From contig CDROCS010005134.1 in the NCBI GenBank assembly GCA_977020255.1, positions 124,001 to 188,000 of the forward strand: 64,000 nt of DNA, in the 5' to 3' direction. The notes beneath the pieces were generated by a model. It worked only from the letters and a program-made list of their open reading frames with translations. It ran no database searches and had not been told where the DNA came from. Source of the stretch: Obrimoposthia wandeli. Lineage: Eukaryota. Position 1 is the stretch's first letter. Every line of letters starts with the position of its first letter. A program made the translations under genes and the position numbers. Of the stretch, positions 1 through 64,000 are shown one piece after another.

Positions 1-74
1 AAAATAGTTTAAGCATTTTAAAACAATAATACTTAGTTATATTTTAAATAATTTATTTGTGTTTTAATTAACCG

Positions 75-400
75 CGGGCAATGGGTCGAAGGTCACTGGG
101 TATTCAGAGCTGTAGAATGAGACACATTCAAGTTCTGTCTCGTGGAAGTTCTTGGTCGGAGCCGTCTTCTTCTATGGACAGGGACCATATCAGATCGGTA
201 ATTAGCTTACCAAGGTCTCAAGAACGTCGGAAATTGAATATACATCAATGACTCTGTGAACCTGAATGATGCAGATGTTCAGATTGTGGTCCCACGCAAA
301 GAAGAAGATTCACCGTCAATGTGAGACAAGTTGGGAACTGTTCACGTCTTATCTTTCGGAATTCGTTTGGAGAAATTGGAACGTTGGAGAATACCACGTT
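75..400 (+). mobile_element. Merlin (ISXO2/IS1595-like) transposase remnant
   Basis: Broken frames read QWVEGHWVFRAVE*DTFKFCLVEV...GTISDR*LAYQGL and RLWSHAKKKIHRQCETSWELFTSYLSEFVWR. These match the Merlin motifs WVFG..ER, SD.W.AY and YL.EF.WR. Stops and frameshifts are present. Confidence 0.7.
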
Positions 401-2649
401 TGAGTTTATACTGACAATACGTTTCATTATTGTTCATAGATTTCTTCTTAAAGTTGTAAATTCGTTATATATGTGTTATAGTAATACAATTGAATATAAA
501 AGAATATTTTTTAGCTAAACTATTGTTTTAAAATACTTAAATTATTTTACGACGTTTAAAAATAAATCGCCAAAATCAAATATATATTCAACTTGCACAG
601 ATGAATTTTAATAGCTGATTAAATGAGCCAAAAAGTAAATTGGTAGTTTGAAGAAAGAGTTACGATGGAGACAATTGCTGTAACTATATTTAGAATCAAC
701 TAAATTTCCAGTCTCGAATTGAATAGCTTTCGGCTCTCTATTTAACTTCATTTGGTTAGCAAATATGATTCAAAAAATACTTTAAGTGTAATATTATTGA
801 AATAATTTTAGAATAAAGTTTATATTTTGTATAGTATTCATTAACATTTAAAAAAACTATATTCTTAAAAGATGTAAAAGATTAATACAAATTACAAAAT
901 TGTAATTTTTATTCATCTCTTTCCAAACTATACAGTCATTTGAATTAATTAATGCAGGGATTGGCATAATTTCGCAGTTGCTTTTCTGCAATAATAATCT
1001 GATATGACTGGATATTTACTGGTCTATATGTGCATTTGTATTGATGACGGCTACCGCTGCAGCAGGAACATGACTGATTACCGTATATACCCAAAAATAA
1101 GACAAGGTCATAATGCCGTTTTTCAAGTTAAATGTAGGGAGTCATTTTTATCCATGGATTTCGTTTTAAAACCTTAGCAAATCTATGATTGTATTATAAT
1201 TTTTATATTGATTGACAAAGTAAAAAGCTTAGAGAACGTATTACTATGGTGACGTAGCTAGTGAACATAAATAAATAAACCTAATTTTGTTGCTCCAAAC
1301 ATATTATGCCAATTAATCCCTATATATTAATTTAATAATCAACGCTCAGTAATTACGATTTTGACAGTTTAGATATTCAGCTCTTATTTTGGTATATTTA
1401 TTGTAAAAATTCAGTGAAACTTCGCCCATTAAGTAGGTGAAACTCCAACGACAAATAATGGGAAAACTCATACATTAAGAAGCCGAAAATCACCACGATC
1501 AGAAAATGAGGACAAGAGTGCTCAAATTCAGAGATTAAAGACCACACTGAAGCCGAGGACAAACATCCGTTTCTACAACCCCAGTCAGCCTTGCATCACT
1601 AGTGTTAAAACTTGAATTCGTATCGCAGACGAAGCAGTCAGCGAAGTTGATCGTGCAAACACTGTTCTATAAAAGGCCAGTAAATCAGAAGTAAATGATA
1701 GAAAATTTAGAGGACAGCATGAATTTAAGTATTAGACGAAGACACGAATTATAAATCACAACAATTTGGGAAATAAACGTGTAGTGAAGTTAATTCAGAG
1801 GACCAAGTAATTTCGTTCAAAGGAAACAATTCCCAAAGTCCAAACAGAGTGCGAACAGAGATTCAGTCAGACTATTGGAGCAACAGCACAATCGCTACAA
1901 CTACAAGTAAGTAGATAGTTTGTAAATTACATAATCCTAATTTACATTTTCATTGAATTTTCAATTGAATTTTGAATTCACTTTGTTGATTTTATTGGAT
2001 TTGATAGTCGTAACTCTTTGTTCCCCGTTAATTGAGTAATCGGGGTAGATGAAGTAGCCTAGAAAAGAGTAATATAGAAAGTTGTGGGACTCTCAGAGTG
2101 TGGTGTCTCTAATAAGATTTATGTTTATTTTATTGTGGCAATGCACATAATAAAATTTAGTCTCATACAATTTGTTGTAACTCAACACCAGACAAATTAG
2201 TCGAACCGAACTAAAATATTTGTATGAAAGCCGATCAAACCTGCTCGAAAACAATCTATACCGTACACTGGAAAAGTCGATATGCAGTAGATTAGTCCGG
2301 CGTATAACTTGCCCATTTTCTAGTCTAGGTTCAGTCAGACTATTTTTGAATTAACAACTAATATTTGATCTAATCAGCTACACACGAGACCTACATCATA
2401 TTACAATAGTTTTGGGATATTTCTGATAATTTGAAGACATCACAAATACCTTCAGACTCAATTAAACCAGGAAGACCGCGAAGACCCCTAAGTCATATCT
2501 CAAGAGAACTCATGTTGGGGGCAGTCATGCAAGGATTCTAGAATAAGAGTTTATAGAAAATCAGAATACTTGTGGTGTTGACCAAAAAGATTCAGCCTTC
2601 GGCAAAAGCATATTATTTTATTTGGCCATTTACTGAATGATTTCAAACT

Positions 2650-2780
2650 GTCACGTAATTGGGTATCAGTATTTTTCAAATCGACGTACAACTATTATGT
2701 GCCAGAAACTGCTGGCGGGTTACGAGGAAAAGATGATTTTCTTCCATTGTTTCATTATCCAAGAGCCTGTTTTCACTTTC
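2650..2780 (+). mobile_element. possible hAT transposase fragment
   Basis: One frame reads TTIM...KMIFFHCFIIQE, resembling the hAT 'AM...HC..HQE' segment. Short and degenerate. Confidence 0.3.
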
Positions 2781-5171
2781 TAAATAGTCCAATAGAAAAT
2801 GCAGATCAAACACCATTACAATCCATAAAATGGGCGATAACACGGTTTCTATTAGAACTACAGTATAACTAAATGTGATTCGGTTTTTCTAAACTAGCTG
2901 ACGATAATTCACGTCTTGCAATCATTTCAGGTCTATTATTACAAACCGTTCAAGAGTGTCTAGAAGATATAATTATGAAATCATTCAAGAAAAGTGGAAT
3001 CATTCTAACGCGCTTGTTGGTATAGAAGACGTTTCCAAAAGGGCAACTCGTGTGAGGTTACGCAAACCGGTTTGCGTAAAACAAAATGTGTGAAAACTGT
3101 TCTTGGAGGTGCTTATTCGGATAACAGGCGTAAATAAACTTGGTATAATACCTTCACTGATTATGTTTCTATAATATATTTACTGTTTGCCTGTAATTGC
3201 GAAAGTAATTCGGTCAGTTTGTATTCATACAGTTTATATGTATATTTAAGATTCGTATCTAATATCAGAAAGTAAGAAAGCGTCTTATTTACGGGTATAT
3301 ACAGACTAAAATGTGATCAAAAATTCATGTAAAAATATTACATAATTAGTTAGAAATAGTAGCTATTAAGATGGATCTCGAAAACTGTTCACATATTTTA
3401 TGTGTTATATTGCTTAACGTTAATGAACAGTCATCCAATAACTAATCTTTGATGATTCCAAAATTATGTTGTGGGTTTAAGAATGTGAAAAAATATGAAA
3501 CATTACATTTCCACTGTACTGCATCTAATTTAATGAAGGAGCAAACAAGAACATTGTAGAAAATTAGGCATAATATTATTTTAAAAAAAGGTTTAATTAA
3601 TTTTTTTCTAAATTTCCCTCTAATTCAAATGTTACTCATTTGCCAACAACCTTAATGACTCTAACTAATGACCTTAATCAATGCCATTTAACGAGCCAGT
3701 TGATTCTACTGAACATAAGAAGAGAAACTTAGCCAGCAAAAACTTTGCGATAAAACAGTCTACCACTCTCATTTCTTGTTCTTTGTTTCATCGATATTTC
3801 AGGAAAAAGGGCAATAATCGGGATTAAATTTATTTCTCTACTTAACATTAAAACCGGAATTCGATATCATCATGAAAGATTAAATGGCAATAAAATAAAA
3901 AAAGGATTAGAGCAAAATTTAGTTGGATGTTGTAACGAGTTAAAATCAGCAATTAAAAAATAATAATGAAGTAGGAAATGTTTTTAGAATCGTATAATCA
4001 ATTTCGGTTGACAGCTATGTTCAGATTCCTTCAATTTTATTTTATATTTGAAGTATATCATTAATAATTTTTATGGTGTATTTTATCAAAACGGAAAGTG
4101 ATAATTTTTTTTTTGGTTCATCCCACATCGCAAGTTATACTTATCAAAAATGGCCCACTAGGCATTCGTATTAAATCGCGCAAATCCAATGAAGAAAGCC
4201 ACACATCGTACGCATTTAAAAATTGAGAATAACATTACATCAATAGTATTCATTCACAGTATATTGACTTGCTTTGCCAAATTCAATGACAGGTTTACTT
4301 TTATGTAAAAATCTGTTTTATTTTAATCTAAATCTTTATAGGAAAAATAATTTTATCAACCATTTAATTTGTACAAAGAAATTCTACAAAATGTTAACTA
4401 ATTTTTAAATATAAATTAATTGAACTAAATTATTATCATTTTTTCTTTAGAATTTCGATTCTAACAGTAGTTAGTCTGAAATTTTTAAAATGGTTTCTAA
4501 ACAATCTAAATATAATCACATAAAAAACATTTTCACATACTAATCTTCTTCAAAAGTTCAAATAAAAATACTGACCCGTTTTCAAGAAAAAAGACTACAA
4601 AATTTGATCAAATAGGAAAAAAATAAGAGTAACCTTCAACATTTTGATATGAATAAAGATATCATATGACCTTTAAATATATTTATTATATCAATCTATA
4701 TATATCAATATATTGCATTAATTCTATAATAAAATGAACTATTTTATTGCAAATGACTTTGGAACTTAATTAGTTCATGAAAGTTTAATGAAAACTTCGA
4801 ACAACTAACAAAAAGGTATTATTCAGTTAATTTATAATATTTGTATGTCTCTTTTAAACGTTTTAGAACTAATATTGAATTTAAATCTATGTTTGATGCC
4901 AATTTTGGATTAAACATATCTTAAAGTATGAAATGATAATTTATGTTTAATGATAAGAAGACATTCATATAGAAATTTAATTGATAATACATTGTATTTT
5001 ATTGTTTAAAATGCTGTAATATAATTAAGACTATTTGATTATTTGAATGCAAATTAACTATTTAATTAATATTAAAATAAATGTATCATTAGCATATTTT
5101 TAAAAAGATTTATGCAGATACAAACATTGATTTAAAGTGGTACAGAACCTTCAAATATTTCAAATATTTAA

Positions 5172-5636
5172 ATGTCTACTCCCAATTATTTTCAAAAGCA
5201 AGTTGAAGAAGCAGTTAAGATATTAATTTTCAAAAATGTTATTGAAGAAGATGTTATTGATGCTTCGGATCTGGAAGAGCATGTGAGAAGACTTATTTAC
5301 AACAAAGCCGTGGAGAAACTCATCCAGGTATATAATCAATGGAAAGAGGGTGCACTTGAAGATATTCAGATTCTCAATCTGGGAGAAGACTCTTTTTATG
5401 TGTATCAGTGCTTGTTTAGTAATAAATTATTTTATCTTATAAACATTATCCCTTATCACTCATCTATTGATTATGGAGTTGAAAAACAATACATATTTTC
5501 TACTTTTTACAAGTATAATAAATGTCCGATAGCATACCCAAGTTCTGAGCAAGTAATGTATCCTTTTAAAACTTTTCGCTTGTCCGCTTTAAATCAAATT
5601 ATTATTCATCATTTATTTCAGTCTAATTGCGATTAA
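5172..5636 (+). CDS. hypothetical protein, 154 aa, single exon
   Basis: Uninterrupted ATG-to-TAA ORF with protein-like composition in otherwise stop-rich AT DNA. No family recognised. Confidence 0.55.
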   Translation: MSTPNYFQKQVEEAVKILIFKNVIEEDVIDASDLEEHVRRLIYNKAVEKLIQVYNQWKEGALEDIQILNLGEDSFYVYQCLFSNKLFYLINIIPYHSSIDYGVEKQYIFSTFYKYNKCPIAYPSSEQVMYPFKTFRLSALNQIIIHHLFQSNCD

Positions 5637-8526
5637 ATATGATTATTGTCTGATAAATTTAAATTTATTTTCACATTATTAGAACTATCTAAGAATAAAA
5701 ATTATTTTTTATTGAGAATTCTAAAGAAAATAATCATACATGTTTGACAGTCAATTTATATAAAAAATATTAAAATACCAGGAATAATTTCTTGAATAAA
5801 AATATCAATAACGGATTTTATCCGAAAATTATTAATTAGATTTGTAGAAATCTCAGCGAACTCAATTCAGATTTTATAACGTTTGTTGTTTGGAATTTGG
5901 AATTTAAAACTTAAAATAAGACATTAATGATTTTTCAAAAATTACTTTCTCTTTTAATAAATATATTTAGCAAATATTGAGTAATAATTCGTCGTCAAAT
6001 TAATACTATTAACATATAAAATATTTAAGGATTCACCTGGGGATTATTGTGTATATATAAATATAGCTAACCTAATGGTTAAAAAATACCACCCTGCTAT
6101 TAAAAGTGTTAGAATCGAAAAAAAACCTTCTGATTCATATAAATGAATCAAAAGAAATGAAAAATATTTCCTATGATTAAAATGGGGAATTCTCAAAAAG
6201 TACCCAAAAATGTTTAAAAAGCGGTTTAAAAAAATTATGTTCACAAAAGAACATTATGCCCCTAAAATGATTAAATATTTTAACAATTAAGCTTACTCAA
6301 ATAAATTCATCATTGAAATATATTTTGACATAATTTCATCAGTAGGCTCTTCTAACTCTATTTTATTATGCTGAACTGGCCTTCCCATTTCATCAAATAT
6401 GTATTTTAAAAAGCTCAAAGTTTAGACCCAGTAACCATTTTAGACAATTTAATTCAAGATTACCATCCTTTTTATTCAGATGAGCAAAACTTCATCAAAA
6501 TCATTAAATTAAATATTCTTTTAATGATTTCAATTAGCTTCTATTTTTTTTTTTTTTGCTAAAATTTATTTTTTTAATAAAATTTTTATTTTAAAAGTTT
6601 ATTATTAACGAGGAATATCTGTAGTCTCAATTGAATGTAACAAAGTGGATTTTCAAAAAATAATAATTTCGGTTCGCTTCTTCATGAACTGAATTCGAAT
6701 CAATGCATTATACAATTTCCTACTTTTTTTATTTTATTTCCAACATTGATGTCAAATTGGTTCCGAATATAATTGACCTTATTCCATGTTTAGTTTCATC
6801 TGTCAGATCGTAAATATTCTCCCTCACAAACCGCGTTCCGTTGGACTATGGAATTAGAAAATTGCCCAATAAAAGTAGACCACGGCCGAAAGTGAAAGGG
6901 GAGCATGGATGCAGACAATTACCCCGGTTTGTTGATAACTGAGACATTCAGAAGTCGTAAAGTCTCCAGGGAGTCCATACTGAAAATGATTCAGGGTGCA
7001 CATGTTTACATTCGTCATTGCCTCCTCCACCACATCTGGCAAGACTAAATGAAGCTCTGGACAGGAACATCCCTCTCTATCGGGGCAATTTGGGACGCAC
7101 TAAAATGTACTGTAATGTGACATGCGCTTCGTGAAATGCATGTCCCATCCTCGGAGTTCCGACTAGTGAGGAAATAAAATCCAATGAAAATATCTTCAGT
7201 TCTCTGTGCCCAAACAGGAATAAATACACTTTGGTTTCTATTACAAGTTAACCACTCTCGAGTGACCTTTGGAAATAACAAAAAAATAATATCAACAAAA
7301 AAGTGAAAAAAATTAAATGAAGTTAAATTTTATTGTAAGAATTATTTACACAAAATTCCCAATATACGTAGTTTAAATAAAAAGTACCCAGACTCATAAA
7401 GAAAGAAATATCATGTATACTAAATTTCATACTGATATTTTCTTTTTGTTTTTACTGGTTTAGTTTGCTTACTTTATAGCGTTAAATGAGAAAAAATGTA
7501 CGATCATGTAGAATTTTACAGTGTTGATTCTGAAAGATATTGAAAGATTACAAGTAATCGCTGAATTATAACCTGCATACGAAATTGATGTTCCTGTTGG
7601 ACTTCAAAAATAAAATCAAGATAAACATAAAAAAAATGACGACGGCGATGATGAACACTTTAAAATTTAAAGCTAAATAAAATAAAAAATAAATAAGGAC
7701 CTGTAATATTCGTAGGAAGAGATGTCCAGTAAAATTGTAATGTGATTCTATTTCCAAAAAAACAGGGTTTTTATATCCTTCTAATTCCTATGTAGTGCTC
7801 AGGTCTTCATGTCGGGGCTTTTGATTTAGATTAGTTTAATCTAAATGGGATTTGGTTCTTTACATAATTTGCCCACTTAGGTTCCATCTGGTAACCCGTT
7901 AGGAGATGTGTTTGCCTGTTAGAATTGTAAAGTTTTATGTACTTTCTTATAGTATAAGAATTTTTACCCAAAGGTGGAATTTTGATGAGCCGTACATTTT
8001 TCAATTGGAAATAATTTATGCTTTAAAATGATGTTTTGTTCATTTATTTGCGACTTTTAGATGTCTAGAAATTCTTCTTTAAAATTTAATTAATCAACGT
8101 TTTAATAACCAAAAATCACATATAAATTGATATTTCCTTACTAATTTATGTGTAGTTCAGATTTTGATTTAAGGTCTTTCTTTAAAATGTTATTTGTAAA
8201 AAGGTGAATTTTACACAAAATTAATTAATATTTTAAAACTGTTATTCTTAATTGTAGGTCACATCATAACATTTTAATAAGTATTTTGGTATAAACTTTA
8301 TTCATAACTTAAGAAATTGTTATTTATTTGCTTAAAGGTTTTTAAGGATAGCAATTTAAATATTTGTTCTTTTAATGTTCTTTTAAATTTAACTCTAACA
8401 TTCCAATTAAGACAACAATTTGTGTATGGAGAAATGAGATTAAGTTTGGATAATAAAGTGTGTTGATGTAGAGAACTGGGAAGACCCAAGAAATCGAAGA
8501 AATCGAAGAAGTGTTTATCTTAAAAA

Positions 8527-8818
8527 TAATTGTGTCATTATGTCGTTTCCAGACATTGAAAACAGTTTTGCGACACACACCCAGCTGCTTTACTATATCA
8601 CTGTTAGAAATTCCAGCATTTTTTAATGCAACAATTTGGGCACGTTTTGTTTCTGGCGCCATATCTTATTGATAAAATTGATATAGTAAAACGAAACAAT
8701 AAGGATGTGTCGCAAATATATACTCCATGCAAAGTTAAAAATCTTGAAGATTTTGATCGAATTTATAATCGTTTTATAATATTTTTTTAACATGGGTAAT
8801 TCGTTATGGGACACCCTG
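8527..8818 (-). mobile_element. Tc1/mariner 5' end (TIR plus N-terminal HTH), truncated
   Basis: The minus strand starts TA|CAGGGTGTCCCATAAC at 8820-8803, a typical Tc1/mariner TIR with TA target. The ORF MAPETKRAQIVALKNAGISNSDIVKQLGVCRKTVFNVWKR is a Tc1-type HTH. Similarity ends near 8527. Confidence 0.75.
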
Positions 8819-10029
8819 TAGATGAAAGGAAAATAACGGTTATAAAGCTTGCAGCACATTTCAATGTGTGTAAGAAAACAGTGCAAACATATTGGGCAAG
8901 TTACGAATTCGAAATCTCTGCAGCATATTCGTCCTGAAGTTTATGAGTAGTGAAATGATGGAAAATCGTCTGAAGACTTTTAACTGGAACTTGGTGTTAT
9001 TTGATGATTTGGGGTAAACACCATTGAATAATATTATTAAACAAGATAAACATCAAAGAGCTTCTATATTCCATCATCCAGACGAGTCCCGTGAGGGGAA
9101 GTTGCTTTGAAATAAGCCAACAAAGTTACTTTGTATCGGAACAAGTCATCACAAATGCTTATTAGTGGGTGTGTTTTCGACAAGAGTTGGTCTATAACAA
9201 AGTTTAATTTACGAATGAATCCTTTAATGCTGTATACTATTTGAGTCTTGCACCTCATGGAAATTTATTATATTAAATTATATAAAGTGCAAGCTAAAAA
9301 TATTGTTCCTTTTAATTAAAAAACTGAAGATTTTCTTTAAAAAAATATTGTGGGAAGATACAGAAATTGATATTTTGACTTTACCTGACCATCACTTTGA
9401 CATTTGGTTCTGGGTTTATGGATATGAAATTTTAGAAACATAAAATCACAATTTGTTAAAGGAAGTCAAAGTTAACTGAATCATACCCTCAAAATTGGCT
9501 TTCCTAGTTTTTACATTTTGTAAGTTTACTAGTTTAAGCTTGTGAAATTTTGTAATATTTTTAGAACTAACTGTATATAATAGTTAACAGTTATGTGACA
9601 TTAATTAACTTAATAAACAAAATTAAACCATTCACGTGTGTTCCTGTCAATCAATTATAATTTGCTAATTTAGCGTAATATTTTAGGCATAAATTTCATT
9701 TTATTCGGTTAAAAATAAGAATCTTATACGCTTTTTTCTTCACGTATACTATCTATTTTAGTTGTTTTCTCTCGAAACTAAGGGTTTTCATTGATTGATA
9801 TAAATAATTGCACTTATTTCTGGTTGAATGTAATGAATCAATTTGAATTTTGCGAAATATTAACTTTGTATTCCTATATTTTTTTTTGATGAAATTTATT
9901 TATGAATAAGATGCAATATTCATTAGATAACTGTTATGTTTCCTAGTATGCGCCTATAGAACTGTTTCTATTATTTCAGACTTTATTTTTGTTTAAAATA
10001 AAAATGTTTATTTTATATTAAGTTTTGAT

Positions 10030-10547
10030 TCTATGTAAAATGGTCGAAAATAAAAAGGTCGAAAATAAAAATGGTCGAAAATGGAATGGGTCGAAAATTG
10101 AAATAGTCGAAAAATAGTGGTATGCATAATCAATTATCAATGCGTTAGTTTGAGCATCAGTATTGACGGCTTTTGATTTAATATTTTCAGTATTTTAACG
10201 ACTCTCTATGATATTTGCGTATAGTAAATGAGAGTGCTCACCCTTAAGAATTAATTTACTTTCTTTGATCCAAACTTTAGCCGGACAACGAGTTTCTCTT
10301 TCTTTTTCACATTTCCAATAAGTGGTGACATTACAAGTCTCCTTATTTTTGTAATATAAAAATCCATTATTCAATAACATGTCTTTATTCTTTTGAGATT
10401 TTATAAATTTATAATTTGAAATTTATCTAATTTAAATTAAAACAATTTTGAAATATAATAATTTTGACATTTTCAATTTTTGACCATTTCAATTTTCGAC
10501 CATTTCAATTTTCAACCTTTTTATTTTCGACATTTTTAATGTAAACC
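10030..10547 (-). mobile_element. internally deleted MULE-like element with FLYWCH fragment
   Basis: ORF 10195-10380 (GFLYYKNK..TYWKC..TRCPAKV..GEHSH) is a FLYWCH zinc finger. It is flanked by inverted arrays of ~16-17 bp GGTCGAAAAT-type repeats at 10041-10115 and ~10465-10535. Confidence 0.7.
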
Positions 10548-13099
10548 TAATATTTTATTCCATTTAGAATTTAAAACTCAATTTTATGTTAGTTACTATG
10601 TGAAAACTTAGAAATGTGAATTTGATACTAACTTAATTTTGTTTTAAAAATATGTTTATTTTATATTAGTTTTATATTCCGCATGGAATTTTAAAATAAG
10701 TTGCATGGTTTATATATATTTCTTTCGTTTTGCAATTTTTTTTTGGAAGTTATGGAATTTTATTATGGCGACTGTTTTTTTTTGACGGTTTCCTGTGGAA
10801 CATATCTACCGCGTAAAAAGAGAATTAGATGTTTACGACAAACGCTTCTTCTCAAAAACCATAAACGAAAACATGAACTTCATCCAAAGTGTTACTTGAC
10901 ATACAACTGAAACTGATTTCCGGTAAGATAAGTAGAAAGTTACATATTTTAAAAGCTGTTTAAAAAATACTTTCTTATATAAATTCACATTTGACATGCA
11001 TGGGACATCAGATAAACATAATACATACGACGTTGTTTCAGGAAACTTTTTAAAATATAACAAAATGTGTTAAAAATGACTATTTAACTAAAATAGGCTG
11101 TTATTCATTTACATTTTGCTTTCTTTCGATAGGGAAAGTGTTTTTTCCTCCCCATTTTTGTGTGTGTTTGCTACACAGTCACATTTTACATATTAAATGC
11201 ATCCTTGGCTGAAATTTAATGTCTTCCATTGAAATTTCAGCGATTTTTGATTGTTTATTTGTAAAAAATCTAAATTGTCTTTTAAGTAAGCGTGTGTGAC
11301 AATCACATATAATCTAAAATCACAAACCAATTACGATAAAGATATATTAGTACTTTATTGGCACAAATTAACCTTGGTTTTTCAAAAATTTACTAATAAA
11401 AATTAATTACATTTATTATAACTAAATGATTAATTATACAGTATGTCATATTGACTTTTTTAAAATTTTTAACGTTATTTGAAAACTAAACGTATAGCGT
11501 TATGAAAAATTATTTTGTTTTCTAACACTGTTATTTTGTCGTTTATATGTAGCCAATAAAAATAATCCAAAAAATGTTACTTGTCATTTGTCAGATTAAT
11601 TAAGATCCCATTTTTGGTTGTTTATATATGATTCCTATTAATAAACATAAAGGCTGGCTGATGAAATGAATGTAGATAAGATGCTTGAATATTGACTTTG
11701 GAAGTAGTCTTTGGATATTAGTTAAATCTATATAATTTCGGTATAACTTTCTTTGAGATCTTGGGTTAAGACTATTTATGATCACGAAGCATCTTCCAGA
11801 GATTTCTCTGTTATGTTTGAAGTTATTGATTGAATCAGATGATCCGTGAATTTGAAACGATGGATGAAATTGATAAGTAATGGATAAATATGTCTCTGTA
11901 ACTATTTGATTCATTCTCACTAATACTCTTAGAAATTTTCAATATTTTTCCTTTTGAAACATATATAAATAGTAATTAATCATTTATATTCTTGAATATT
12001 GCATACGTTTTAATTACTATCTCTTCTCATATATAACAATCCGGGTATAATTTCTTCATCACAAGTCCAACTTTTAGAACATAATTATAAATTTTCCTAT
12101 AATTATCAATAACTTTCCTTCCCATAAACCTCTATTATCAACCCTATTTTTTTTTAATATCAAACAAGAGGTTGATTATATATGTCAAACAAACCAGGTA
12201 TAATTCATAATTTCCTCACATATATCAATTCTTTAACACTATTCTTCATTATTGCATCTAAATTTCAATAAAATACTTCAAACATTATCTTTAAAAAAAT
12301 AGCATACCTAGCTTTGATTTTAATTGAAGGAATGTAGAAGGAATATATAAAATGCTTAAATATTGGCTTTGGAACGATAATATTGATGACTTCGATAAAA
12401 CTCTCTTTGAAAATAACTTATTTACTATGTATTAATGAAATCGTTAATTTTCATTCAATGTCTTAATATTAATTGATTAAAAGTATTTTTTAATGTCTAA
12501 TGAAGATAGAATCCATTTATATGAACCAAAACTATTAATAGTAATCATAAAGATTTCACCCGATTTTTTATAAAAATATGATGACTTTATCAATACTCAG
12601 AAGTTGTTTCTTTAAGTTTTCCTTAATACCTATTGACTTATAAGTAGCTATTTACAACATCAATGATTAATTTCAACTATAAAATCAATAATTGGGAATA
12701 TGTACACTAATCGTTATTACTCAATATCTAATCTAAACCTCTAACTTCTAATACTCTAATTCTAATATTCTAATTCTAACACTAACATCATTTTTCAAAA
12801 TATATTCGAAAAATTTACAAGAAGATGGTAAAAGTTTGAATAATATCTCTGCTTTTGTAAAATTGTCTTCGTTATGACCGAAATATGAGTAAAATACTTA
12901 TGATTAATTTTTGGTATAACTCGCTTTGAAGCAGTATAAAGCTGAAATTCAATATGATCGCTTATATCATAATCTTAAATGACTGGAATTTTGATAAAAT
13001 ACGATTTCACTACAGTTTTAGAACAGTAGTCTTATTTCCCTTCTAAATATCTTCTAACTCACATTAAATTTCCTTTCAAAGTCAAATATATCCTATATT

Positions 13100-14050
13100 T
13101 TTTCTTCTGAATCCTACTAACCTTATATACATCGCTTTTATTTTCATTCAATCTAGCTATCTAGGCTATATTTACCAAAACCTCCTAAACATCCCTGCTA
13201 AATATTTTCTAAACCCTTCAAAGCTTTAATCTGAACCATCTAAACATCATCGTTAAATTTCCCTCTAAATTCATCTAATTTCTTCTGAAACCTCCTGAAC
13301 TCCCTGTTAAATTTCCCTCTAAATTCCTTTAATTTCTTCTGAAACCTCCCCATATAAATTCTCCTCTGAACCAATTTAAGTTATATTTCCTCTTCTGAAA
13401 CCTCTTGAAATATCCGTTAAATCCTCCTTTTATCTCCTTTAAGGTTATATTTTCTCTTCAGAAATCTCTTGAACTCCTCAGTTAAATTCTCTTTGGAACC
13501 CTTTAATTTCCCCTATGAACCAGTTTTAATTTCTTTTTTCTGAAACTTCCTAAATACTCCTTTTAAATACTTCTCTAAACGCCTTTTAAGGCTATATTTT
13601 CTGATACCTCCTAAACATTCCTGCTAAATCTTTTCTAAACCCTTCAAATCTATAATATATCTTCTGAAACCTCTTGAACACTTTTTCAATTTGTCTTTTA
13701 TAATCATTCTATGCATTAATATTTCTTCTATAACCTTCTAAATACCTCGTAAATTTCCTCTTCTATGTAATAAACTTCCTAAATTCCATTCCTAAATCTC
13801 TTAAATAAATCACATAAATTTCACTTCATAATCCAATCTAGGCTATATTTTTGATACCTCCTAAAAGTATCGTTAATTTCTCCTCTGAACCGCTACTTAT
13901 CTTTCTATGTATTAATTACTCTTCTAGAGAACCTTTTGAACAAATCGTGAGTTTCTCTTCTAAAACTCTATCCATTATTTTCTATTCTTAAACCTTATAA
14001 ACACCCATGTCATATCTCATCTAAATGTAACAAATCTCATGCATCTTCTT
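13100..14050 (-). repeat. degenerate tandem repeats / decayed repetitive ORF
   Basis: Recurrent TCTGAAACCTC and AAATTTCCCTCT motifs, with a ~60-bp block duplicated at ~13163 and ~13586. The minus strand reads RRFQKKLKEFRGKFNREFRRFQKKLDEFRGKFN. Confidence 0.5.
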
Positions 14051-15289
14051 TATTTATCTTATAGAACCTTTTATGTATAATTTATTTACTAGACCGATTT
14101 ATTTGAAGTAATAAATCGACTGGTTGTTGATGTTTGAAAATAAGTTTCCATAATATTGATAACATCAATGAATCAATAAGCTTGTAGAGTTTTGCAAGAA
14201 TTTTCTTGTTTGATATATCGATCAATGAAAAATTATTTTTTGAGAATATAGTTATCAATAGACTCAAGTAATATGAATAAATTATGACTGAGATAAATAC
14301 ATACTCTAAACATTATTGAATAAATTATATCAATAAATGATACTTGAAAATAATTTTAGGTTTAAATGAATCGAAAGAGAGAATATAATTTAATCCATTT
14401 CTAGTCCTGATGTAATAATTTCTAAACAAAATGTTCCAATATAGTATTGATATCCGATGTTTACTAGTGATAATTTAATTAATTATTTATTACATAGATT
14501 AATTTCCTTAAATAAACTAATCTTCAAACAATATTCTTTGAAACTAATCATTTTTTAGTAACAAATTTTTTACAGATTCTTTTACAAAAAAACATTTTTA
14601 AAAGAAAGTAGAGAACATTTTAGATTTAATGAATCATTTTGAAATTTAATAAAATTCTTAGTTAAAGATGCAAATTAATAATATACTCTTGATCATAAAT
14701 TGACTAATTGATCAAAGTAATCTCTCTAATTATCCGTATAATTGTCCGTAATAAACTCTCACTTATTGATCATTATATACTCTCTTCAAATTATATCTTT
14801 ATTACACGGAGGAATCCTTTAAATATGTTGAAGAGAAATCCTATTAGTGCATCTACCATATAAGAAACCATGAAAACTTTATTGACGCGCTGGCACATAA
14901 GAATCGTCAGTAAATACAACTTATTTGTTCTGAAAGTAATTTTGTCCTTAAACTAAAATCAAAGAAAATTTATAGAAATATGGGTAAATTCATTGAAAAA
15001 TGATCAATTATTTGCATTATAATTTACATTATTCTAAAAATCCTTGGTAAATGTATCTTCTAATCTATAAATTGACTGAAAATCGAACTTTCTAATTCGA
15101 AATTTACATTATTCAGAAAAATTACACAGTAAATTCATTTGTCAACTAAAATCCTTATAAATGATATAAGATTCAACTTTGCATCTTAATTTACATTATT
15201 CTGAAATATACACGATAAAATGTATTCTAAAATCCATAAATATAAACATAAAATGATTAAAAATCGAACTTTTTATATCCAAATTAGAA

Positions 15290-15757
15290 TTTTTTCTAAA
15301 GTGTCATAATGTAGACGTGCAAGCTACACTGTTGTCTGCAATGATTTCAGATGGATTATTAGACACATCAAAATTTTCTATAAACCATCCTTTAGCCAAT
15401 ACTGCGATAGGCAAGTTTAAGGATGAGAGTAAGCAATGTAGATATAAGCTATGGGTATTTTTACGCTCCAAATCATATAGCTTAGAAACTATAGACGGAA
15501 AATCCCAGATGAAAGCAAAGGGAATTAGCCTTAAGCAGACTGTGCTACGCCATGCGAATTATTTAGCTGCATATGAGAGTGGGGTTAGTGAACGAGTGCA
15601 ACAACAACGCATTAGTTCAATTAATCACCAGCTCTATACCGTAAATAGGAGTAAGATCGCATTGAGTAGCAATGACGATGAGAGAAAATGGGTAGAGAAA
15701 AACCGGTCAGTTGTCTACGGACATCATAGATATCCAGATGATTTTTCACTTGAATAA
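15290..15757 (+). pseudogene. protein-primed DNA polymerase B, C-terminal fragment
   Basis: FFLKCHNV...LLDTSKFSINHPL...GKFKDE...FLRSKSYS...KAKG...KIALSSNDDERKWVEKN...YGH aligns by eye with 56637-57083. Homology begins at ~15290, upstream of the track start. Confidence 0.9.
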
Positions 15758-16607
15758 TTGTTTTTGTATGTCACAAATTTATTGTACCTAATTTTCTCTT
15801 TGGTTTAATAAATATTTGTATCCAATTCGTCTTTTTCTAAGTTTAAAATTCTAAAGTATAAAAGTTCTGTGTAAAATTTTAATTCTAAAGTATAAAAGTT
15901 CTGTAAAATTATTTTTTTAAACTATAAAAATTGTTGTAAAAAATTATGTTGGAAATTTTATTTTTAAACTATAAAAATTTTGTAAACAATTTTATTTTAA
16001 TTTTAATTTTTTTTTGTTTATAAGCCATTTTTTAAAATTTTTTATTTTTTTGTTTAAAAACCATGTTGAAAATTTTGAATTTGGCGCAAAAAAATTGCGC
16101 CTTATTCAAATAATTTATTTTTTGTCATGTTTTTTCGTGCATGTAGATCAAGAATGAAGCCCGCCCCGAAGGGGCGGGTGGTGTATGTTAGGGTATGACA
16201 CGAGTCGTTTACATGTGTAGTTGTGAGAGGTAAAGTGATACTGTAGCGCATGTTTTTGTAGTTATTTTCGCAAGAATGGAACCCGCCCCCATGGGGCGGG
16301 CTGTGGGTGGAGTGTTTCGGTGGTGTTNNNNNNNNNNNNNNNNNNNNNNNNNNNNNNNNNNNNNNNNNNNNNNNNNNNNNNNNNNNNNNNNNNNNNNNNN
16401 NNNNNNNNNNNNNNNNNNNNNNNNNNNNNNNNNNNNNNNNNNNNNNNNNNNNNNNNNNNNNNNNNNNNNNNNNNNNNNNNNNNNNNNNNNNNNNNNNNNN
16501 NNNNNNNNNNNNNNNNNNNCCCAAAGGGGCGGGTGGTTGTCGGTGGGTGTTTCCATCCAACACCCATCGACTTTCACCCATCACCCGAGGTAGTCAGTGA
16601 TATACAC

Positions 16608-16832
16608 GAGAGCGAGACATTCATACATCGCAGAGCTAGTCTGTGACCTATATGAGAGCGAGACATCCGTACATCGCATGGCTAGTCTGTGATCTATATG
16701 AGAGCGAGATATCCGTACATTGCAGGGCTAGTCTGTGACCTATATGAGAGCGAGATATCCGTACATTGCAGGGCTAGTCTGTGACCTATTTGAGAGCGAG
16801 ATATCCGTACATTGCAGGGCTAGTCTGTGACC
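16608..16832. repeat. 46-bp tandem array, 5 copies
   Basis: Unit GAGAGCGAGATATCCGTACATTGCAGGGCTAGTCTGTGACCTATAT starts at 16608, 16654, 16700, 16746 and 16792. There are no spacers. Confidence 0.95.
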
Positions 16833-16894
16833 AATGTCAGTCCCGAGCCCTTCGAGGCGAAGGGCGCGAAATTTTTTTAGGAGGGGGGTACCTT

Positions 16895-17001
16895 CCCCCT
16901 TGTCCTTTAAAACCGTGCATGTGTGTGGAGTGAAATTTCACTCCACACACCTACAAAAAATTTCACTCCACACACATGCACGGTTTTAAAGGACAAGGGG
17001 G
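16895..17001. repeat. 44-bp perfect inverted repeat with nested 30-bp palindrome
   Basis: 16895-16938 is the exact reverse complement of 16958-17001. GTGTGTGGAGTGAAATTTCACTCCACACAC (16921-16950) is a perfect palindrome. Confidence 0.95.
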
Positions 17002-17040
17002 GAGGGGGTGTGTGGATTAGACCGGACACATCCACCTACT
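16945..17040 (-). repeat. Polinton right terminal inverted repeat
   Basis: The reverse complement AGTAGGTGGATGTGTCCGGTCTAATCC... matches 49608-49703. The first 22 nt are identical and identity is about 90% over ~95 bp by eye. It has the 5'-AG...CT-3' terminus typical of Polintons. Confidence 0.9.
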
Positions 17041-19779
17041 AGCTTGATATTATGATATTGGTTGGTAAAATGCTGGAATACTGGCTCCCGGATTGTAGCG
17101 TGAATTATATCCATCGTCTTTGTCATATGTCTTCTGAAATAGTTTAAAATATCCAAAAAACCTAAACTATCGTATGATTTTCCCTGATTGGTAACGTCTC
17201 CACACATACATCATAGTTGTGGTCAGTCCTATAATTGTTTTTAAAACGAAAGAATACCTAAAATAATCTATCCAAATCTTAAGAAAATCTGATATTTCGT
17301 AAATTATCCGTCTCCATATATTTTAAATAAAAATGCAGCACTATTTACTTTTCAATACACTATAAAATTTTAATACTAATGTTATAAAAAAAATTATCTG
17401 CCCCGTGTGTGTACGACGATTTGCCTTCTATAGTATATAATTAAACATTTTTTAAGGAATCACTGGGTTAATTATGTTAATTTTATTGGTAAGTTTTAAT
17501 TCGTATTAATATTATTTTTATTATTTTATTATAGACTTCCTGTCGGAATGTTACAACGGCACTATTTTGATTTATATTTTCAAGTTTAACATTTTCATGA
17601 TGGATTACACATAACCTACTATGACAATGTGTATAAAAATTTTCTATATAATTTTTTCTTAATGTAGATAAGTATTATAAATATTAAAAATAACAGTTGA
17701 GAAAAACTCTGAAAATAGTCTCAAAATATATTTAATGAAACTAATAATCATTAATTAATATAAGACTTACAATGTTCAATAATTATCATTCACAAAAATT
17801 GCAAAAATAAAAGAAAAATATTTAAATTATTCAAAATTTTGAATAAATATTAATAATACGAATAAGACATATTAAAATATTTCTAACTAGAACATTTTGT
17901 GTCACTTATTTCTAGATACCAATTTCGTTGCTATAAGTTATTTTACTTTTAACTACAACAGTAATGAGTAGAGTGTTATATTGATTATTAATGTGCTCTG
18001 TTCATTTCACTTGTTACAATGTCATGGGAATGTGAGTAACCAACATGAGGACAATTTTAATAATCTGGGATAGATTTCGGCGTAGAGATCTAACATATAT
18101 ATAAATCTATTTCATGACGATGGCTCACACGTGTAGTTAGCATATATTCGATATGTTAACGCATAGATTAGTCTGCTACACAAATGCAGTGTACATGTGT
18201 ATACATTACAAATAAGACAACTAAAGTGATGTTCAGCAATTATTTGTGGCTACTTTATAAATGAGAAATATGTAAACACATTATTGACGTACTACTGTTT
18301 CATGTTACTTTAGCTTTTATATTTTATGGATCATTAACAAGTATAATTATTTGATAACATTCAATGCTGCTATATTTACAAATTAGAAATTGAAAAGCAT
18401 AATCTCATAATACTACAACAGTCAAATAATTCCGTGGATAGAGGTAAAACCGTTGTTCGAAGATTTCATACCAATACAAACTTTATTGACGTTATAAACG
18501 TGTAGAGATTCAAAATTTTCAAAATATACGAGAAATATAAATTGATTCATTTTAAATAATTGACTAAAGCTTTTTCCAAATATCTGTACTTTAAAAGTCA
18601 ATTTGAAAATTTAAATGTCAGTCTAATTAGCGAATTTCGGTGAGTCATTCATAATTTGTATAAAAAGCGTCAATTCATATGAAAACAATCGAAATTGTAT
18701 TTGCTAACATTTATTTCTGTTCTAGCTAATAAAAATACAAACTATATACAGTCATTTATTTTGAATTCAAATAGGTATTAAATGCTGATTACGTTGGGTA
18801 GTAGTGGTGTTATGTTCGTTGCTAGTCGTTAACAGCTCAGTAGATTAATTTTTTTATTTTTAAATGTATTTATTTGACATTTTTTAGTTAATGGGTAAGT
18901 TGTGAGTTATAGGTAAGATAATTTAATTTGTGTAGTGAGCTTTATTTGTTTAACGATTTTATCATGAAATATTTCATATTATAAATACTATTACAATTAA
19001 AATTCCCTTTGAATCTTTATGTATTAATCTGCAGTATATATGGGTAAAATAAATTAAAATTGTAAAGTTAATTTAAAAGTAAATGAATTTATGTTGTTAT
19101 TTTTGCTCTAACATAGTTTACATTAGTTTCTAACAAGGAAACGTTTCGCACGGTCATAAAAAGAACTCAGTGAAATTTTAGTATATGATAAACATAATAT
19201 ATTGCAACATTAACAATGTATGTTTAGCTGCTAATTTATTTATAATAAAAAAGTTATATATATTAAATTTTTATAAAATTAAATTTTATGATTTGGTTTA
19301 ATTGAAATAATTTAAATCCAAAAATTTAAACGCACTAGTTGAAATAGTGTTGCAAATTTTAAAATCCAATAGGAATTTGCGAAGGTTTTATTTTAAACCA
19401 ATAACAATTTAATATTCATTAAATTAATTTTTATTTGGTATTTATTCATATAATCACGTTAGTGTTTCTATAATTTAATATATTTAAACACATTTATAAA
19501 TTTATCACATAAATATTTCTTTCGATAACTTTTTATATACTGAAAACTAGCAGATAATGAAATTACTTTTATATGTAGAATGCATTTCATAATTTTTATA
19601 CAAATTGCGAACTCCTAATTTTTATGACACCTAAAGTACGTTTCCTTGTAAGATATATTTTAACTAAATGGTATTATACAAGTTATTTTATGTATTTACT
19701 ATGGATTTATGGATTATATTTTAATATCGCTGTCCGTGATCCGAATTAATAATATATATAAAAATATTAAGCTACTTAC

Positions 19780-20088
19780 CGGCGTCTCACGGTCAAATAC
19801 TGTCTGGGTGTAGAGAGAGCCGTGGGTGTCGAGCTCGAAGAGATTAGAGAAGCCGCTTGGAATTATCTCGAAGAGCAATTTGGCGTTGACACCCTCGTCA
19901 CAGTCATCTGCCATCAGTTCAGCAACCTTGGTGCGGGTTGGTCGATTCTCCATAACGACCAGACCCTTAGAGGAGGGACTGATGGTGGGCTCACAATCGT
20001 TGACGTCCAACACAATGATGGAGACGCGTGCAGTGGTTGATAGACGTGACTGGTTGAGCAGAGCTTGATCTGCGGCTATTACCCGGAT
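19780..20088 (-). CDS. cadherin-superfamily gene, internal exon (309 nt, phase 0/0)
   Basis: TCTCAG|ATC acceptor and CCG|GTAAGT donor. Encodes IRVIAADQ...VLDVNDCEP...ENRP...ADDCDEGVNA...FDRE, with the cadherin DxND, AxDxD and DRE motifs. Confidence 0.9.
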
Positions 20089-21334
20089 CTGAGAGGCCGT
20101 GAACAGTCCAAAATACGTATAGAAATATTTCACAATAAATTTCCTTAAAATAAAATAATATTTTCGGTCCACGTTCCAAAAGTATAAACTTGATAACAAC
20201 TTTTGTCATTCATGGAGTAAAAAGTAACTTAGCGACCTAATATATGCATAATTTAGTTTTACTTTTCTAAAAATATACTTAACCCGAAAACATCAAAACT
20301 CAACAGGTTAATTATCAGTAGAGATAGGCCAAACTTTGAGTAAATTTTTATAAATATAAATATCTCAAAAGTGGGTTCGGGAATTGAGTATTTCCTTAGA
20401 TATATTTGGTTGAAGCGATATTCCACATTTCACTCTGAAAAGTACAACAAAGACGCTATTTTTGGCAAGGTCACGCTTAACCTCTTCGTAAGATTAATTA
20501 TTTTATGTAAAATACAATTATGAATCTATGAAAATATTTTTAAAATTGTAAATATTAAAACTTTTATTTAAATTTGTCTTTGAATTTTCTAATATATAAA
20601 TGATAATGTCAAATATTTTCCATCTTTATCCATCATTATTCGTTTATTATTATAATTTTTAAAATATTTTTCAGCATATATATAATTTTAAAAATTAAAT
20701 AATTCATAAAATTATTTAATTGTCAGGAATTTTAACAATTCACATGATCCTTTTCGTAATTTGAATAATTTTCATTCTACAGTTTTTTGTCCAGTTTTTC
20801 AGTTATACGAAATTGCAAAACAGATTTTATATTTTTTGTAAGTAGATTAGTTTTCATTCAGTTCAGAAATCAATTACATATAAGCTTGTTTTTACGTATA
20901 TGAGGTTTCTTTTCTTTTCAAACTTGTTTTCAAATTTGCGTAATTCTTGGGTTAACTTCTGTACAACTTTGAAAATTGCCAAAAATCGGTTGCGATTAAT
21001 GAACCATTACATAGCTGTCAGAATGGTTAAGACCAACCTAATATCTACAAAGGACGATGAAAGATGACCAATTTCATTTTAACATCTTGTGAAAAAAACA
21101 TTTTACAAACTAAATTATTTAAAAATGTTAAAATATTTCTGCTGGTGCTTTCTTTATAGAACTTTTTAAAAAGTATTATAAAAAAAATCTTTCAATTGTT
21201 ATTTACACAGTGGCATCTAGTTCAAGCTATAATAAATTACGTGTCAAGAAGTTCCAGTCTCGGACACATATTGAAGTAATGTGCATCTGGAACTAACAAT
21301 GTACGTGTTAGTATCACCGTGAAGCTGTACCCAC

Positions 21335-21490
21335 CTCGTAGTACTGTCTCGTCTCTCGGTCAAGGGCACGCATTACGGAAATGGCACCAGTGTTTCCATT
21401 GATTGTGAACAGGTCTCCGTTCTCACCGTCACCATATATTGAGTATTGGATCTGAGCATTAACCCCAGCGTCCTTATCTCTTGCTTGAAC
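21335..21490 (-). CDS. cadherin-superfamily gene, preceding exon (156 nt, phase 0/0)
   Basis: GCAG|GTT acceptor and GAG|GTGGGT donor. Encodes VQARDKDAGVNAQIQYSI...FTINGNTGAISVMRALDRETRQYYE, joining in frame to IRVIAAD. Absent from the ORF track. Confidence 0.9.
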
Positions 21491-24400
21491 CTGCGTGTGG
21501 AAATACTCTAGTCAAAAGAGAAAAATAATGAAGGACATTTTCTTCGTAGCTGCAGAAGACTTCGTCTACAATGACACATCAAGCAACGAAGCCAACAGTG
21601 TTCAATATCGGTCAAATATAGACTCTGCTTTTATTTTCATAGATTTTTTCCATGAAACATGACTCAGCGATATTTAAATAATTAAGTCAACGAATTGAAT
21701 GTAATATTATATACCCACTATCTACAGCTTAGGTCCCAATATATGACTTCTAATTCATTATAATGTTTTATATTAACTACGAAAATATTGCAGTTAACCA
21801 TTTATAAACTAGGTTCAACCTTAACAACCTTCAACACCTAAACCATGAACATCACTTATACATGTCAAAATTTGTTACTTTTTTCTTCCTAGGTTAGGAT
21901 AAAGCCAAAGAGTCGATATATGCAAATCATCATGTATTAGCTTATATAAGAAGTAGTTTTGATAGAAAATTAATCCGAGTTTGAAAACTTTTCAATTGTG
22001 GTACAATTTAGGAGTAAAGAAAACGCTTCAACAAATTGAATTTTAAAGAATTAAAATATTCTGAACAGGAGGTTTGAGAAAATATAATTCCAGTTATTCC
22101 GAGTGAAATTTTGAGGAAACTTCAGTTATCGTATATTTATCTGTATAGCAGCCACTTTATTTCACTAAAACTATCTTAGACTTTGTTAATTACCTTTTTG
22201 AAAATCTAAATCCAAACATCATGCCTTATTATCTGTTTTAAATATCTTTCTTTTGTGAAAATTAATGGATTTTGGAGTTAACTTTAAAAATAAGAAAATT
22301 CATATGTTAGTGCATATTTTAAATGAAAAAGAAAATCAAAATATATCGAATTGCTGCTTTAAGATTCTGTGTCAACAATTCTAATCATAAATCAGACGTA
22401 AAAAACATTATTATTATTTATAATTCTTAATATATTTGTTAAGTGAAAATGACTAAATTAATAACAGTAAAAAATAAATTTAATTTCGGGATAAATATAT
22501 TTTTGTAGACTAAAATTTGATTAACAAAATCTGACATAACGTAGCAAAATGACAGATTCTAAAAGAACATAATTCAATTTTTGTATTATTAGACTTGGAA
22601 AACTTTTTAAAAAATCTTTTAAAGTCATAGATTTTAAAAGCACTGAGTAGGAATTTGCTATTCATATTCCAGATACTTTAAAATAACCGAATTTTTTTTT
22701 TTTCATTTTTCATATATATTATGCTTATTTACTGCTAGAAAACTGTTGGTAGTAAACATAAGAACTTCTCGAATTTTCGGGCAGGTTGATTAAAGTTAGT
22801 TTCGACTCTAGTGGTTACATCTAAAATATTTTAACTCACTTATTAGCCTCCTTAAATATAATTAAATATTTATGAAAGATAAAAAATATACAATTCATAA
22901 TTAAAAGTTGTAAAGATAATTAAAAACTTAAAATTTATGATTAAATTTTTTTTTAATAATATCATTTCATACAAAATTTCGAATGAGAATTAGGGGAGTT
23001 TAATTTAATGGTCTTATCAATCCAGGGATGCTGGTAACTTTATAATATAATCTGGAAACTATAATGTCAATCAACCCAGACCAAATCTAACAATGAGCTG
23101 TAGACATGAATAACAAAATTTTCAAAACATTAATGATAACATCATTAAATATTACTTCAAAAGTTTTAATAAAAGGTGTACAAAAAAATTGAACATAATG
23201 AACTGTTTAAAAAATGATTAGTTATCAATAAATATGTATTATACGCTTTTCTTTATTGGCACAATCAAATGAACACCAGGTACAATGTTGTTTTGATTCT
23301 TGCATACTGCAGTTTTAAATCTAAAATTGATTTGCGTAAGGCAATGGACGTACATATATTCATAAAAATATGACAGATTTTGTTTACATTTTTTAAAATT
23401 ACTCAGATCATTATAACAATCAAATCATGATGAATGAATTTTTGTTCATAAAATAAATTTTGATAATAGCATTTGAATCTCAATGAATATGCCATTATTA
23501 TCGTCTAGAATGGCGACTAGGTCACAAGCCCAAATACGGCCTGCTCATATTCAGACATCAATGATTCACCTAATTCCCTCTAAATCATCATTACCGGGAG
23601 ATTCTCCCTTGTGAGCTGTACATCTGATGTCGTATCTAACATAACAACATGCCCATAGAATCCCGGGATAATGGAGTGTCTCCCGAGTAACCAGCTCAAA
23701 TGTGGAGCCAGTTCCGCAAAGAGCCGAAATTCTGAATTTTCACTAACAAACTTAAAGTCGGCGATCTTACTACATCAATAGGACCATTCTCTGTGGAACT
23801 TCATTTAAACTAATTCATCGCATCTAAATAGATACAACATTTGCAATAATATTTGTTTAAAAGTGGATTTCCGCTACGTAAAAATATTTTTGCACATATT
23901 AGATTTAAGTGCTCTTATAACTGATTGGTTAAGCTATTTTTCTTGTTAATTACCCTTTGTTTTACCTATAACAGTGATTCATTGCAAGACTCAAACAGTT
24001 AAAAATAAATACATGTGTCACTGATTTCATTAAGCCAATTAAATCAAAGCTAAATGAAAAGTTGATGCCAAAGCCTGACTCTTTATTCAATCGTCACTTT
24101 TACACTCATTAAGGCTCAATTGACTGCTACCAAATACACCACACTTACGCTTCGGAAGGTCAAAATCCTCAGTGATATTTACTGTACTACTTCCCATTAC
24201 ATAATTTGGTATATTACAATTTTACAATATGTAATGTAAAACAATAAATTTAGCTATTATAATTATACAAATTTATAAATATACATAAAATTGGTCAACT
24301 CATTTTTCTGCCACAAGCATTCCAATGAGTTTTAGCTAATTTTGGAATCTGAATCCAAATCTGGTACCAGGTTTCGTCTACCACGTCAGGTTTTTCAGAT

Positions 24401-24639
24401 ATAAAATTTTCTATTTTCTCAAGAAACAGCTATTTTATGCTTATAAATGGATACTTAATCACACAGATGCAAACATTAAAAAGTCGTTGCTCAAAGTTGT
24501 GAGAGGGAATGGACATAACAAAACATATTGAAAACGTCTATATATTGTAGTTACTGCATAAATTCCCTCTTATTTAGCAATCTCGGGTGAACAGCTTCTA
24601 GAGTGTATCTCAACAAATCACAACGTTCTTCATTACTTT

Positions 24640-25430
24640 AAGGTTTTAATCCTAATGTTTACCTTGCTCTTTGTTGACATCACCCAGATTATCTGTGCAT
24701 GTAGTTGACATTGATGCTCATTCTACATCTAATTGCTTGCAAACTCAAGACCAGCCCATTTACAATTTCTTGATAGTTGTCAAATTTACAGTTTTCAAAG
24801 ACATTCTGCACAACATCAGAGAATGCATTATAAGCTCTAGCTTCTGATGCAGTCAATTTTGTAACACAGTGTAGATCCCCGAGGAGACCTTTTATTTTCA
24901 GGTCCATCAAATATTCATTTTGCTTTTCGTCGCTGAGACTTAGAAAGGTTGAACATATATAGCTGATGTATACAGCTGATGTATACTGTGATCAAGAGCT
25001 GTGACGAACTGATTCATCAAAACACGTTTTGAAAGCCAATGTTTTCCTTTCAATCAGTGTCATAAATGACGGTCTTGTCATCTTGCGTCAAACTCTTTCT
25101 TTGTAGTCATTTCTTTGTCACCTATTGGTTTTCTGTAGCCATACTGTCCCAGGAGAATATGAAACAGGCCCAGCAAGAAGTTCCCCATTTGTATATACAG
25201 ACTAATTATCCATCCATTATCATGCTGTAGCAAGCACTCCGGAACAATCTTCTTTCATCTTTACAGAATGTCATATTGGGATTGAACCATATATGTTTCC
25301 GTTGTGAAGTAAAACATATTTCAAGCTAATTTTAGATTTGTCAATAAAATGTCTCCCCTCATTTGAATGATATGCAAGCTCTCCAAAAGTCAGAAAAATC
25401 CATTCAACATTTTTACAATAAACAAGCTGT
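24640..25430 (-). mobile_element. Chapaev-like (CMC) transposase remnant
   Basis: YCKNV...FIDKSKISLKYVLLHNGNIYGSIPI and RCRMSINVNYMH...NLGDVNKEQG match the Chapaev3-type motifs FIDSSK.SLK.VLLHNGN and MS.K.H.LH...LG.VSDEQGE. Multiple stops and deletions. Confidence 0.7.
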
Positions 25431-26599
25431 CCATGCGAATGGAAGTACTTTTGAATACTAAACTGATAAAAATACAACAAAAATAAAATAAGTGGTTGTA
25501 AAATAAGATTAAGCATGAACATGTTACTTAAGATCAGCATGACGAATGCAATCTACAGCCAAAACTGTAAATAGTGGTGAAAAGTTAATGTTTAATAAAA
25601 TACCAATAGCATAAAAATGTGATGTGATAGAGTAAATCTGAGTTCAAATTGAGATACAGAACCACAAAATTAGTCTTATTCTCCATTCTAGACAATTTCT
25701 CCTTTGTTCACCTTGGTAATCTTTAAGCACGACTTGAATCATTTCATTTTAATATTCATATTTCAAGAATCGGTGAAAATTTGTTATATCCAAAGCTTAC
25801 TATATATATTATTTTTGTCCCAGGAATGACAGTGTAATGAGTAATGATCGGTTTTCGTTCAAATTGTTCTTCTATGGCCTGTAATTTATAGGTTATCATT
25901 TTTAAATGAAGTCTAGACTGGAACTACGTTTCTAAACTAATTACTGTCACATACCTTCACAATCCTCAGGTCTAAAGCTTCAATGTGTAAAATATAATGT
26001 TTCAAAATAATGAGTTTCGAATGTAAGTTTTTAATTATTTTTTAGTACATTTCCTGTTTTAAATAAAGTAAAGATTAAAAAAAAGTTTATTATTATGAGA
26101 TGGTACCATAAATGGATACCAGTCAAAAGAAAAATATAAAAGTAAGAATTTAATTTTCATTCTGTTAGTGTATTTACTCGATTTGTCTCCACCACCAGAA
26201 AATGTGTCTTTAAACGAAGAAATAAATCATGGTGGAAGTAAAATTTAAATACGGGTTTACATTTTCAGCTAAAATTTGTTAAACTCTTTAAGAGGAAGAT
26301 GAGTAAAACTTAGTAAATGTATGACCAGTGACTGACATATCCATTATAAAAATGCTTAAAATAATAGTAGTTTATAGTTATATGACAATCAAACTTGTAA
26401 AGGTTATTATTTTCGTAATAAAAGAGATGTTATATAGCATGTTTTTGCTGAAAGTGTTCCTCATGCCTTTGAGTCTAATCCTTTAGACGTTTCAAATAAA
26501 CTGATTATGTGTTAAAGTCCAGAATCTGACAATATAATAAAAATGATTCAAATAAATAGACTAAAATTTGATTTATGTTATTACTCATCTCCTATAGAC

Positions 26600-27450
26600 C
26601 AGGGATGTCCAACACCACATTGTGGCCCGCAAAGCAATCTGATGTGGCCCTCATCTTTGCCATATATTTATATTAACATCACCAGACTTCTTAAATTTAC
26701 AAAAATATTCATGAAATAATAATATTAAATTTTTTTTGATATTTATTTCATAAACCATAACATAAAAAAAATTATTTTATAAAATATAGACCAAAAAAAT
26801 CTTTTACAAGTAAAATCGACTTTTCATTAAATTAATCAAATTTTTTATTAGCACCTAAACATATTTTTTAAAAATGTTTGTTATGATAATATCTATTTTT
26901 AGTGCGTCGGATTTTTATTAAATTATTATTTCCAATTAAAGTAAGATTTATATTTAAATTTTGAAATATGTATTAAGTAAAAATATAAAATGTCATCACA
27001 ACCTAAAAAACGTAGAGTTACTACTGATGGCGGTAGAACTTTCAAATCGTCTTGAACAAATGTTTTTTTGTAAAAGAAAATTCTGACTCAATGTTTAATT
27101 AGCTTAGAAACCATTATAAAAATTATATGAACTATAAGAACTATCCCAAATTGTGCAAACATGCTTTGAAATAGGTTTCATTATTTGGAAGTACATAAAG
27201 ATGCAAACAATTTTTTTCCAAAATAAAAATAGTAAAAAAGTTCATAGAAGCAGAATGAATGATATTCACTTCAGTAGTATCTTAAGAATTGGCACTTCTA
27301 CTGTTGGAGCAGATATTGATGCCCTTTGCAAAAACAAACAATGTCAAATAATAAATATTAACTAATGTATCAATTCTTCTTACACTTCGTTTTTTTGGGT
27401 ATGGCCCTTATACAAGGACTATAATTTCAATATGACCCTTTGTTGAATTG
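26600..27450 (+). mobile_element. hAT (Charlie/Buster-like) internally deleted element
   Basis: The left end CAGGGATGTCCAAC...GTGGCCCGC follows CTATAGAC. The N-terminus MSSQPKKRRV...RTFKSS*TN is joined to the C-terminus RSRMNDIHFSSILRIGTSTVGADIDALCKNKQCQI. The right end is not clearly intact. Confidence 0.75.
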
Positions 27451-28362
27451 ATCCTATCGAATAAATTAATATTATTTATATTTTAAACGATTTTAACTAT
27501 CGAAAATGAATTAACTGCAAATATTAGAGAATTCAAATTCATTTAAACTTTTAATTACGCGATTATATCAGTACCAGCCAAATCAAACAAATCCATCTTC
27601 AGCCGAAATTTCGAAATCAGTCTCTATCTTCTGTAGTAATGGTAATGATGATAATGGTGATGATAGGTGAGGGTCAGGATGATGATATGTAATGATGATA
27701 ATAAAAATGTTGTTCGTTCATGTGAATATTTTAAAATAAATATACTTCTTGTTGCTACTTAGTAGCATATGATTGACGTTGTGAGTTGCCTATCAGTTTA
27801 TGACATTTGAACTAATCAATGATATATTTTTTGGTCTTATACTTCTATGATCTGAATCTGTGCACCTACCATACAATATCTTCCATCAAATCAAACAAAT
27901 ATTTCCTCCATCAAATCGGTATACCAAGCCATCTCTCAATTTAACAATATGGTTCTCTGTTAGTTAACAATAAAAATATCTTAAATATCTTAAATAACGT
28001 TTTGTCTAAGTTAATTTGTTCATTCTCCCAATATTGAATATCACAGTACCGCGAAAAGAGACTATATATAGTGTTTGAGTGACTAGTGATCATCTCGACT
28101 AGGTGATCATTGACAACTATACTGCTCATCATCATTCAGTTTTCCAACCTTTGCTTATGAAAACCCCTTTCTAATTGCAGCCGTATGCTGTTTGATCCAT
28201 ACAGATGTTAAATTTTCGGAGGATTCTTCTCTGTCAGGTTCATTTCAAAAGTCGACAGCGACAAAGTAAACACAAGAACCGGCTTGGAAAAATCTGTATA
28301 TGTGCTCAACGCCATTCTCTCTTTAACGCTTCTTAAAATGTGGATATGGGTTTGCTCTAGAC

Positions 28363-28616
28363 CAGGGGTCCCTATTTTGTTTGGCAGATGAACACTTTGA
28401 TATTATTTAAAAATTATTGGAACCCCTACCTATTTAAAAATACTTAAAACCGCCCAATGAAGAATAAAAATAAAACTTATTTCTATAGAAATATGAAAAA
28501 AGTTAAACTAATGAAGTATTTATAGTGGGCCTATGCTTGGTAGGTAAAGGTGAGTAACGTTAATGCCATTTTTTGTAAATTAATTTTTTATTAAATTTCG
28601 CGTCGCGGAACCCATG
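28363..28616. mobile_element. hAT-type MITE with 8-bp TSD
   Basis: CTCTAGAC at 28355-28362 and 28617-28624 (Charlie-like NTCTAGAN) flanks the imperfect TIRs CAGGGGTCCC and GGAACCCATG. Confidence 0.8.
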
Positions 28617-30739
28617 CTCTAGACAACGACAACCACCCCATGAACCCAATCAGAACCTGCGTTACAATGTGATCAACACAAAGACTACAATGATTCATGC
28701 TGATGGTATTTTCTGATATAATTTTATTAGATTCGAAATTTGGATGAAATAAATTACCTTCTAAAATTATCTAAAATTCTGACTTGACAACAAATTATCA
28801 ATTGCATTTTGATAAAAAAATATTTATTAACTGATCGGCAAGAAAACTTGATAGTGGAAAAACCACGAGTAAATTTATGTAAATTTCGTATTTTTGGGAA
28901 TGACTTTTTTATATTTTGATCTTAATTAAGAATCTGAACTATATATATAAGCATAACTAAACGCTAGTTCGTACCCTGTATGATTGAAAGTTCTGCGACT
29001 GTCATGAGAGAAATATCTTTTTTTAATGAATTAAAACTCCGTTAAAAAATTATAGGCTTTAAAAAGTAGTACATTAATAAACCAAAAATCAAATTAAAGT
29101 GCAAATTAATCTCTGTTCATCAGGGTATGTTGACTAAAAATGTGCATGGATTAAAAAGAAAACAATAACAAAAAATAGTACAAATAATCTTGGAGACTAG
29201 CAATTATCCCCATCATCCCGGATTTTCGCTTGGAACCAAAATAACTCATAGTCCAAATAATGGTCCAATTTCTGATTGTTCAAATTATACCCAAATGGAC
29301 CACTATGTAGAGCTCAACAAACCCCTAGCAGCAAACAGTATATAAAACCTTAATTTTGAGACATGAAATTACAGAAAAAGTTATGCATTTCTACGCGCAG
29401 CCGACTCTTGGGGAAAATTAAGGTTAGAGTAAAGGAAAAGTTTAGATTCTTCGTAGTTATTATTGTCATCGTCATCGGTTTTAGGAAATACTTCATATTT
29501 TATCACTCTCTCAAAATTGTTGAGCCCCTGGTTCAGTTTTATTTTTAATATAATTAATTTAAAGCTTTATTGTAATTTCATTATTAAAGAAATTTCATAC
29601 AGATTTATATTCGGTATTCAGTTTTGTGGAAAGATACAAATTTGTATTCTCAATGGTATTTTAGCTAGCACTGTCGTGCAAATTACATATTAGTATATTT
29701 TATCTCGCTCTTGTCAAGTGACCTCCAATCACCAGTAAATGTTCTTAGTGAGATTTAAACAAATAGTTTGGAAGTTGATTTACAATGGTTGAAATTGATA
29801 TTACTCAGAATAACGACGAAATAGCATATCCATTAAAGAATAATGAAGATTAACAAACATTTTGCTAATCTAAGCTACTTACAGCCCATTATTAAAGGGG
29901 AAATTGATTTCTTTACAAAATGAACAATATCATTATTCCATTTCCATTGGTTTCAATACATACTTTCCTTCTTATTCGACCAAGGGAAAAGGCAAAGTTG
30001 CCTACTCGTTCAATAAACGGCCACGTCCATTATACAAGTCTATTATCAAATCTCTATTAACAAAAATACAGAACAAAGATTGGATGAAGAAGGTGCCAGC
30101 TCTCCGAGAGATTCCAACAGAAGACACAGCTCTCAGAAATAATCCCTGACAGTCATTGTGTTAGCCTAGGACCATTGTTTCATTATGTGCGCCTCTACAA
30201 ATCCCATATCAATTTCCAGAACAAATTATCACTATTTCAGAATGTGAGAAAATTCATTATCTTTTCTATTGATTCCACAAAAATCGGAAGACGACGAGTT
30301 TGAATTGAAAATTTAAAAAAATCAAAAATGAAATTTGTAACATTTTATATAAATTTGTATTCTAGAAAAACTTAATTAAATATTTTTCGTTCTTAAAAAT
30401 TATTTAAAATATATTTTCACTGGTTTTAAACCTTTTTGATAACGCTGAGATACATTTATCTATGTTTTTTAAACTAAGTTAAGACAAGATATACAGTACG
30501 TATCATTATTATTTGATGTACAAAAAATGTTTTACGCTATTATTTACTATTTACTCGAACTAAAATGCATATTGGCTCATAAAGTCTCAGTCATTTACAA
30601 ATATGGTTCCATGTACAAATTTAATATATATTTTTTTAAATACGTTTTTACACAAAATAACAAATAAACAATTTGTTACTAGTGTTAAAATCCAGAACGA
30701 ACAGTTAAATTAAAAAATATATTAAATTTGCTATATTTA

Positions 30740-31200
30740 TAGTCCTGGTCAAGGACATATTGAGAACGAACAAAATTAATTAAATTTCATTAAACGAACT
30801 ATTGGAAAATAGTTAATTAACTTTAAAATACTCAAAAATGGAGTTAATTAACCTCATATGACCTGGGCTGACAATATTAATCAGAGTCACTTGAGGCACC
30901 ATGTCGGCAGTGAATTTATAGACTGACAGTGAAAGTAACAGCGAGAAATTCTTGGAATTCAAAAAAAGAGTAGATTTTATTGACCCTACTGGAGGAATAA
31001 GACAGAGAAAATGGGAAAAAATTGTAAGAATTCTCAGAAGAAAAAACAATATCGAAGAAGAAACGATCCGGACAAGTAGACAACTCTGAGACAGACACAG
31101 AGGAGACAACACAAGGCGAGACGTACACATTGAAGATTCCATTACATTAATGAAGTAGAGGACGACTCGCGGCCAACAAACCCTTAAAAAGTACTCACAG
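30740..31200 (+). repeat. degenerate interspersed repeat related to 44985-45110 (probably Gypsy-derived)
   Basis: Shares CAAGGACATATT and TTAACCTCA..TGA.CTGGGCTGAC.ATATTA.TCAGAGTCA with the copy near 45 kb. Confidence 0.45.
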
Positions 31201-34019
31201 AAACCGACAAACATGAGTCAAAATCGACGACCATAAAATTTCAATATATATTGATTAACTCATCACTAAATTTCCTGCCGAGTCGCCACAGTCCCATTAT
31301 TTTTAGTTATTGTTTCACCTAGCTGCTACGGTCCCTTCTTCCGTAGATTTAAAATACCAAATAAAATCATAGACCAGTAATGGTCTTAGCTTTCTATAAA
31401 TTGAAGAAGCTCACCTACAGGATTTATACATTATACATTATTTTAAATCTTTGAATTAACTAACATGTATTGCTGGTGTTTTCCCAATATATTATGATTA
31501 TACTAAATTGTTATCTATATCAAGTTTTACCTGTTTATTATATTATTTGCATTTAACTGTTTTGTTTGTTATTTTATTTACATAATATTTGAAATAACAT
31601 GTTCATTATAAACGTTATATACATAACCAACGTTGTAATTAACATTTAAGGTAATTCAGTCGACTAGATGTGTGTAGGTCTAAAATACATTTTAAAGAGT
31701 TTCTTGAAAAATATAAATTATTTATTTATTAAGCTAAATGCACTCTCTATTTTAAACTTTTTTAAATTAACTACATTTTTTAGAAAACAATTTTAAAAGT
31801 AAAATTATAAATTTTCTTCATATCATTTTGTGGAGATGTGAAAATTTATGTCAGTTAACAATTTCTACAAAGGAGATAATATTATTTTGTGTCAGATATA
31901 ATGAACCAAAAATGTATATTTGCTAAAAATGATTAAAAAGCAACATTATTTTTCAAATAAATTTTGCGTCTGTCCATTTACTTGTTTAAACTGATTACCG
32001 AAGAATTAAAAAATGTGTAAAGATAAGAAGTTATCATTTAAATGTATGTACATTTTTAATATGAAATACTTGGTAATATTAACACACTTACAAACTTTTT
32101 TTAATACAAAAATAAACTGTTTATCATGTGGATAATTGTTTAAATATGAAAAATTCGAAGGAAATATATAATAAAATATCGTTTTTGTTTATTTTATTTT
32201 CTCTTATTTGAAATTTTTAATGTACATCTCTTTAAATTGTAGCACCAACCATATGGCAAATATTACAAAACGATACCATCTGAATGGGGGAGGATAGCCG
32301 AAACGACTATAGTATTCGGCTTATATTTAATTATCTTCACATTTATAAAGCATAAATATTAATTAAAACCCACTGTTTTGTCGGTTTAATATGGATTTTC
32401 TTACCATCATTAAAGTTCAAATGAACGGCAATTAAAAGTTAATATAGATTTGAATTGTGTAGATTTGAGACGAAATCTCCAGAAAGCCAATGAAAATAAT
32501 TAAACGAAAATGATTGACATTGCGATATAATACACTTCAGCTGGGAATATAAGACCTGACAATTTCCCAACAGCACATTCTGTTCCTCGAGGCAAGTTTG
32601 TCAGTGTGCAGTTGGTGTACTAAAGTGTACATTTGGTGTTCGTCTTTCTTACCAGACTGTTCCGATAGACAATTAGGGTCACACGTACTGCCAAGCGTAG
32701 TTATTCACAAATGCATATAAGATCCTATAATTATCACACCCTTCTTTTGGGAATTATAAATTCACATAACTAAGTTTGCCAACTCTATCAATGATGGCCC
32801 AAACGTAACCGCACCAAAGTCCATTGTAGAGCTGCAACATGTATCAATGTCAGTTAGCTAACTACTCTCTCTTTGTTCTGAAACACTGGGTTTTTTGTTA
32901 CAAAAATCTAGACGTGAGGGCTACAAAATAAAAAAGTTTAGAAATCAGCATTAAAAATGCTAAACAGAATATCATAATGTTTTTTGTTGTTGTAAAACCA
33001 AATCATGTATAGTAGTGAAGTTTATAAAGAAAGTATCTTTTAAATTTGATTAACGATGGCGCATTGTTTGGATTTAATTTCTTATTTGGTCCTTGTTATT
33101 GTTGGAAACGATTGAGTAAATTGAAGTAAATTGACTTTGAAGTTAAAGGTTCATTTTGGTTATTTTTCTCGCCTAAATGAAGTCACATATCGTAGCATAC
33201 CATACAGGGTTTTAATACATAGCTTTTCAACTTCAAATTAAAATAACTCGAAAAATATCATTTTTTCTTTGACCAAAATTCATAGTATATGTATTTTAAG
33301 CGATTTTGGAGAATAAAAAAATTAGAAGCAGAAACGTTATTGGAAAAGTAACCAGTCGATATGGCAATTACTTCGATTGTAGTAAGTAGTACTTCTGATG
33401 TACTCCGAAGACTTGTAATTTTTGTATATTCTTCATCTCACAAAACACACTTATTAAAACAAAAGCCTTTCTCTTCGTAAATATATTCGTGAATTAATGA
33501 ACTAAAATTTTGAAGGGCAATTGTTTTTTTAATTTGAAGAAGTGGTTATATTTTTTTGAAAATGATTCTAAGAAAACTAAAGTTATTGTGAAATCTTTCA
33601 AGATGAAAGAAGAATAAGTCAAAGAGAGATTGCATTGAAACTCTGCATTCGTAAACTCTGCCGCAGGTTCGTCTCAAAGTTTTTTGCAGAAATAGAAGAA
33701 AGAAAAAGACCAAGTAAGTTATGTGAAGAATTAAAGTGCATACAAAACATATATTCATGTAGTTATTTAAATGTAAAATTTTGATTTCATGTAGTTCTTC
33801 TGTTTATGAGTCTCTATATATTTTATTCGCATCACGTTCCTGAAACTCGTTAAAACGACAACAGATGAATAATCTAAATGAAGTAAAAAAGTAACTTTAC
33901 AGATAGATTAACAAATCAAATCGTTTATTGTATATTAGCTAACTTTTACTAGTTTTGTGTTTCACCCAAGTTATGGTATCGGTAACCCTTTCTGACAGAG
34001 AAATATATAGATTTTATAG

Positions 34020-34440
34020 GGAGAGTTGCATATGTGGTAGCAGTGGTGTTGTGGTGTGGTTAATGGTGTTCCTTTCCGAACTCATGAGCTATAGGATAGT
34101 TAATGGTATTTATAATTCATTGAGTTAGAAAGATATCATGAATAAAAGAATTGTTATATGCATGCAATTAAGTAGTTGCATGAACATTTTCCACTAATAA
34201 GATAATTCTACAGTTCATAAAGCAGCCATTGGGGAAAATGTTTTCAATTAAAAAATAAAAATAAAGTTCTTAAATGGCCTGCAAAATTTCCTGACCTTAG
34301 CCTATTTAAGAACATTTAATAAATGATAAGTGCGAGAAAATATGACTGTCCATCATTTCTCAATAGTTTAGTTTTTTTAAGAAAGGTAGAAGAAATAATG
34401 TAATGAACGACAAAAAATTCAAAGATATGTTTAATGAAAT
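34020..34440 (+). mobile_element. Tc1 transposase catalytic-domain remnant
   Basis: GSSGVVVW, DNSTVHKA and KWPAKFPDLS resemble the Tc1 motifs GGSVMVW, QDNAP.H and WPA.SPDLN. Frameshifted. Confidence 0.6.
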
Positions 34441-34584
34441 AGATTCCAGATCATGCTAAGTTTAATACTCTTTGTGATTATGTTTTTTATTGTTAATAAA
34501 TGTGTTAAAATTATGATGCTTCTGATTTCTTGAGTTATTGATAAAATAGTAAATGCGTTTCTTTGAATTAATTAATTTATTCAA

Positions 34585-34788
34585 TGTTAAATCTGTATAA
34601 TACTTCAAACTATATTAAACACCAAATCTGCCGTTCTCGTTGTGTGTACCTTTTAAGTAAAGCGCATTGTGGGGAAATGCAGGTAGTTGTGCAATAATAT
34701 GAAGATAATTAGTTGCGCAATCATACAGGTACAAACATTCAATTAATTCGTTTATTGTGAGATTGTAATTATAATTATTTACCTAACA
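34585..34788 (-). repeat. putative 3' LTR (TGTTA...TAACA)
   Basis: Starts right after the PPT, and its first ~40 nt recur at 36513-36475. The end was chosen from a near-matching 5-bp TSD; an alternative end at 34503 is possible. Confidence 0.6.
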
Positions 34789-36513
34789 CCCCCTCCCCTT
34801 AAAGGTTTTAGCCATTCAATATTTCTTATTTTCGTATATCCATTTTCATCTGTTAATTCAAAGCTTCTATTATGTCATTTCTTTGTGATTTTATATGGTC
34901 CTTCATATCTCATATCTTGTTTATTTCTAACATCAGTTTTTACCAAAACATTATCATCTATAACAAAATTTCTGAAATTGTTTTTTACTTTCATGCGATC
35001 TTCCCAATTTTCATTACTATCACTGCTGTCTGTGAATAAAAATTTATTTATTTTTCTTCCAAAAGCAATTTCAGCAAGACTCTGGTTAATTGACGATTGC
35101 ATTGTAGAGTTCAATGTATATTCAATATTCGGTAGTGCCTCTTCCCAATTTCTGTAAAGCTTATATTCTAAACAACATGCAATCCAGTCTCTAATAGTTC
35201 TAAATTGACGTTCTACTTGACCATTGGTTTGGTAGGGATATGGACTTGAATAATTAATTGTAAAATTACATTTATTCGCCAGGTCAAACAATAATTTGGT
35301 TTCAAAACATTTTCCTCTATATTCGTTAATTTTCTTTAGAGCACCAAACTTTAATATCCATTTATTTATTAATATATTTATAACAGTATTTTCATCTTGA
35401 TTTTGAACTGACTCTAATACAATATATTTAGAAAATTGATATATTATAGCCAACATATTATTTCCATTGACCGTAGTCTTAAACGTACCACTAAATCTAT
35501 ATATAAACTTTCGTATGGCTCATTAGCAGATAATGTTATAACTTTTTCTTTAGTACGTCCTGTATAAGTCTTTCTTTTCTGACAAATCGTACATGATTTA
35601 ACTATGCTTCTGGTCATATTTTCCAAATCTTTCATATATAAACTATTTTTAATTTTACTTAATACTTTCTTTGTGACTGCATGACATAAATCTTTGTGCA
35701 ATTGACCAACAAAAGCCGACCTATCTTCTAAAGGGATGTATATTTTCCCACTACGATAAATAATATCAGAATTAATACTGAATTCACAGTTTTCATCATT
35801 GTGAATCTGTTTTCCGATATTAAATATATCTTTTGAAAACTTTTGTAATTCGTGAATTTTTGATTCTTCTGATATAACTAAAATTCTCGTTTTCAACTTT
35901 TCTGTCTTTGGATCTATATGTGTCAAATTGCATTGTTTACATGTGTCAATATTCATCCGTGACAGAGCATCAGCATTTCCATGTAAGTCTCCTTTTCTAT
36001 ATTCTAACTTAATATCAAGACTACTCAAGAAGTTCATCCAATTTTGAAATTGTGATGTAATCGGCTTTTTTGTTGTCATCATGAATGTAATTGCCTTATG
36101 ATCCGTTCTTAGAAGAAACATTTTTCCATACAAATAATGTTTAAAGTGCAGAGCAAAATGAAATACTGATAAAAGTTCCTTATGGGTTATACAATAACCG
36201 ATTTCATGTTTACTCATACTCTTCGATCCATACGTAATGGCTCTTTTATTGCCATTTCATCTAACTGCGATAAAACCGCTCCAATTGTGTCGAAACTGGC
36301 ATCTGCATCTAAGATAAATTTCTTCTTAAAATTAGGATGAGCTAAAATTGGAGATTTTAACCTTTGCAGTTTCAAATTATCAAAAGCATTTTCACATTGC
36401 TCATTCCATATCAATATTTTCTCTGTTGTGGTAGTCAAAATATCTAATGGCTTGGAGAATCGCGAATAATATTTGTTTATTGTGCGATTATAATTATAAT
36501 TATTTACCTAACA
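34585..36513 (-). mobile_element. Ty3/Gypsy LTR retrotransposon, deleted derivative
   Basis: RNase H (DASFDTIGAVL, KELL, TDHKAI) precedes integrase (H..H/C..C, NGQVER, YEGPY) in three frameshifted ORFs. A PPT AAGGGGAGGGGG abuts TGTTAG at 34788. A ~40-bp second LTR start sits at 36513. Flanks are TTCAA and TTCAT. Confidence 0.9.
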
Positions 36514-37569
36514 TTCATTATTCCTAAAAATATATTTAAAGTTTTCATATCTAACAAATAGGTTAATGTTTAGGTTAAAATGCACATTAAATAAGTTCCT
36601 AATTAAAAGATAAGAGTGTTAAAAAGTATGCTCTAAAGTTTTTATAAAATTTTAATACCTCTACTAACAATTTACTACAAAAGGTAAACTCTTATAAATA
36701 TTTTATAAACATTATTTTACTAATAAATTTTATATTGTATTAAACAAAAAACATTATATGTAATCATTTATTCTGTATCAACCACTGACCAACAATCATT
36801 TTCTAAAAGTAGTCTATGCAACAAAAGGGAAACCCTATTTATATGGAACAATTATTCGTTTTTCTCAGTCTCAGGGACTCTACTGACATTTGCTTTAGAG
36901 ACTTTGGAGAAACGATCAAACAAACCACAAAGCAATAAATATCGCCCATATGCCGGAGAAGATATATCAACATTTGTGTTCTCTGTAGTATATTATTGGT
37001 TAGGTTGATTAAAGGGTTAATTAAAACTGCAACTGACAATTATTTTGATGTCTTCCTTTTCCTTGAAAGGAAAGTCTCGCACATAGATTTGACCTTCAGT
37101 CTAGGGAAATTAATTTTCCCCGTCTTCCAAAGTTAAAACTGCGTCAATTTTGTTGAAATTTTAATTTGAACAATTATTCAAATAAGAGAATTCTCCCTTG
37201 TATACCAAAAAGAACGTCTTCTGTACATTGTGATAAATATAGCCAAGTCGGCTAGTGTTTGATTACATTGGAAAACAAATGTCAACTTTTTCAAAATTCT
37301 AAAAGCCTCAGTCAGAAATCGTATTTTTAGTTTTTTTGTTGTGGTAGAAATATTGAAATTTCTGATAATGTCGACTTTCAGTTGAAATATCTCCGATAAT
37401 TTGTAAACATTCATAAATAGTTGTATTCCGAATTTGAAGTAAGAAATTTGAGTGGAATGGAAAAAACACACCATGAAATTCAAAATGTTTCAATATCCAT
37501 GTGGTTAAAACTATATAATATCATGGTTTGGGAAACAAAACTAACTATGGTGAAACACACATTATAACC

Positions 37570-37790
37570 CATGACCCAGGACGTTTTTATTCAAGTAAAT
37601 GCATGTGTACCTTAAAAATGCTGTTCCTATTTTCCCTAATTCAAAAATATTGCAACAAGGCCGTGCTACAGAACATAAATTAAAACAAACAACATCCTAT
37701 TTAGCAGAAAGACGTATTGAAGTTTTAGATTTCTGGTCTTCCAGTTCCCTGGATCTAAATTTAATCAAATGTTAAGAACCATGTGGAATA
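37570..37790 (+). mobile_element. Tc1/mariner catalytic-domain remnant
   Basis: RRIEVLDFWSSSSLDLNLI resembles WPP.SPDLNPI. Confidence 0.45.
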
Positions 37791-40700
37791 ATTAAAATCA
37801 AAAATATTAATAACATAATCAAAACCCCTTATGTGTCCATTAAAACTTTTCCAAGTAGAGTTACAATGAGAACAAGATATTGACATTTTCTTATATATTT
37901 TTTAATTTTTGTTTTTGTGGAATGCTTTTCTTCTGTTGTCTTTTTTATTTTATTTCGTATTTTAATACCATTGCAGATATAAGCTGATTAAGAATGATTC
38001 TGCATAAAATTAAATTCATTAAAAAAAGTCGTTAAATAAATTTTTAAAAAATTTAAATCATAGTCTATATATTGAATTCATAATTTTTTTGTATAAATCT
38101 ATTTGAAAAATATAAAATACAAAATGCTATCCAATGACTTGTGTATTTGTCCCACTACTGTATATAATATTTATCACTTTTTTGTAGAAAACAACTTTCA
38201 TTTACTTTTTAAAAATATTTTATTTTATTTTTCTTCACATCAGAAAACAATAGATGTAGGAAAAGTGAGACATCAAATTTATTTTCAAAAAATAAAATCA
38301 GAAATTATTTCATGGTACATACGTGTAAAAAGCAATTTATATTTAAAATCTGACTGTGCTACACTCAACTGATCATCGGTAAAGATCGAACTCTTTTTTT
38401 CTTCTTTTCAAACATGCTGGAAAACATTAGAAAACAGTCTACAACATGACGGAAGTGTCTACCTGGATATACTTATATAAATAGCAAAATTATTTTGCCT
38501 TTTATTAATTCGAATTTGAAACATTGTACATTGTATAGCATCTTTATGCAACAAATTAATAAATATTTTACGCTGAGTTTATATAATATACATTATAGCC
38601 CAAATATACTTACATCAAACATATACAGACACCAAAGGAAGTAAAAAAACACATAAATATATATTTTTTATATATTTGAACTCGCCGTGACTTCAGCTGT
38701 CCGAAAATGTATAGTTTCAATATATATACATATTTTAAACTAAAAGTTGCTTCCATTAATAATAATTGTAACTAATCAAAGAAAAGAAGTCAGAATCTGT
38801 TGCTTTTGTTCATGGCCCTTTACAGTTATGTTGAGAGGCTACTTTTAATTAAATATTAAAGCCGCTTTCATTATAATTGTACCAGGTCATGGGCTAATTT
38901 ATTTTGTACAAATAAATATTTCTTCGCAAATATACTTAATATATCTTTTATTTTTTTAAAATTATCAATAATGATTACCTGGATTATGCTACAAAAAAAA
39001 AGATACTATTATATTGAAATTTTAACTTCTATAAACCAATTTATGAAATATTTCGATATTTATTTGCAACAGCTCGACTATCTTTTCAAGAAATTATTCA
39101 AATTGACTTTTCAAAAAATTAGAATTTATGCTAGACGATTGAAATTATCCAGCAATGTTTCAACCAAATCTTCTTAATTCTCAGCTTTTTTGATCGCCTG
39201 AAATTATCTCACAACACAAGCAAGAAGTTAATGCTTTTTCACATAGAAATTATAATCGAACAAATGATGGGGAATAATAGTAAAAGCTAAATAATTCAGC
39301 TTCTCTTGCGGCTGAATAGGGGTTTGGGATCTGACATTGTTATGAATATTGTGTCCACCTCGATAAAACAAACGTTTAAAAGCACAATTTAATAAATAGT
39401 TGATTGAAGCATTAACTGAAACAATTTATATTAGTAAAGATACCCTTAAAATCTCTATGAAAGCGTTCGTCTAAAATAAGGTAAATGTCATATCTGGATA
39501 CCCTCTAACACATATTGCCAAAAGCTCGAGCATTATCCTAATAAATCCGCACCTCTTCCATTGTGCAAAAGAAAGTAGTTTTTTGAGTGAATAACTTTTG
39601 AAATATCAAGCTGTCGTTTCATTGCTCATTTAACTTACGAAGAATCCAGTTTTTGTCTATATGCCATAGAAAGGTGTTTATCGATATCAAGGACTGCTTG
39701 TATCTGATCAACTTACTCCCAAAATGGGTGATCAACACGTTATTCTTCTTGTTACACTTCTTGGCTAACTTTATTATGGTCTTAGGGAAACTGCACCATA
39801 TTCTAGTACTCCATTTATATCTTTCATCATTTCAGTTGTATTCAACTTTCTCACACAGCAATAATATATATGTTTTTTTTATATCTGATCTACTGAATTA
39901 CATTTTAAAATGATTAAAATTATTATACGAATTAATGTTTTATTGTTTTTAGGTAATCTTTTCTGAGAAATAAAGGATGTTATCTATTTACAGGTTCGAC
40001 TGGCTATAAACAACGTAATTGATTTTTCTGCAACACAATTAAAGAAGCGTCAAAAAATTCAGAAATCAGTTTTAGAAAGAAAATACTCTATTTTGGGTCT
40101 GTATTTTGTTGTTTTGCGACAAACTGTACAACATAAACTACCCTGTTTTGTGTAAAAAAAAGACCATAATTATAAAACAAATAATCAAAATACACTAAAT
40201 TATTACTGGTATAAACTTGTTTCCTATTTTAGAATTAATAAGACTTATAATAAAGATGTGTATATATATAACATGTAGTTTCCAAAAATTTCGGAAGTAT
40301 ATTAGACATCAAAAATCCCTTTTTGGGACCGAAAATCATAATTTACAAATTTCTGGACGCGATTAAAGTAATCTCTTATCATTAGCAGAATGCAAAACTA
40401 TCTCTAATGAATCTATTTTCATTAGAGAGTAAGCATTTCATGTAACGCGCCAGTGCATCGTAGATGACTGTGAAATGTAGCTGTTTATGACCGTGGATTT
40501 GACGACAAAAGTCTTCTTCGTACTTTGATCGACCGCCATGTTACGAGAAATATTAACAATATCTAGGCGTCTCATTCACAATGCTAATTTATTGGATGAA
40601 TAATGGTGCTGCTGACGACTCGGTTATTTTCACTTGGAAATATTTGAATTTTCTTCTGAATAATGGACCGTTTCGGCCATATTCAGTAAAGATTGTATCA

Positions 40701-41399
40701 ATTTGAAAGGGCATTTGGAGGCAGAATGATCAGTTGTATGTTTGAAAATGGTTATATTTAAATCCACATGACAATTAAATATCTGCAAAATTAATTGCAA
40801 AAATTAATTTCGAACATTTTTCGATTTCACAAAAGCTGGTTGTGGTGAAGTTTATTCATTGAATGAGTTTGTACAAATAGGTAACTGGTTAAACTTTTGT
40901 ATAAGGAATCTGCTTCACGACTATTGTTTTTTTGAAAATGGTATAAAGCACAAAAAATTCAAGGTTATTAATTGACCAAACACTGTTTATTTTTGTTACT
41001 TTCAGAAATGTTAGCTCTAAACATTATGAATATTATGTTTATTCTTAATTATACTACTAGATTTATACTAAAATGGTAAGTATATATAAATATATAATCG
41101 GGTTTTCTAAAGAGAAGCTCCGATCAGCAAATGTCATAATAACATAGTAAGAATTAAGAATTATTGAACCACCTACCAAGAAAAGAACTAAACAGGATTT
41201 TTATCTTTTCAATATATTTTTTGTTGAAATTACTCAATGTCTGTTATTAAATTTATGCTTTCGAAACCGTGCCACTTTTAATTCATCGTGGTTTCAAACA
41301 TATTTATTCGATACCTCTTTTGTTTGATTTATTACCGATTAAAATAAAAATATTCATCTAATTAATTGAACACATTAAACAAATGATTTTCCCAAACTT

Positions 41400-41900
41400 C
41401 TTTCATGACAGATTTTGAAGCATCAATCATTGAAGCAATTAAAGATAAAATGACTCCTGTAGAACATCGTGGTTGTATTTGTTCATTTTGCCAATGCATA
41501 AGGAAAAAATGCAATGTGTTGGTTTTATAGAAAGGTATTGTAAAGATTTTATATTTGCTTCGACATTGATATTATTAATAACATTAACAGTGTTTCGCTT
41601 GGTAAAGTTATTATATTTTTCGATTGTATGTGTGACACAAATGAATTTTGTGGTGCTATTTAAGGGGTAATCGATTATTTTGAAGATTTATGGATTGACA
41701 GACCACAAAGAAGAGGCTGCCACCTAAATTCACCATAATGGTATGGAATAGTTTTGATGCGATTCATATAAATATTCCCAAAACTTACAATAGTGTTGAA
41801 GGATGTCACAGGAGATTTGAACAAATCATCTCAGCTCATATCCAAATATTTGGAGATTTATTGAAGCTCTTAAGAAAAAGCAATATTATTCTGAAATCGA
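41400..41900 (+). mobile_element. MULE transposase remnant
   Basis: MTDFEASIIEAI...HRGC..HF and WNSFDAI...PKTYNSVEGCHRRF...PNIWRF (frameshifted) match the MULE motifs DFE.A, C.FH and TNN.VEGWH. Confidence 0.7.
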
Positions 41901-41989
41901 TCCATGACATATTACATTCAAAAATAATGTTTTCTAAATTTTTACTTTCTAAACAAATACAGCTCCTCAGACACCATACCATATGCTTC

Positions 41990-42430
41990 GGTTATTCGAG
42001 CTCTGAGATCAACATGAGTGCATGTATGCGACTTGTATTCAAACTTCTAGAGGTCCCACAATAGGAAGACATCACTTAAAGTCAAATCCGGGGAACTGGG
42101 AGATCTCTCTAAAAAATCTCTAGTAAAACTTTGTGTAACATGGTCAAATATCTCGCGTTATTCACAGTTTAATCTCAGAAGTAGAGTCGGGTAGTACCAT
42201 GTACAGATTACTTTATTAGTTCATTCCAAATTTCTTTGTCGAACAGGTTTACAATGCTCGGCCTCATCAACAATTGCGGTCTCTTCAAATCTTTTGACCA
42301 GTGATGGTATTGACTTCATGTCAATTGAGTGTACATCAACTGCTTCGAATAATTCAATAACTTCTCTACAATTATTAATTTTAGAAGATTTCATCTCAAT
42401 AAAAACGCGTTCTTCCGTTGTGGCATGATG
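41990..42430 (-). mobile_element. mariner/Tc1-like element, internally deleted
   Basis: The N-terminal TTEERVFI...LVKRFEET is joined to PSSPDLTLSDVFLLW...DLRARITEA (cf. WPPRSPDLTP.DF.LWG). Confidence 0.65.
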
Positions 42431-43119
42431 ATGAATCTATCGATTATAAAATTACTACTCATTTGATAAAAAAGCAACTGCTGACCACATTGAAAACAAC
42501 CTGTATTAATTATATATTAATCCATTATTTCAAAGATATCATACAAATGACTTTTAGCGATGAGGGGTCGTTGTGGCATATTTTCTTTTATTTAATCTTT
42601 AAATTTTACAGTTAATTTAATTCGTTTGTTACTCTACGAATGCCTAGAGAAGTAATTTTACCTATAGATTGTAATTTTCTTACATAATGTATATCTGGCA
42701 TTAAATGTTTGTATTCTTTAGGCTGTAAGTTCATGTGAAAACTGCCAGGTGATTTATGGATTTCCCTTCTAACTTCTATGTATTCTAACTGAAGGGCTAT
42801 CCACACCTCAATCCGTAACAAAACTAAACAGAACATTCAATGTGCCTCCAAAATCGATTAAAAAATTCTTATTCTCGTTTATGTCAATGTAAAAAGTACA
42901 GAAAATATTTTTAAAGAATTAAACTCAACAGAACGTGTCTTATAAAAAGTAAAAATATAACATAATGAATTATATTATTCAAGAAAAGTACTCATGTTTC
43001 TTCTGAATTTTTCTTCCGTACAATAATGCCAAGGAATCTGTTGAACAATTGTTTGTCAATTGTTGAACTAAAATGGTTTAAAGATTATTAGAAGTCCCAA
43101 AAAAACAAATTGTTAAAAT

Positions 43120-43320
43120 CGATTATTGTTATGTTTTAAATTAGATGTTCCTCAAGGATATATTCTCGGATAAATTTTGAGAAAACTTGAACATGACTAC
43201 CATTTGTTTGCTCAAGTTTTTGCTGATTTATAAGTTCGGGATTATTTAAATACTTGGGAAATGTTAGAAAAGACAAAATTAAAATTCTTAAAACTAAACG
43301 AAGACAATTTGATCCCCAAA
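43120..43320 (+). mobile_element. possible non-LTR RT fragment
   Basis: DVPQGYILG, LFA and LKLNEDN loosely match GVPQGS.LGP, .FADD and L.LN..K. Very degenerate. Confidence 0.3.
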
Positions 43321-44984
43321 GAATATTAACAACTTAAATGTCATTAGACCGGGTATCGAAGTCGATAAACACTCAAATGAATTTAAAAGCTTTGTAAAAT
43401 ATAGGGGAAATGTACTTGACCCAAATCTGACAAAGGTTTAGACAAATAAACAGAACAGTAAGAACGTTTATGAACTTAATAAAATATTTATTTATGAAAA
43501 TACTTGTCAAAATCAACAACAATTACACTAGGTACTTTATTATCTAAATCAGATTGTCAAATTTTGCTCCTTTACAATACTTCCGAGGGTGAATTGGTCT
43601 TGAAAATTACAACAAAAACATGTCAGTATCAATAATGAACTAAAAGTAACATAACTTCAGTTTCATTTTCAGTTAACTCCGAATGTCTTTCTTTAATCCT
43701 ATTTTAATTTCAATTTCACAAAATGTGATTTCATTGTAATAAACATCAAAATCAACAAAACGTTCTCTCTAAATAATCGCAACCATTGTTAATGTTTAAA
43801 TTTTAAATAGAATTAAACCAAGAAATGAGATCGCATTTTAAGTATTCAAATATCAAATAGCTATGTTCCTCCCTTTATTTTCTTTCAATCGTTGCTGGTA
43901 CCAGAATTGGCACCTAAGTAAGCTGATTTGAATATTTTCACAATTAATTACATAAATACGACATTATGATTGTTGATTTATATTCCACTTTTTTCTCTAT
44001 CCGAGTTTATTTATGTTCAAGTATGTTGTTTTCTAGGCTTGTCTATTATGGCTAAGGTTGGATAGAAATAAAATCTCCCTCTTTGTATTTTGTCTACAAG
44101 TCGATCGAATTCTGGATAATTAAATATAATTTAATTTTTCTGCCAAAAATTCGAATCGATTAAAATTATTTATTATTTACATCGGTTTATAACTTGTTAC
44201 TTTATAATTTCTGTTTCTAACGACTATTTGTTGCCCAAAAGTAAACTTGTGACTTTGGTATCGTTTTTGTTGTTGTTATTGATATTTTGAAGCATTTTCA
44301 AGGGAATACTCACATCTGGACACCCCTGAATATTAAAATACAAAAAGTATAAAATAAATATCAAATATATTGGTTATTTTGAGTAAATGTAAATTATTAA
44401 TGTAAAAATTTTAAACAGTCGATTATTGATAAGGGCGATTTTACATTGATATGAAATTTCAATCAAATACTACTTTCAATTTAATCTTTTTTGAAAGTAG
44501 TAGATATATAGGGCCATCCTGGCTCACCCTGATCAAACTGTAAAATTTCCCAGGCTACAACTAAGAAAATATGACAGTTCAATAGAAGATGACCCTGTAT
44601 ACTTCCTCTTTACACCCCTGCTACCAATACTAACACTATGTGTATAAATATGGTGTCCCCAATAAGTAGAGGCCTAATAAAAAAACATAAACCATTGACA
44701 TGTATTTATTTAATAAAATAAACTTCTTTAGGTATCATTTTGCAGTATAGTTTTCCTTTACCGTAAAGCATTTAATTCCAACGATTCACCATTTTAATAA
44801 AAAGGCCATTTGAAGAATTCTACAAAAAAACATTGTAACCATAAACTTACGACCTCATAATTATTTCTTTAGATGTTTGAAAAGAATGATTTTAATTATT
44901 GACATTGATTATTCTGTTAAGGTTCAGAAAAGGACAAGTTGAGATTAAATTTAAATAAAATTGGCTAGATTTATAGTTCAGGCC

Positions 44985-45620
44985 AAGGACATATTCGGAA
45001 AAACTAAACATAGTATAACTAAAAATAATATTCAAGAATTGAATTTAAAAATAGTTTATTAACCTCAGGTGATCTGGGCTGACTATATTAGTCAGAGTCA
45101 TCTGATACTTCACATCAGTTTCGTAGATTTGAAGAATAGTTATTGTGAGGCAGAACGCACATACAGTGATCATAGTGAGAAAAATAGATTTACTAGATTA
45201 GTCACCATCATGTCGAAGTAGCAAGCAGATACGAGAAAACTTGCTTTAATAGCCAGTAAGCAGAGGAATAATCACTATCTAGTTAAGCATTAATTTCAGT
45301 CATGTAATGTAGTTCTTCAAAACATTCACCGTTTGAAATTATTCATGGAATAAAAATAAAAATTCAAACATCAAGGGTAACAACAACAAACAATAAAGAA
45401 GATATCATTCAAGGTGTAAGGAAAAAACCAACAAATCGCAGCTGAAAAGTTAGAGAAGTTAGATAATGAAAGAAGAGGGGAAAGGATATTTTCAGTTAAT
45501 GAAAGATGCTTGATAAAAAGGATCCAATTAAAAGTAGCAAGAATAGTGACCAGTATGAAGGCCGATATAGAATAATATAATTTTTGAGTTCGCAATATAT
45601 ATCAATTCAGTTTCCAAGAG
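44985..45620 (+). mobile_element. Gypsy integrase remnant
   Basis: HSPFEIIHG and KDPIKSSKNSDQYEGRYRI match the integrase C-terminal motifs SPFE..YG and Y.GPY.I. Confidence 0.6.
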
Positions 45621-48059
45621 GATAGTTATAGTGAAGGGTATAGTTATGTAATGTTCAAATCAGAAGCTGGAAAAATTCGTATTTAAAAATAATAAATTTT
45701 CTGTTTGTAGAATCTGACTCATTTGAATAATGTCTACGAAGAAAAACATACCTGCTTCACAAATAAGTTTCGAATAAACTGACGATAAGGGATAAGTGTA
45801 GAAGACAAAACCGACAGTAACACATTAACTAATCGCTCTCAAAAGTATGGTTACCAATTGCACCGCCTACAAATTAATCTCACCTGCATGAAAACTCAAG
45901 ACTAATTCCTTACATTTTTAAGCAGCAACTTCCCTCAAAATCAACGACCCTCATTGTCTAATTATTTTAAGTTTTCATTACAATTTTCATTTTCATCTCA
46001 GTCCCACCATGCTTTTATCCTTTTTTTAAACAAATAACTAACTCCATTTTCGGAAGAACAACAATAGAACCAAGATTTCGTATAAACTACTTTATGATTT
46101 GTGTAAAAGACTATTTTTAGTTTAGTGATGAACTAATTTTGATTCACATATTCAATTGTGTAATAAATTGTGTTGAACTCCTTACGAATTACATTGTGTT
46201 TTGTAAACATACGTTGTGCCAAAAAAACACAATTAACCTTCAGATTTTGAGAATACTTAGGATATGCCTTAACACGCATGTAATATACTTAAGAACTCGC
46301 AAACTTTTGACTTTCATAAAAAGTGAAACAACAATTAAATAATAAATCCTGAGAAAAATTAATAATAAAAAAATTATCATTTTTTAACCGGATTATTCAG
46401 AAAGGGGGTTCGAGAAAAATTCTTTAATTATTAGTTTGATGTAGGTTTCAATTCTTGATGAGAGAGTGAGTAGCAATAAAAGCGATTAGTAGAATTTAAA
46501 TTACGTCACTGTTTAGCACTGAACAAAAATATAAATTTCGTGACCGGATGCATCGTAAATTAAAATGTAAAGTCTATGTAAGTGTTCGACTAGAAAATAT
46601 TTTTTTTAAATATTACGTTATTTTATAATAAGATTTTAACCTCAAATTAATCAAGGTTAAAATAAATAAATAAAAATATGTTTTAAATTCTGAAATAAAT
46701 GGAGACCTTAAAGATCATAAGTATATGTATATAAATAAAGAACAAAAAGTGCAAATTGCAAGAATATTTGAAAATTATGATTAGTTAGAAATCGTGAAAA
46801 AAAAGATATATAAAATAGAATTCGGCAACATTCCGAATGAGCGAGTGATTTCATATTCAGATTCAAAGCGTAATAAGATTCCGATCACCAACTTCAGAGA
46901 AACGGTCAATTCCGTACATATGGCAAGTAATAAATGAACAACATTCCAATAACACAACAAGAGTTTTAGGGACCTCCCCGTTATCCTGGACACAGACTCT
47001 AATACACAATTAATCAAACTTTCTTCTCAAACTTTAAAAAATTGAGATTAGGTAGGCCACATCCTTCTGTAAGCCCAATCGCTACAGAACTCATATTGAG
47101 ACCTCCATACGAGGATTCAAGGTTTCGTTTAAAAAAAACTCTACATAAACAAAGATTACATATTCAAGATTATAAATTATGAGTAACGTGTATTTGGAAG
47201 TTTGGGCGTATGAATAAGAAGAGGTATACATGAGGTACCCAGGGATAAACGGGGGATCACGTACATGAGGATTTCACAGTTTGATGTGCATGAGTCAGGG
47301 AGAACACATATATCTAATGTAATTCTTAGAAAGCAATTAAGGCAGCAACAGAAAAAACATTGTGAATCATTTATTCAGATATAAACCAAGGCAAATAATA
47401 TGGGAAATAATTGAAGCACTAATTGCTCGGTTGTGAAAATGGAGTTTTTGGTTTTACAAAGCGCAGATTGAGTAATTCACATGATCATTGTCATCACTGA
47501 AATGATGGGTTCTAGGTTAGTTATTGTCAACAACTGGCATTGTTAATAATTTAACAGTCTAACAAAGGATGATTGGACGAATAAATGTCAGTCACAAGAA
47601 TCTCCACATATCCCCACTCTGAATTGATACCATTGTCAACCTTCAATAAAGTATATACAGTGAAACTGGGAAATGAGTTGGATGTAAAATGATCCACGTA
47701 GGCCAAATTACAAATGTTACAATTGTTAGTTTCCTTCTCATGACATGTACTGATAACTTAAAAGTCAACTCAAATAAAATGTTTACGTAAATACACATTG
47801 AACATTCGAAATTTAGTCTTGTTTTATAGATAGAAAATTTATACAGAACTTTCGTATTTTCTAAGCGATTACCTGTGGGTTTATTATTTATTAGAGTGTA
47901 TTGGTTTTCTGATAAACTCTGAACTTCATTTGCTTCATTTAAAAAAATATGAGAACATTTATAACAGTGACGGAAAAATTTATAAATTAAAACATTTATA
48001 ATCTCTTTAAAAAATAGGATTTATACCCAAATCAATATCCTTTGATATTTGTTTATGTT

Positions 48060-48260
48060 CAGTTAAACGAAGCAAAGTGTAATCGAAAAGAATATTTCAC
48101 ATACAAGCTCCAGATTGAATCACAGATTAAAGAAATAAAATTGATCCAAGGCAAAAGAATTCGAGATTGATGAGTCAAAGATTCGCTACTGGCGAAAAAC
48201 AAAAAGAATATGACAAAAATAACTTGATGGAAAGGAACTTTCATAATAAATTCGAGATCC
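48060..48260 (+). mobile_element. pogo-like transposase N-terminal HTH remnant
   Basis: AKEFEIDESKIRYWRK resembles the pogo/Brinker-type HTH A..FGV.E..VR.WRK. Confidence 0.45.
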
Positions 48261-49607
48261 AATTGCTTGAAATATTTCTAAAGGCATGGATCGTTTGTTT
48301 GCAGTGAAACCGAAACAGAAGAACAGGTTGAAGCTGAAAATAAGTTGGATCCCCAAAGCAATACAACCTACTTTCAGGTGTGAAACAGACACAGAATATG
48401 AAGACAATTTTAATGACATAATTACATAATTTTGTGCATTTTAATCATTTTTGTATTTTTTACATTTGAAGATTTAAAAGTTCTAAAAATATTTTAACTA
48501 CAAGAAAATTGTTAAAATATCTAAAATTTGGATTACATAACTATTACTTTTAAAAAAACATACTCGAAACCATGTAACAGTTATTCAATTCCATTTGTCC
48601 GAGAATGAGTAATTCCTCACACGCAAACACGAGTTAACCTCACACGATTTTGGCATTAAATCATACACGCATTTCACAATATTTACACATACCGTTTGCT
48701 GTTTGCATGATATTCTCCAATCTATAATTGACGGTTTAAATATATATTTATATAAAAACTTAATAATTTAATTTCATATTTATATAAAAACTTAATAAGT
48801 TAATTTCACTGCAGTTTATCTTCATAAGCATGTTTGTATCATTTATATTATTAAAAAACTTATTTTTGAATTGATTTCTTATAATTAATATAAGTAGATA
48901 TAAGTAGAATTCTTGGAATATAATACTAGAGTCCCTTTTTAATGAAGAAAGTTTAAAGTTTGAGAATAAGTTGATGGCGTTACATCTTCAATACTCCTAA
49001 TCATTCGTTTTACCAAATATCACGCTGGTAATGAAGTAATACAGTTAGCCGATGTAATTTGGTATTCCTGGTTTGATGACTTTGTTACTTTGGCTTCTTT
49101 AATCTCTTTCCCTAATGCTGGGAATATATATTATCTTTAAGTCTATTAAACAGTTTCTGAAAGCGCCTGAAAGCAAATGTCTTCAAAATAAGCTTTGTGA
49201 AGATGACATACGGTGTTTTCATTGGACCTCAGAATACAAAATAACGTATTAGTATAAGTGAACATTTAATTAAGCTACATTGACTACAAATCAATACCAG
49301 AATTGAATATAATATCCTAATTAGAATCAAAAAATGTATTCTTTCACATAAGGCCGACTATGTAAATGATCTTCTCGAGCCTACTGTAGAACATGTATAT
49401 ACATCTTAGGAGCAACGATGATGACTACAGATTGGTCAAGAAGTTCTCTAAAACAAACAAAGTGATCAAATATTTGAAATTTGTGCACTAAATCTAAACA
49501 AAGATGTACTGATGAATATAAGAAACTGTAACAATATTGTAAAATTTAAGAAACAGCTATAGACTTTACTATTTAGAAAATAATTCGAAAAAAAAGAAAA
49601 CATAGAT

Positions 49608-49703
49608 AGTAGGTGGATGTGTCCGGTCTTATCCACACCCCCTCCCCCCTTTGTCCTTTAAAACCGTGCATGTGTGTGAAGTGAAATTTCGTTTAGGTGT
49701 GTA
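49608..49703 (+). repeat. Polinton left TIR
   Basis: Matches the reverse complement of 16945-17040. It is preceded by ATAGAT (49602-49607), the predicted 6-bp TSD. Confidence 0.9.
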
Positions 49704-49864
49704 GAAAAATTTTCTACCCCCCCTCCCAAACACTCAAAAAAATAATGAACTCCATATAACACCCTTTAAATTTAAAAATCTCATAATGCTCCCAAAATTT
49801 TGATTAAATTTTTAATTAAATTTTAATTAAATTATTTATATGTTTAAATTTTATTAATGTTTTT

Positions 49865-50575
49865 TTGTTGCAGGAACCAATACAATTAACTGAGGAGACA
49901 TGGGCCAAAATTTCTCCATTCCCTAAGAAAAGGATAAAGCGGGCAGAGGTGAAGAAGACGAGGCGCTCGAGAAAATTTCGCACCTCAATTGGCCATTATT
50001 CTGAGGCGGTGATTGGCCTGCAGGAGATTCTCCCATCTCCAGTGGACGACGGTCCAATTTTATACGAGAGGATCCCAGTCTCGCCGATCGAGATAAGTCC
50101 GCCCTCGAGTCAACGACGCCTGCAGGAGACTGTTTCTCCTCGTCCAACAACCAGCCAGAACTTGAAGAGGGCCTGGGATGACGCTGGTTTGGACGAATTC
50201 CTGGCGGAACTGGATACATCGGCAATGCTTCCAGATTTGCGTGGGCAACAGGATGCCGTCTCACACCAGCTTCAGCGTGAGAAGGAGGAGAAACAGAAGA
50301 AAGCTCCGCGGAAGAGGAAGGCTACTGCTTCTACGTCGGGGCCATCAACATCGGCTGTACCTCCGCCCAAAATGTTGCGGCAACTATTGCCAAAACCCGA
50401 GGGAAGGACAATTGCTACAAAGCAACCGGTGAAGCGGAAAAAGAAACCGGGCCGGCCAAAGAAGAAGGAACCAGTACCGCTTTCTCCAATTATACTAAGT
50501 CGGAGGGATTACGACCCGGATGATCCCAATGATGACTTCGTAAAAATGTTCAAAAATATAATTTACAAAAATTAG
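49865..50575 (+). CDS. Polinton accessory protein, basic/Pro-rich, AT-hook-like motif
   Basis: A 236-codon GC-richer ORF containing KKPGRPKK, NLS-like clusters and several SP sites. There is no in-frame ATG at the start. The start may be a splice acceptor (TTGCAG|GAA at 49873) or an ATG at 49857 displaced by a T7 run. Confidence 0.75.
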   Translation: MLQEPIQLTEETWAKISPFPKKRIKRAEVKKTRRSRKFRTSIGHYSEAVIGLQEILPSPVDDGPILYERIPVSPIEISPPSSQRRLQETVSPRPTTSQNLKRAWDDAGLDEFLAELDTSAMLPDLRGQQDAVSHQLQREKEEKQKKAPRKRKATASTSGPSTSAVPPPKMLRQLLPKPEGRTIATKQPVKRKKKPGRPKKKEPVPLSPIILSRRDYDPDDPNDDFVKMFKNIIYKN

Positions 50576-50868
50576 TTTCTTGTGTTGTTTTTTTATTATT
50601 ATTTATTTTAGAATTTAGTAATATTAAAATATACTACTTAAGTTTATTAAAATAACAAGATTAAAAATAAAGTTAACTTATTCGAATGTGATTGGATTAT
50701 TAAGGAATAATTTCAATTTTTTTAGGATTAAATATAAATGCAATGATTAGTTATATATTTATTAAACTTTCATTTGATAAATATATTTTAATTGCTTGTG
50801 ATTGGATTAAAAATATCTTAAATTTATATATATAGGTTCAAATTTATAAATATCTTCATAATTAAAAA

Positions 50869-51252
50869 ATGGAATTTATTAAATTGCAAAGTTTGGTGAC
50901 GAAGATCGAGGCAAACATAAGAATAAATGAGAAGAAAGGAGACATAAGAAAGAGGGTCCTCAACCAGAATTTGTATACTGCTGTCGCGACCGAGTGGAAT
51001 CGTCGGGTGGAGATTCAGGACAGGCGGCTAGCAGAACGACGTCGGGTCGTGGAGTGGAACAAGAAAATCAAAATGGAAAAAAAGAAGGTGGAGGAAAAAA
51101 GAAGAGAAGAGACGGAGGATGTTCGGCGAGCAGCAAGAAAGCGAATCCTCCAGATTAAACCGGAAGAGGGTCCTTCCACAAATTTTTTTTTTATTGATTA
51201 CTTTGTCTTTATTCATTATGTTATAAAATTGTCTAAATATAAAATTGTCTAA
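50869..51252 (+). CDS. Polinton accessory protein, charged helical
   Basis: ATG ORF rich in K/R/E. TATAAATA lies at 50845 and ATTGG boxes at 50691 and 50801. Confidence 0.7.
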   Translation: MEFIKLQSLVTKIEANIRINEKKGDIRKRVLNQNLYTAVATEWNRRVEIQDRRLAERRRVVEWNKKIKMEKKKVEEKRREETEDVRRAARKRILQIKPEEGPSTNFFFIDYFVFIHYVIKLSKYKIV

Positions 51253-51335
51253 ATACTACCTCGTTATTTTAATAAATTGTTGATTAACAGTTTTTCGTTA
51301 AAAAACAACGGGATTTGCTACAAATTTGGGTAATT

Positions 51336-51824
51336 ATGCAGGAATATATCATAGATTTTGAGGCTTTCATTAACAAAAATGGGGATTATATTATAAAAGA
51401 ATTATGTATTATGGATGTATGCGCCGTTTTTCATCCTTTGCATTTCATATTTCATATAGATATCCCATTTAAAAGTTTAGATTATAAGAAAAAATTTACT
51501 AATTTATATCTAACTAAATATTTCCATTTATTAAAATGGATAGAAGGACATAAGGCTTTTTGTGAAATATGTATTTTCGATACTATTAAATCTAATTTTG
51601 ATATTGTAAATGGAATTTTTTATGTTTTAGATGAAATGGATGGCCAAAAATATAAGACTTTAAAAAAATATTTTCCTAAATTGAGGTTGAATACTTTAAA
51701 TATTTCACGTGATCATCTATTAAAAATTCCACAAAATATTTGCTGTCCATATCGTAATCATGGTGACCATTGCGCATATAAAAAATGTTTAAGTCTTTCT
51801 TATTATTACTTGACATGTAGATAA
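51336..51824 (+). CDS. DEDD/RNase H-fold-like protein with Cys/His-rich C-terminus
   Basis: The N-terminal YIIDFEAF...YIIKELCI resembles an ExoI DxE strand-hairpin, and the C-terminus reads CCPYRNHGDHCAYKKC. The first ATG is at 51336. Confidence 0.6.
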   Translation: MQEYIIDFEAFINKNGDYIIKELCIMDVCAVFHPLHFIFHIDIPFKSLDYKKKFTNLYLTKYFHLLKWIEGHKAFCEICIFDTIKSNFDIVNGIFYVLDEMDGQKYKTLKKYFPKLRLNTLNISRDHLLKIPQNICCPYRNHGDHCAYKKCLSLSYYYLTCR

Positions 51825-52090
51825 ACAATTATTCTAATTGGAGGAATTCATTATTAAAATTTTACAATTATTTACAAATAAGCCTTTTGATTGGAGGAAT
51901 AAAATTATTTTTTCAACCAATAACAGATAAACAATCCTTCTCTTTAATAGGAGGAATAAAATTATTTTTTCAACCTATAATAGATAAACAATCCTTCTCT
52001 TTAATTGGAGGAATAAAATTATTTTTTTCAACCAATAACAGATAAACAATCCTTCTCAGTGGAGGAATAAATTCAATTTTTTAATCCAAT
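51820..52090. repeat. 57-bp tandem repeat (3 full plus 2 partial copies) with CCAAT and AGATAA motifs
   Basis: GGAGGAATAAAATTATTTTTTCAACCAATAACAGATAAACAATCCTTCTCTTTAAT begins at 51893, 51950 and 52007, with partial copies at ~51840 and 52061. Confidence 0.9.
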
Positions 52091-52127
52091 AGGAAAAGAG
52101 CATGTGTGCATAAATTTTAGTATATAA
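52086..52127 (+). promoter_or_regulatory. CCAAT plus TATA promoter
   Basis: CCAAT at 52086 and TATATAA at 52121, 48 nt before the ATG at 52169. Confidence 0.6.
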
Positions 52128-52168
52128 GCAAACACTTTCTTAATTTAAATCCCCGATAATTTGAAATA

Positions 52169-53090
52169 ATGCCTATGGTAAGAATTTATTTTTATTATTT
52201 CCTTATTAATATTTATTATTTCAGATTACGTGTAACCTATTCCCTGCATATTGTGGTGCTTCGGCTCCGCATGGAGGGGAGACCTGCATGGAGACAATGT
52301 CTGCATACTATCGGACAAAGTCTCGCGGGCTTCACTTCTTCGTCTGCCCCTTCTGCAGAACAATGGAGGAGAAGGAGTTTCGAGACTTCTTCAGTGAACA
52401 TCGAGCTCACCTATCGTGTTTCACGGCCAACAACAAGAAGAGGGATATCGTGCAATTGGTGCGCAATTCGCAGGCCACTCCAGCTCCTGCTCCAATTCCA
52501 GTTGCAGTCGATCAACCCTTTTACGGTCCTGCCATTGGTCCTTCTCTCCCGGCTCCTGATTCTGCTGCTGCCCCATCCACTCAAATGTCTAACAATGAGT
52601 GGATGAATGACATATCCGAAGAAGATTTCACGGAGTTGGCGCCAGCAACCCAATTCTCAAACAATGACTGGATGCGAAATATCACCCAGTCAGATTTCGA
52701 GATGGAGCAGCCTCAGTGGAGCGACAACAGCTGGTTGGAGACCATCGAGGAATCCAATTTTGTCGAGTCAACGGACGACAGCTGGATGGATTTCGTCAAT
52801 GAAGAGGACTTCATTCCAGCTCAACTTGGATTGCCATCATTAGGTATTTTTTTATTTTTGTAAATTGTAATTATATATTTTATTTTTTATTATATATTTT
52901 TTATTTTTATTTTTTATTCAGGAAGTACCATGATACAGCCGTCATCCGATAGGACAGCTATGCCTCCCCCATCTCGAGTGCCTACATCGATGTTAGCACG
53001 CCTAAGAGGTAATTTTTTAAAATATATTTATTTTTTAATATATTAATTTCAGCACATGCATATCGACGTCCACAACAGTCGCTTCAATGA
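52169..53090 (+). CDS. four-exon gene, 250 aa: Cys/His-rich N-terminus, Pro/Ala linker, 4 acidic Trp repeats (putative transactivator)
   Basis: Exons 52169-52177, 52225-52843, 52922-53008 and 53053-53090. Three AT-rich GT-AG introns (47, 78, 44 nt) join in frame to 753 nt ending in TGA. Confidence 0.75.
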
Positions 53091-53096
53091 CATCAG

Positions 53097-53693
53097 CTAC
53101 TGATGATCGAGTGTATTTTTGTCGCTGACGACATTATTCAGTTTCTTTAGAGTGCTCGTTTTCGGTACTGTGATAATCTGTTTTACTCTTCTCGGTTCGT
53201 TGCTGCCCTTCTTCGGTTTGACTTCTTTCACAAACGTCACCGTTACTGACTCAAAGATGTCGCCCACCTTCTTGTCTGGCGTTTCGTCTGGGAATTTCAG
53301 GCCAGTTTTCGTGATTCTGTTTGGCTTCTTCGGCTTCTTGCCCTCACTGATTCTTACCACGATCTTCTTGTTTCCTGTAGTCAAGACCAAACCGTCTTTC
53401 GGCTTTTTGGGATTTGGTCTCAATTTATCTTCGTCTTCTTTCGTTACCTTTGGTGTCACTTTGATGTCAGTCAGTCTCTTGAGTGACCATACAAGCGCAT
53501 CATCTGCGAAACCAGCATTAGTTGCCTCACCTACAACACGAGCTGCAATTGCCTCAACATCGGCAGCACCTGCTACAGTAGCCCCTTCAACATCAGCTAC
53601 GATTGCCTCAACATCGGCAGCATCAACAATAGCAGCACCTTCAACCTCAGCTGCGATTGTCTCAACTATTAATATAAATAGTTGTCTTCCCGT
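53097..53693 (-). CDS. Ala/Val/acidic-repeat plus Lys/Pro-rich ORF (coding strand uncertain)
   Basis: Open stop-to-stop for 198 codons (VETIAAEVEG...KKPK...), with no ATG. The + strand frame 53119-53796 is also open. Confidence 0.45.
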   Translation of the reverse strand, partial: TGRQLFILIVETIAAEVEGAAIVDAADVEAIVADVEGATVAGAADVEAIAARVVGEATNAGFADDALVWSLKRLTDIKVTPKVTKEDEDKLRPNPKKPKDGLVLTTGNKKIVVRISEGKKPKKPNRITKTGLKFPDETPDKKVGDIFESVTVTFVKEVKPKKGSNEPRRVKQIITVPKTSTLKKLNNVVSDKNTLDHQ

Positions 53694-56600
53694 TCAATTA
53701 GGGGAGGTTTGTCAGCGACAAACGGAAGAAAGAGGCGAGGCCAATTTCTTAATAAGGTCCCACCCAAAAAACGTAGAGAAAACGGTGCTACTATAGAGTA
53801 TCACCTAAATAATAAATATGTTATAGTTAAGGTGCCATTAGGAAATGAAATTTTATTAAACGTAGGTGTAGATTCAAATATTGAAAATCTTTTAAAATCA
53901 GAAGTGACTAAATTAGGACAGGCTAAGGTTCAATTTTGCGCAACAGTGCAGTTTAAAAATGTCAATGAGGAAACTAAAACTTGGGTAATTTCACATAAAG
54001 CAACTGTTTTTTATGATAATTTTGTAACTGAAATTGGAAGAAACCTGGATGAAAAAATTGCTAATTATAGCGAGTTAAGTAGTGGATGGACTCTAGTTAG
54101 AATTCACGATGTTAGCTTTGTTCTAACAAAGTTCACTGACATGATATATCTTTCGGGGAGTTCATACATTCCTTCACCTAGATCTCTTCAACTTTCACGT
54201 TCCATTGTTAACGTACAAAACAGTGATAACCTTTGCTTTCTGTATAGCGTGTTGGCCATCCTCAAAAGGGATGTAATTACTGAGCATAGAGAGCGTGTCA
54301 GTAAATATACCCCTTTTTTAAATGAATTGCAGTATCATGGAATAGATTTTCCTGTTAAATTAACTGCGATATCAAGATTTGAACATCTTAATAACTTGAG
54401 TATTAATGTATTCAAATATAATACTGATATCCCAGTTAATGTAACAGATGAAGAAATTTTTAAAAATCCTTTTGTAGATGTAATTTATAGGAGCAAAAAT
54501 GAGGGGACTCAGGTCAACTTAATTTTGCTCGAACATGATAAAAAATTCCATTATGCTGCAATTCCCAGTTTAGATCGTCTTCTAAATTTAGATAATGGAG
54601 CCTTACCGGTTAGGATAAGGTGTAAGTGGTGTCATAGATGTTTGCATGGGTTCCGATCCGAGCTCTCTTACAGCAAACATCTGACATTATGTTCACTGAA
54701 TCCTGATGACAATACGCTATATAGCATGCCTTAGGATAAGGATTTAAAATTCAGGGATTGGGCAAAATGCATACCCGTGGAATTCAGGGTGTATGCAGAT
54801 TTTGAGTCAATTTTAGCATTGCACGACCAGTATGAGAGTATTCACCTACCGGCTTCGGCAGGACTACTATTCTTAGGCCCCAATATTACCCAGTATCATA
54901 AATTTTCCGGTCCAAATTGTATTTTAAATTTTATGTTAAAATTAGAAGAATTAGGAACAACAATTGTCAAACCGTGGTATGATCTCAATGCTCATCAAGC
55001 AATGATCATGACAGGCATAGACTGGGTTAATTTTAATTCTTGTAGATTATGTTATTTGTGTGGAACCCAGTCTAAGTTAGTCAGAGATCACGATCATGTT
55101 ACGGGGCGATACTTGGGAGTGGCGTGCAACCTTTGTAACCTTGGCCGTCGTCTCCCTAAAAAACTACGCATTCCCATCGTGTTTCATAACCTCAAAGGAT
55201 ATGATTTGCATCATATACTTAAATACGCGTTGGGTACATTAAGCTCTTGGGAAATTTCATGTATACCTCAAACTTCAGAGAAATATTTATCTTTAACTGC
55301 ATATACTGAATTCTGCAGTTTAAGATTCATAGATTCTCTGTAGTTTTTGAGTGGTTCTTTAAAAAATTTAACGGCATCTATAAATGCATGGCCAATTACA
55401 CAGTCAGTGTTCCCAGCTTCGGTTAACGATAAGGGGATTTTTCCGTATAAATTTGCGAAAACCTTTGCAGATTTAGAAAATACAACTGAAATCCCACCCA
55501 TAACTGCATTTGAAAGTGTAAGTCTTCAAGACTATAATGAGGCCGGTACATTTTGGGTGAATAATTTTCGAAATCTTCTCGAATATATGCTTTATTATAT
55601 GAAGTTAGACATTTATCTTTTAGCTGATGTTTTTGAGTCCTTTCGTGTAAAGTTTTTAGCAGAAGATGGGCTAGATCCCATGCATTTCTTTAGTTTACCT
55701 GGTCTTTCATGGGCAACAGCAATAAAAACTATTAAAATTAATATCGAGTTACTGCAAGATCCCGCGATGTATCAAATGTATGATTATGGTATACGCAGTG
55801 GAATGACTTTTGTCAACAAACATCATGTTGTCAAAAATCAATCCACGGAGATTCTGTACATCGATATTAATAATTTGTATGGGTGGGCGCTTACTCAACC
55901 TCTACCTCATGCCAACTTTAAGTGGGTTTAAGATGTGGATCAGTTGAATAAGTTGATGACAGATTTGGCTACTGTTGATACAGTTTCATCCGACGTCGGC
56001 TATTTGGTTGAGGTGGACATAAAAATCCCTCCCAATGTGCATGATAAATTAGATGATCTTCCAGTAGCGCCTGTTCATCAATGCCCACCTAATTCAAAGG
56101 TTAAGAAATTATTGTTAACCCAGGAAGACAAGTTGAATTATGTTGTGCATTGGCGGCTTCTTCAATTCTACTTAAAGTTGGGAGCGAAAGTTACTCGAAT
56201 TCATCGTGCTATAAGCTTCAGTCAAAACTTTGTGTTTAAAGACTATATTGAGAAGAATTCTAGAAAACGTAATTTGGCCACTAGCAAATTCGATCGGGAT
56301 TTTTACAAGTTAAAAAGTAATAGCCTCTTTGGAAAAACTGTAGAGGACTTGCGGAAACGTATTTGTCTACGGTTTTGCAATGATGAGCGTAAACTAATAA
56401 CATATACTAGCAAGTACAACTTCAAGCGTAGTTTTACAATTGCAGATGACTTGGTAGCAGTGTTATTAGGAAAACAGAGTATTTGTCTCGATCGACCGAG
56501 TTATATAGGTCAAACGGTTTTAGACATTTCTAAACTCAGAATGTATGAGCTTCAATACAAAGAATTGGATAAATACCGACAAGAATTTAACTGTGAGATC

Positions 56601-57083
56601 AAAATCGCGGCAGGGGACACTGACTCTTTCTTTTTATAATGTAGGAATGTTAGTTTAAATAATCAATTATTACCAGCAATGTTTAGGGACAACTTACTAG
56701 ATACCCATAAATATCCCGCTAACCATCCTCTACACTCTATGAGTTTAAAGGATATTATCGGGAAATTTAAGTATGAAAGCGAGGGACAAGTTTCGTATGA
56801 TGATTGTATTTTCCTACGCCCTAAATGCTACAGTTTACATGCATCTAATAATACATGTTCAATGAGAGCAAAGGGTGTGGGAAAAAACAATCTTACACAT
56901 GAGGCCTACCGGAAAGTTTATGATACTGGGTGTATTGAAAGCGTTGAGCAAACTAGATTTATTTCAAGAGCCCATCAACTGTATTCCCATAAATCAACAA
57001 AAATCGCTTTGAGTAGTAATGACGACAAGCGCTTTTGGGTAGAAAAGAACGCTAGCCTGGCTTATGGACACTTCCGAATTTAA
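53682..57083 (+). pseudogene. protein-primed DNA polymerase B (pPolB), 4 in-frame stops
   Basis: All five track ORFs share one frame. Motifs: YADFES (ExoI), FHNLKGYD (ExoII), CYLC..DHDH.TG..C..CN, YIDINNLYG (A), KLKSNSLFGK (B), DTDS (C), KCY. Stops at 54732, 55341, 55929 and 56637. No ATG at the N-terminus. Confidence 0.97.
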
Positions 57084-57359
57084 ACGGTTTTCATTTATTT
57101 GATTTTTTTAGTTTAGTTTTTTAAAATTTTAGATCCCTATGGCACCTAGACTCTAACTTACTTGTTATTTCAATACTTTTTTAGGATGGACCTTATTTAT
57201 TATGCCTTATCTTTGCTGACATATCTCATTGTGATGTTGTGATTAATAAATGTATTAAAAAAAATTGTCTTATGTCTTTTATTATTTTACCCTTATATTT
57301 TTAGAGATTTAAAAAATAATTAAAAATAAAACATTAAAAATATTTATTTTTATAACACA

Positions 57360-57740
57360 CTAATCGTTTTGCAACGATAACCATAAAATACATAAATGTC
57401 CACAGTTTCTCGTCGCAGGATCCTGATATTGTATCTTGTTGTAAAATACTCTTCTTCGGCCTTTTTGAATAGTCGAAACAAGTTTGTGTGGATAATACAT
57501 TGCACGTGGATCAAATACATGTTTTGTCCACTCTCTAACATAAATAGCTATCCAATGTTCTCCTGGTAAATTCGAAGTATGAGTATTGATAATGTAACCT
57601 CCAGATTGAAAAAATGGAATCATATCAATAGGATAAACTCCATTGAATTTATCACCCAGGACCTTCTCTGCTGATTCTTTTACTTGTTTTGAACTAAATA
57701 AAAATTAATAAATATAAATTTAAAATATGTCTTACTCCAT
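57360..57740 (-). CDS. adenain-like (C5) cysteine protease, two exons
   Basis: ATG GA|GTAAG...TTTAG|T with a 42-nt intron at 57735-57694 gives MDSKQVKESAEKVLGDKFNGVYPIDMIP...GEHW..VFD..YQ..NCGHLC. The catalytic His, Asp, Gln and Cys are present. Confidence 0.9.
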
Positions 57741-57741
57741 T

Positions 57742-58971
57742 CTATAATATGACAGTTCTGTTTTTATTGATTTGTATTTCTGAATCAAATATTCCGTAAA
57801 TAAGCACCGTAGTAGGATTTGTTAAAGCTGCATTGAACTTAATTTCTAGTCGTAAATTTCCATCCTTTGGTAGTTGGCATTGGTTTATATCAAAGTCTGG
57901 TGCCAAAACGAATGTGAAGAACGAGCAGCTGCTTTTAAACTCAGTGAAAGAAATACCATTGTTTATGTTTTTATCTAGTTGGCCCAAATTCCGAATAATA
58001 GATTGCGTATAAGCCAAAGCATAAGCGTTACCTTCGAAATCTGTTTTATATGTTTCGCGATAATCAGTGTTTCTTGAAAGTGTCACTGAACCTACACTAA
58101 GATTGTCAAATTGAGTTGCATCTGTCGTATAATTTCCTAGAAACTTTGCAGTTTTTTGAAAAGAAATTAAAATGAATTTCGGTAATCTTACATCACCAAA
58201 TATTTGATCCTTATTAAAAGCTTGTGTACCCGTACCTAAAGAATAAGATATAAGTTTAGTTTCTCTAATAGGATAACAAGCATTGTTTTTTTCCATTCCT
58301 ATATTATGTGCCATTAAAACTGATTGCTCGGTTTTAACTCTTCGAACATACAATTTTGCATCCAAAATATCAAGTCTAGGTTTTAAAACGTCCGTGCTTA
58401 TCAAAGAAAAATTCCATTTATTACGTTTCAAACGAAGATGTACATTAACACCGGGGATTATATATTTCGGTTATTCAAAGAAATTCAATCTCAAAGACCC
58501 ACACATTTCGTAAGCTTTAGAACCTGCAATCCATTCTTTGTGAGTTGCAACAGTTTTATCATAACCAATGGTTGCCAAATTAGTATTTTGAGTATCAGTA
58601 CTATAATTCAAAAGACTTTCAATCAAAGCTTTATGAGCATAGGAAGAATTTCCACCTTCAATTTTGACATTATTAAGAGTAACAATGGCATCATTAAATA
58701 AAGAATTAAAGAGATAATTTACAGGTGTTACATCGGCATTTTCATCTAAATTAGTACCATCCCGATTTAATACTTTTATTTGAACATAAAGCAAAGTATC
58801 ATTCAAATCTAAATACTCGCTATTGGAACCATTAATATTAAATTCTAAATCAGTTAAAGTGATTCCTGAAACTGAGTTAACTAGGAATATTTCTTCAAAG
58901 GAAGCATTATCTACAATTACTTGTGGAAGTGGTTTATCAAAAATACACAATTCAGTTTTGGCGCAACTCAT
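57742..58971 (-). pseudogene. major capsid protein (double jelly-roll), one in-frame stop
   Basis: MSCAKTELCIFDKP...DLNDTLLYV...NYLFNSLF...FFE*PKYIIPGVNVHLRL...KVRR...LRLEIKF...VLIYG. The two ORFs share a frame, and the TAA at 58471-58473 sits at the usual Gln position. Confidence 0.92.
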
Positions 58972-59345
58972 TTTGCAAATATTGTTCCTTCAACATTCTT
59001 ACGTTTGTTTATATTGATTTTTTGCTTCTTTTTACTTTTAAATCCACTACCTCCTTGGCTTTTATTTGATTTACGTTTTCTAATCAAATTAGCAACTTCA
59101 GGTAAAACATTATCAAGTTCATCAAGCGCATGCTTCTTAAAAGTTGGTATTAGTTTATTGTCCTTAGATGAAAGATAGTCCTTTCCTAATTTTGATATAA
59201 ATCGCCCGAGTCTCTTTAAAAGAGGAAAGGCAAATCTACCTAATGTTCTAAGCCAGCCAGATCCGTATTGTTTGCCAACAAAATATGGTAATTCTCCACC
59301 TTGTTGGCTTTGACTATAAGCTTCAATTATTGCTGGATTCGCCAT
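58968..59345 (-). CDS. putative basic/amphipathic virion core protein
   Basis: QQGGELPYFVGKQYGSGWLRTLGRFAFPLLKRLG is an amphipathic helix after QxG motifs, and the tail is Lys-rich. It lies between the minor and major capsid genes. Confidence 0.75.
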   Translation of the reverse strand: MANPAIIEAYSQSQQGGELPYFVGKQYGSGWLRTLGRFAFPLLKRLGRFISKLGKDYLSSKDNKLIPTFKKHALDELDNVLPEVANLIRKRKSNKSQGGSGFKSKKKQKININKRKNVEGTIFAK

Positions 59346-60383
59346 TTTGTTTTCTTAAATGTATTGTTAAACTTGTCTTGGCCCCGTACGTGAAATCTAT
59401 TAGTTGTCCTGAATCATCTCTAATATTTACTTCAATATTGTTTATAGAAAAGAGAGAAACTGGAAGATACATTGGTTGATCTATACACATACCGGCAGTG
59501 TCCCCATCTCTAGTTTCATTTTTAGATATCCATATTGTTCTCAAAAGTGGAACTCGTTGTCCTCCTACAAGCGTTGGTTCTATTAAATTAGTATAAATAT
59601 ATAAATGATTAACAGCATTTAAAGGTTTTGCCTTATTTTTAGCTTTTATGGTTTTTATTGTATGGGTTTCAAAGGTATTTCTGTTTAAATCAAGGTTTTT
59701 AGCGAGTTTATCATCAAATAAAACTCGTATTATATTGCTCTTTACTGTAAACGTTATTTTACCATTTTTTAATGTTACACATTTATCAAAATCTTCACTA
59801 CATTCCTTCTGTATTAATTTACAGAAATTCACTTCACTATCTAATTTATAATCTTTTGAAAACATTTTCCGTTCCACTACAATCTTAGGTCTCGTTTCAA
59901 CTAAAAACACTTTTGTTACTTTATCAGGAACATTTTTAAACGATTTAGATGAGACTATATCAGATCTCTTCATACCTACTACATGTCCACTATCAAAACC
60001 AAATTTAAGAGCTTCTCTATCAGATCCAAATATAAGTTGAATAGGTTGAAAATGTTTTGATCGATTTTTAAATCTGACTTTGTTTTTTCATATATTACTT
60101 TCACTTTTTTATCTATACAATTGTAATAGAATTTTCCTTTACTATCAAACCCAATCATAACTTCAATTGATTTTTCATGATCAACTTCTTTTGTAAACGA
60201 AATATGTGAGTTTTTTCTGATAGTAATTGGAGAATAATAAAAGGAAAATTCTGTTAAAGCCGCTTCCCATTCTCCTTGGAGATTTATAGGATTTTCCCAA
60301 ACGATAATAAAGCTACTAGCGTAATTATCTAGTTGAGTCTTCGGACATCCGTTACTAGGTAAAACCATATACATAGACTTCAT
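59323..60383 (-). pseudogene. minor capsid (penton-like) protein, one frameshift
   Basis: N-terminus YMVLPSN...PINLQGEWEAALTEF and C-terminus YIYTNLIEPTLVG...PLLRTI...IEVNIRDDSG...TIHLR. The frame switches at the T6 run 60083-60088. Confidence 0.88.
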
Positions 60384-61408
60384 ATTATATTAGATGCTGA
60401 TATCCAAGTTGGGTCTGAATAACCATGCCATTTAACAAAGTATTGTTTATGTTTACCTGTACCCTTAGATTTTAATATTTTTTGAATACGGAAAACGCTA
60501 GGTTTATTTGATATTACTTGTAGTTCTTGCTCGTAAAATTTACCGTGAACGATATTATTGTCAGCATCTTTAATAGTATACATTATTGGATTACTCTTTT
60601 GATCAATTTTACTTATACAAAATATTTCATCGCTCTAATTCTGATCAAAGTTTTTGATAAATGGAGTAGAGCTAATTTTCGAAATTCGAACATATTCGTT
60701 TTTCTTATATTTAGCTTTTTTAATTTTTTCTTTTTTATTTCTGTTCATCCAAATGTCCATAGAGTTTTTATTAGTAACATCAACAGGTCTCATTCCCTTG
60801 AGACCTCTATGTTCAGAGTGATTATATGCATGTATTATTTTAGGTAAAACTTGGATTCATTTTTTATTTCCTTCTTTTGTGAAATACTTTTTTATTCGAT
60901 CTCTTAGAGTACGATTAAATCTTTCTACTACTGCTGCTTTGTATTGTGAAAACACAGAGTAATGATTTATATTATTTTGTTTAAATAATGATTGAACTTG
61001 CTTATTATAAAATTCTTTTCCTAAATCAGTTTGCACATTTTGTGGAATGTCCTCTTTTAATATTTCTTTAATGGCTTCAAGCATAGCTATTGAAGACTTT
61101 GCTTTAACTGGAATTGCACGAGCAAACCTGCTAAATACATCAATACATGTTAAAATATATCGATATCCCTTATTAATGGAAGAATATGGGATCATCTCCA
61201 TCAAATCCATTTGCCATAAATTATTAGGACCGCTGGTTTTGTAAGCTCTAGTTGGAAACCTTCTTCTCATCGGCTTGTTCAGACTGTAGGCTAATTGGTC
61301 GCTGAGCCATTTCTGCGTTTTCTTGTAATTTTGTTTTGTTCTTTTTGCTAATTTTGAAACTCCTGTGTAGCCAATTGGATCTTTTGGATTGAACCATATC
61401 TTCTCCAT
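60380..61408 (-). pseudogene. retroviral-like DDE integrase with C-terminal chromodomain, 2 in-frame stops
   Basis: ATG at 61408 (MEKIWF). DDE motifs WQMDL, QTDLGKEF and VVERFNRT, then the chromodomain QYFVKWHGY. TGA at 60857 and TAG at 60635 both replace expected Trp codons. Confidence 0.95.
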
Positions 61409-61494
61409 TACAACAATTTGAATAGAAAGAAAATTTAAGTTTAGGTAAAGAAGAGCTAGCACCCATATCTTTAGCTGATTTTATAAATAATTGT

Positions 61495-61823
61495 TTATGA
61501 ACGTGTCGCAGCTATAATACTACTGATAATTGAAGCAACAACTGGAATAACAGCCCCTATGAAACCACCATTCTGTTTAAGAATAATATTTCGTTTTCTT
61601 TTTTACTTTTTACATTAGCAATATCTAGAAGAGTTTTTCTATATTTCTTTAATATATTTTTCCGATTTCCAACTTTTACTCGACCCAAAACTATATTATA
61701 CAAAACTTCCAATAAATCATCTACAACAAAAGATGGAAATGCTTTAAGAATAATAATTCTCTTATGAGAAGAGGCTTTGACTAAAGCTTTAAAATAGGGT
61801 ATGCTTCTTTGTATTTTCTTCAT
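61495..61823 (-). pseudogene. conserved small Polinton protein with pX-like hydrophobic tail, one frameshift
   Basis: One A added to the A6 run at 61599-61604 extends the 88-aa ORF into KRKRNIILKQNGGFIGAVIPVVASIISSIIAATRS*. Confidence 0.75.
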
Positions 61824-61838
61824 TTTAATAAAAAAGGT

Positions 61839-61994
61839 TCAATTTAAATATTGTTTATATTCGAAGCCATTTAAGTTTTTTTTATTTTTAACTACAGATT
61901 TGATTAATTTTTTAACTTCTTTTTTCTTAATGATTCTTTTTTTTGATTTCTTAGGCTTTGCTTTACGTTTTACTATCAACTTCGTAAAAGGCAT
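61839..61994 (-). CDS. 51-aa highly basic protein (below track cutoff)
   Basis: MPFTKLIVKRKAKPKKSKKRIIKKKEVKKLIKSVVKNKKNLNGFEYKQYLN has 20/51 K+R. It fills the gap between the ATPase stop (62002) and the next ATG (61823). Confidence 0.7.
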   Translation of the reverse strand: MPFTKLIVKRKAKPKKSKKRIIKKKEVKKLIKSVVKNKKNLNGFEYKQYLN

Positions 61995-62001
61995 TATAAA
62001 T

Positions 62002-62649
62002 TTATCTTTTATGATTGTTCTCTATTTGTTTATAAACAATTACTCCCTTAGAATTAAATATGTCTGTTAAAACACGTAAATCATCTGGGCAAGCTTGTGT
62101 AAAGTCAATAAATGTATACCCATGTGCTTGTTTAGCAGCATCGTGGAATGAATCAACTAGAAAGTTCTTATTTTGAGGAAATGCCTGTCTGGCCACAAAA
62201 TCAACAACTGTTTGATCTCTAGGATTTTTAAATAAAACTAAGTAATGTACATTAAGATTTCTTGTTCTATGGTGACCTCCTTGGTGAAACAGATTTTGAG
62301 TGATAAATATAACTGTTACTTCACGATGTCTTGCAATCTTTGTAAATAAATTATTAAAGTCCGATTCCTTGTTAGCATCCTCATACAAATCATCAATTAT
62401 TATTACATCTTCTTTTTTCAATCTTTCACACCAATTTGCATCAAATCCTTCAATAAATTGTATTCTCTTCAACTTGCAAACTTCTGTTTTGGTTAACCCG
62501 CTTTCCCCTCCTCCACCATGATGCCAATAAATATTTTTGAAACTAGATTTGAAAAGAGATTCATTTTGCAACAATTTACAGACGAAATGTGTCTTTCCAC
62601 TTCCACTAGGGTCAACTATTTGAAATACAGCATTATTATTTAGCTCCAT
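62002..62649 (-). CDS. A32/FtsK-like packaging ATPase
   Basis: Walker A DPSGSGKT (first Gly is Asp), Walker B IIIDD, and FTKIARHR..FITQNLF. Confidence 0.93.
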   Translation of the reverse strand: MELNNNAVFQIVDPSGSGKTHFVCKLLQNESLFKSSFKNIYWHHGGGGESGLTKTEVCKLKRIQFIEGFDANWCERLKKEDVIIIDDLYEDANKESDFNNLFTKIARHREVTVIFITQNLFHQGGHHRTRNLNVHYLVLFKNPRDQTVVDFVARQAFPQNKNFLVDSFHDAAKQAHGYTFIDFTQACPDDLRVLTDIFNSKGVIVYKQIENNHKR

Positions 62650-62686
62650 TGCATATACTCTTTCATTTTTAATATTGTTTATATTA

Positions 62687-62959
62687 TCATAGAAGTTTCC
62701 TTATTGAAATGTACAATGTTAGAGCTATTGTAGATGAAATACAAAAATTAATTAATGAATATTTGGCTATAATTTTATTTATTTGTGTACGATTTCTAAA
62801 TTCTCGAATAACGTGTGATCTAACCAATATTTCAACGTTATCTCTTGTTATATCATTATTTTTTAATTCTGATAAAATTTCTTTACCCCTAATTTTTCCA
62901 GAAAATATTTCGTCGGCAAGCAGATCCACTTCATTGTCTCTATTTATAGTATTATTCAT
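62687..62959 (-). CDS. hypothetical protein with C-terminal hydrophobic segment
   Basis: A 90-aa ATG ORF colinear with its neighbours, ending YSLINFCISSTIALTLYISIRKLL. Confidence 0.6.
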   Translation of the reverse strand: MNNTINRDNEVDLLADEIFSGKIRGKEILSELKNNDITRDNVEILVRSHVIREFRNRTQINKIIAKYSLINFCISSTIALTLYISIRKLL

Positions 62960-62987
62960 TCAAAACAATAAGTTTAAACGGGTTTGT

Positions 62988-63475
62988 TTATAGAAAAGAT
63001 AACAAGATGTAATAAGATATATTTTTTAAAATCAAATCAACAATGTCTGGATAATCAAAATTTTTCAATCCCAATATCATAACTTTACCACTTGAAAATA
63101 TATTTACACATAGCGGTTTAAACTTCAAATAACTGAGAGCAGGAAAAATTTCTGGTTCAAACATGCATTCTTCTTTCATTTTCTCTGCAGTTTTAAAAAG
63201 ATTTATCTGTTTCCCAAGATTAGCCGAAATCGTGATTGCAGTGATTCGAATTCCAAATGGTAAATTGAACCCAAGCATTGGTATTTTGCATCCCATAACA
63301 CGACAATTTCCTAAAAGAATTCAATATGAAAATAAAAAAACTAACCTGTAGAAAAAATAACAACTGTAAAATTGTCAAACTTTACGACATATTGTCTCGG
63401 CTTCCATTCATTGAATGGTAAGTACGAAACATCATCTTCTGTTCTACCTTTATAATTTATATTTACGAGTTTCAT
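62988..63475 (-). CDS. TATA-binding-protein-like protein, two exons, 150 aa
   Basis: Exon 63475-63346, a 35-nt GT-AG intron at 63345-63311, then exon 63310-62988. VIFSTGNCRVMGCK and FEPEIFPALSY...VNIFSSGKVMILGLK match the two TBP repeats (LIFSSGKMVCTGAK; YEPELFPGLIY...LIFVSGKVVLTGAK). Confidence 0.88.
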
Positions 63476-63505
63476 TAGTCTGAAATTGTATTCTGTAAAA
63501 TCTTC

Positions 63506-63693
63506 TTTATATATGTCTGAACCTGCTTTTTTATTGCACGTTTCTTGTAATTATCTTGCAAACCTATTATAATTGGATGATATATTTCTTCCAATCAATT
63601 TTGATTTTTAATATAGATTTAGTCCAATCAAATTCAATGCTTTAGTTATATTAACCAATGAGATTCATGTCTTTGTTAGAAATTAGTATAAAA
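63506..63693. promoter_or_regulatory. divergent TATA/CCAAT promoter
   Basis: Minus-strand TATATAAA at 63513-63506, ATTGG at 63572, CCAAT at 63591, 63624 and 63655, and plus-strand TATAAAA at 63687. Confidence 0.6.
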
Positions 63694-63724
63694 GAATGTG
63701 CCATTGGAGGACAAATCACAGTAA

Positions 63725-64000
63725 ATGCATTCATATCAAAGACAATTATCAACGATGGACGATAGCCAACGGGTATTAAGCGATGACGAAGAAATGTTTG
63801 AAGAATCGGATAAGGAAATGTATGAAGAAGTGAAACAATATTTCAAATACAAAGTCAGATTCTTGAAGAAGGCTCAACTGATTGCTTTAGTAAATCATGT
63901 GACAATTGAAAGAAGAAAGTTCAGCTACTATCTCATAGGTATTCAAAAACCTGATTTTCAATATCTTAAACAGAAAATAGAAAAGGCAGTTCCAAATTTT
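63725..64000 (+). CDS. hypothetical protein, partial (runs off window)
   Basis: MHSYQRQLSTMDDSQRVLSDDEEMFEESDKEMYEEVKQYFKYKVRF... is open for 92 codons to the end. Not in the ORF track. Confidence 0.7.
   Translation, partial: MHSYQRQLSTMDDSQRVLSDDEEMFEESDKEMYEEVKQYFKYKVRFLKKAQLIALVNHVTIERRKFSYYLIGIQKPDFQYLKQKIEKAVPNF

Follow-up and report, generated by a model that had tools for sequence, protein, structure and literature searches.

A minimal TBP and two promoter classes suggest an early-to-late switch in Polintons of Obrimoposthia wandeli

A Polinton in the genome of Obrimoposthia wandeli likely runs two promoter classes as an early-to-late switch, in which a minimal TATA-binding protein (mini-TBP) encoded by the element itself is predicted to read a dedicated box, YATAAACR. 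The element, most of which lies in positions 49608..64000 of the 64,000-nucleotide stretch analyzed here (the window), is a decayed Polinton of approximately 15.5 kb belonging to a multi-copy family. To our knowledge, Polintons/Mavericks have no RNA polymerase of their own. We found nothing in print on how they time their genes, nor any paper describing a Polinton mini-TBP that reads a dedicated late box. At the level of sequence, such a box and the protein that likely reads it would be evidence of a virus-like early/late cycle, and transcripts starting just 3' of YATAAACR would provide a simple marker for active elements in RNA data.

A match of approximately 97 bp between the left end of the element (49606..49702, plus strand) and its right end, which lies beyond the window (L031:~3040-3136), indicates the presence of terminal inverted repeats. 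Pfam searches identified a protein-primed DNA polymerase B (pPolB; PF03175, E 2e-7 and 2e-9), an rve integrase with a chromodomain (PF00665, E 1e-13), an A32-type packaging ATPase (PF04665, E 3e-5) and a weak double-jelly-roll capsid match (E 0.06); the penton and protease genes had no Pfam match, and the gene order is kept in relatives. The morphogenesis block lies on the minus strand and contains a putative maturation protease (57360..57740), assigned by position and by a motif that we presume to mark it; the putative major capsid protein (MCP), to which the double-jelly-roll match belongs (57742..58971, one in-frame stop); a basic core-like ORF (59345-58968) and a frameshifted penton-like gene (60383-59323), both assigned by position and conservation; and the integrase (60380..61408, two in-frame stops). 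It continues over 61557..62959 with a small conserved ORF (61823), a small basic ORF (~61994), the packaging ATPase (62649-62002) and ORF 62959. The five GT..AG introns of the original prediction are complete, as predicted from sequence, and their splice sites are kept across copies: the three in the polymerase gene (52178-52224, 52844-52921 and 53009-53052) in 28, 27 and 29 of 29 copies, respectively, the 42-nt protease intron (57735-57694) in 17 of 18, and that of mini-TBP (63345-63311) in all 29 scored rows, which include the window copy (the remaining one of 30 rows did not align).

The proposed TBP-like gene was borne out by a match to PF00352 (Pfam, E 1e-11). It is located on the minus strand (62988..63475) and has two exons, with the ATG at 63475, an intron of 35 nt and the stop codon at 62990-62988, spanning 150 codons in the window copy and 153 in most copies; the reading frame is open in 16 of 29 scored copies. 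The model of a homologue, P0003, had a pLDDT of 90.8, and its Foldseek matches in the PDB at E<=0.001 were TBP chains; together with the Pfam match, this model indicates that mini-TBP adopts the TBP saddle fold. None of the matches listed for 62700-63700 against four contig sets (one sample) contained the joint at the mini-TBP intron, which has no bearing on expression.

Mini-TBPs comprise 58 representatives at E<=1e-30 and 77 full-length members, and 19 sampled sequences formed one side of a 100/100 branch, with cellular and other two-repeat TBPs on the other side; the host genome contains a canonical TBP of its own, plus TBP paralogues. Neighbors at 81 outside mini-TBP loci, most of them short, included the ATPase in 31, the integrase in 20, the MCP in 12 and the end of pPolB in 8. 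Four Polinton families in this genome carry mini-TBP, and between families dN was 0.32-0.50, as compared with a dS from 1.6 to saturated. Judging from these comparisons, mini-TBP forms a distinct family among the genes of Polintons, and purifying selection acts on it. A TBP-less Polinton family was sought in the same genome as a close control, and none was found, all four readable families carrying mini-TBP; one further pPolB copy (L255) is too fragmented to be placed as with or without it. Scans of viral contigs yielded no confirmed relative with the TBP exon, one weak match (30%) with the TBP alignment, and no match with the ATPase, either as a single sequence or as an alignment.

The residues of mini-TBP combine conservation with remodeling. 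Three intercalating Phe are kept in 76, 77 and 77 of the 77 members, the fourth having no identifiable equivalent, and the TFIIB-contact residues of the acidic stirrup are Glu in 70 and 75. Conversely, the DNA face differs from that of canonical TBP by V80 to Arg (76 members), T82 to Met (77), L163 to Asn (77) and V29 to Asn (66), as well as by N117S/T, with first-repeat residues placed by motif anchors rather than by superposition. The spacer bearing helix H2 of the first repeat is 21 aa long as compared with 32-33 aa in cellular TBP, and most of this helix is missing. We take H2 to be the site of several TBP partners and inhibitors, and its loss would free mini-TBP from several host TBP partners. 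Two complete symmetric repeats, four Phe and a canonical Asn/Thr/Val/Leu DNA face are thus not found in mini-TBP.

The TATA boxes claimed before 50869, 52169, 63475 and 63725 are indeed present, at -38 to -48, and the CCAAT boxes claimed are enriched, as compared with shuffles, upstream of 50869 and 52169 and between 63475 and 63725. The promoter of the polymerase gene (51837..52128, plus strand) contains six CCAAT, partly in tandem repeats (as high in 1 of 300 shuffles), and TATATAAG at 52121, whereas the divergent region 63476..63724 contains TATATAAA at 63513 on the minus strand, TATAAAAG at 63687 on the plus strand and five CCAAT (0 of 300); the two sites before 50869 were equaled in 15 of 300 shuffles. 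Canonical TATA counts alone are weak in this AT-rich DNA, with 37, 160 and 15 of 300 shuffles as high. Canonical TATA and CCAAT boxes occur upstream of the TBP, pPolB, left-arm, 50869 and orfR1 genes, and a canonical TATA precedes 27 of 56 mini-TBP genes, at a distance like that of the YATAAACR sites of ATPases. The split between promoter classes is not strict, as a sister family has a hybrid TATATAAACA upstream of its pPolB gene. The TATA/CCAAT promoters listed originally are the canonical class, and not the one that mini-TBP would most likely read.

A second box, YATAAACA, was absent from the original prediction and occurs once upstream of each gene of the morphogenesis block. These nine sense boxes (57960..62992, minus strand; 5' ends at 57967, 59013, 59446, 60451, 61499, 61859, 62034, 62683 and 62992) compare with 0.9 expected, and there is none in 49608-57100. 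Each is kept in 93-100% of 15-18 copies, although several fall within the coding sequence of the gene upstream, so that constraint on the protein could contribute to their conservation. Over the whole window, YATAAACA occurs 21 times versus 15.9 expected; the signal is local and stranded, and we make no claim of genome-wide rarity. In relatives, sense YATAAACR lies within 120 nt upstream of the ATPase in 24 of 26 cases (antisense, 0 of 26; shuffles, 0.5), of the core gene in 6/6, the MCP, penton and small ORF in 4/5 each, the integrase in 9/15 and the protease in 2/4, but of none of 56 TBP genes. The ATPase sites are at -32 to -53 in 22 of 24, and the distance from box to ATG in the window varies from -33 to -227. 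YATAAACR preceded 78 of 237 ORFs in 17 mini-TBP loci, as compared with 3 of 273 ORFs, and 0 of 10 ATPases, in 16 pPolB loci whose fetched DNA contained no TBP. These controls are partial and from distant Polinton-like groups, ancestry is a confounder of the co-occurrence of box and mini-TBP, and the loci do not count as independent contrasts.

ATAAACA also fits the Forkhead consensus RYAAAYA, and the box could be a host Forkhead-type site timing the late genes, with mini-TBP co-occurring by shared ancestry only, which the phylogenetic confounding of the TBP-less control would allow. We consider this improbable, because the box is strand-specific and its sites cluster at the TATA distance, ATPases show no enrichment of the GTAAAYA form (2 of 26 versus 1.3 in shuffles), a pyrimidine precedes the box in 64 of 70 sites, and the last position is G in 10 of 70.

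Under the preferred reading, that of an early-to-late switch, host TBP and a CCAAT factor would transcribe the canonical-class genes, including that of mini-TBP. The remodeled DNA face of mini-TBP would then bind YATAAACR, a box with a C at position 7 that host TBP would disfavor, and the intact acidic stirrup of mini-TBP would recruit host TFIIB and Pol II, with virion and integration genes following the replication genes. The promoter classes and the conservation of mini-TBP lend support, at the level of sequence, to the early/late program that had been put forward, in which the element supplies the TATA-binding factor and the host supplies Pol II. An element-borne TFIIB was also considered and rejected in this genome, with only 12 TFIIB family matches, on 6 contigs.

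The yeast HIS3 TR element is inactive with a C at position 7 of its TATA (PMC4457894), and this base requires a Hoogsteen pair with wild-type TBP, but the C7 box is still bound (PMC13566119), as also stated in the title of PDB entry 1qn3. YATAAACR might therefore be a weak core promoter for host TBP or for one of the host paralogues, with mini-TBP acting elsewhere, for example as a decoy for TBP inhibitors or TFIIB; consistent with this, the equivalent of Leu72, named for the position-7 clash, is changed only conservatively (Ile in 36, Leu in 27 and Val in 11 of 77). Still, this is unlikely, given that a merely weak TATA would not be expected to hold C7 so strictly in lineages between which dS is saturated. 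Moreover, a decoy would not have to preserve three intercalating Phe and a non-canonical DNA face that does not vary, and the helix that presumably binds several inhibitors is precisely the part that was lost.

Mini-TBP could also bind YATAAACR as a repressor, silencing the virion and integrase genes of integrated copies or blocking host initiation, since non-productive complexes might form without most of H2 and an identifiable fourth Phe. This appears as improbable as a Forkhead site: the TFIIB-contact acidic residues are kept, unlike in herpesvirus ORF24 as described in the available text of PMC12529657, and no other activating element is evident at YATAAACR promoters, with CCAAT before only 1 of 26 ATPases.

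The pPolB gene (52169..57083, plus strand) contains exons 52169-52177, 52225-52843 and 52922-53008, with exon 4 starting at 53053. Its product would consist of a Cys/His domain, acidic-aromatic repeats and Ser/Thr/Ala repeats, followed by terminal protein (TP), vOTU, exonuclease and palm, these four inferred by position. The N-terminal region aligns with the N-termini of other pPolBs, and the TP and OTU names, given from position, also lean on Cys/His motifs that we take to mark them. The window gene is broken by a frameshift in exon 4, an insertion of ~377 nt (53114..53489), absent from the 10 copies aligned, and four in-frame stops. What had been read as a separate spliced activator gene with Cys/His and acidic repeats is, on sequence evidence, the 5' exons, or N-terminus, of pPolB: its last exon is in frame with the polymerase in 23 of 29 other copies and open through to the TP region in 19 of 29, and its early stop in the window results from the breaks in that copy. 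Likewise, the Cys/His domain, without the repeats, starts pPolB in P0159 (E 2e-10) and in a sister family with a single pPolB ORF of 1223 aa (E 3e-12). The exon had no homologues among 323 candidates of 113-361 aa because it is fused to a protein of >1000 aa. Its sequence contains no LxCxE motif, and the suggested analogy with adenoviral E1A fails on both counts. As a caution for annotation, spliced 5' pPolB exons in decayed copies can mimic stand-alone activator genes.

The AT-hook-like protein fared similarly. The ORF (49874..50575, plus strand) encodes a basic product with no Pfam match at E<=0.1 and a single GRP, which is preceded by Pro and non-canonical against what we take to be the AT-hook consensus. 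From comparison with other copies, it is what remains, as the last exon, of a family-specific, multi-exon left-arm gene that has lost its 5' ~2 kb in the window; in fuller copies, the protein encoded by the upstream exons is acidic and has two SIM-like motifs. Neither three sister families nor the 81, mostly short, outside loci yielded this gene. Across the elements compared, mini-TBP occurs with Polinton genes in outside loci, and the left-arm gene was seen in family 1 only. A control module of three genes, namely a TBP-like factor, a separate E1A-like activator and an AT-hook protein, is already largely refuted by these results and by the continuity of the pPolB frame, and seems hardly credible, even though family-1 copies do contain the three sequences together (TBP/'activator', 7 of 10 in each direction), the acidic-aromatic repeats may resemble activation motifs, and alternative polyadenylation or splicing might conceivably yield a short product.

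Three further ORFs lie on the plus strand. A charged ORF (50869..51252) has a canonical TATA (-40) and CCAAT (-68) upstream. The Cys/His-rich orf51336 (51336..51824), conserved within this Polinton group and with no match in Pfam or PDB, carries either promoter class across loci; YATAAACR precedes it in 22 of 24 other copies and is missing in the window copy. A frequent neighbor of mini-TBP, orfR1 (63725..64000, 158 aa, running on beyond the window) had no PDB match and an unusable single-sequence model (pLDDT 42); atlas leads pointed to NCLDV clusters (score 0.86; Pox_I3 in 12% of members), with recognition below threshold.

Tentatively, a large Polinton clade may possess a reprogrammed, orthogonal TBP-TATA pair, in which a minimal TBP reads YATAAACR, plugs directly into host TFIIB/Pol II and escapes host TBP regulators by the loss of H2. 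This one-protein late-gene switch, of herpesvirus-independent origin, would imply a true timed cycle of virion production. If so, mini-TBP would be a natural altered-specificity minimal TBP, probing which TBP surfaces are needed for Pol II initiation.

Mini-TBP shares with cellular TBP (PF00352; eukaryotic TBP/TRF and archaeal TBP) the two-lobed, ten-strand saddle with a complete C-terminal repeat, the three intercalating Phe and the acidic stirrup, but differs by its short first repeat, the lack of an N-terminal tail, its polar/charged DNA face and its separate long branch. TBP-like proteins of NCLDVs are also viral TBP folds, with matches in BFVD, but those among the matches listed at E<=0.001 have at least 186 aa and 7-20% identity, and NCLDVs with such proteins mostly carry their own RNA polymerase. 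The element resembles Alpha adintoviruses and Polintons-Mavericks (PMC8502044; 10.1101/2024.03.18.585575) in its terminal inverted repeats, PF03175 pPolB with an extended N-terminus, rve integrase, packaging ATPase, and putative protease and capsid genes. In the available text of Starrett et al. (PMC8502044), the sole mention of TBP is a label in the Fig. 5 legend, which concerns MELD viruses with adintovirus-like PolB; its family, structure and promoters are not analyzed there, and the main text of Krupovic et al. (10.1101/2024.03.18.585575) contains no occurrence of TBP, TATA or transcription. The adintovirus 'Oncoid' genes and adenovirus E1A, as presented in the same text of PMC8502044, are similar in having a Cys-rich sequence with acidic stretches upstream of the polymerase core, but the Cys/His sequence of the element lacks LxCxE and is fused to pPolB instead of being a free-standing ORF.

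In the late system of beta/gamma-herpesviruses, a virus without its own RNA polymerase likewise encodes a TBP-fold protein (ORF24), and late/structural genes share a non-canonical box at the TATA position (TATT there, YATAAACR here), to be read with host Pol II. We take BcRF1 and UL87 to be counterparts of ORF24. ORF24 acts as part of a complex of six proteins and contacts Pol II directly. According to the available text of PMC12529657, it needs TBP-like Phe and a polar DNA face, and the acidic residues for TFIIB contact are absent from it. Conversely, mini-TBP has ~150 aa and keeps these acidic residues, positions 1 and 7 of its box are different, and no vPIC-like partner genes were found in the element with Pfam. 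By analogy, we infer that mini-TBP would work like the herpesvirus ORF24 system while not being a member of it.

The Polinton lies in a 1.35-Gb genome, in a window of ~29% GC, and starts at ~49606 with a terminal repeat of ~97 bp, whose partner is found 1.1 kb past the window, giving a length of ~15.5 kb. Pfam matches identified pPolB, an rve integrase with chromodomain, an A32-type ATPase and TBP, plus a weak double-jelly-roll match; core, penton and protease are putatively assigned from position and conservation. The family (family 1) is multi-copy, with 93–97% identity in 40 scored matches per DNA search, the window itself excluded. The window copy is decayed, with in-frame stops in pPolB (four), the capsid gene (one) and the integrase (two), a frameshifted penton, a ~377-nt insertion and a ~2-kb left-arm deletion. 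A second family-1 copy occurs ~4 kb downstream (L031:7435-10000, in the fetched locus holding the right end), and the DNA between the two copies holds short remnants bounded by TIRs and an ORF (L031:6512-7276) that resembles a transposase by eye. Different Polinton families adjoin or nest in each other at 6/6 sampled places (L251-L268), which suggests insertion hot spots. Dozens of family-2 ATPase matches in the genome have open frames and identical scores, suggesting a recent copying burst.

Genes of the element are preceded by two classes of promoter. As originally noted, canonical TATA and CCAAT boxes occur upstream of 50869, 52169, 63475 and 63725. In a more complete copy they also precede the left-arm gene; CCAAT exceeded shuffled sequences in two of three regions, with the third borderline, but canonical TATA counts alone were unconvincing. 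The second class is defined by a TATA-like box, YATAAACR. Within the morphogenesis block we found nine YATAAACA sites in sense orientation, one per gene, against 0.9 expected, together with a single antisense site and none in 49608-57100; each of the nine is kept in 93–100% of 15–18 other copies. The same two-class pattern appears in three sister families of this genome (families 2, 3 and 4). Some YATAAACR boxes fall within the coding sequence of the upstream gene, and a hybrid, TATATAAACA, upstream of family-2 pPolB is an exception to the classes. Family 2 also contains a putative IAP-like gene (BIR-/RING-like Cys/His patterns, by eye) between mini-TBP and ATPase (L225:~310-1200), behind a TATAAACA box. 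Mini-TBP and pPolB of family 3 lie head to head, ~65 nt apart, over one (TA)n run (L252:7949-8014) that might act as a TATA box in both directions.

We also compared upstream regions of homologues from outside this genome, dropping near-duplicates and those with no assignable ATG. YATAAACR occurred within 120 nt upstream of 24 of 26 ATPases (antisense, 0; shuffle mean, 0.5), at -32 to -53 in 22 of these 24, as well as before core (6/6), capsid (4/5), penton (4/5), small (4/5), integrase (9/15), protease (2/4) and orf51336 (7/11) genes. Conversely, it preceded none of 56 TBP genes, 27 of which have a canonical TATA. The box was present before 78 of 237 ORFs in 17 mini-TBP loci, picked from 80 mainly by length. 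In control pPolB-anchored viral contigs whose retrieved DNA showed no TBP, it preceded 3 of 273 ORFs and none of 10 ATPases. The controls, 16 of the 20 returned after excluding four with only short weak matches, are distantly related and incomplete. That the box is a Forkhead site seems to us improbable beside its strand specificity and its clustering at the TATA distance before ATPases.

The TBP-like gene (63475-62988, minus strand) proved to be real; its two exons are separated by a GT..AG intron of 35 nt. Its splice sites are intact in 29/29 scored loci (30 loci, window included), with an open frame in 16/29; an intron of ~35 nt lies at this codon in one sister family too, and the gene is intronless in the other two. 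Nine metagenomic homologues (78–181 aa) show 44–54% identity; eight of them are full-length, and these align colinearly with both exons, spanning the intron position. A profile search retrieved 58 representatives at E<=1e-30, and 77 full-length single-match members were present among 158 proteins. Taking every third of these 77 (26) and dropping seven without the anchor motif, the remaining 19 formed one side of a 100/100 branch in a C-terminal-repeat tree, versus 20 two-repeat TBPs grouped by eye. Between families, dN was 0.32–0.50 for mini-TBP, with dS 1.6 or saturated, and 0.19–0.20 for the ATPase. Neighbours in 81 outside loci, mostly short, were ATPase (31), integrase (20), capsid (12), protease (12) and the pPolB end (8). 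The orfR family adjoins mini-TBP in 19 of these 81; orfR1 (63725-64000) and orfR2 (L031:1725-2715) look like paralogues, and atlas leads hint at NCLDV single-strand-binding proteins.

An AlphaFold model of the outside homologue P0003 (pLDDT 90.8) shows ten strands, the long helix at the end of the first repeat being absent, and its significant PDB matches were TBPs. The G83-Q116 spacer is short, with 21 residues versus 32–33 in seven canonical TBPs. Residue numbers are those of Arabidopsis: the ones named in PMC13566119 served as anchors, and the others were obtained by counting; first-repeat residues were mapped by motif, not superposition. Among the 77 members, phenylalanines are kept at F74 (76), F148 (77) and F165 (77), with no conserved fourth Phe seen. 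The DNA face carries fixed changes at V80 (Arg, 76), T82 (Met, 77), L163 (Asn, 77), V29 (Asn, 66), N117 (Ser/Thr, 77) and V119 (Thr/Ser, 76), L72 being little altered (Ile 36, Leu 27, Val 11); to judge from these residues, it looks like a face of changed but constrained specificity. E144 and E146, acidic residues with a role in TFIIB contact (PMC12529657), are kept in 70 and 75 members. That mini-TBP acts as a repressor seems improbable to us alongside these conserved glutamates.

The host genome encodes its own canonical TBP and paralogues, and the box might be read by one of these, with mini-TBP as a decoy. Wild-type TBP requires a Hoogsteen pair for C at TATA position 7, binding still being possible (PMC13566119), and the yeast HIS3 TR element is inactivated by C at this position (PMC4457894). 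We regard host reading as unlikely, given the strict C7 across lineages and an invariant, altered DNA face that a decoy need not keep. The canonical host gene is found twice within ~2 kb, in opposite orientations (G000:C238:871792-873993), and two intronless paralogues (contigs C60 and C1092) show 34–36% identity to the query.

The supposed separate spliced activator turned out to be the start of pPolB. Its Cys/His and acidic-repeat exons (52169-52177, 52225-52843 and 52922-53008) are conserved in 29 copies, as are three introns. In the window, a frameshift found in 0/29 other copies ends exon 4 after 12 codons. The exon-4 frame includes the terminal-protein (TP) region in 23/29, and is open up to that region in 19/29. 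Among seven longer copies, two have all detected polymerase motifs in this frame, a third stays open over 659 codons, reaching the exonuclease region, and the remaining four are frameshifted further downstream. Additionally, the Cys/His domain starts the outside pPolB P0159 (E 2e-10) and a 1223-aa single ORF in a sister family (E 3e-12), and is in frame ahead of the polymerase in families 2 and 4. In family 1 pPolB, the acidic-aromatic repeats are a feature of the linker; family 2 has a similar acidic stretch, and the two intronless examples have none. The domains of Polinton pPolB run TP-vOTU-EXO-palm, and TP is probably released by cleavage (10.1101/2024.03.18.585575), so the zinc/acidic head would remain with TP at genome ends, where, speculatively, it might act in transcription. 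At its 5' end (L225:7723-8940; G000:C790), family-2 pPolB contains two introns, a run of poly(His-Ser) and a stretch that resembles ubiquitin by eye, with no Pfam match. The LRGG that closes this stretch immediately precedes the Cys/His domain and might be cut by the vOTU that the element itself encodes.

Similarly, the presumed AT-hook ORF is what remains of a larger gene, namely its last exon; a more complete copy of this gene has four additional introns. Its product is acidic and low-complexity, with a basic tail and two SIM-like motifs. Low-complexity proteins diverge fast, and the gene was not found outside family 1 in sister families and outside loci. This disordered protein, behind TATA and CCAAT (L184:6446-7000; L144:1-1550), is, as a speculation, a candidate early antagonist of SUMO-dependent silencing. 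With a genuine TBP-like gene and two reassigned partners, the three-gene control module first proposed is very hard to sustain.

The original observation is thus confirmed in part, and its early/late interpretation partly supported. We consider it probable, from sequence comparisons, that canonical-class genes would be transcribed by host TBP and that mini-TBP would next read YATAAACR, recruiting host TFIIB and Pol II; only 12 TFIIB-family matches occur in the whole genome, indicating no element-borne TFIIB.

Among openly accessible articles and preprints, judged by titles and the openings of abstracts, our searches listed no paper on a Polinton mini-TBP or its box. In the portions available of Starrett et al. 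(PMC8502044; preprint 10.1101/697771), 'TBP' is given only as a figure label, and one supplement file gave 0 matches; the LxCxE 'Oncoid' genes described there differ from the Cys/His and acidic sequence of the window, which is not of that type. The closest working analogue of mini-TBP and YATAAACR is the herpesvirus TBP mimic ORF24 with its TATT box, although, in the part of PMC12529657 available, ORF24 lacks the TFIIB contacts, whereas mini-TBP keeps those residues.

Follow-up and report, generated by a model that had tools for sequence, protein, structure and literature searches.

Cellular TATA-binding protein (TBP; PF00352; yeast 7o4i_O and Sulfolobus 1mp9) is the first system with which the small protein described here, mini-TBP, can be compared. 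The two have in common the saddle fold (predicted in the case of mini-TBP), the residues N69, F116, F190, P191 and F207, and the E186/E188 stirrup. Mini-TBP differs in its length of ~144-153 aa, in lacking an N-terminal extension, the repeat-1 helices and F99, and in the replacement of V71, V122, T124, N159, V161, I194 and L205; it also falls outside the eukaryotic clade of the host TBPs. It is encoded by a real TBP-family gene and is not a canonical TBP. In the available text of PMC1636458, the N-terminal repeat of TBP contacts the 3' half of the TATA box, where C is disfavoured even for a relaxed TBP mutant, and changes of I194 and L205 alter specificity. The available part of PMC7221094 assigns TFIIB binding to two glutamates of the C lobe, and binding of TFIIA, TAF1, Mot1 and Brf to the N lobe.

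The TBP mimics of beta- and gammaherpesviruses (ORF24, UL87 and BcRF1, with a TATT late promoter) resemble mini-TBP in that their DNA face is polar and that a private variant of TATA stands before structural genes, as far as they are described in the available text of PMC12529657. According to the same text, ORF24 has 752 aa, keeps F99 and itself binds Pol II within a multi-protein complex, and a section heading there calls it TFIIB-incompatible, whereas the Polinton protein is one small domain with a TFIIB stirrup. None of the herpes-type late cofactor families was found among the 16 + 8 proteins scanned in Pfam, and the TBP domain is single. By analogy, mini-TBP most likely works like a herpesviral late TBP mimic, but it is not a member of that system and no sequence kinship is claimed.

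TBP-like proteins of Nucleocytoviricota and mirusviruses appear as structural matches in BFVD (best E 2e-8). They are larger, and those among the BFVD matches with E < 0.001 are 11-21% identical. The available part of PMC7221094 describes giant-virus TBP-like proteins as diverged at the TFIIB site and paired with a viral TFIIB; in PMC10675990, as available, the relevant passage concerns mirusvirus-like elements.

The element that carries the gene belongs with the Polintons, Mavericks and adintoviruses, whose PolB, rve integrase, A32 ATPase, capsid, protease, terminal inverted repeats (TIRs) and 6-bp duplication it shares. In the available text of PMC8502044 (Starrett 2021), TBP is solely a label in the legend of Fig. 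5, for a MELD virus in the section on non-animal datasets; the available portions describe no TBP fold, family, intron or promoter word, and the supplement text contains neither TBP nor TATA. In the accessible part of preprint 10.1101/697771, ‘TBP’ occurs in figure legends only, and the available text of PMC11071308, PMC10748475 and 10.64898/2026.06.19.733378 contains no TATA or TBP. In the openly accessible literature we found no description of the mini-TBP family or of the promoter word reported below.

The mini-TBP gene and its host element

The DNA analysed (the window) is a stretch of 64,000 nt from Obrimoposthia wandeli, positions 124,001-188,000 of the forward strand of contig CDROCS010005134.1 (GCA_977020255.1). 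On its minus strand, the mini-TBP gene runs from an ATG at 63475 through a GT at 63345 and an AG at 63311 to a stop at 62988, and its two exons (130 + 323 nt) give 150 codons plus the stop:

63346..63475, minus strand: exon 1, 130 nt; repeat 1 strands; N69 and F116 equivalents at 63463 and 63355
63311..63345, minus strand: predicted intron, 35 nt, GT..AG, phase 1
62988..63310, minus strand: exon 2, 323 nt; end of repeat 1, and repeat 2; equivalents of E186 at 63158, E188 at 63152, F190 at 63146 and F207 at 63098

Exon 2 matches the Pfam TBP profile (PF00352) with E 1e-11 and 44.9 bits, above the cut-off of 22.9, and the 35 distinct PDB sequences that it matches are every one a TBP or TBP-containing. 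Exon 1 alone has no match in Pfam, but scores 38.7 bits on a profile built from 60 intronless relatives. The same profile can be used to score the splice. Enumeration of 16 donors and 11 acceptors gives nine pairs that leave both pieces open, and with the junction codon set to X the 35-nt splice scores 167 bits, compared with 104-115 for the other eight. Exon 2 by itself scores 116 bits and exon 1 scores 39, so the splice adds 51; this, together with the full length of the relatives, rules out exon 2 alone as a one-repeat protein.

Relatives point the same way. Two members of other Polinton families in the same genome (L049 and L052; protein ~50% identical) have no intron and read through colinearly at the site, and four further loci (L060, L062, L065 and C2687:185210) have introns at the identical site with differing sequences, the donor of L065 being mutated. 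The splice score and these intronless or differently interrupted relatives rule out an intronless, frameshifted pseudogene. Among 38 copies of the family, GT is present in 36 and AG in 35, and the intron is 35-40 nt long in 37; variation in its length carries little weight as evidence, since most copies with a longer intron are frameshifted as well. When four contig sets, which come from one sample and appear genomic, were compared with the stretch, none of the joints listed, 15 out of 183, coincided with the intron. From the splice score, the intronless relatives and the shared site we infer the 35-nt intron, in agreement with the initial annotation, which had predicted its removal to give a 150-aa protein with two repeats and proposed the Pfam comparison.

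The element around the gene has the following parts, of which the capsid and protease assignments are weak matches:

49608..49702, plus strand: left TIR, ~95 bp, with a partner that ends at G000:C5134:189134; target duplication of 6 bp
53682..57083, plus strand: protein-primed DNA polymerase B (Pfam DNA_pol_B_2, E 1.9e-9); four internal stops
57360..57704, minus strand: adenain-like protease (weak Peptidase_C5 match, E 0.15)
57742..58971, minus strand: major capsid protein (weak DJR-like match, E 0.06); stop at 58473
60857..61408, minus strand: rve integrase (Pfam rve, E 1.6e-13); frame ends early
62002..62649, minus strand: A32-type packaging ATPase (Pfam Pox_A32, E 3e-5)
63725..64000, plus strand: divergent gene that runs off the window; possible ssDNA-binding protein (Atlas score 0.86, cluster 12% Pox_I3)

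Terminal inverted repeats with a 6-bp target duplication are a feature of Polintons/Mavericks. In this case the termini are at 49608 and, 1.1 kb beyond the end of the window, at the window-equivalent position 65134; the span is 15,527 bp, with an identical 6-bp duplication on either side. Because the termini and their shared duplication enclose the mini-TBP gene, it lies inside the Polinton, as had been proposed, and a position outside the termini is ruled out. With PolB, rve integrase, ATPase and the weakly matched capsid and protease, the element has the Polinton gene set, and no TFIIB-like gene was found among its 16 ORFs scanned in Pfam.

With four stops inside PolB and another inside the capsid gene, this copy of the element is probably inactive; any function is assigned to the lineage as a whole. 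Also, among 30 copies examined, 22 are 9 nt longer than the window copy of mini-TBP in the first strand of repeat 2; four of the 30 have the short form and another four are frameshifted there, and the usual product of the family in this genome is 153 aa. Thus repeat 2, described earlier as well preserved, keeps its E186/E188 stirrup and its Phe in this copy, but is not preserved in full. Open exons with GT..AG are found in 15 of the 38 copies. For variants private to one copy compared with those shared by at least three, pN/pS is 0.88 versus 0.35 in exon 2, and 0.77 and 0.54 in exon 1, from small counts (10 synonymous, 14 other); between families, pN is ~0.3 and pS 0.7-0.87. On these sequence comparisons, private variants appear near neutral and the gene shows a pattern of purifying selection.

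Other features of the neighborhood can be recorded here. The family of the gene at 63725-64000 adjoins the TBP gene in 18 of 80 loci. A second gene related to it is found at G000:C5134:188257-188712, and its metagenomic relatives seemingly have an intron near the start; a relation to the poxvirus I3-like ssDNA-binding proteins is a weak lead. Another copy of this Polinton (G000:C5134:193436-207947) lies inverted 4 kb past the right terminus, 83-97% identical by segment and with internal deletions, and the frame between the two copies is presumably a mariner-like transposase. At window 15257-17041, a C-terminal fragment of PolB is accompanied by a 46-nt tandem array and a 48-bp hairpin of Polinton terminus sequence. 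This piece, which has a similar counterpart at G000:C5134:189310-191335, may be a small non-autonomous Polinton derivative. An LTR-retrotransposon pol fragment (34875-36256, minus strand) and a cadherin-like exon (19714-20205, minus strand) were labeled by eye.

Fold, residues and relatives of mini-TBP

For structure prediction we used the intronless relative L049, which is 52% identical to the window copy and matches Pfam TBP with 63.8 bits in two stretches. The model (pLDDT 97) has the strands of repeat 1 with no helix and a complete repeat 2. All of its 144 residues align with yeast TBP 66-238 (Z 13.9, rmsd 2.4); the next unrelated fold has Z 6.5. Mini-TBP is thus predicted to be a full two-repeat TBP saddle minus both repeat-1 helices. 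A longer member of the family (L135) retains both of these helices, so the family contains a long-to-short series.

Sequences for the residue comparison come from a profile search of 1.8 billion representatives, which gives 45 matches below 1e-30. The alignment of 129 proteins consists of 125 of the 153 hits, after a length filter, with one genome relative and three host frames. The family is defined by Met at the T124 column, and comprises 104 of the 129; T124M is therefore true by definition. Contact positions are those listed for yeast TBP in Table 1 of PMC12529657. Among the 104, N69 is kept in 87 (12 gaps), F116 in 100, and F190 and F207 in 103 each; all three Phe are kept in 98, and both stirrup positions, E186 and E188, are acidic in 98. 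The changes are V71N in 72, V122R in 100, N159S/T in 104, I194R in 78 and L205N in 103; none of the 104 has a residue in the F99 column. Conservation is favoured in such figures, because the hits were drawn by a family profile. At position 194, the family in this genome has Ser, not Arg.

Two helices in each repeat, and four intercalating Phe with the canonical minor-groove residues, are features of canonical TBP that are missing here; the acidic TFIIB stirrup is present, and TFIIB binding is predicted from it. The initial annotation had anticipated most of this from the window alone: the TBP fold of the repeat pair agrees with the L049 model, as does the absence of helices from repeat 1, and the loss of its first Phe and the acidic stirrup are both seen across the family. 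It had credited the protein with one intercalating Phe; that residue is retained, and the count is three.

A quick tree of 70 rows places the host TBPs in a eukaryotic clade (SH-aLRT 99), separated from the mini-TBP family by a branch with support 96; the family's own branch has support 92. The earlier judgment that the gene is too divergent to be host TBP is borne out, and recent capture of a host TBP is rejected on this quick tree, which shows no nesting with host TBP genes. The host itself encodes TBP in canonical form along with at least three divergent paralogues (L036, L037, L038/L041 and L039/L040), one of them apparently intronless, and its TFIIB matches in the genome are split into exons.

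The family is widespread. In five 30-kb regions of the genome, all divergent TBP genes are among Polinton genes, and in four of the five they are directly upstream of the ATPase. A search of the genome with a distant ATPase finds solely the same lineage, with a TBP match no more than 1.5 kb away in 21 of 30 loci. Metagenome stretches encoding a relative number 165; among the best 80 of these, 40 are at least 3 kb long, and 30 of those 40 have a Polinton hallmark gene beside the TBP gene. A viral-contig collection scanned with TBP, ATPase and capsid queries gave no relative, and a phage collection gave no match; neither yielded a Polinton without a TBP gene for comparison. Mini-TBP is a conserved, regular gene of one wide Polinton lineage, not a one-off. 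The statement that TBP is not a canonical Polinton gene must accordingly be softened: it is regular in this one lineage, and TBP is labeled in the Starrett 2021 legend.

First-look DNA searches of the genome give candidates rather than verified copies: 1,122 with the window's family, 19,768 with the TBP profile and 22,452 with an ATPase. Some 20,000 candidates each for the ATPase and the TBP-like gene suggest that a large part of the 1.35-Gb assembly belongs to the lineage; mini-TBP would then mark one Polinton lineage that is enormously expanded in this genome.

Three Polinton-like contigs (L156:234-758, L159:2290-2868 and L160) carry different, more canonical TBP-like genes and are without the promoter word. 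Because these are other TBP types, Polintons may have acquired TBP more than once.

A putative promoter word in the virion and packaging cassette

In the cassette at 57300-63000, the word (T/C)ATAAAC(A/G) has nine coding-strand matches compared with 1.1 expected (reached in 0 of 200 shuffles). The replication arm has none, nor does the left arm including the left terminus. Over the whole window there is no enrichment: 14 matches are found and 9.9 expected, and 12 of 100 shuffles reach 14. Copies in the cassette, and the promoter region on the other side of the TBP gene, are listed here:

62985..62992, minus strand: word, TATAAACA; shares bases with the TBP stop; a 90-aa ORF follows after 33 nt
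62676..62683, minus strand: word, 34 nt before the ATPase ATG
62027..62034, minus strand: word, 40 nt before a 51-aa ORF
61852..61859, minus strand: word, 36 nt before an 88-aa ORF
61492..61499, minus strand: word, C form, ~90 nt before the integrase ATG
60444..60451, minus strand: word, C form, ~67 nt before the ATG of a minor-capsid-like gene
59439..59446, minus strand: word lying in the minor-capsid-like gene, 101 nt upstream of the following ORF, which we take to be PZ-like
59006..59013, minus strand: word, 42 nt before the major capsid ATG
63476..63724, no strand assigned: divergent promoter region; canonical TATA at 63513 (minus strand, 38 nt before the TBP ATG) and at 63687 (plus strand); several CCAAT boxes

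In relatives, the word was counted on the sense strand within 100 nt upstream of ORFs with a near-expected start, after removal of near-duplicates. ATAAAC precedes the ATPase in 28 of 29 cases (shuffle mean 2.3, maximum 7; antisense 0), the major capsid gene in 11/13, the PZ-like gene in 6/7, the integrase in 10/17 and the protease in 3/6, as well as 7/11 genes of a class that we labeled, by assumption, exonuclease-like. It precedes none of 20 TBP genes, whose upstream windows contain a canonical TATA in 11/20 (shuffle mean 3.4, maximum 8) and CCAAT in 8/20 (shuffle maximum 7). The distance from word to ATG ranges from 6 to ~100 nt. Any sequence that differs from the word by one base is found in no more than 15 of the 77 upstream windows, against 62 for the word itself, and in the distant-ATPase loci of this genome it is present in all 30 read.

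The exceptions among the ATPase and capsid genes are the contigs L156, L159 and L160, where the word is at background. Their TBP-like proteins keep N159 and do not have L205N; this contrast between TBP type and word is only a hint because it comes from three contigs, two of them related. More generally, the link between protein and word is a co-occurrence among related elements, and the loci are therefore not independent.

Possible roles of mini-TBP

From the sequences, we consider it likely that mini-TBP is a late-gene switch, which would bind (T/C)ATAAAC and recruit host TFIIB and Pol II to the capsid, packaging and integrase genes. In the first step, the host machinery would transcribe the TBP gene early from its ordinary TATA and CCAAT promoter and splice the transcript. 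The product, going by its predicted structure, would be a full saddle without the repeat-1 helices. Its altered concave face may then read the word, whose C would lie in the half that is contacted by repeat 1 of cellular TBP. Last, the retained acidic stirrup would bind host TFIIB, while loss of the repeat-1 surface could leave the protein free of control by TFIIA, TAF1, Mot1 and Brf. The word does depart from TATA in its 3' half, and the remodelled repeat is the N-terminal one, which contacts that half in cellular TBP; the family retains the TFIIB-binding Glu and loses much of the N-lobe binding surface. On the broader proposal, of a widespread lineage of 15-kb integrating DNA viruses with a one-gene early-to-late switch in which a minimal TBP, lacking the regulatory surface of repeat 1, reads a private TATAAAC box and uses host TFIIB directly, we lean only slightly to the positive side.

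The word could instead be read by a host factor, whether of Forkhead type, host TBP or a paralogue, with mini-TBP having a different role. ATAAACA fits the Forkhead consensus, RYAAAYA, but GTAAACA, the favoured Forkhead site, is found in 2 of the 77 upstream windows, compared with 62 of 77 for ATAAAC. The several divergent TBP paralogues encoded by the host would also be candidates, and the four GATAAACA repeats at 51821-52042 count in favour of a host reader; yet the word occurs on the sense strand only, is common to elements whose ATPases are merely 25-77% identical, and has its C in the downstream half, where even the relaxed TBP mutant disfavours it (PMC1636458, available text). We regard this reading as unlikely.

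The initial annotation offered two roles, redirection of Pol II to element promoters and titration of TFIIB by a decoy. A decoy or repressor with no site of its own, which would titrate TFIIB or block host promoters, would account for a stirrup kept while the repeat-1 surface is lost and the canonical base contacts are changed. However, the residues that replace the canonical ones on the DNA face hardly vary, and three Phe are retained; a pure decoy would have no use for either, and the promoter word is left unexplained. Redirection of Pol II is the favoured role, because the surface that faces DNA remains conserved, though altered, and because a matching non-canonical word precedes the virion and packaging genes; the decoy appears quite improbable.

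A role on element DNA other than initiation, for instance in packaging, replication or the bending of termini, is suggested by the usual neighbours of the TBP gene, which are the packaging ATPase and a gene possibly for an ssDNA-binding protein. Such a role seems very improbable, given that the word precedes genes and is missing from the left arm with its terminus, and that the TFIIB-binding acids are conserved. It is scarcely credible that the word serves as poly(A) signal for the gene upstream of it, with the TBP gene a passenger. The word does look like AATAAA, and one copy shares bases with the TBP stop codon; but it occurs in coding regions, where it is used by 20 of 30 Ile-Asn pairs in the tails of genes versus 17 of 137 elsewhere, the word precedes a head-to-head ATPase gene (L107), the convergent PolB/protease ends have AATAAA and not the word, and the TBP gene appears to be under purifying selection.

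The proposed late-gene switch matters beyond this element. Timing of capsid-gene expression in Polintons bears on whether they behave as true viruses, and a dedicated promoter word with an initiation factor to match would provide direct evidence for a cascade of viral genes, one that could be tested with one small protein and an 8-bp site. If the proposal is true, mini-TBP would be, in a single protein, the independently evolved equivalent of the herpesvirus late complex, and the protein and word would form a natural orthogonal TBP-promoter pair. The long and short types of the family provide natural steps that show which parts of TBP are dispensable and which residues may retune specificity.

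One further gene of the element can be described in this context. Downstream of the four GATAAACA-containing repeats (plus strand), an apparently spliced gene at 52210-52863 (plus strand) encodes a Cys-rich N-terminus followed by repeated acidic Trp/Met/Phe motifs, and is conserved upstream of PolB in other families. Its product resembles a zinc-binding acidic activator and could be a partner of mini-TBP.
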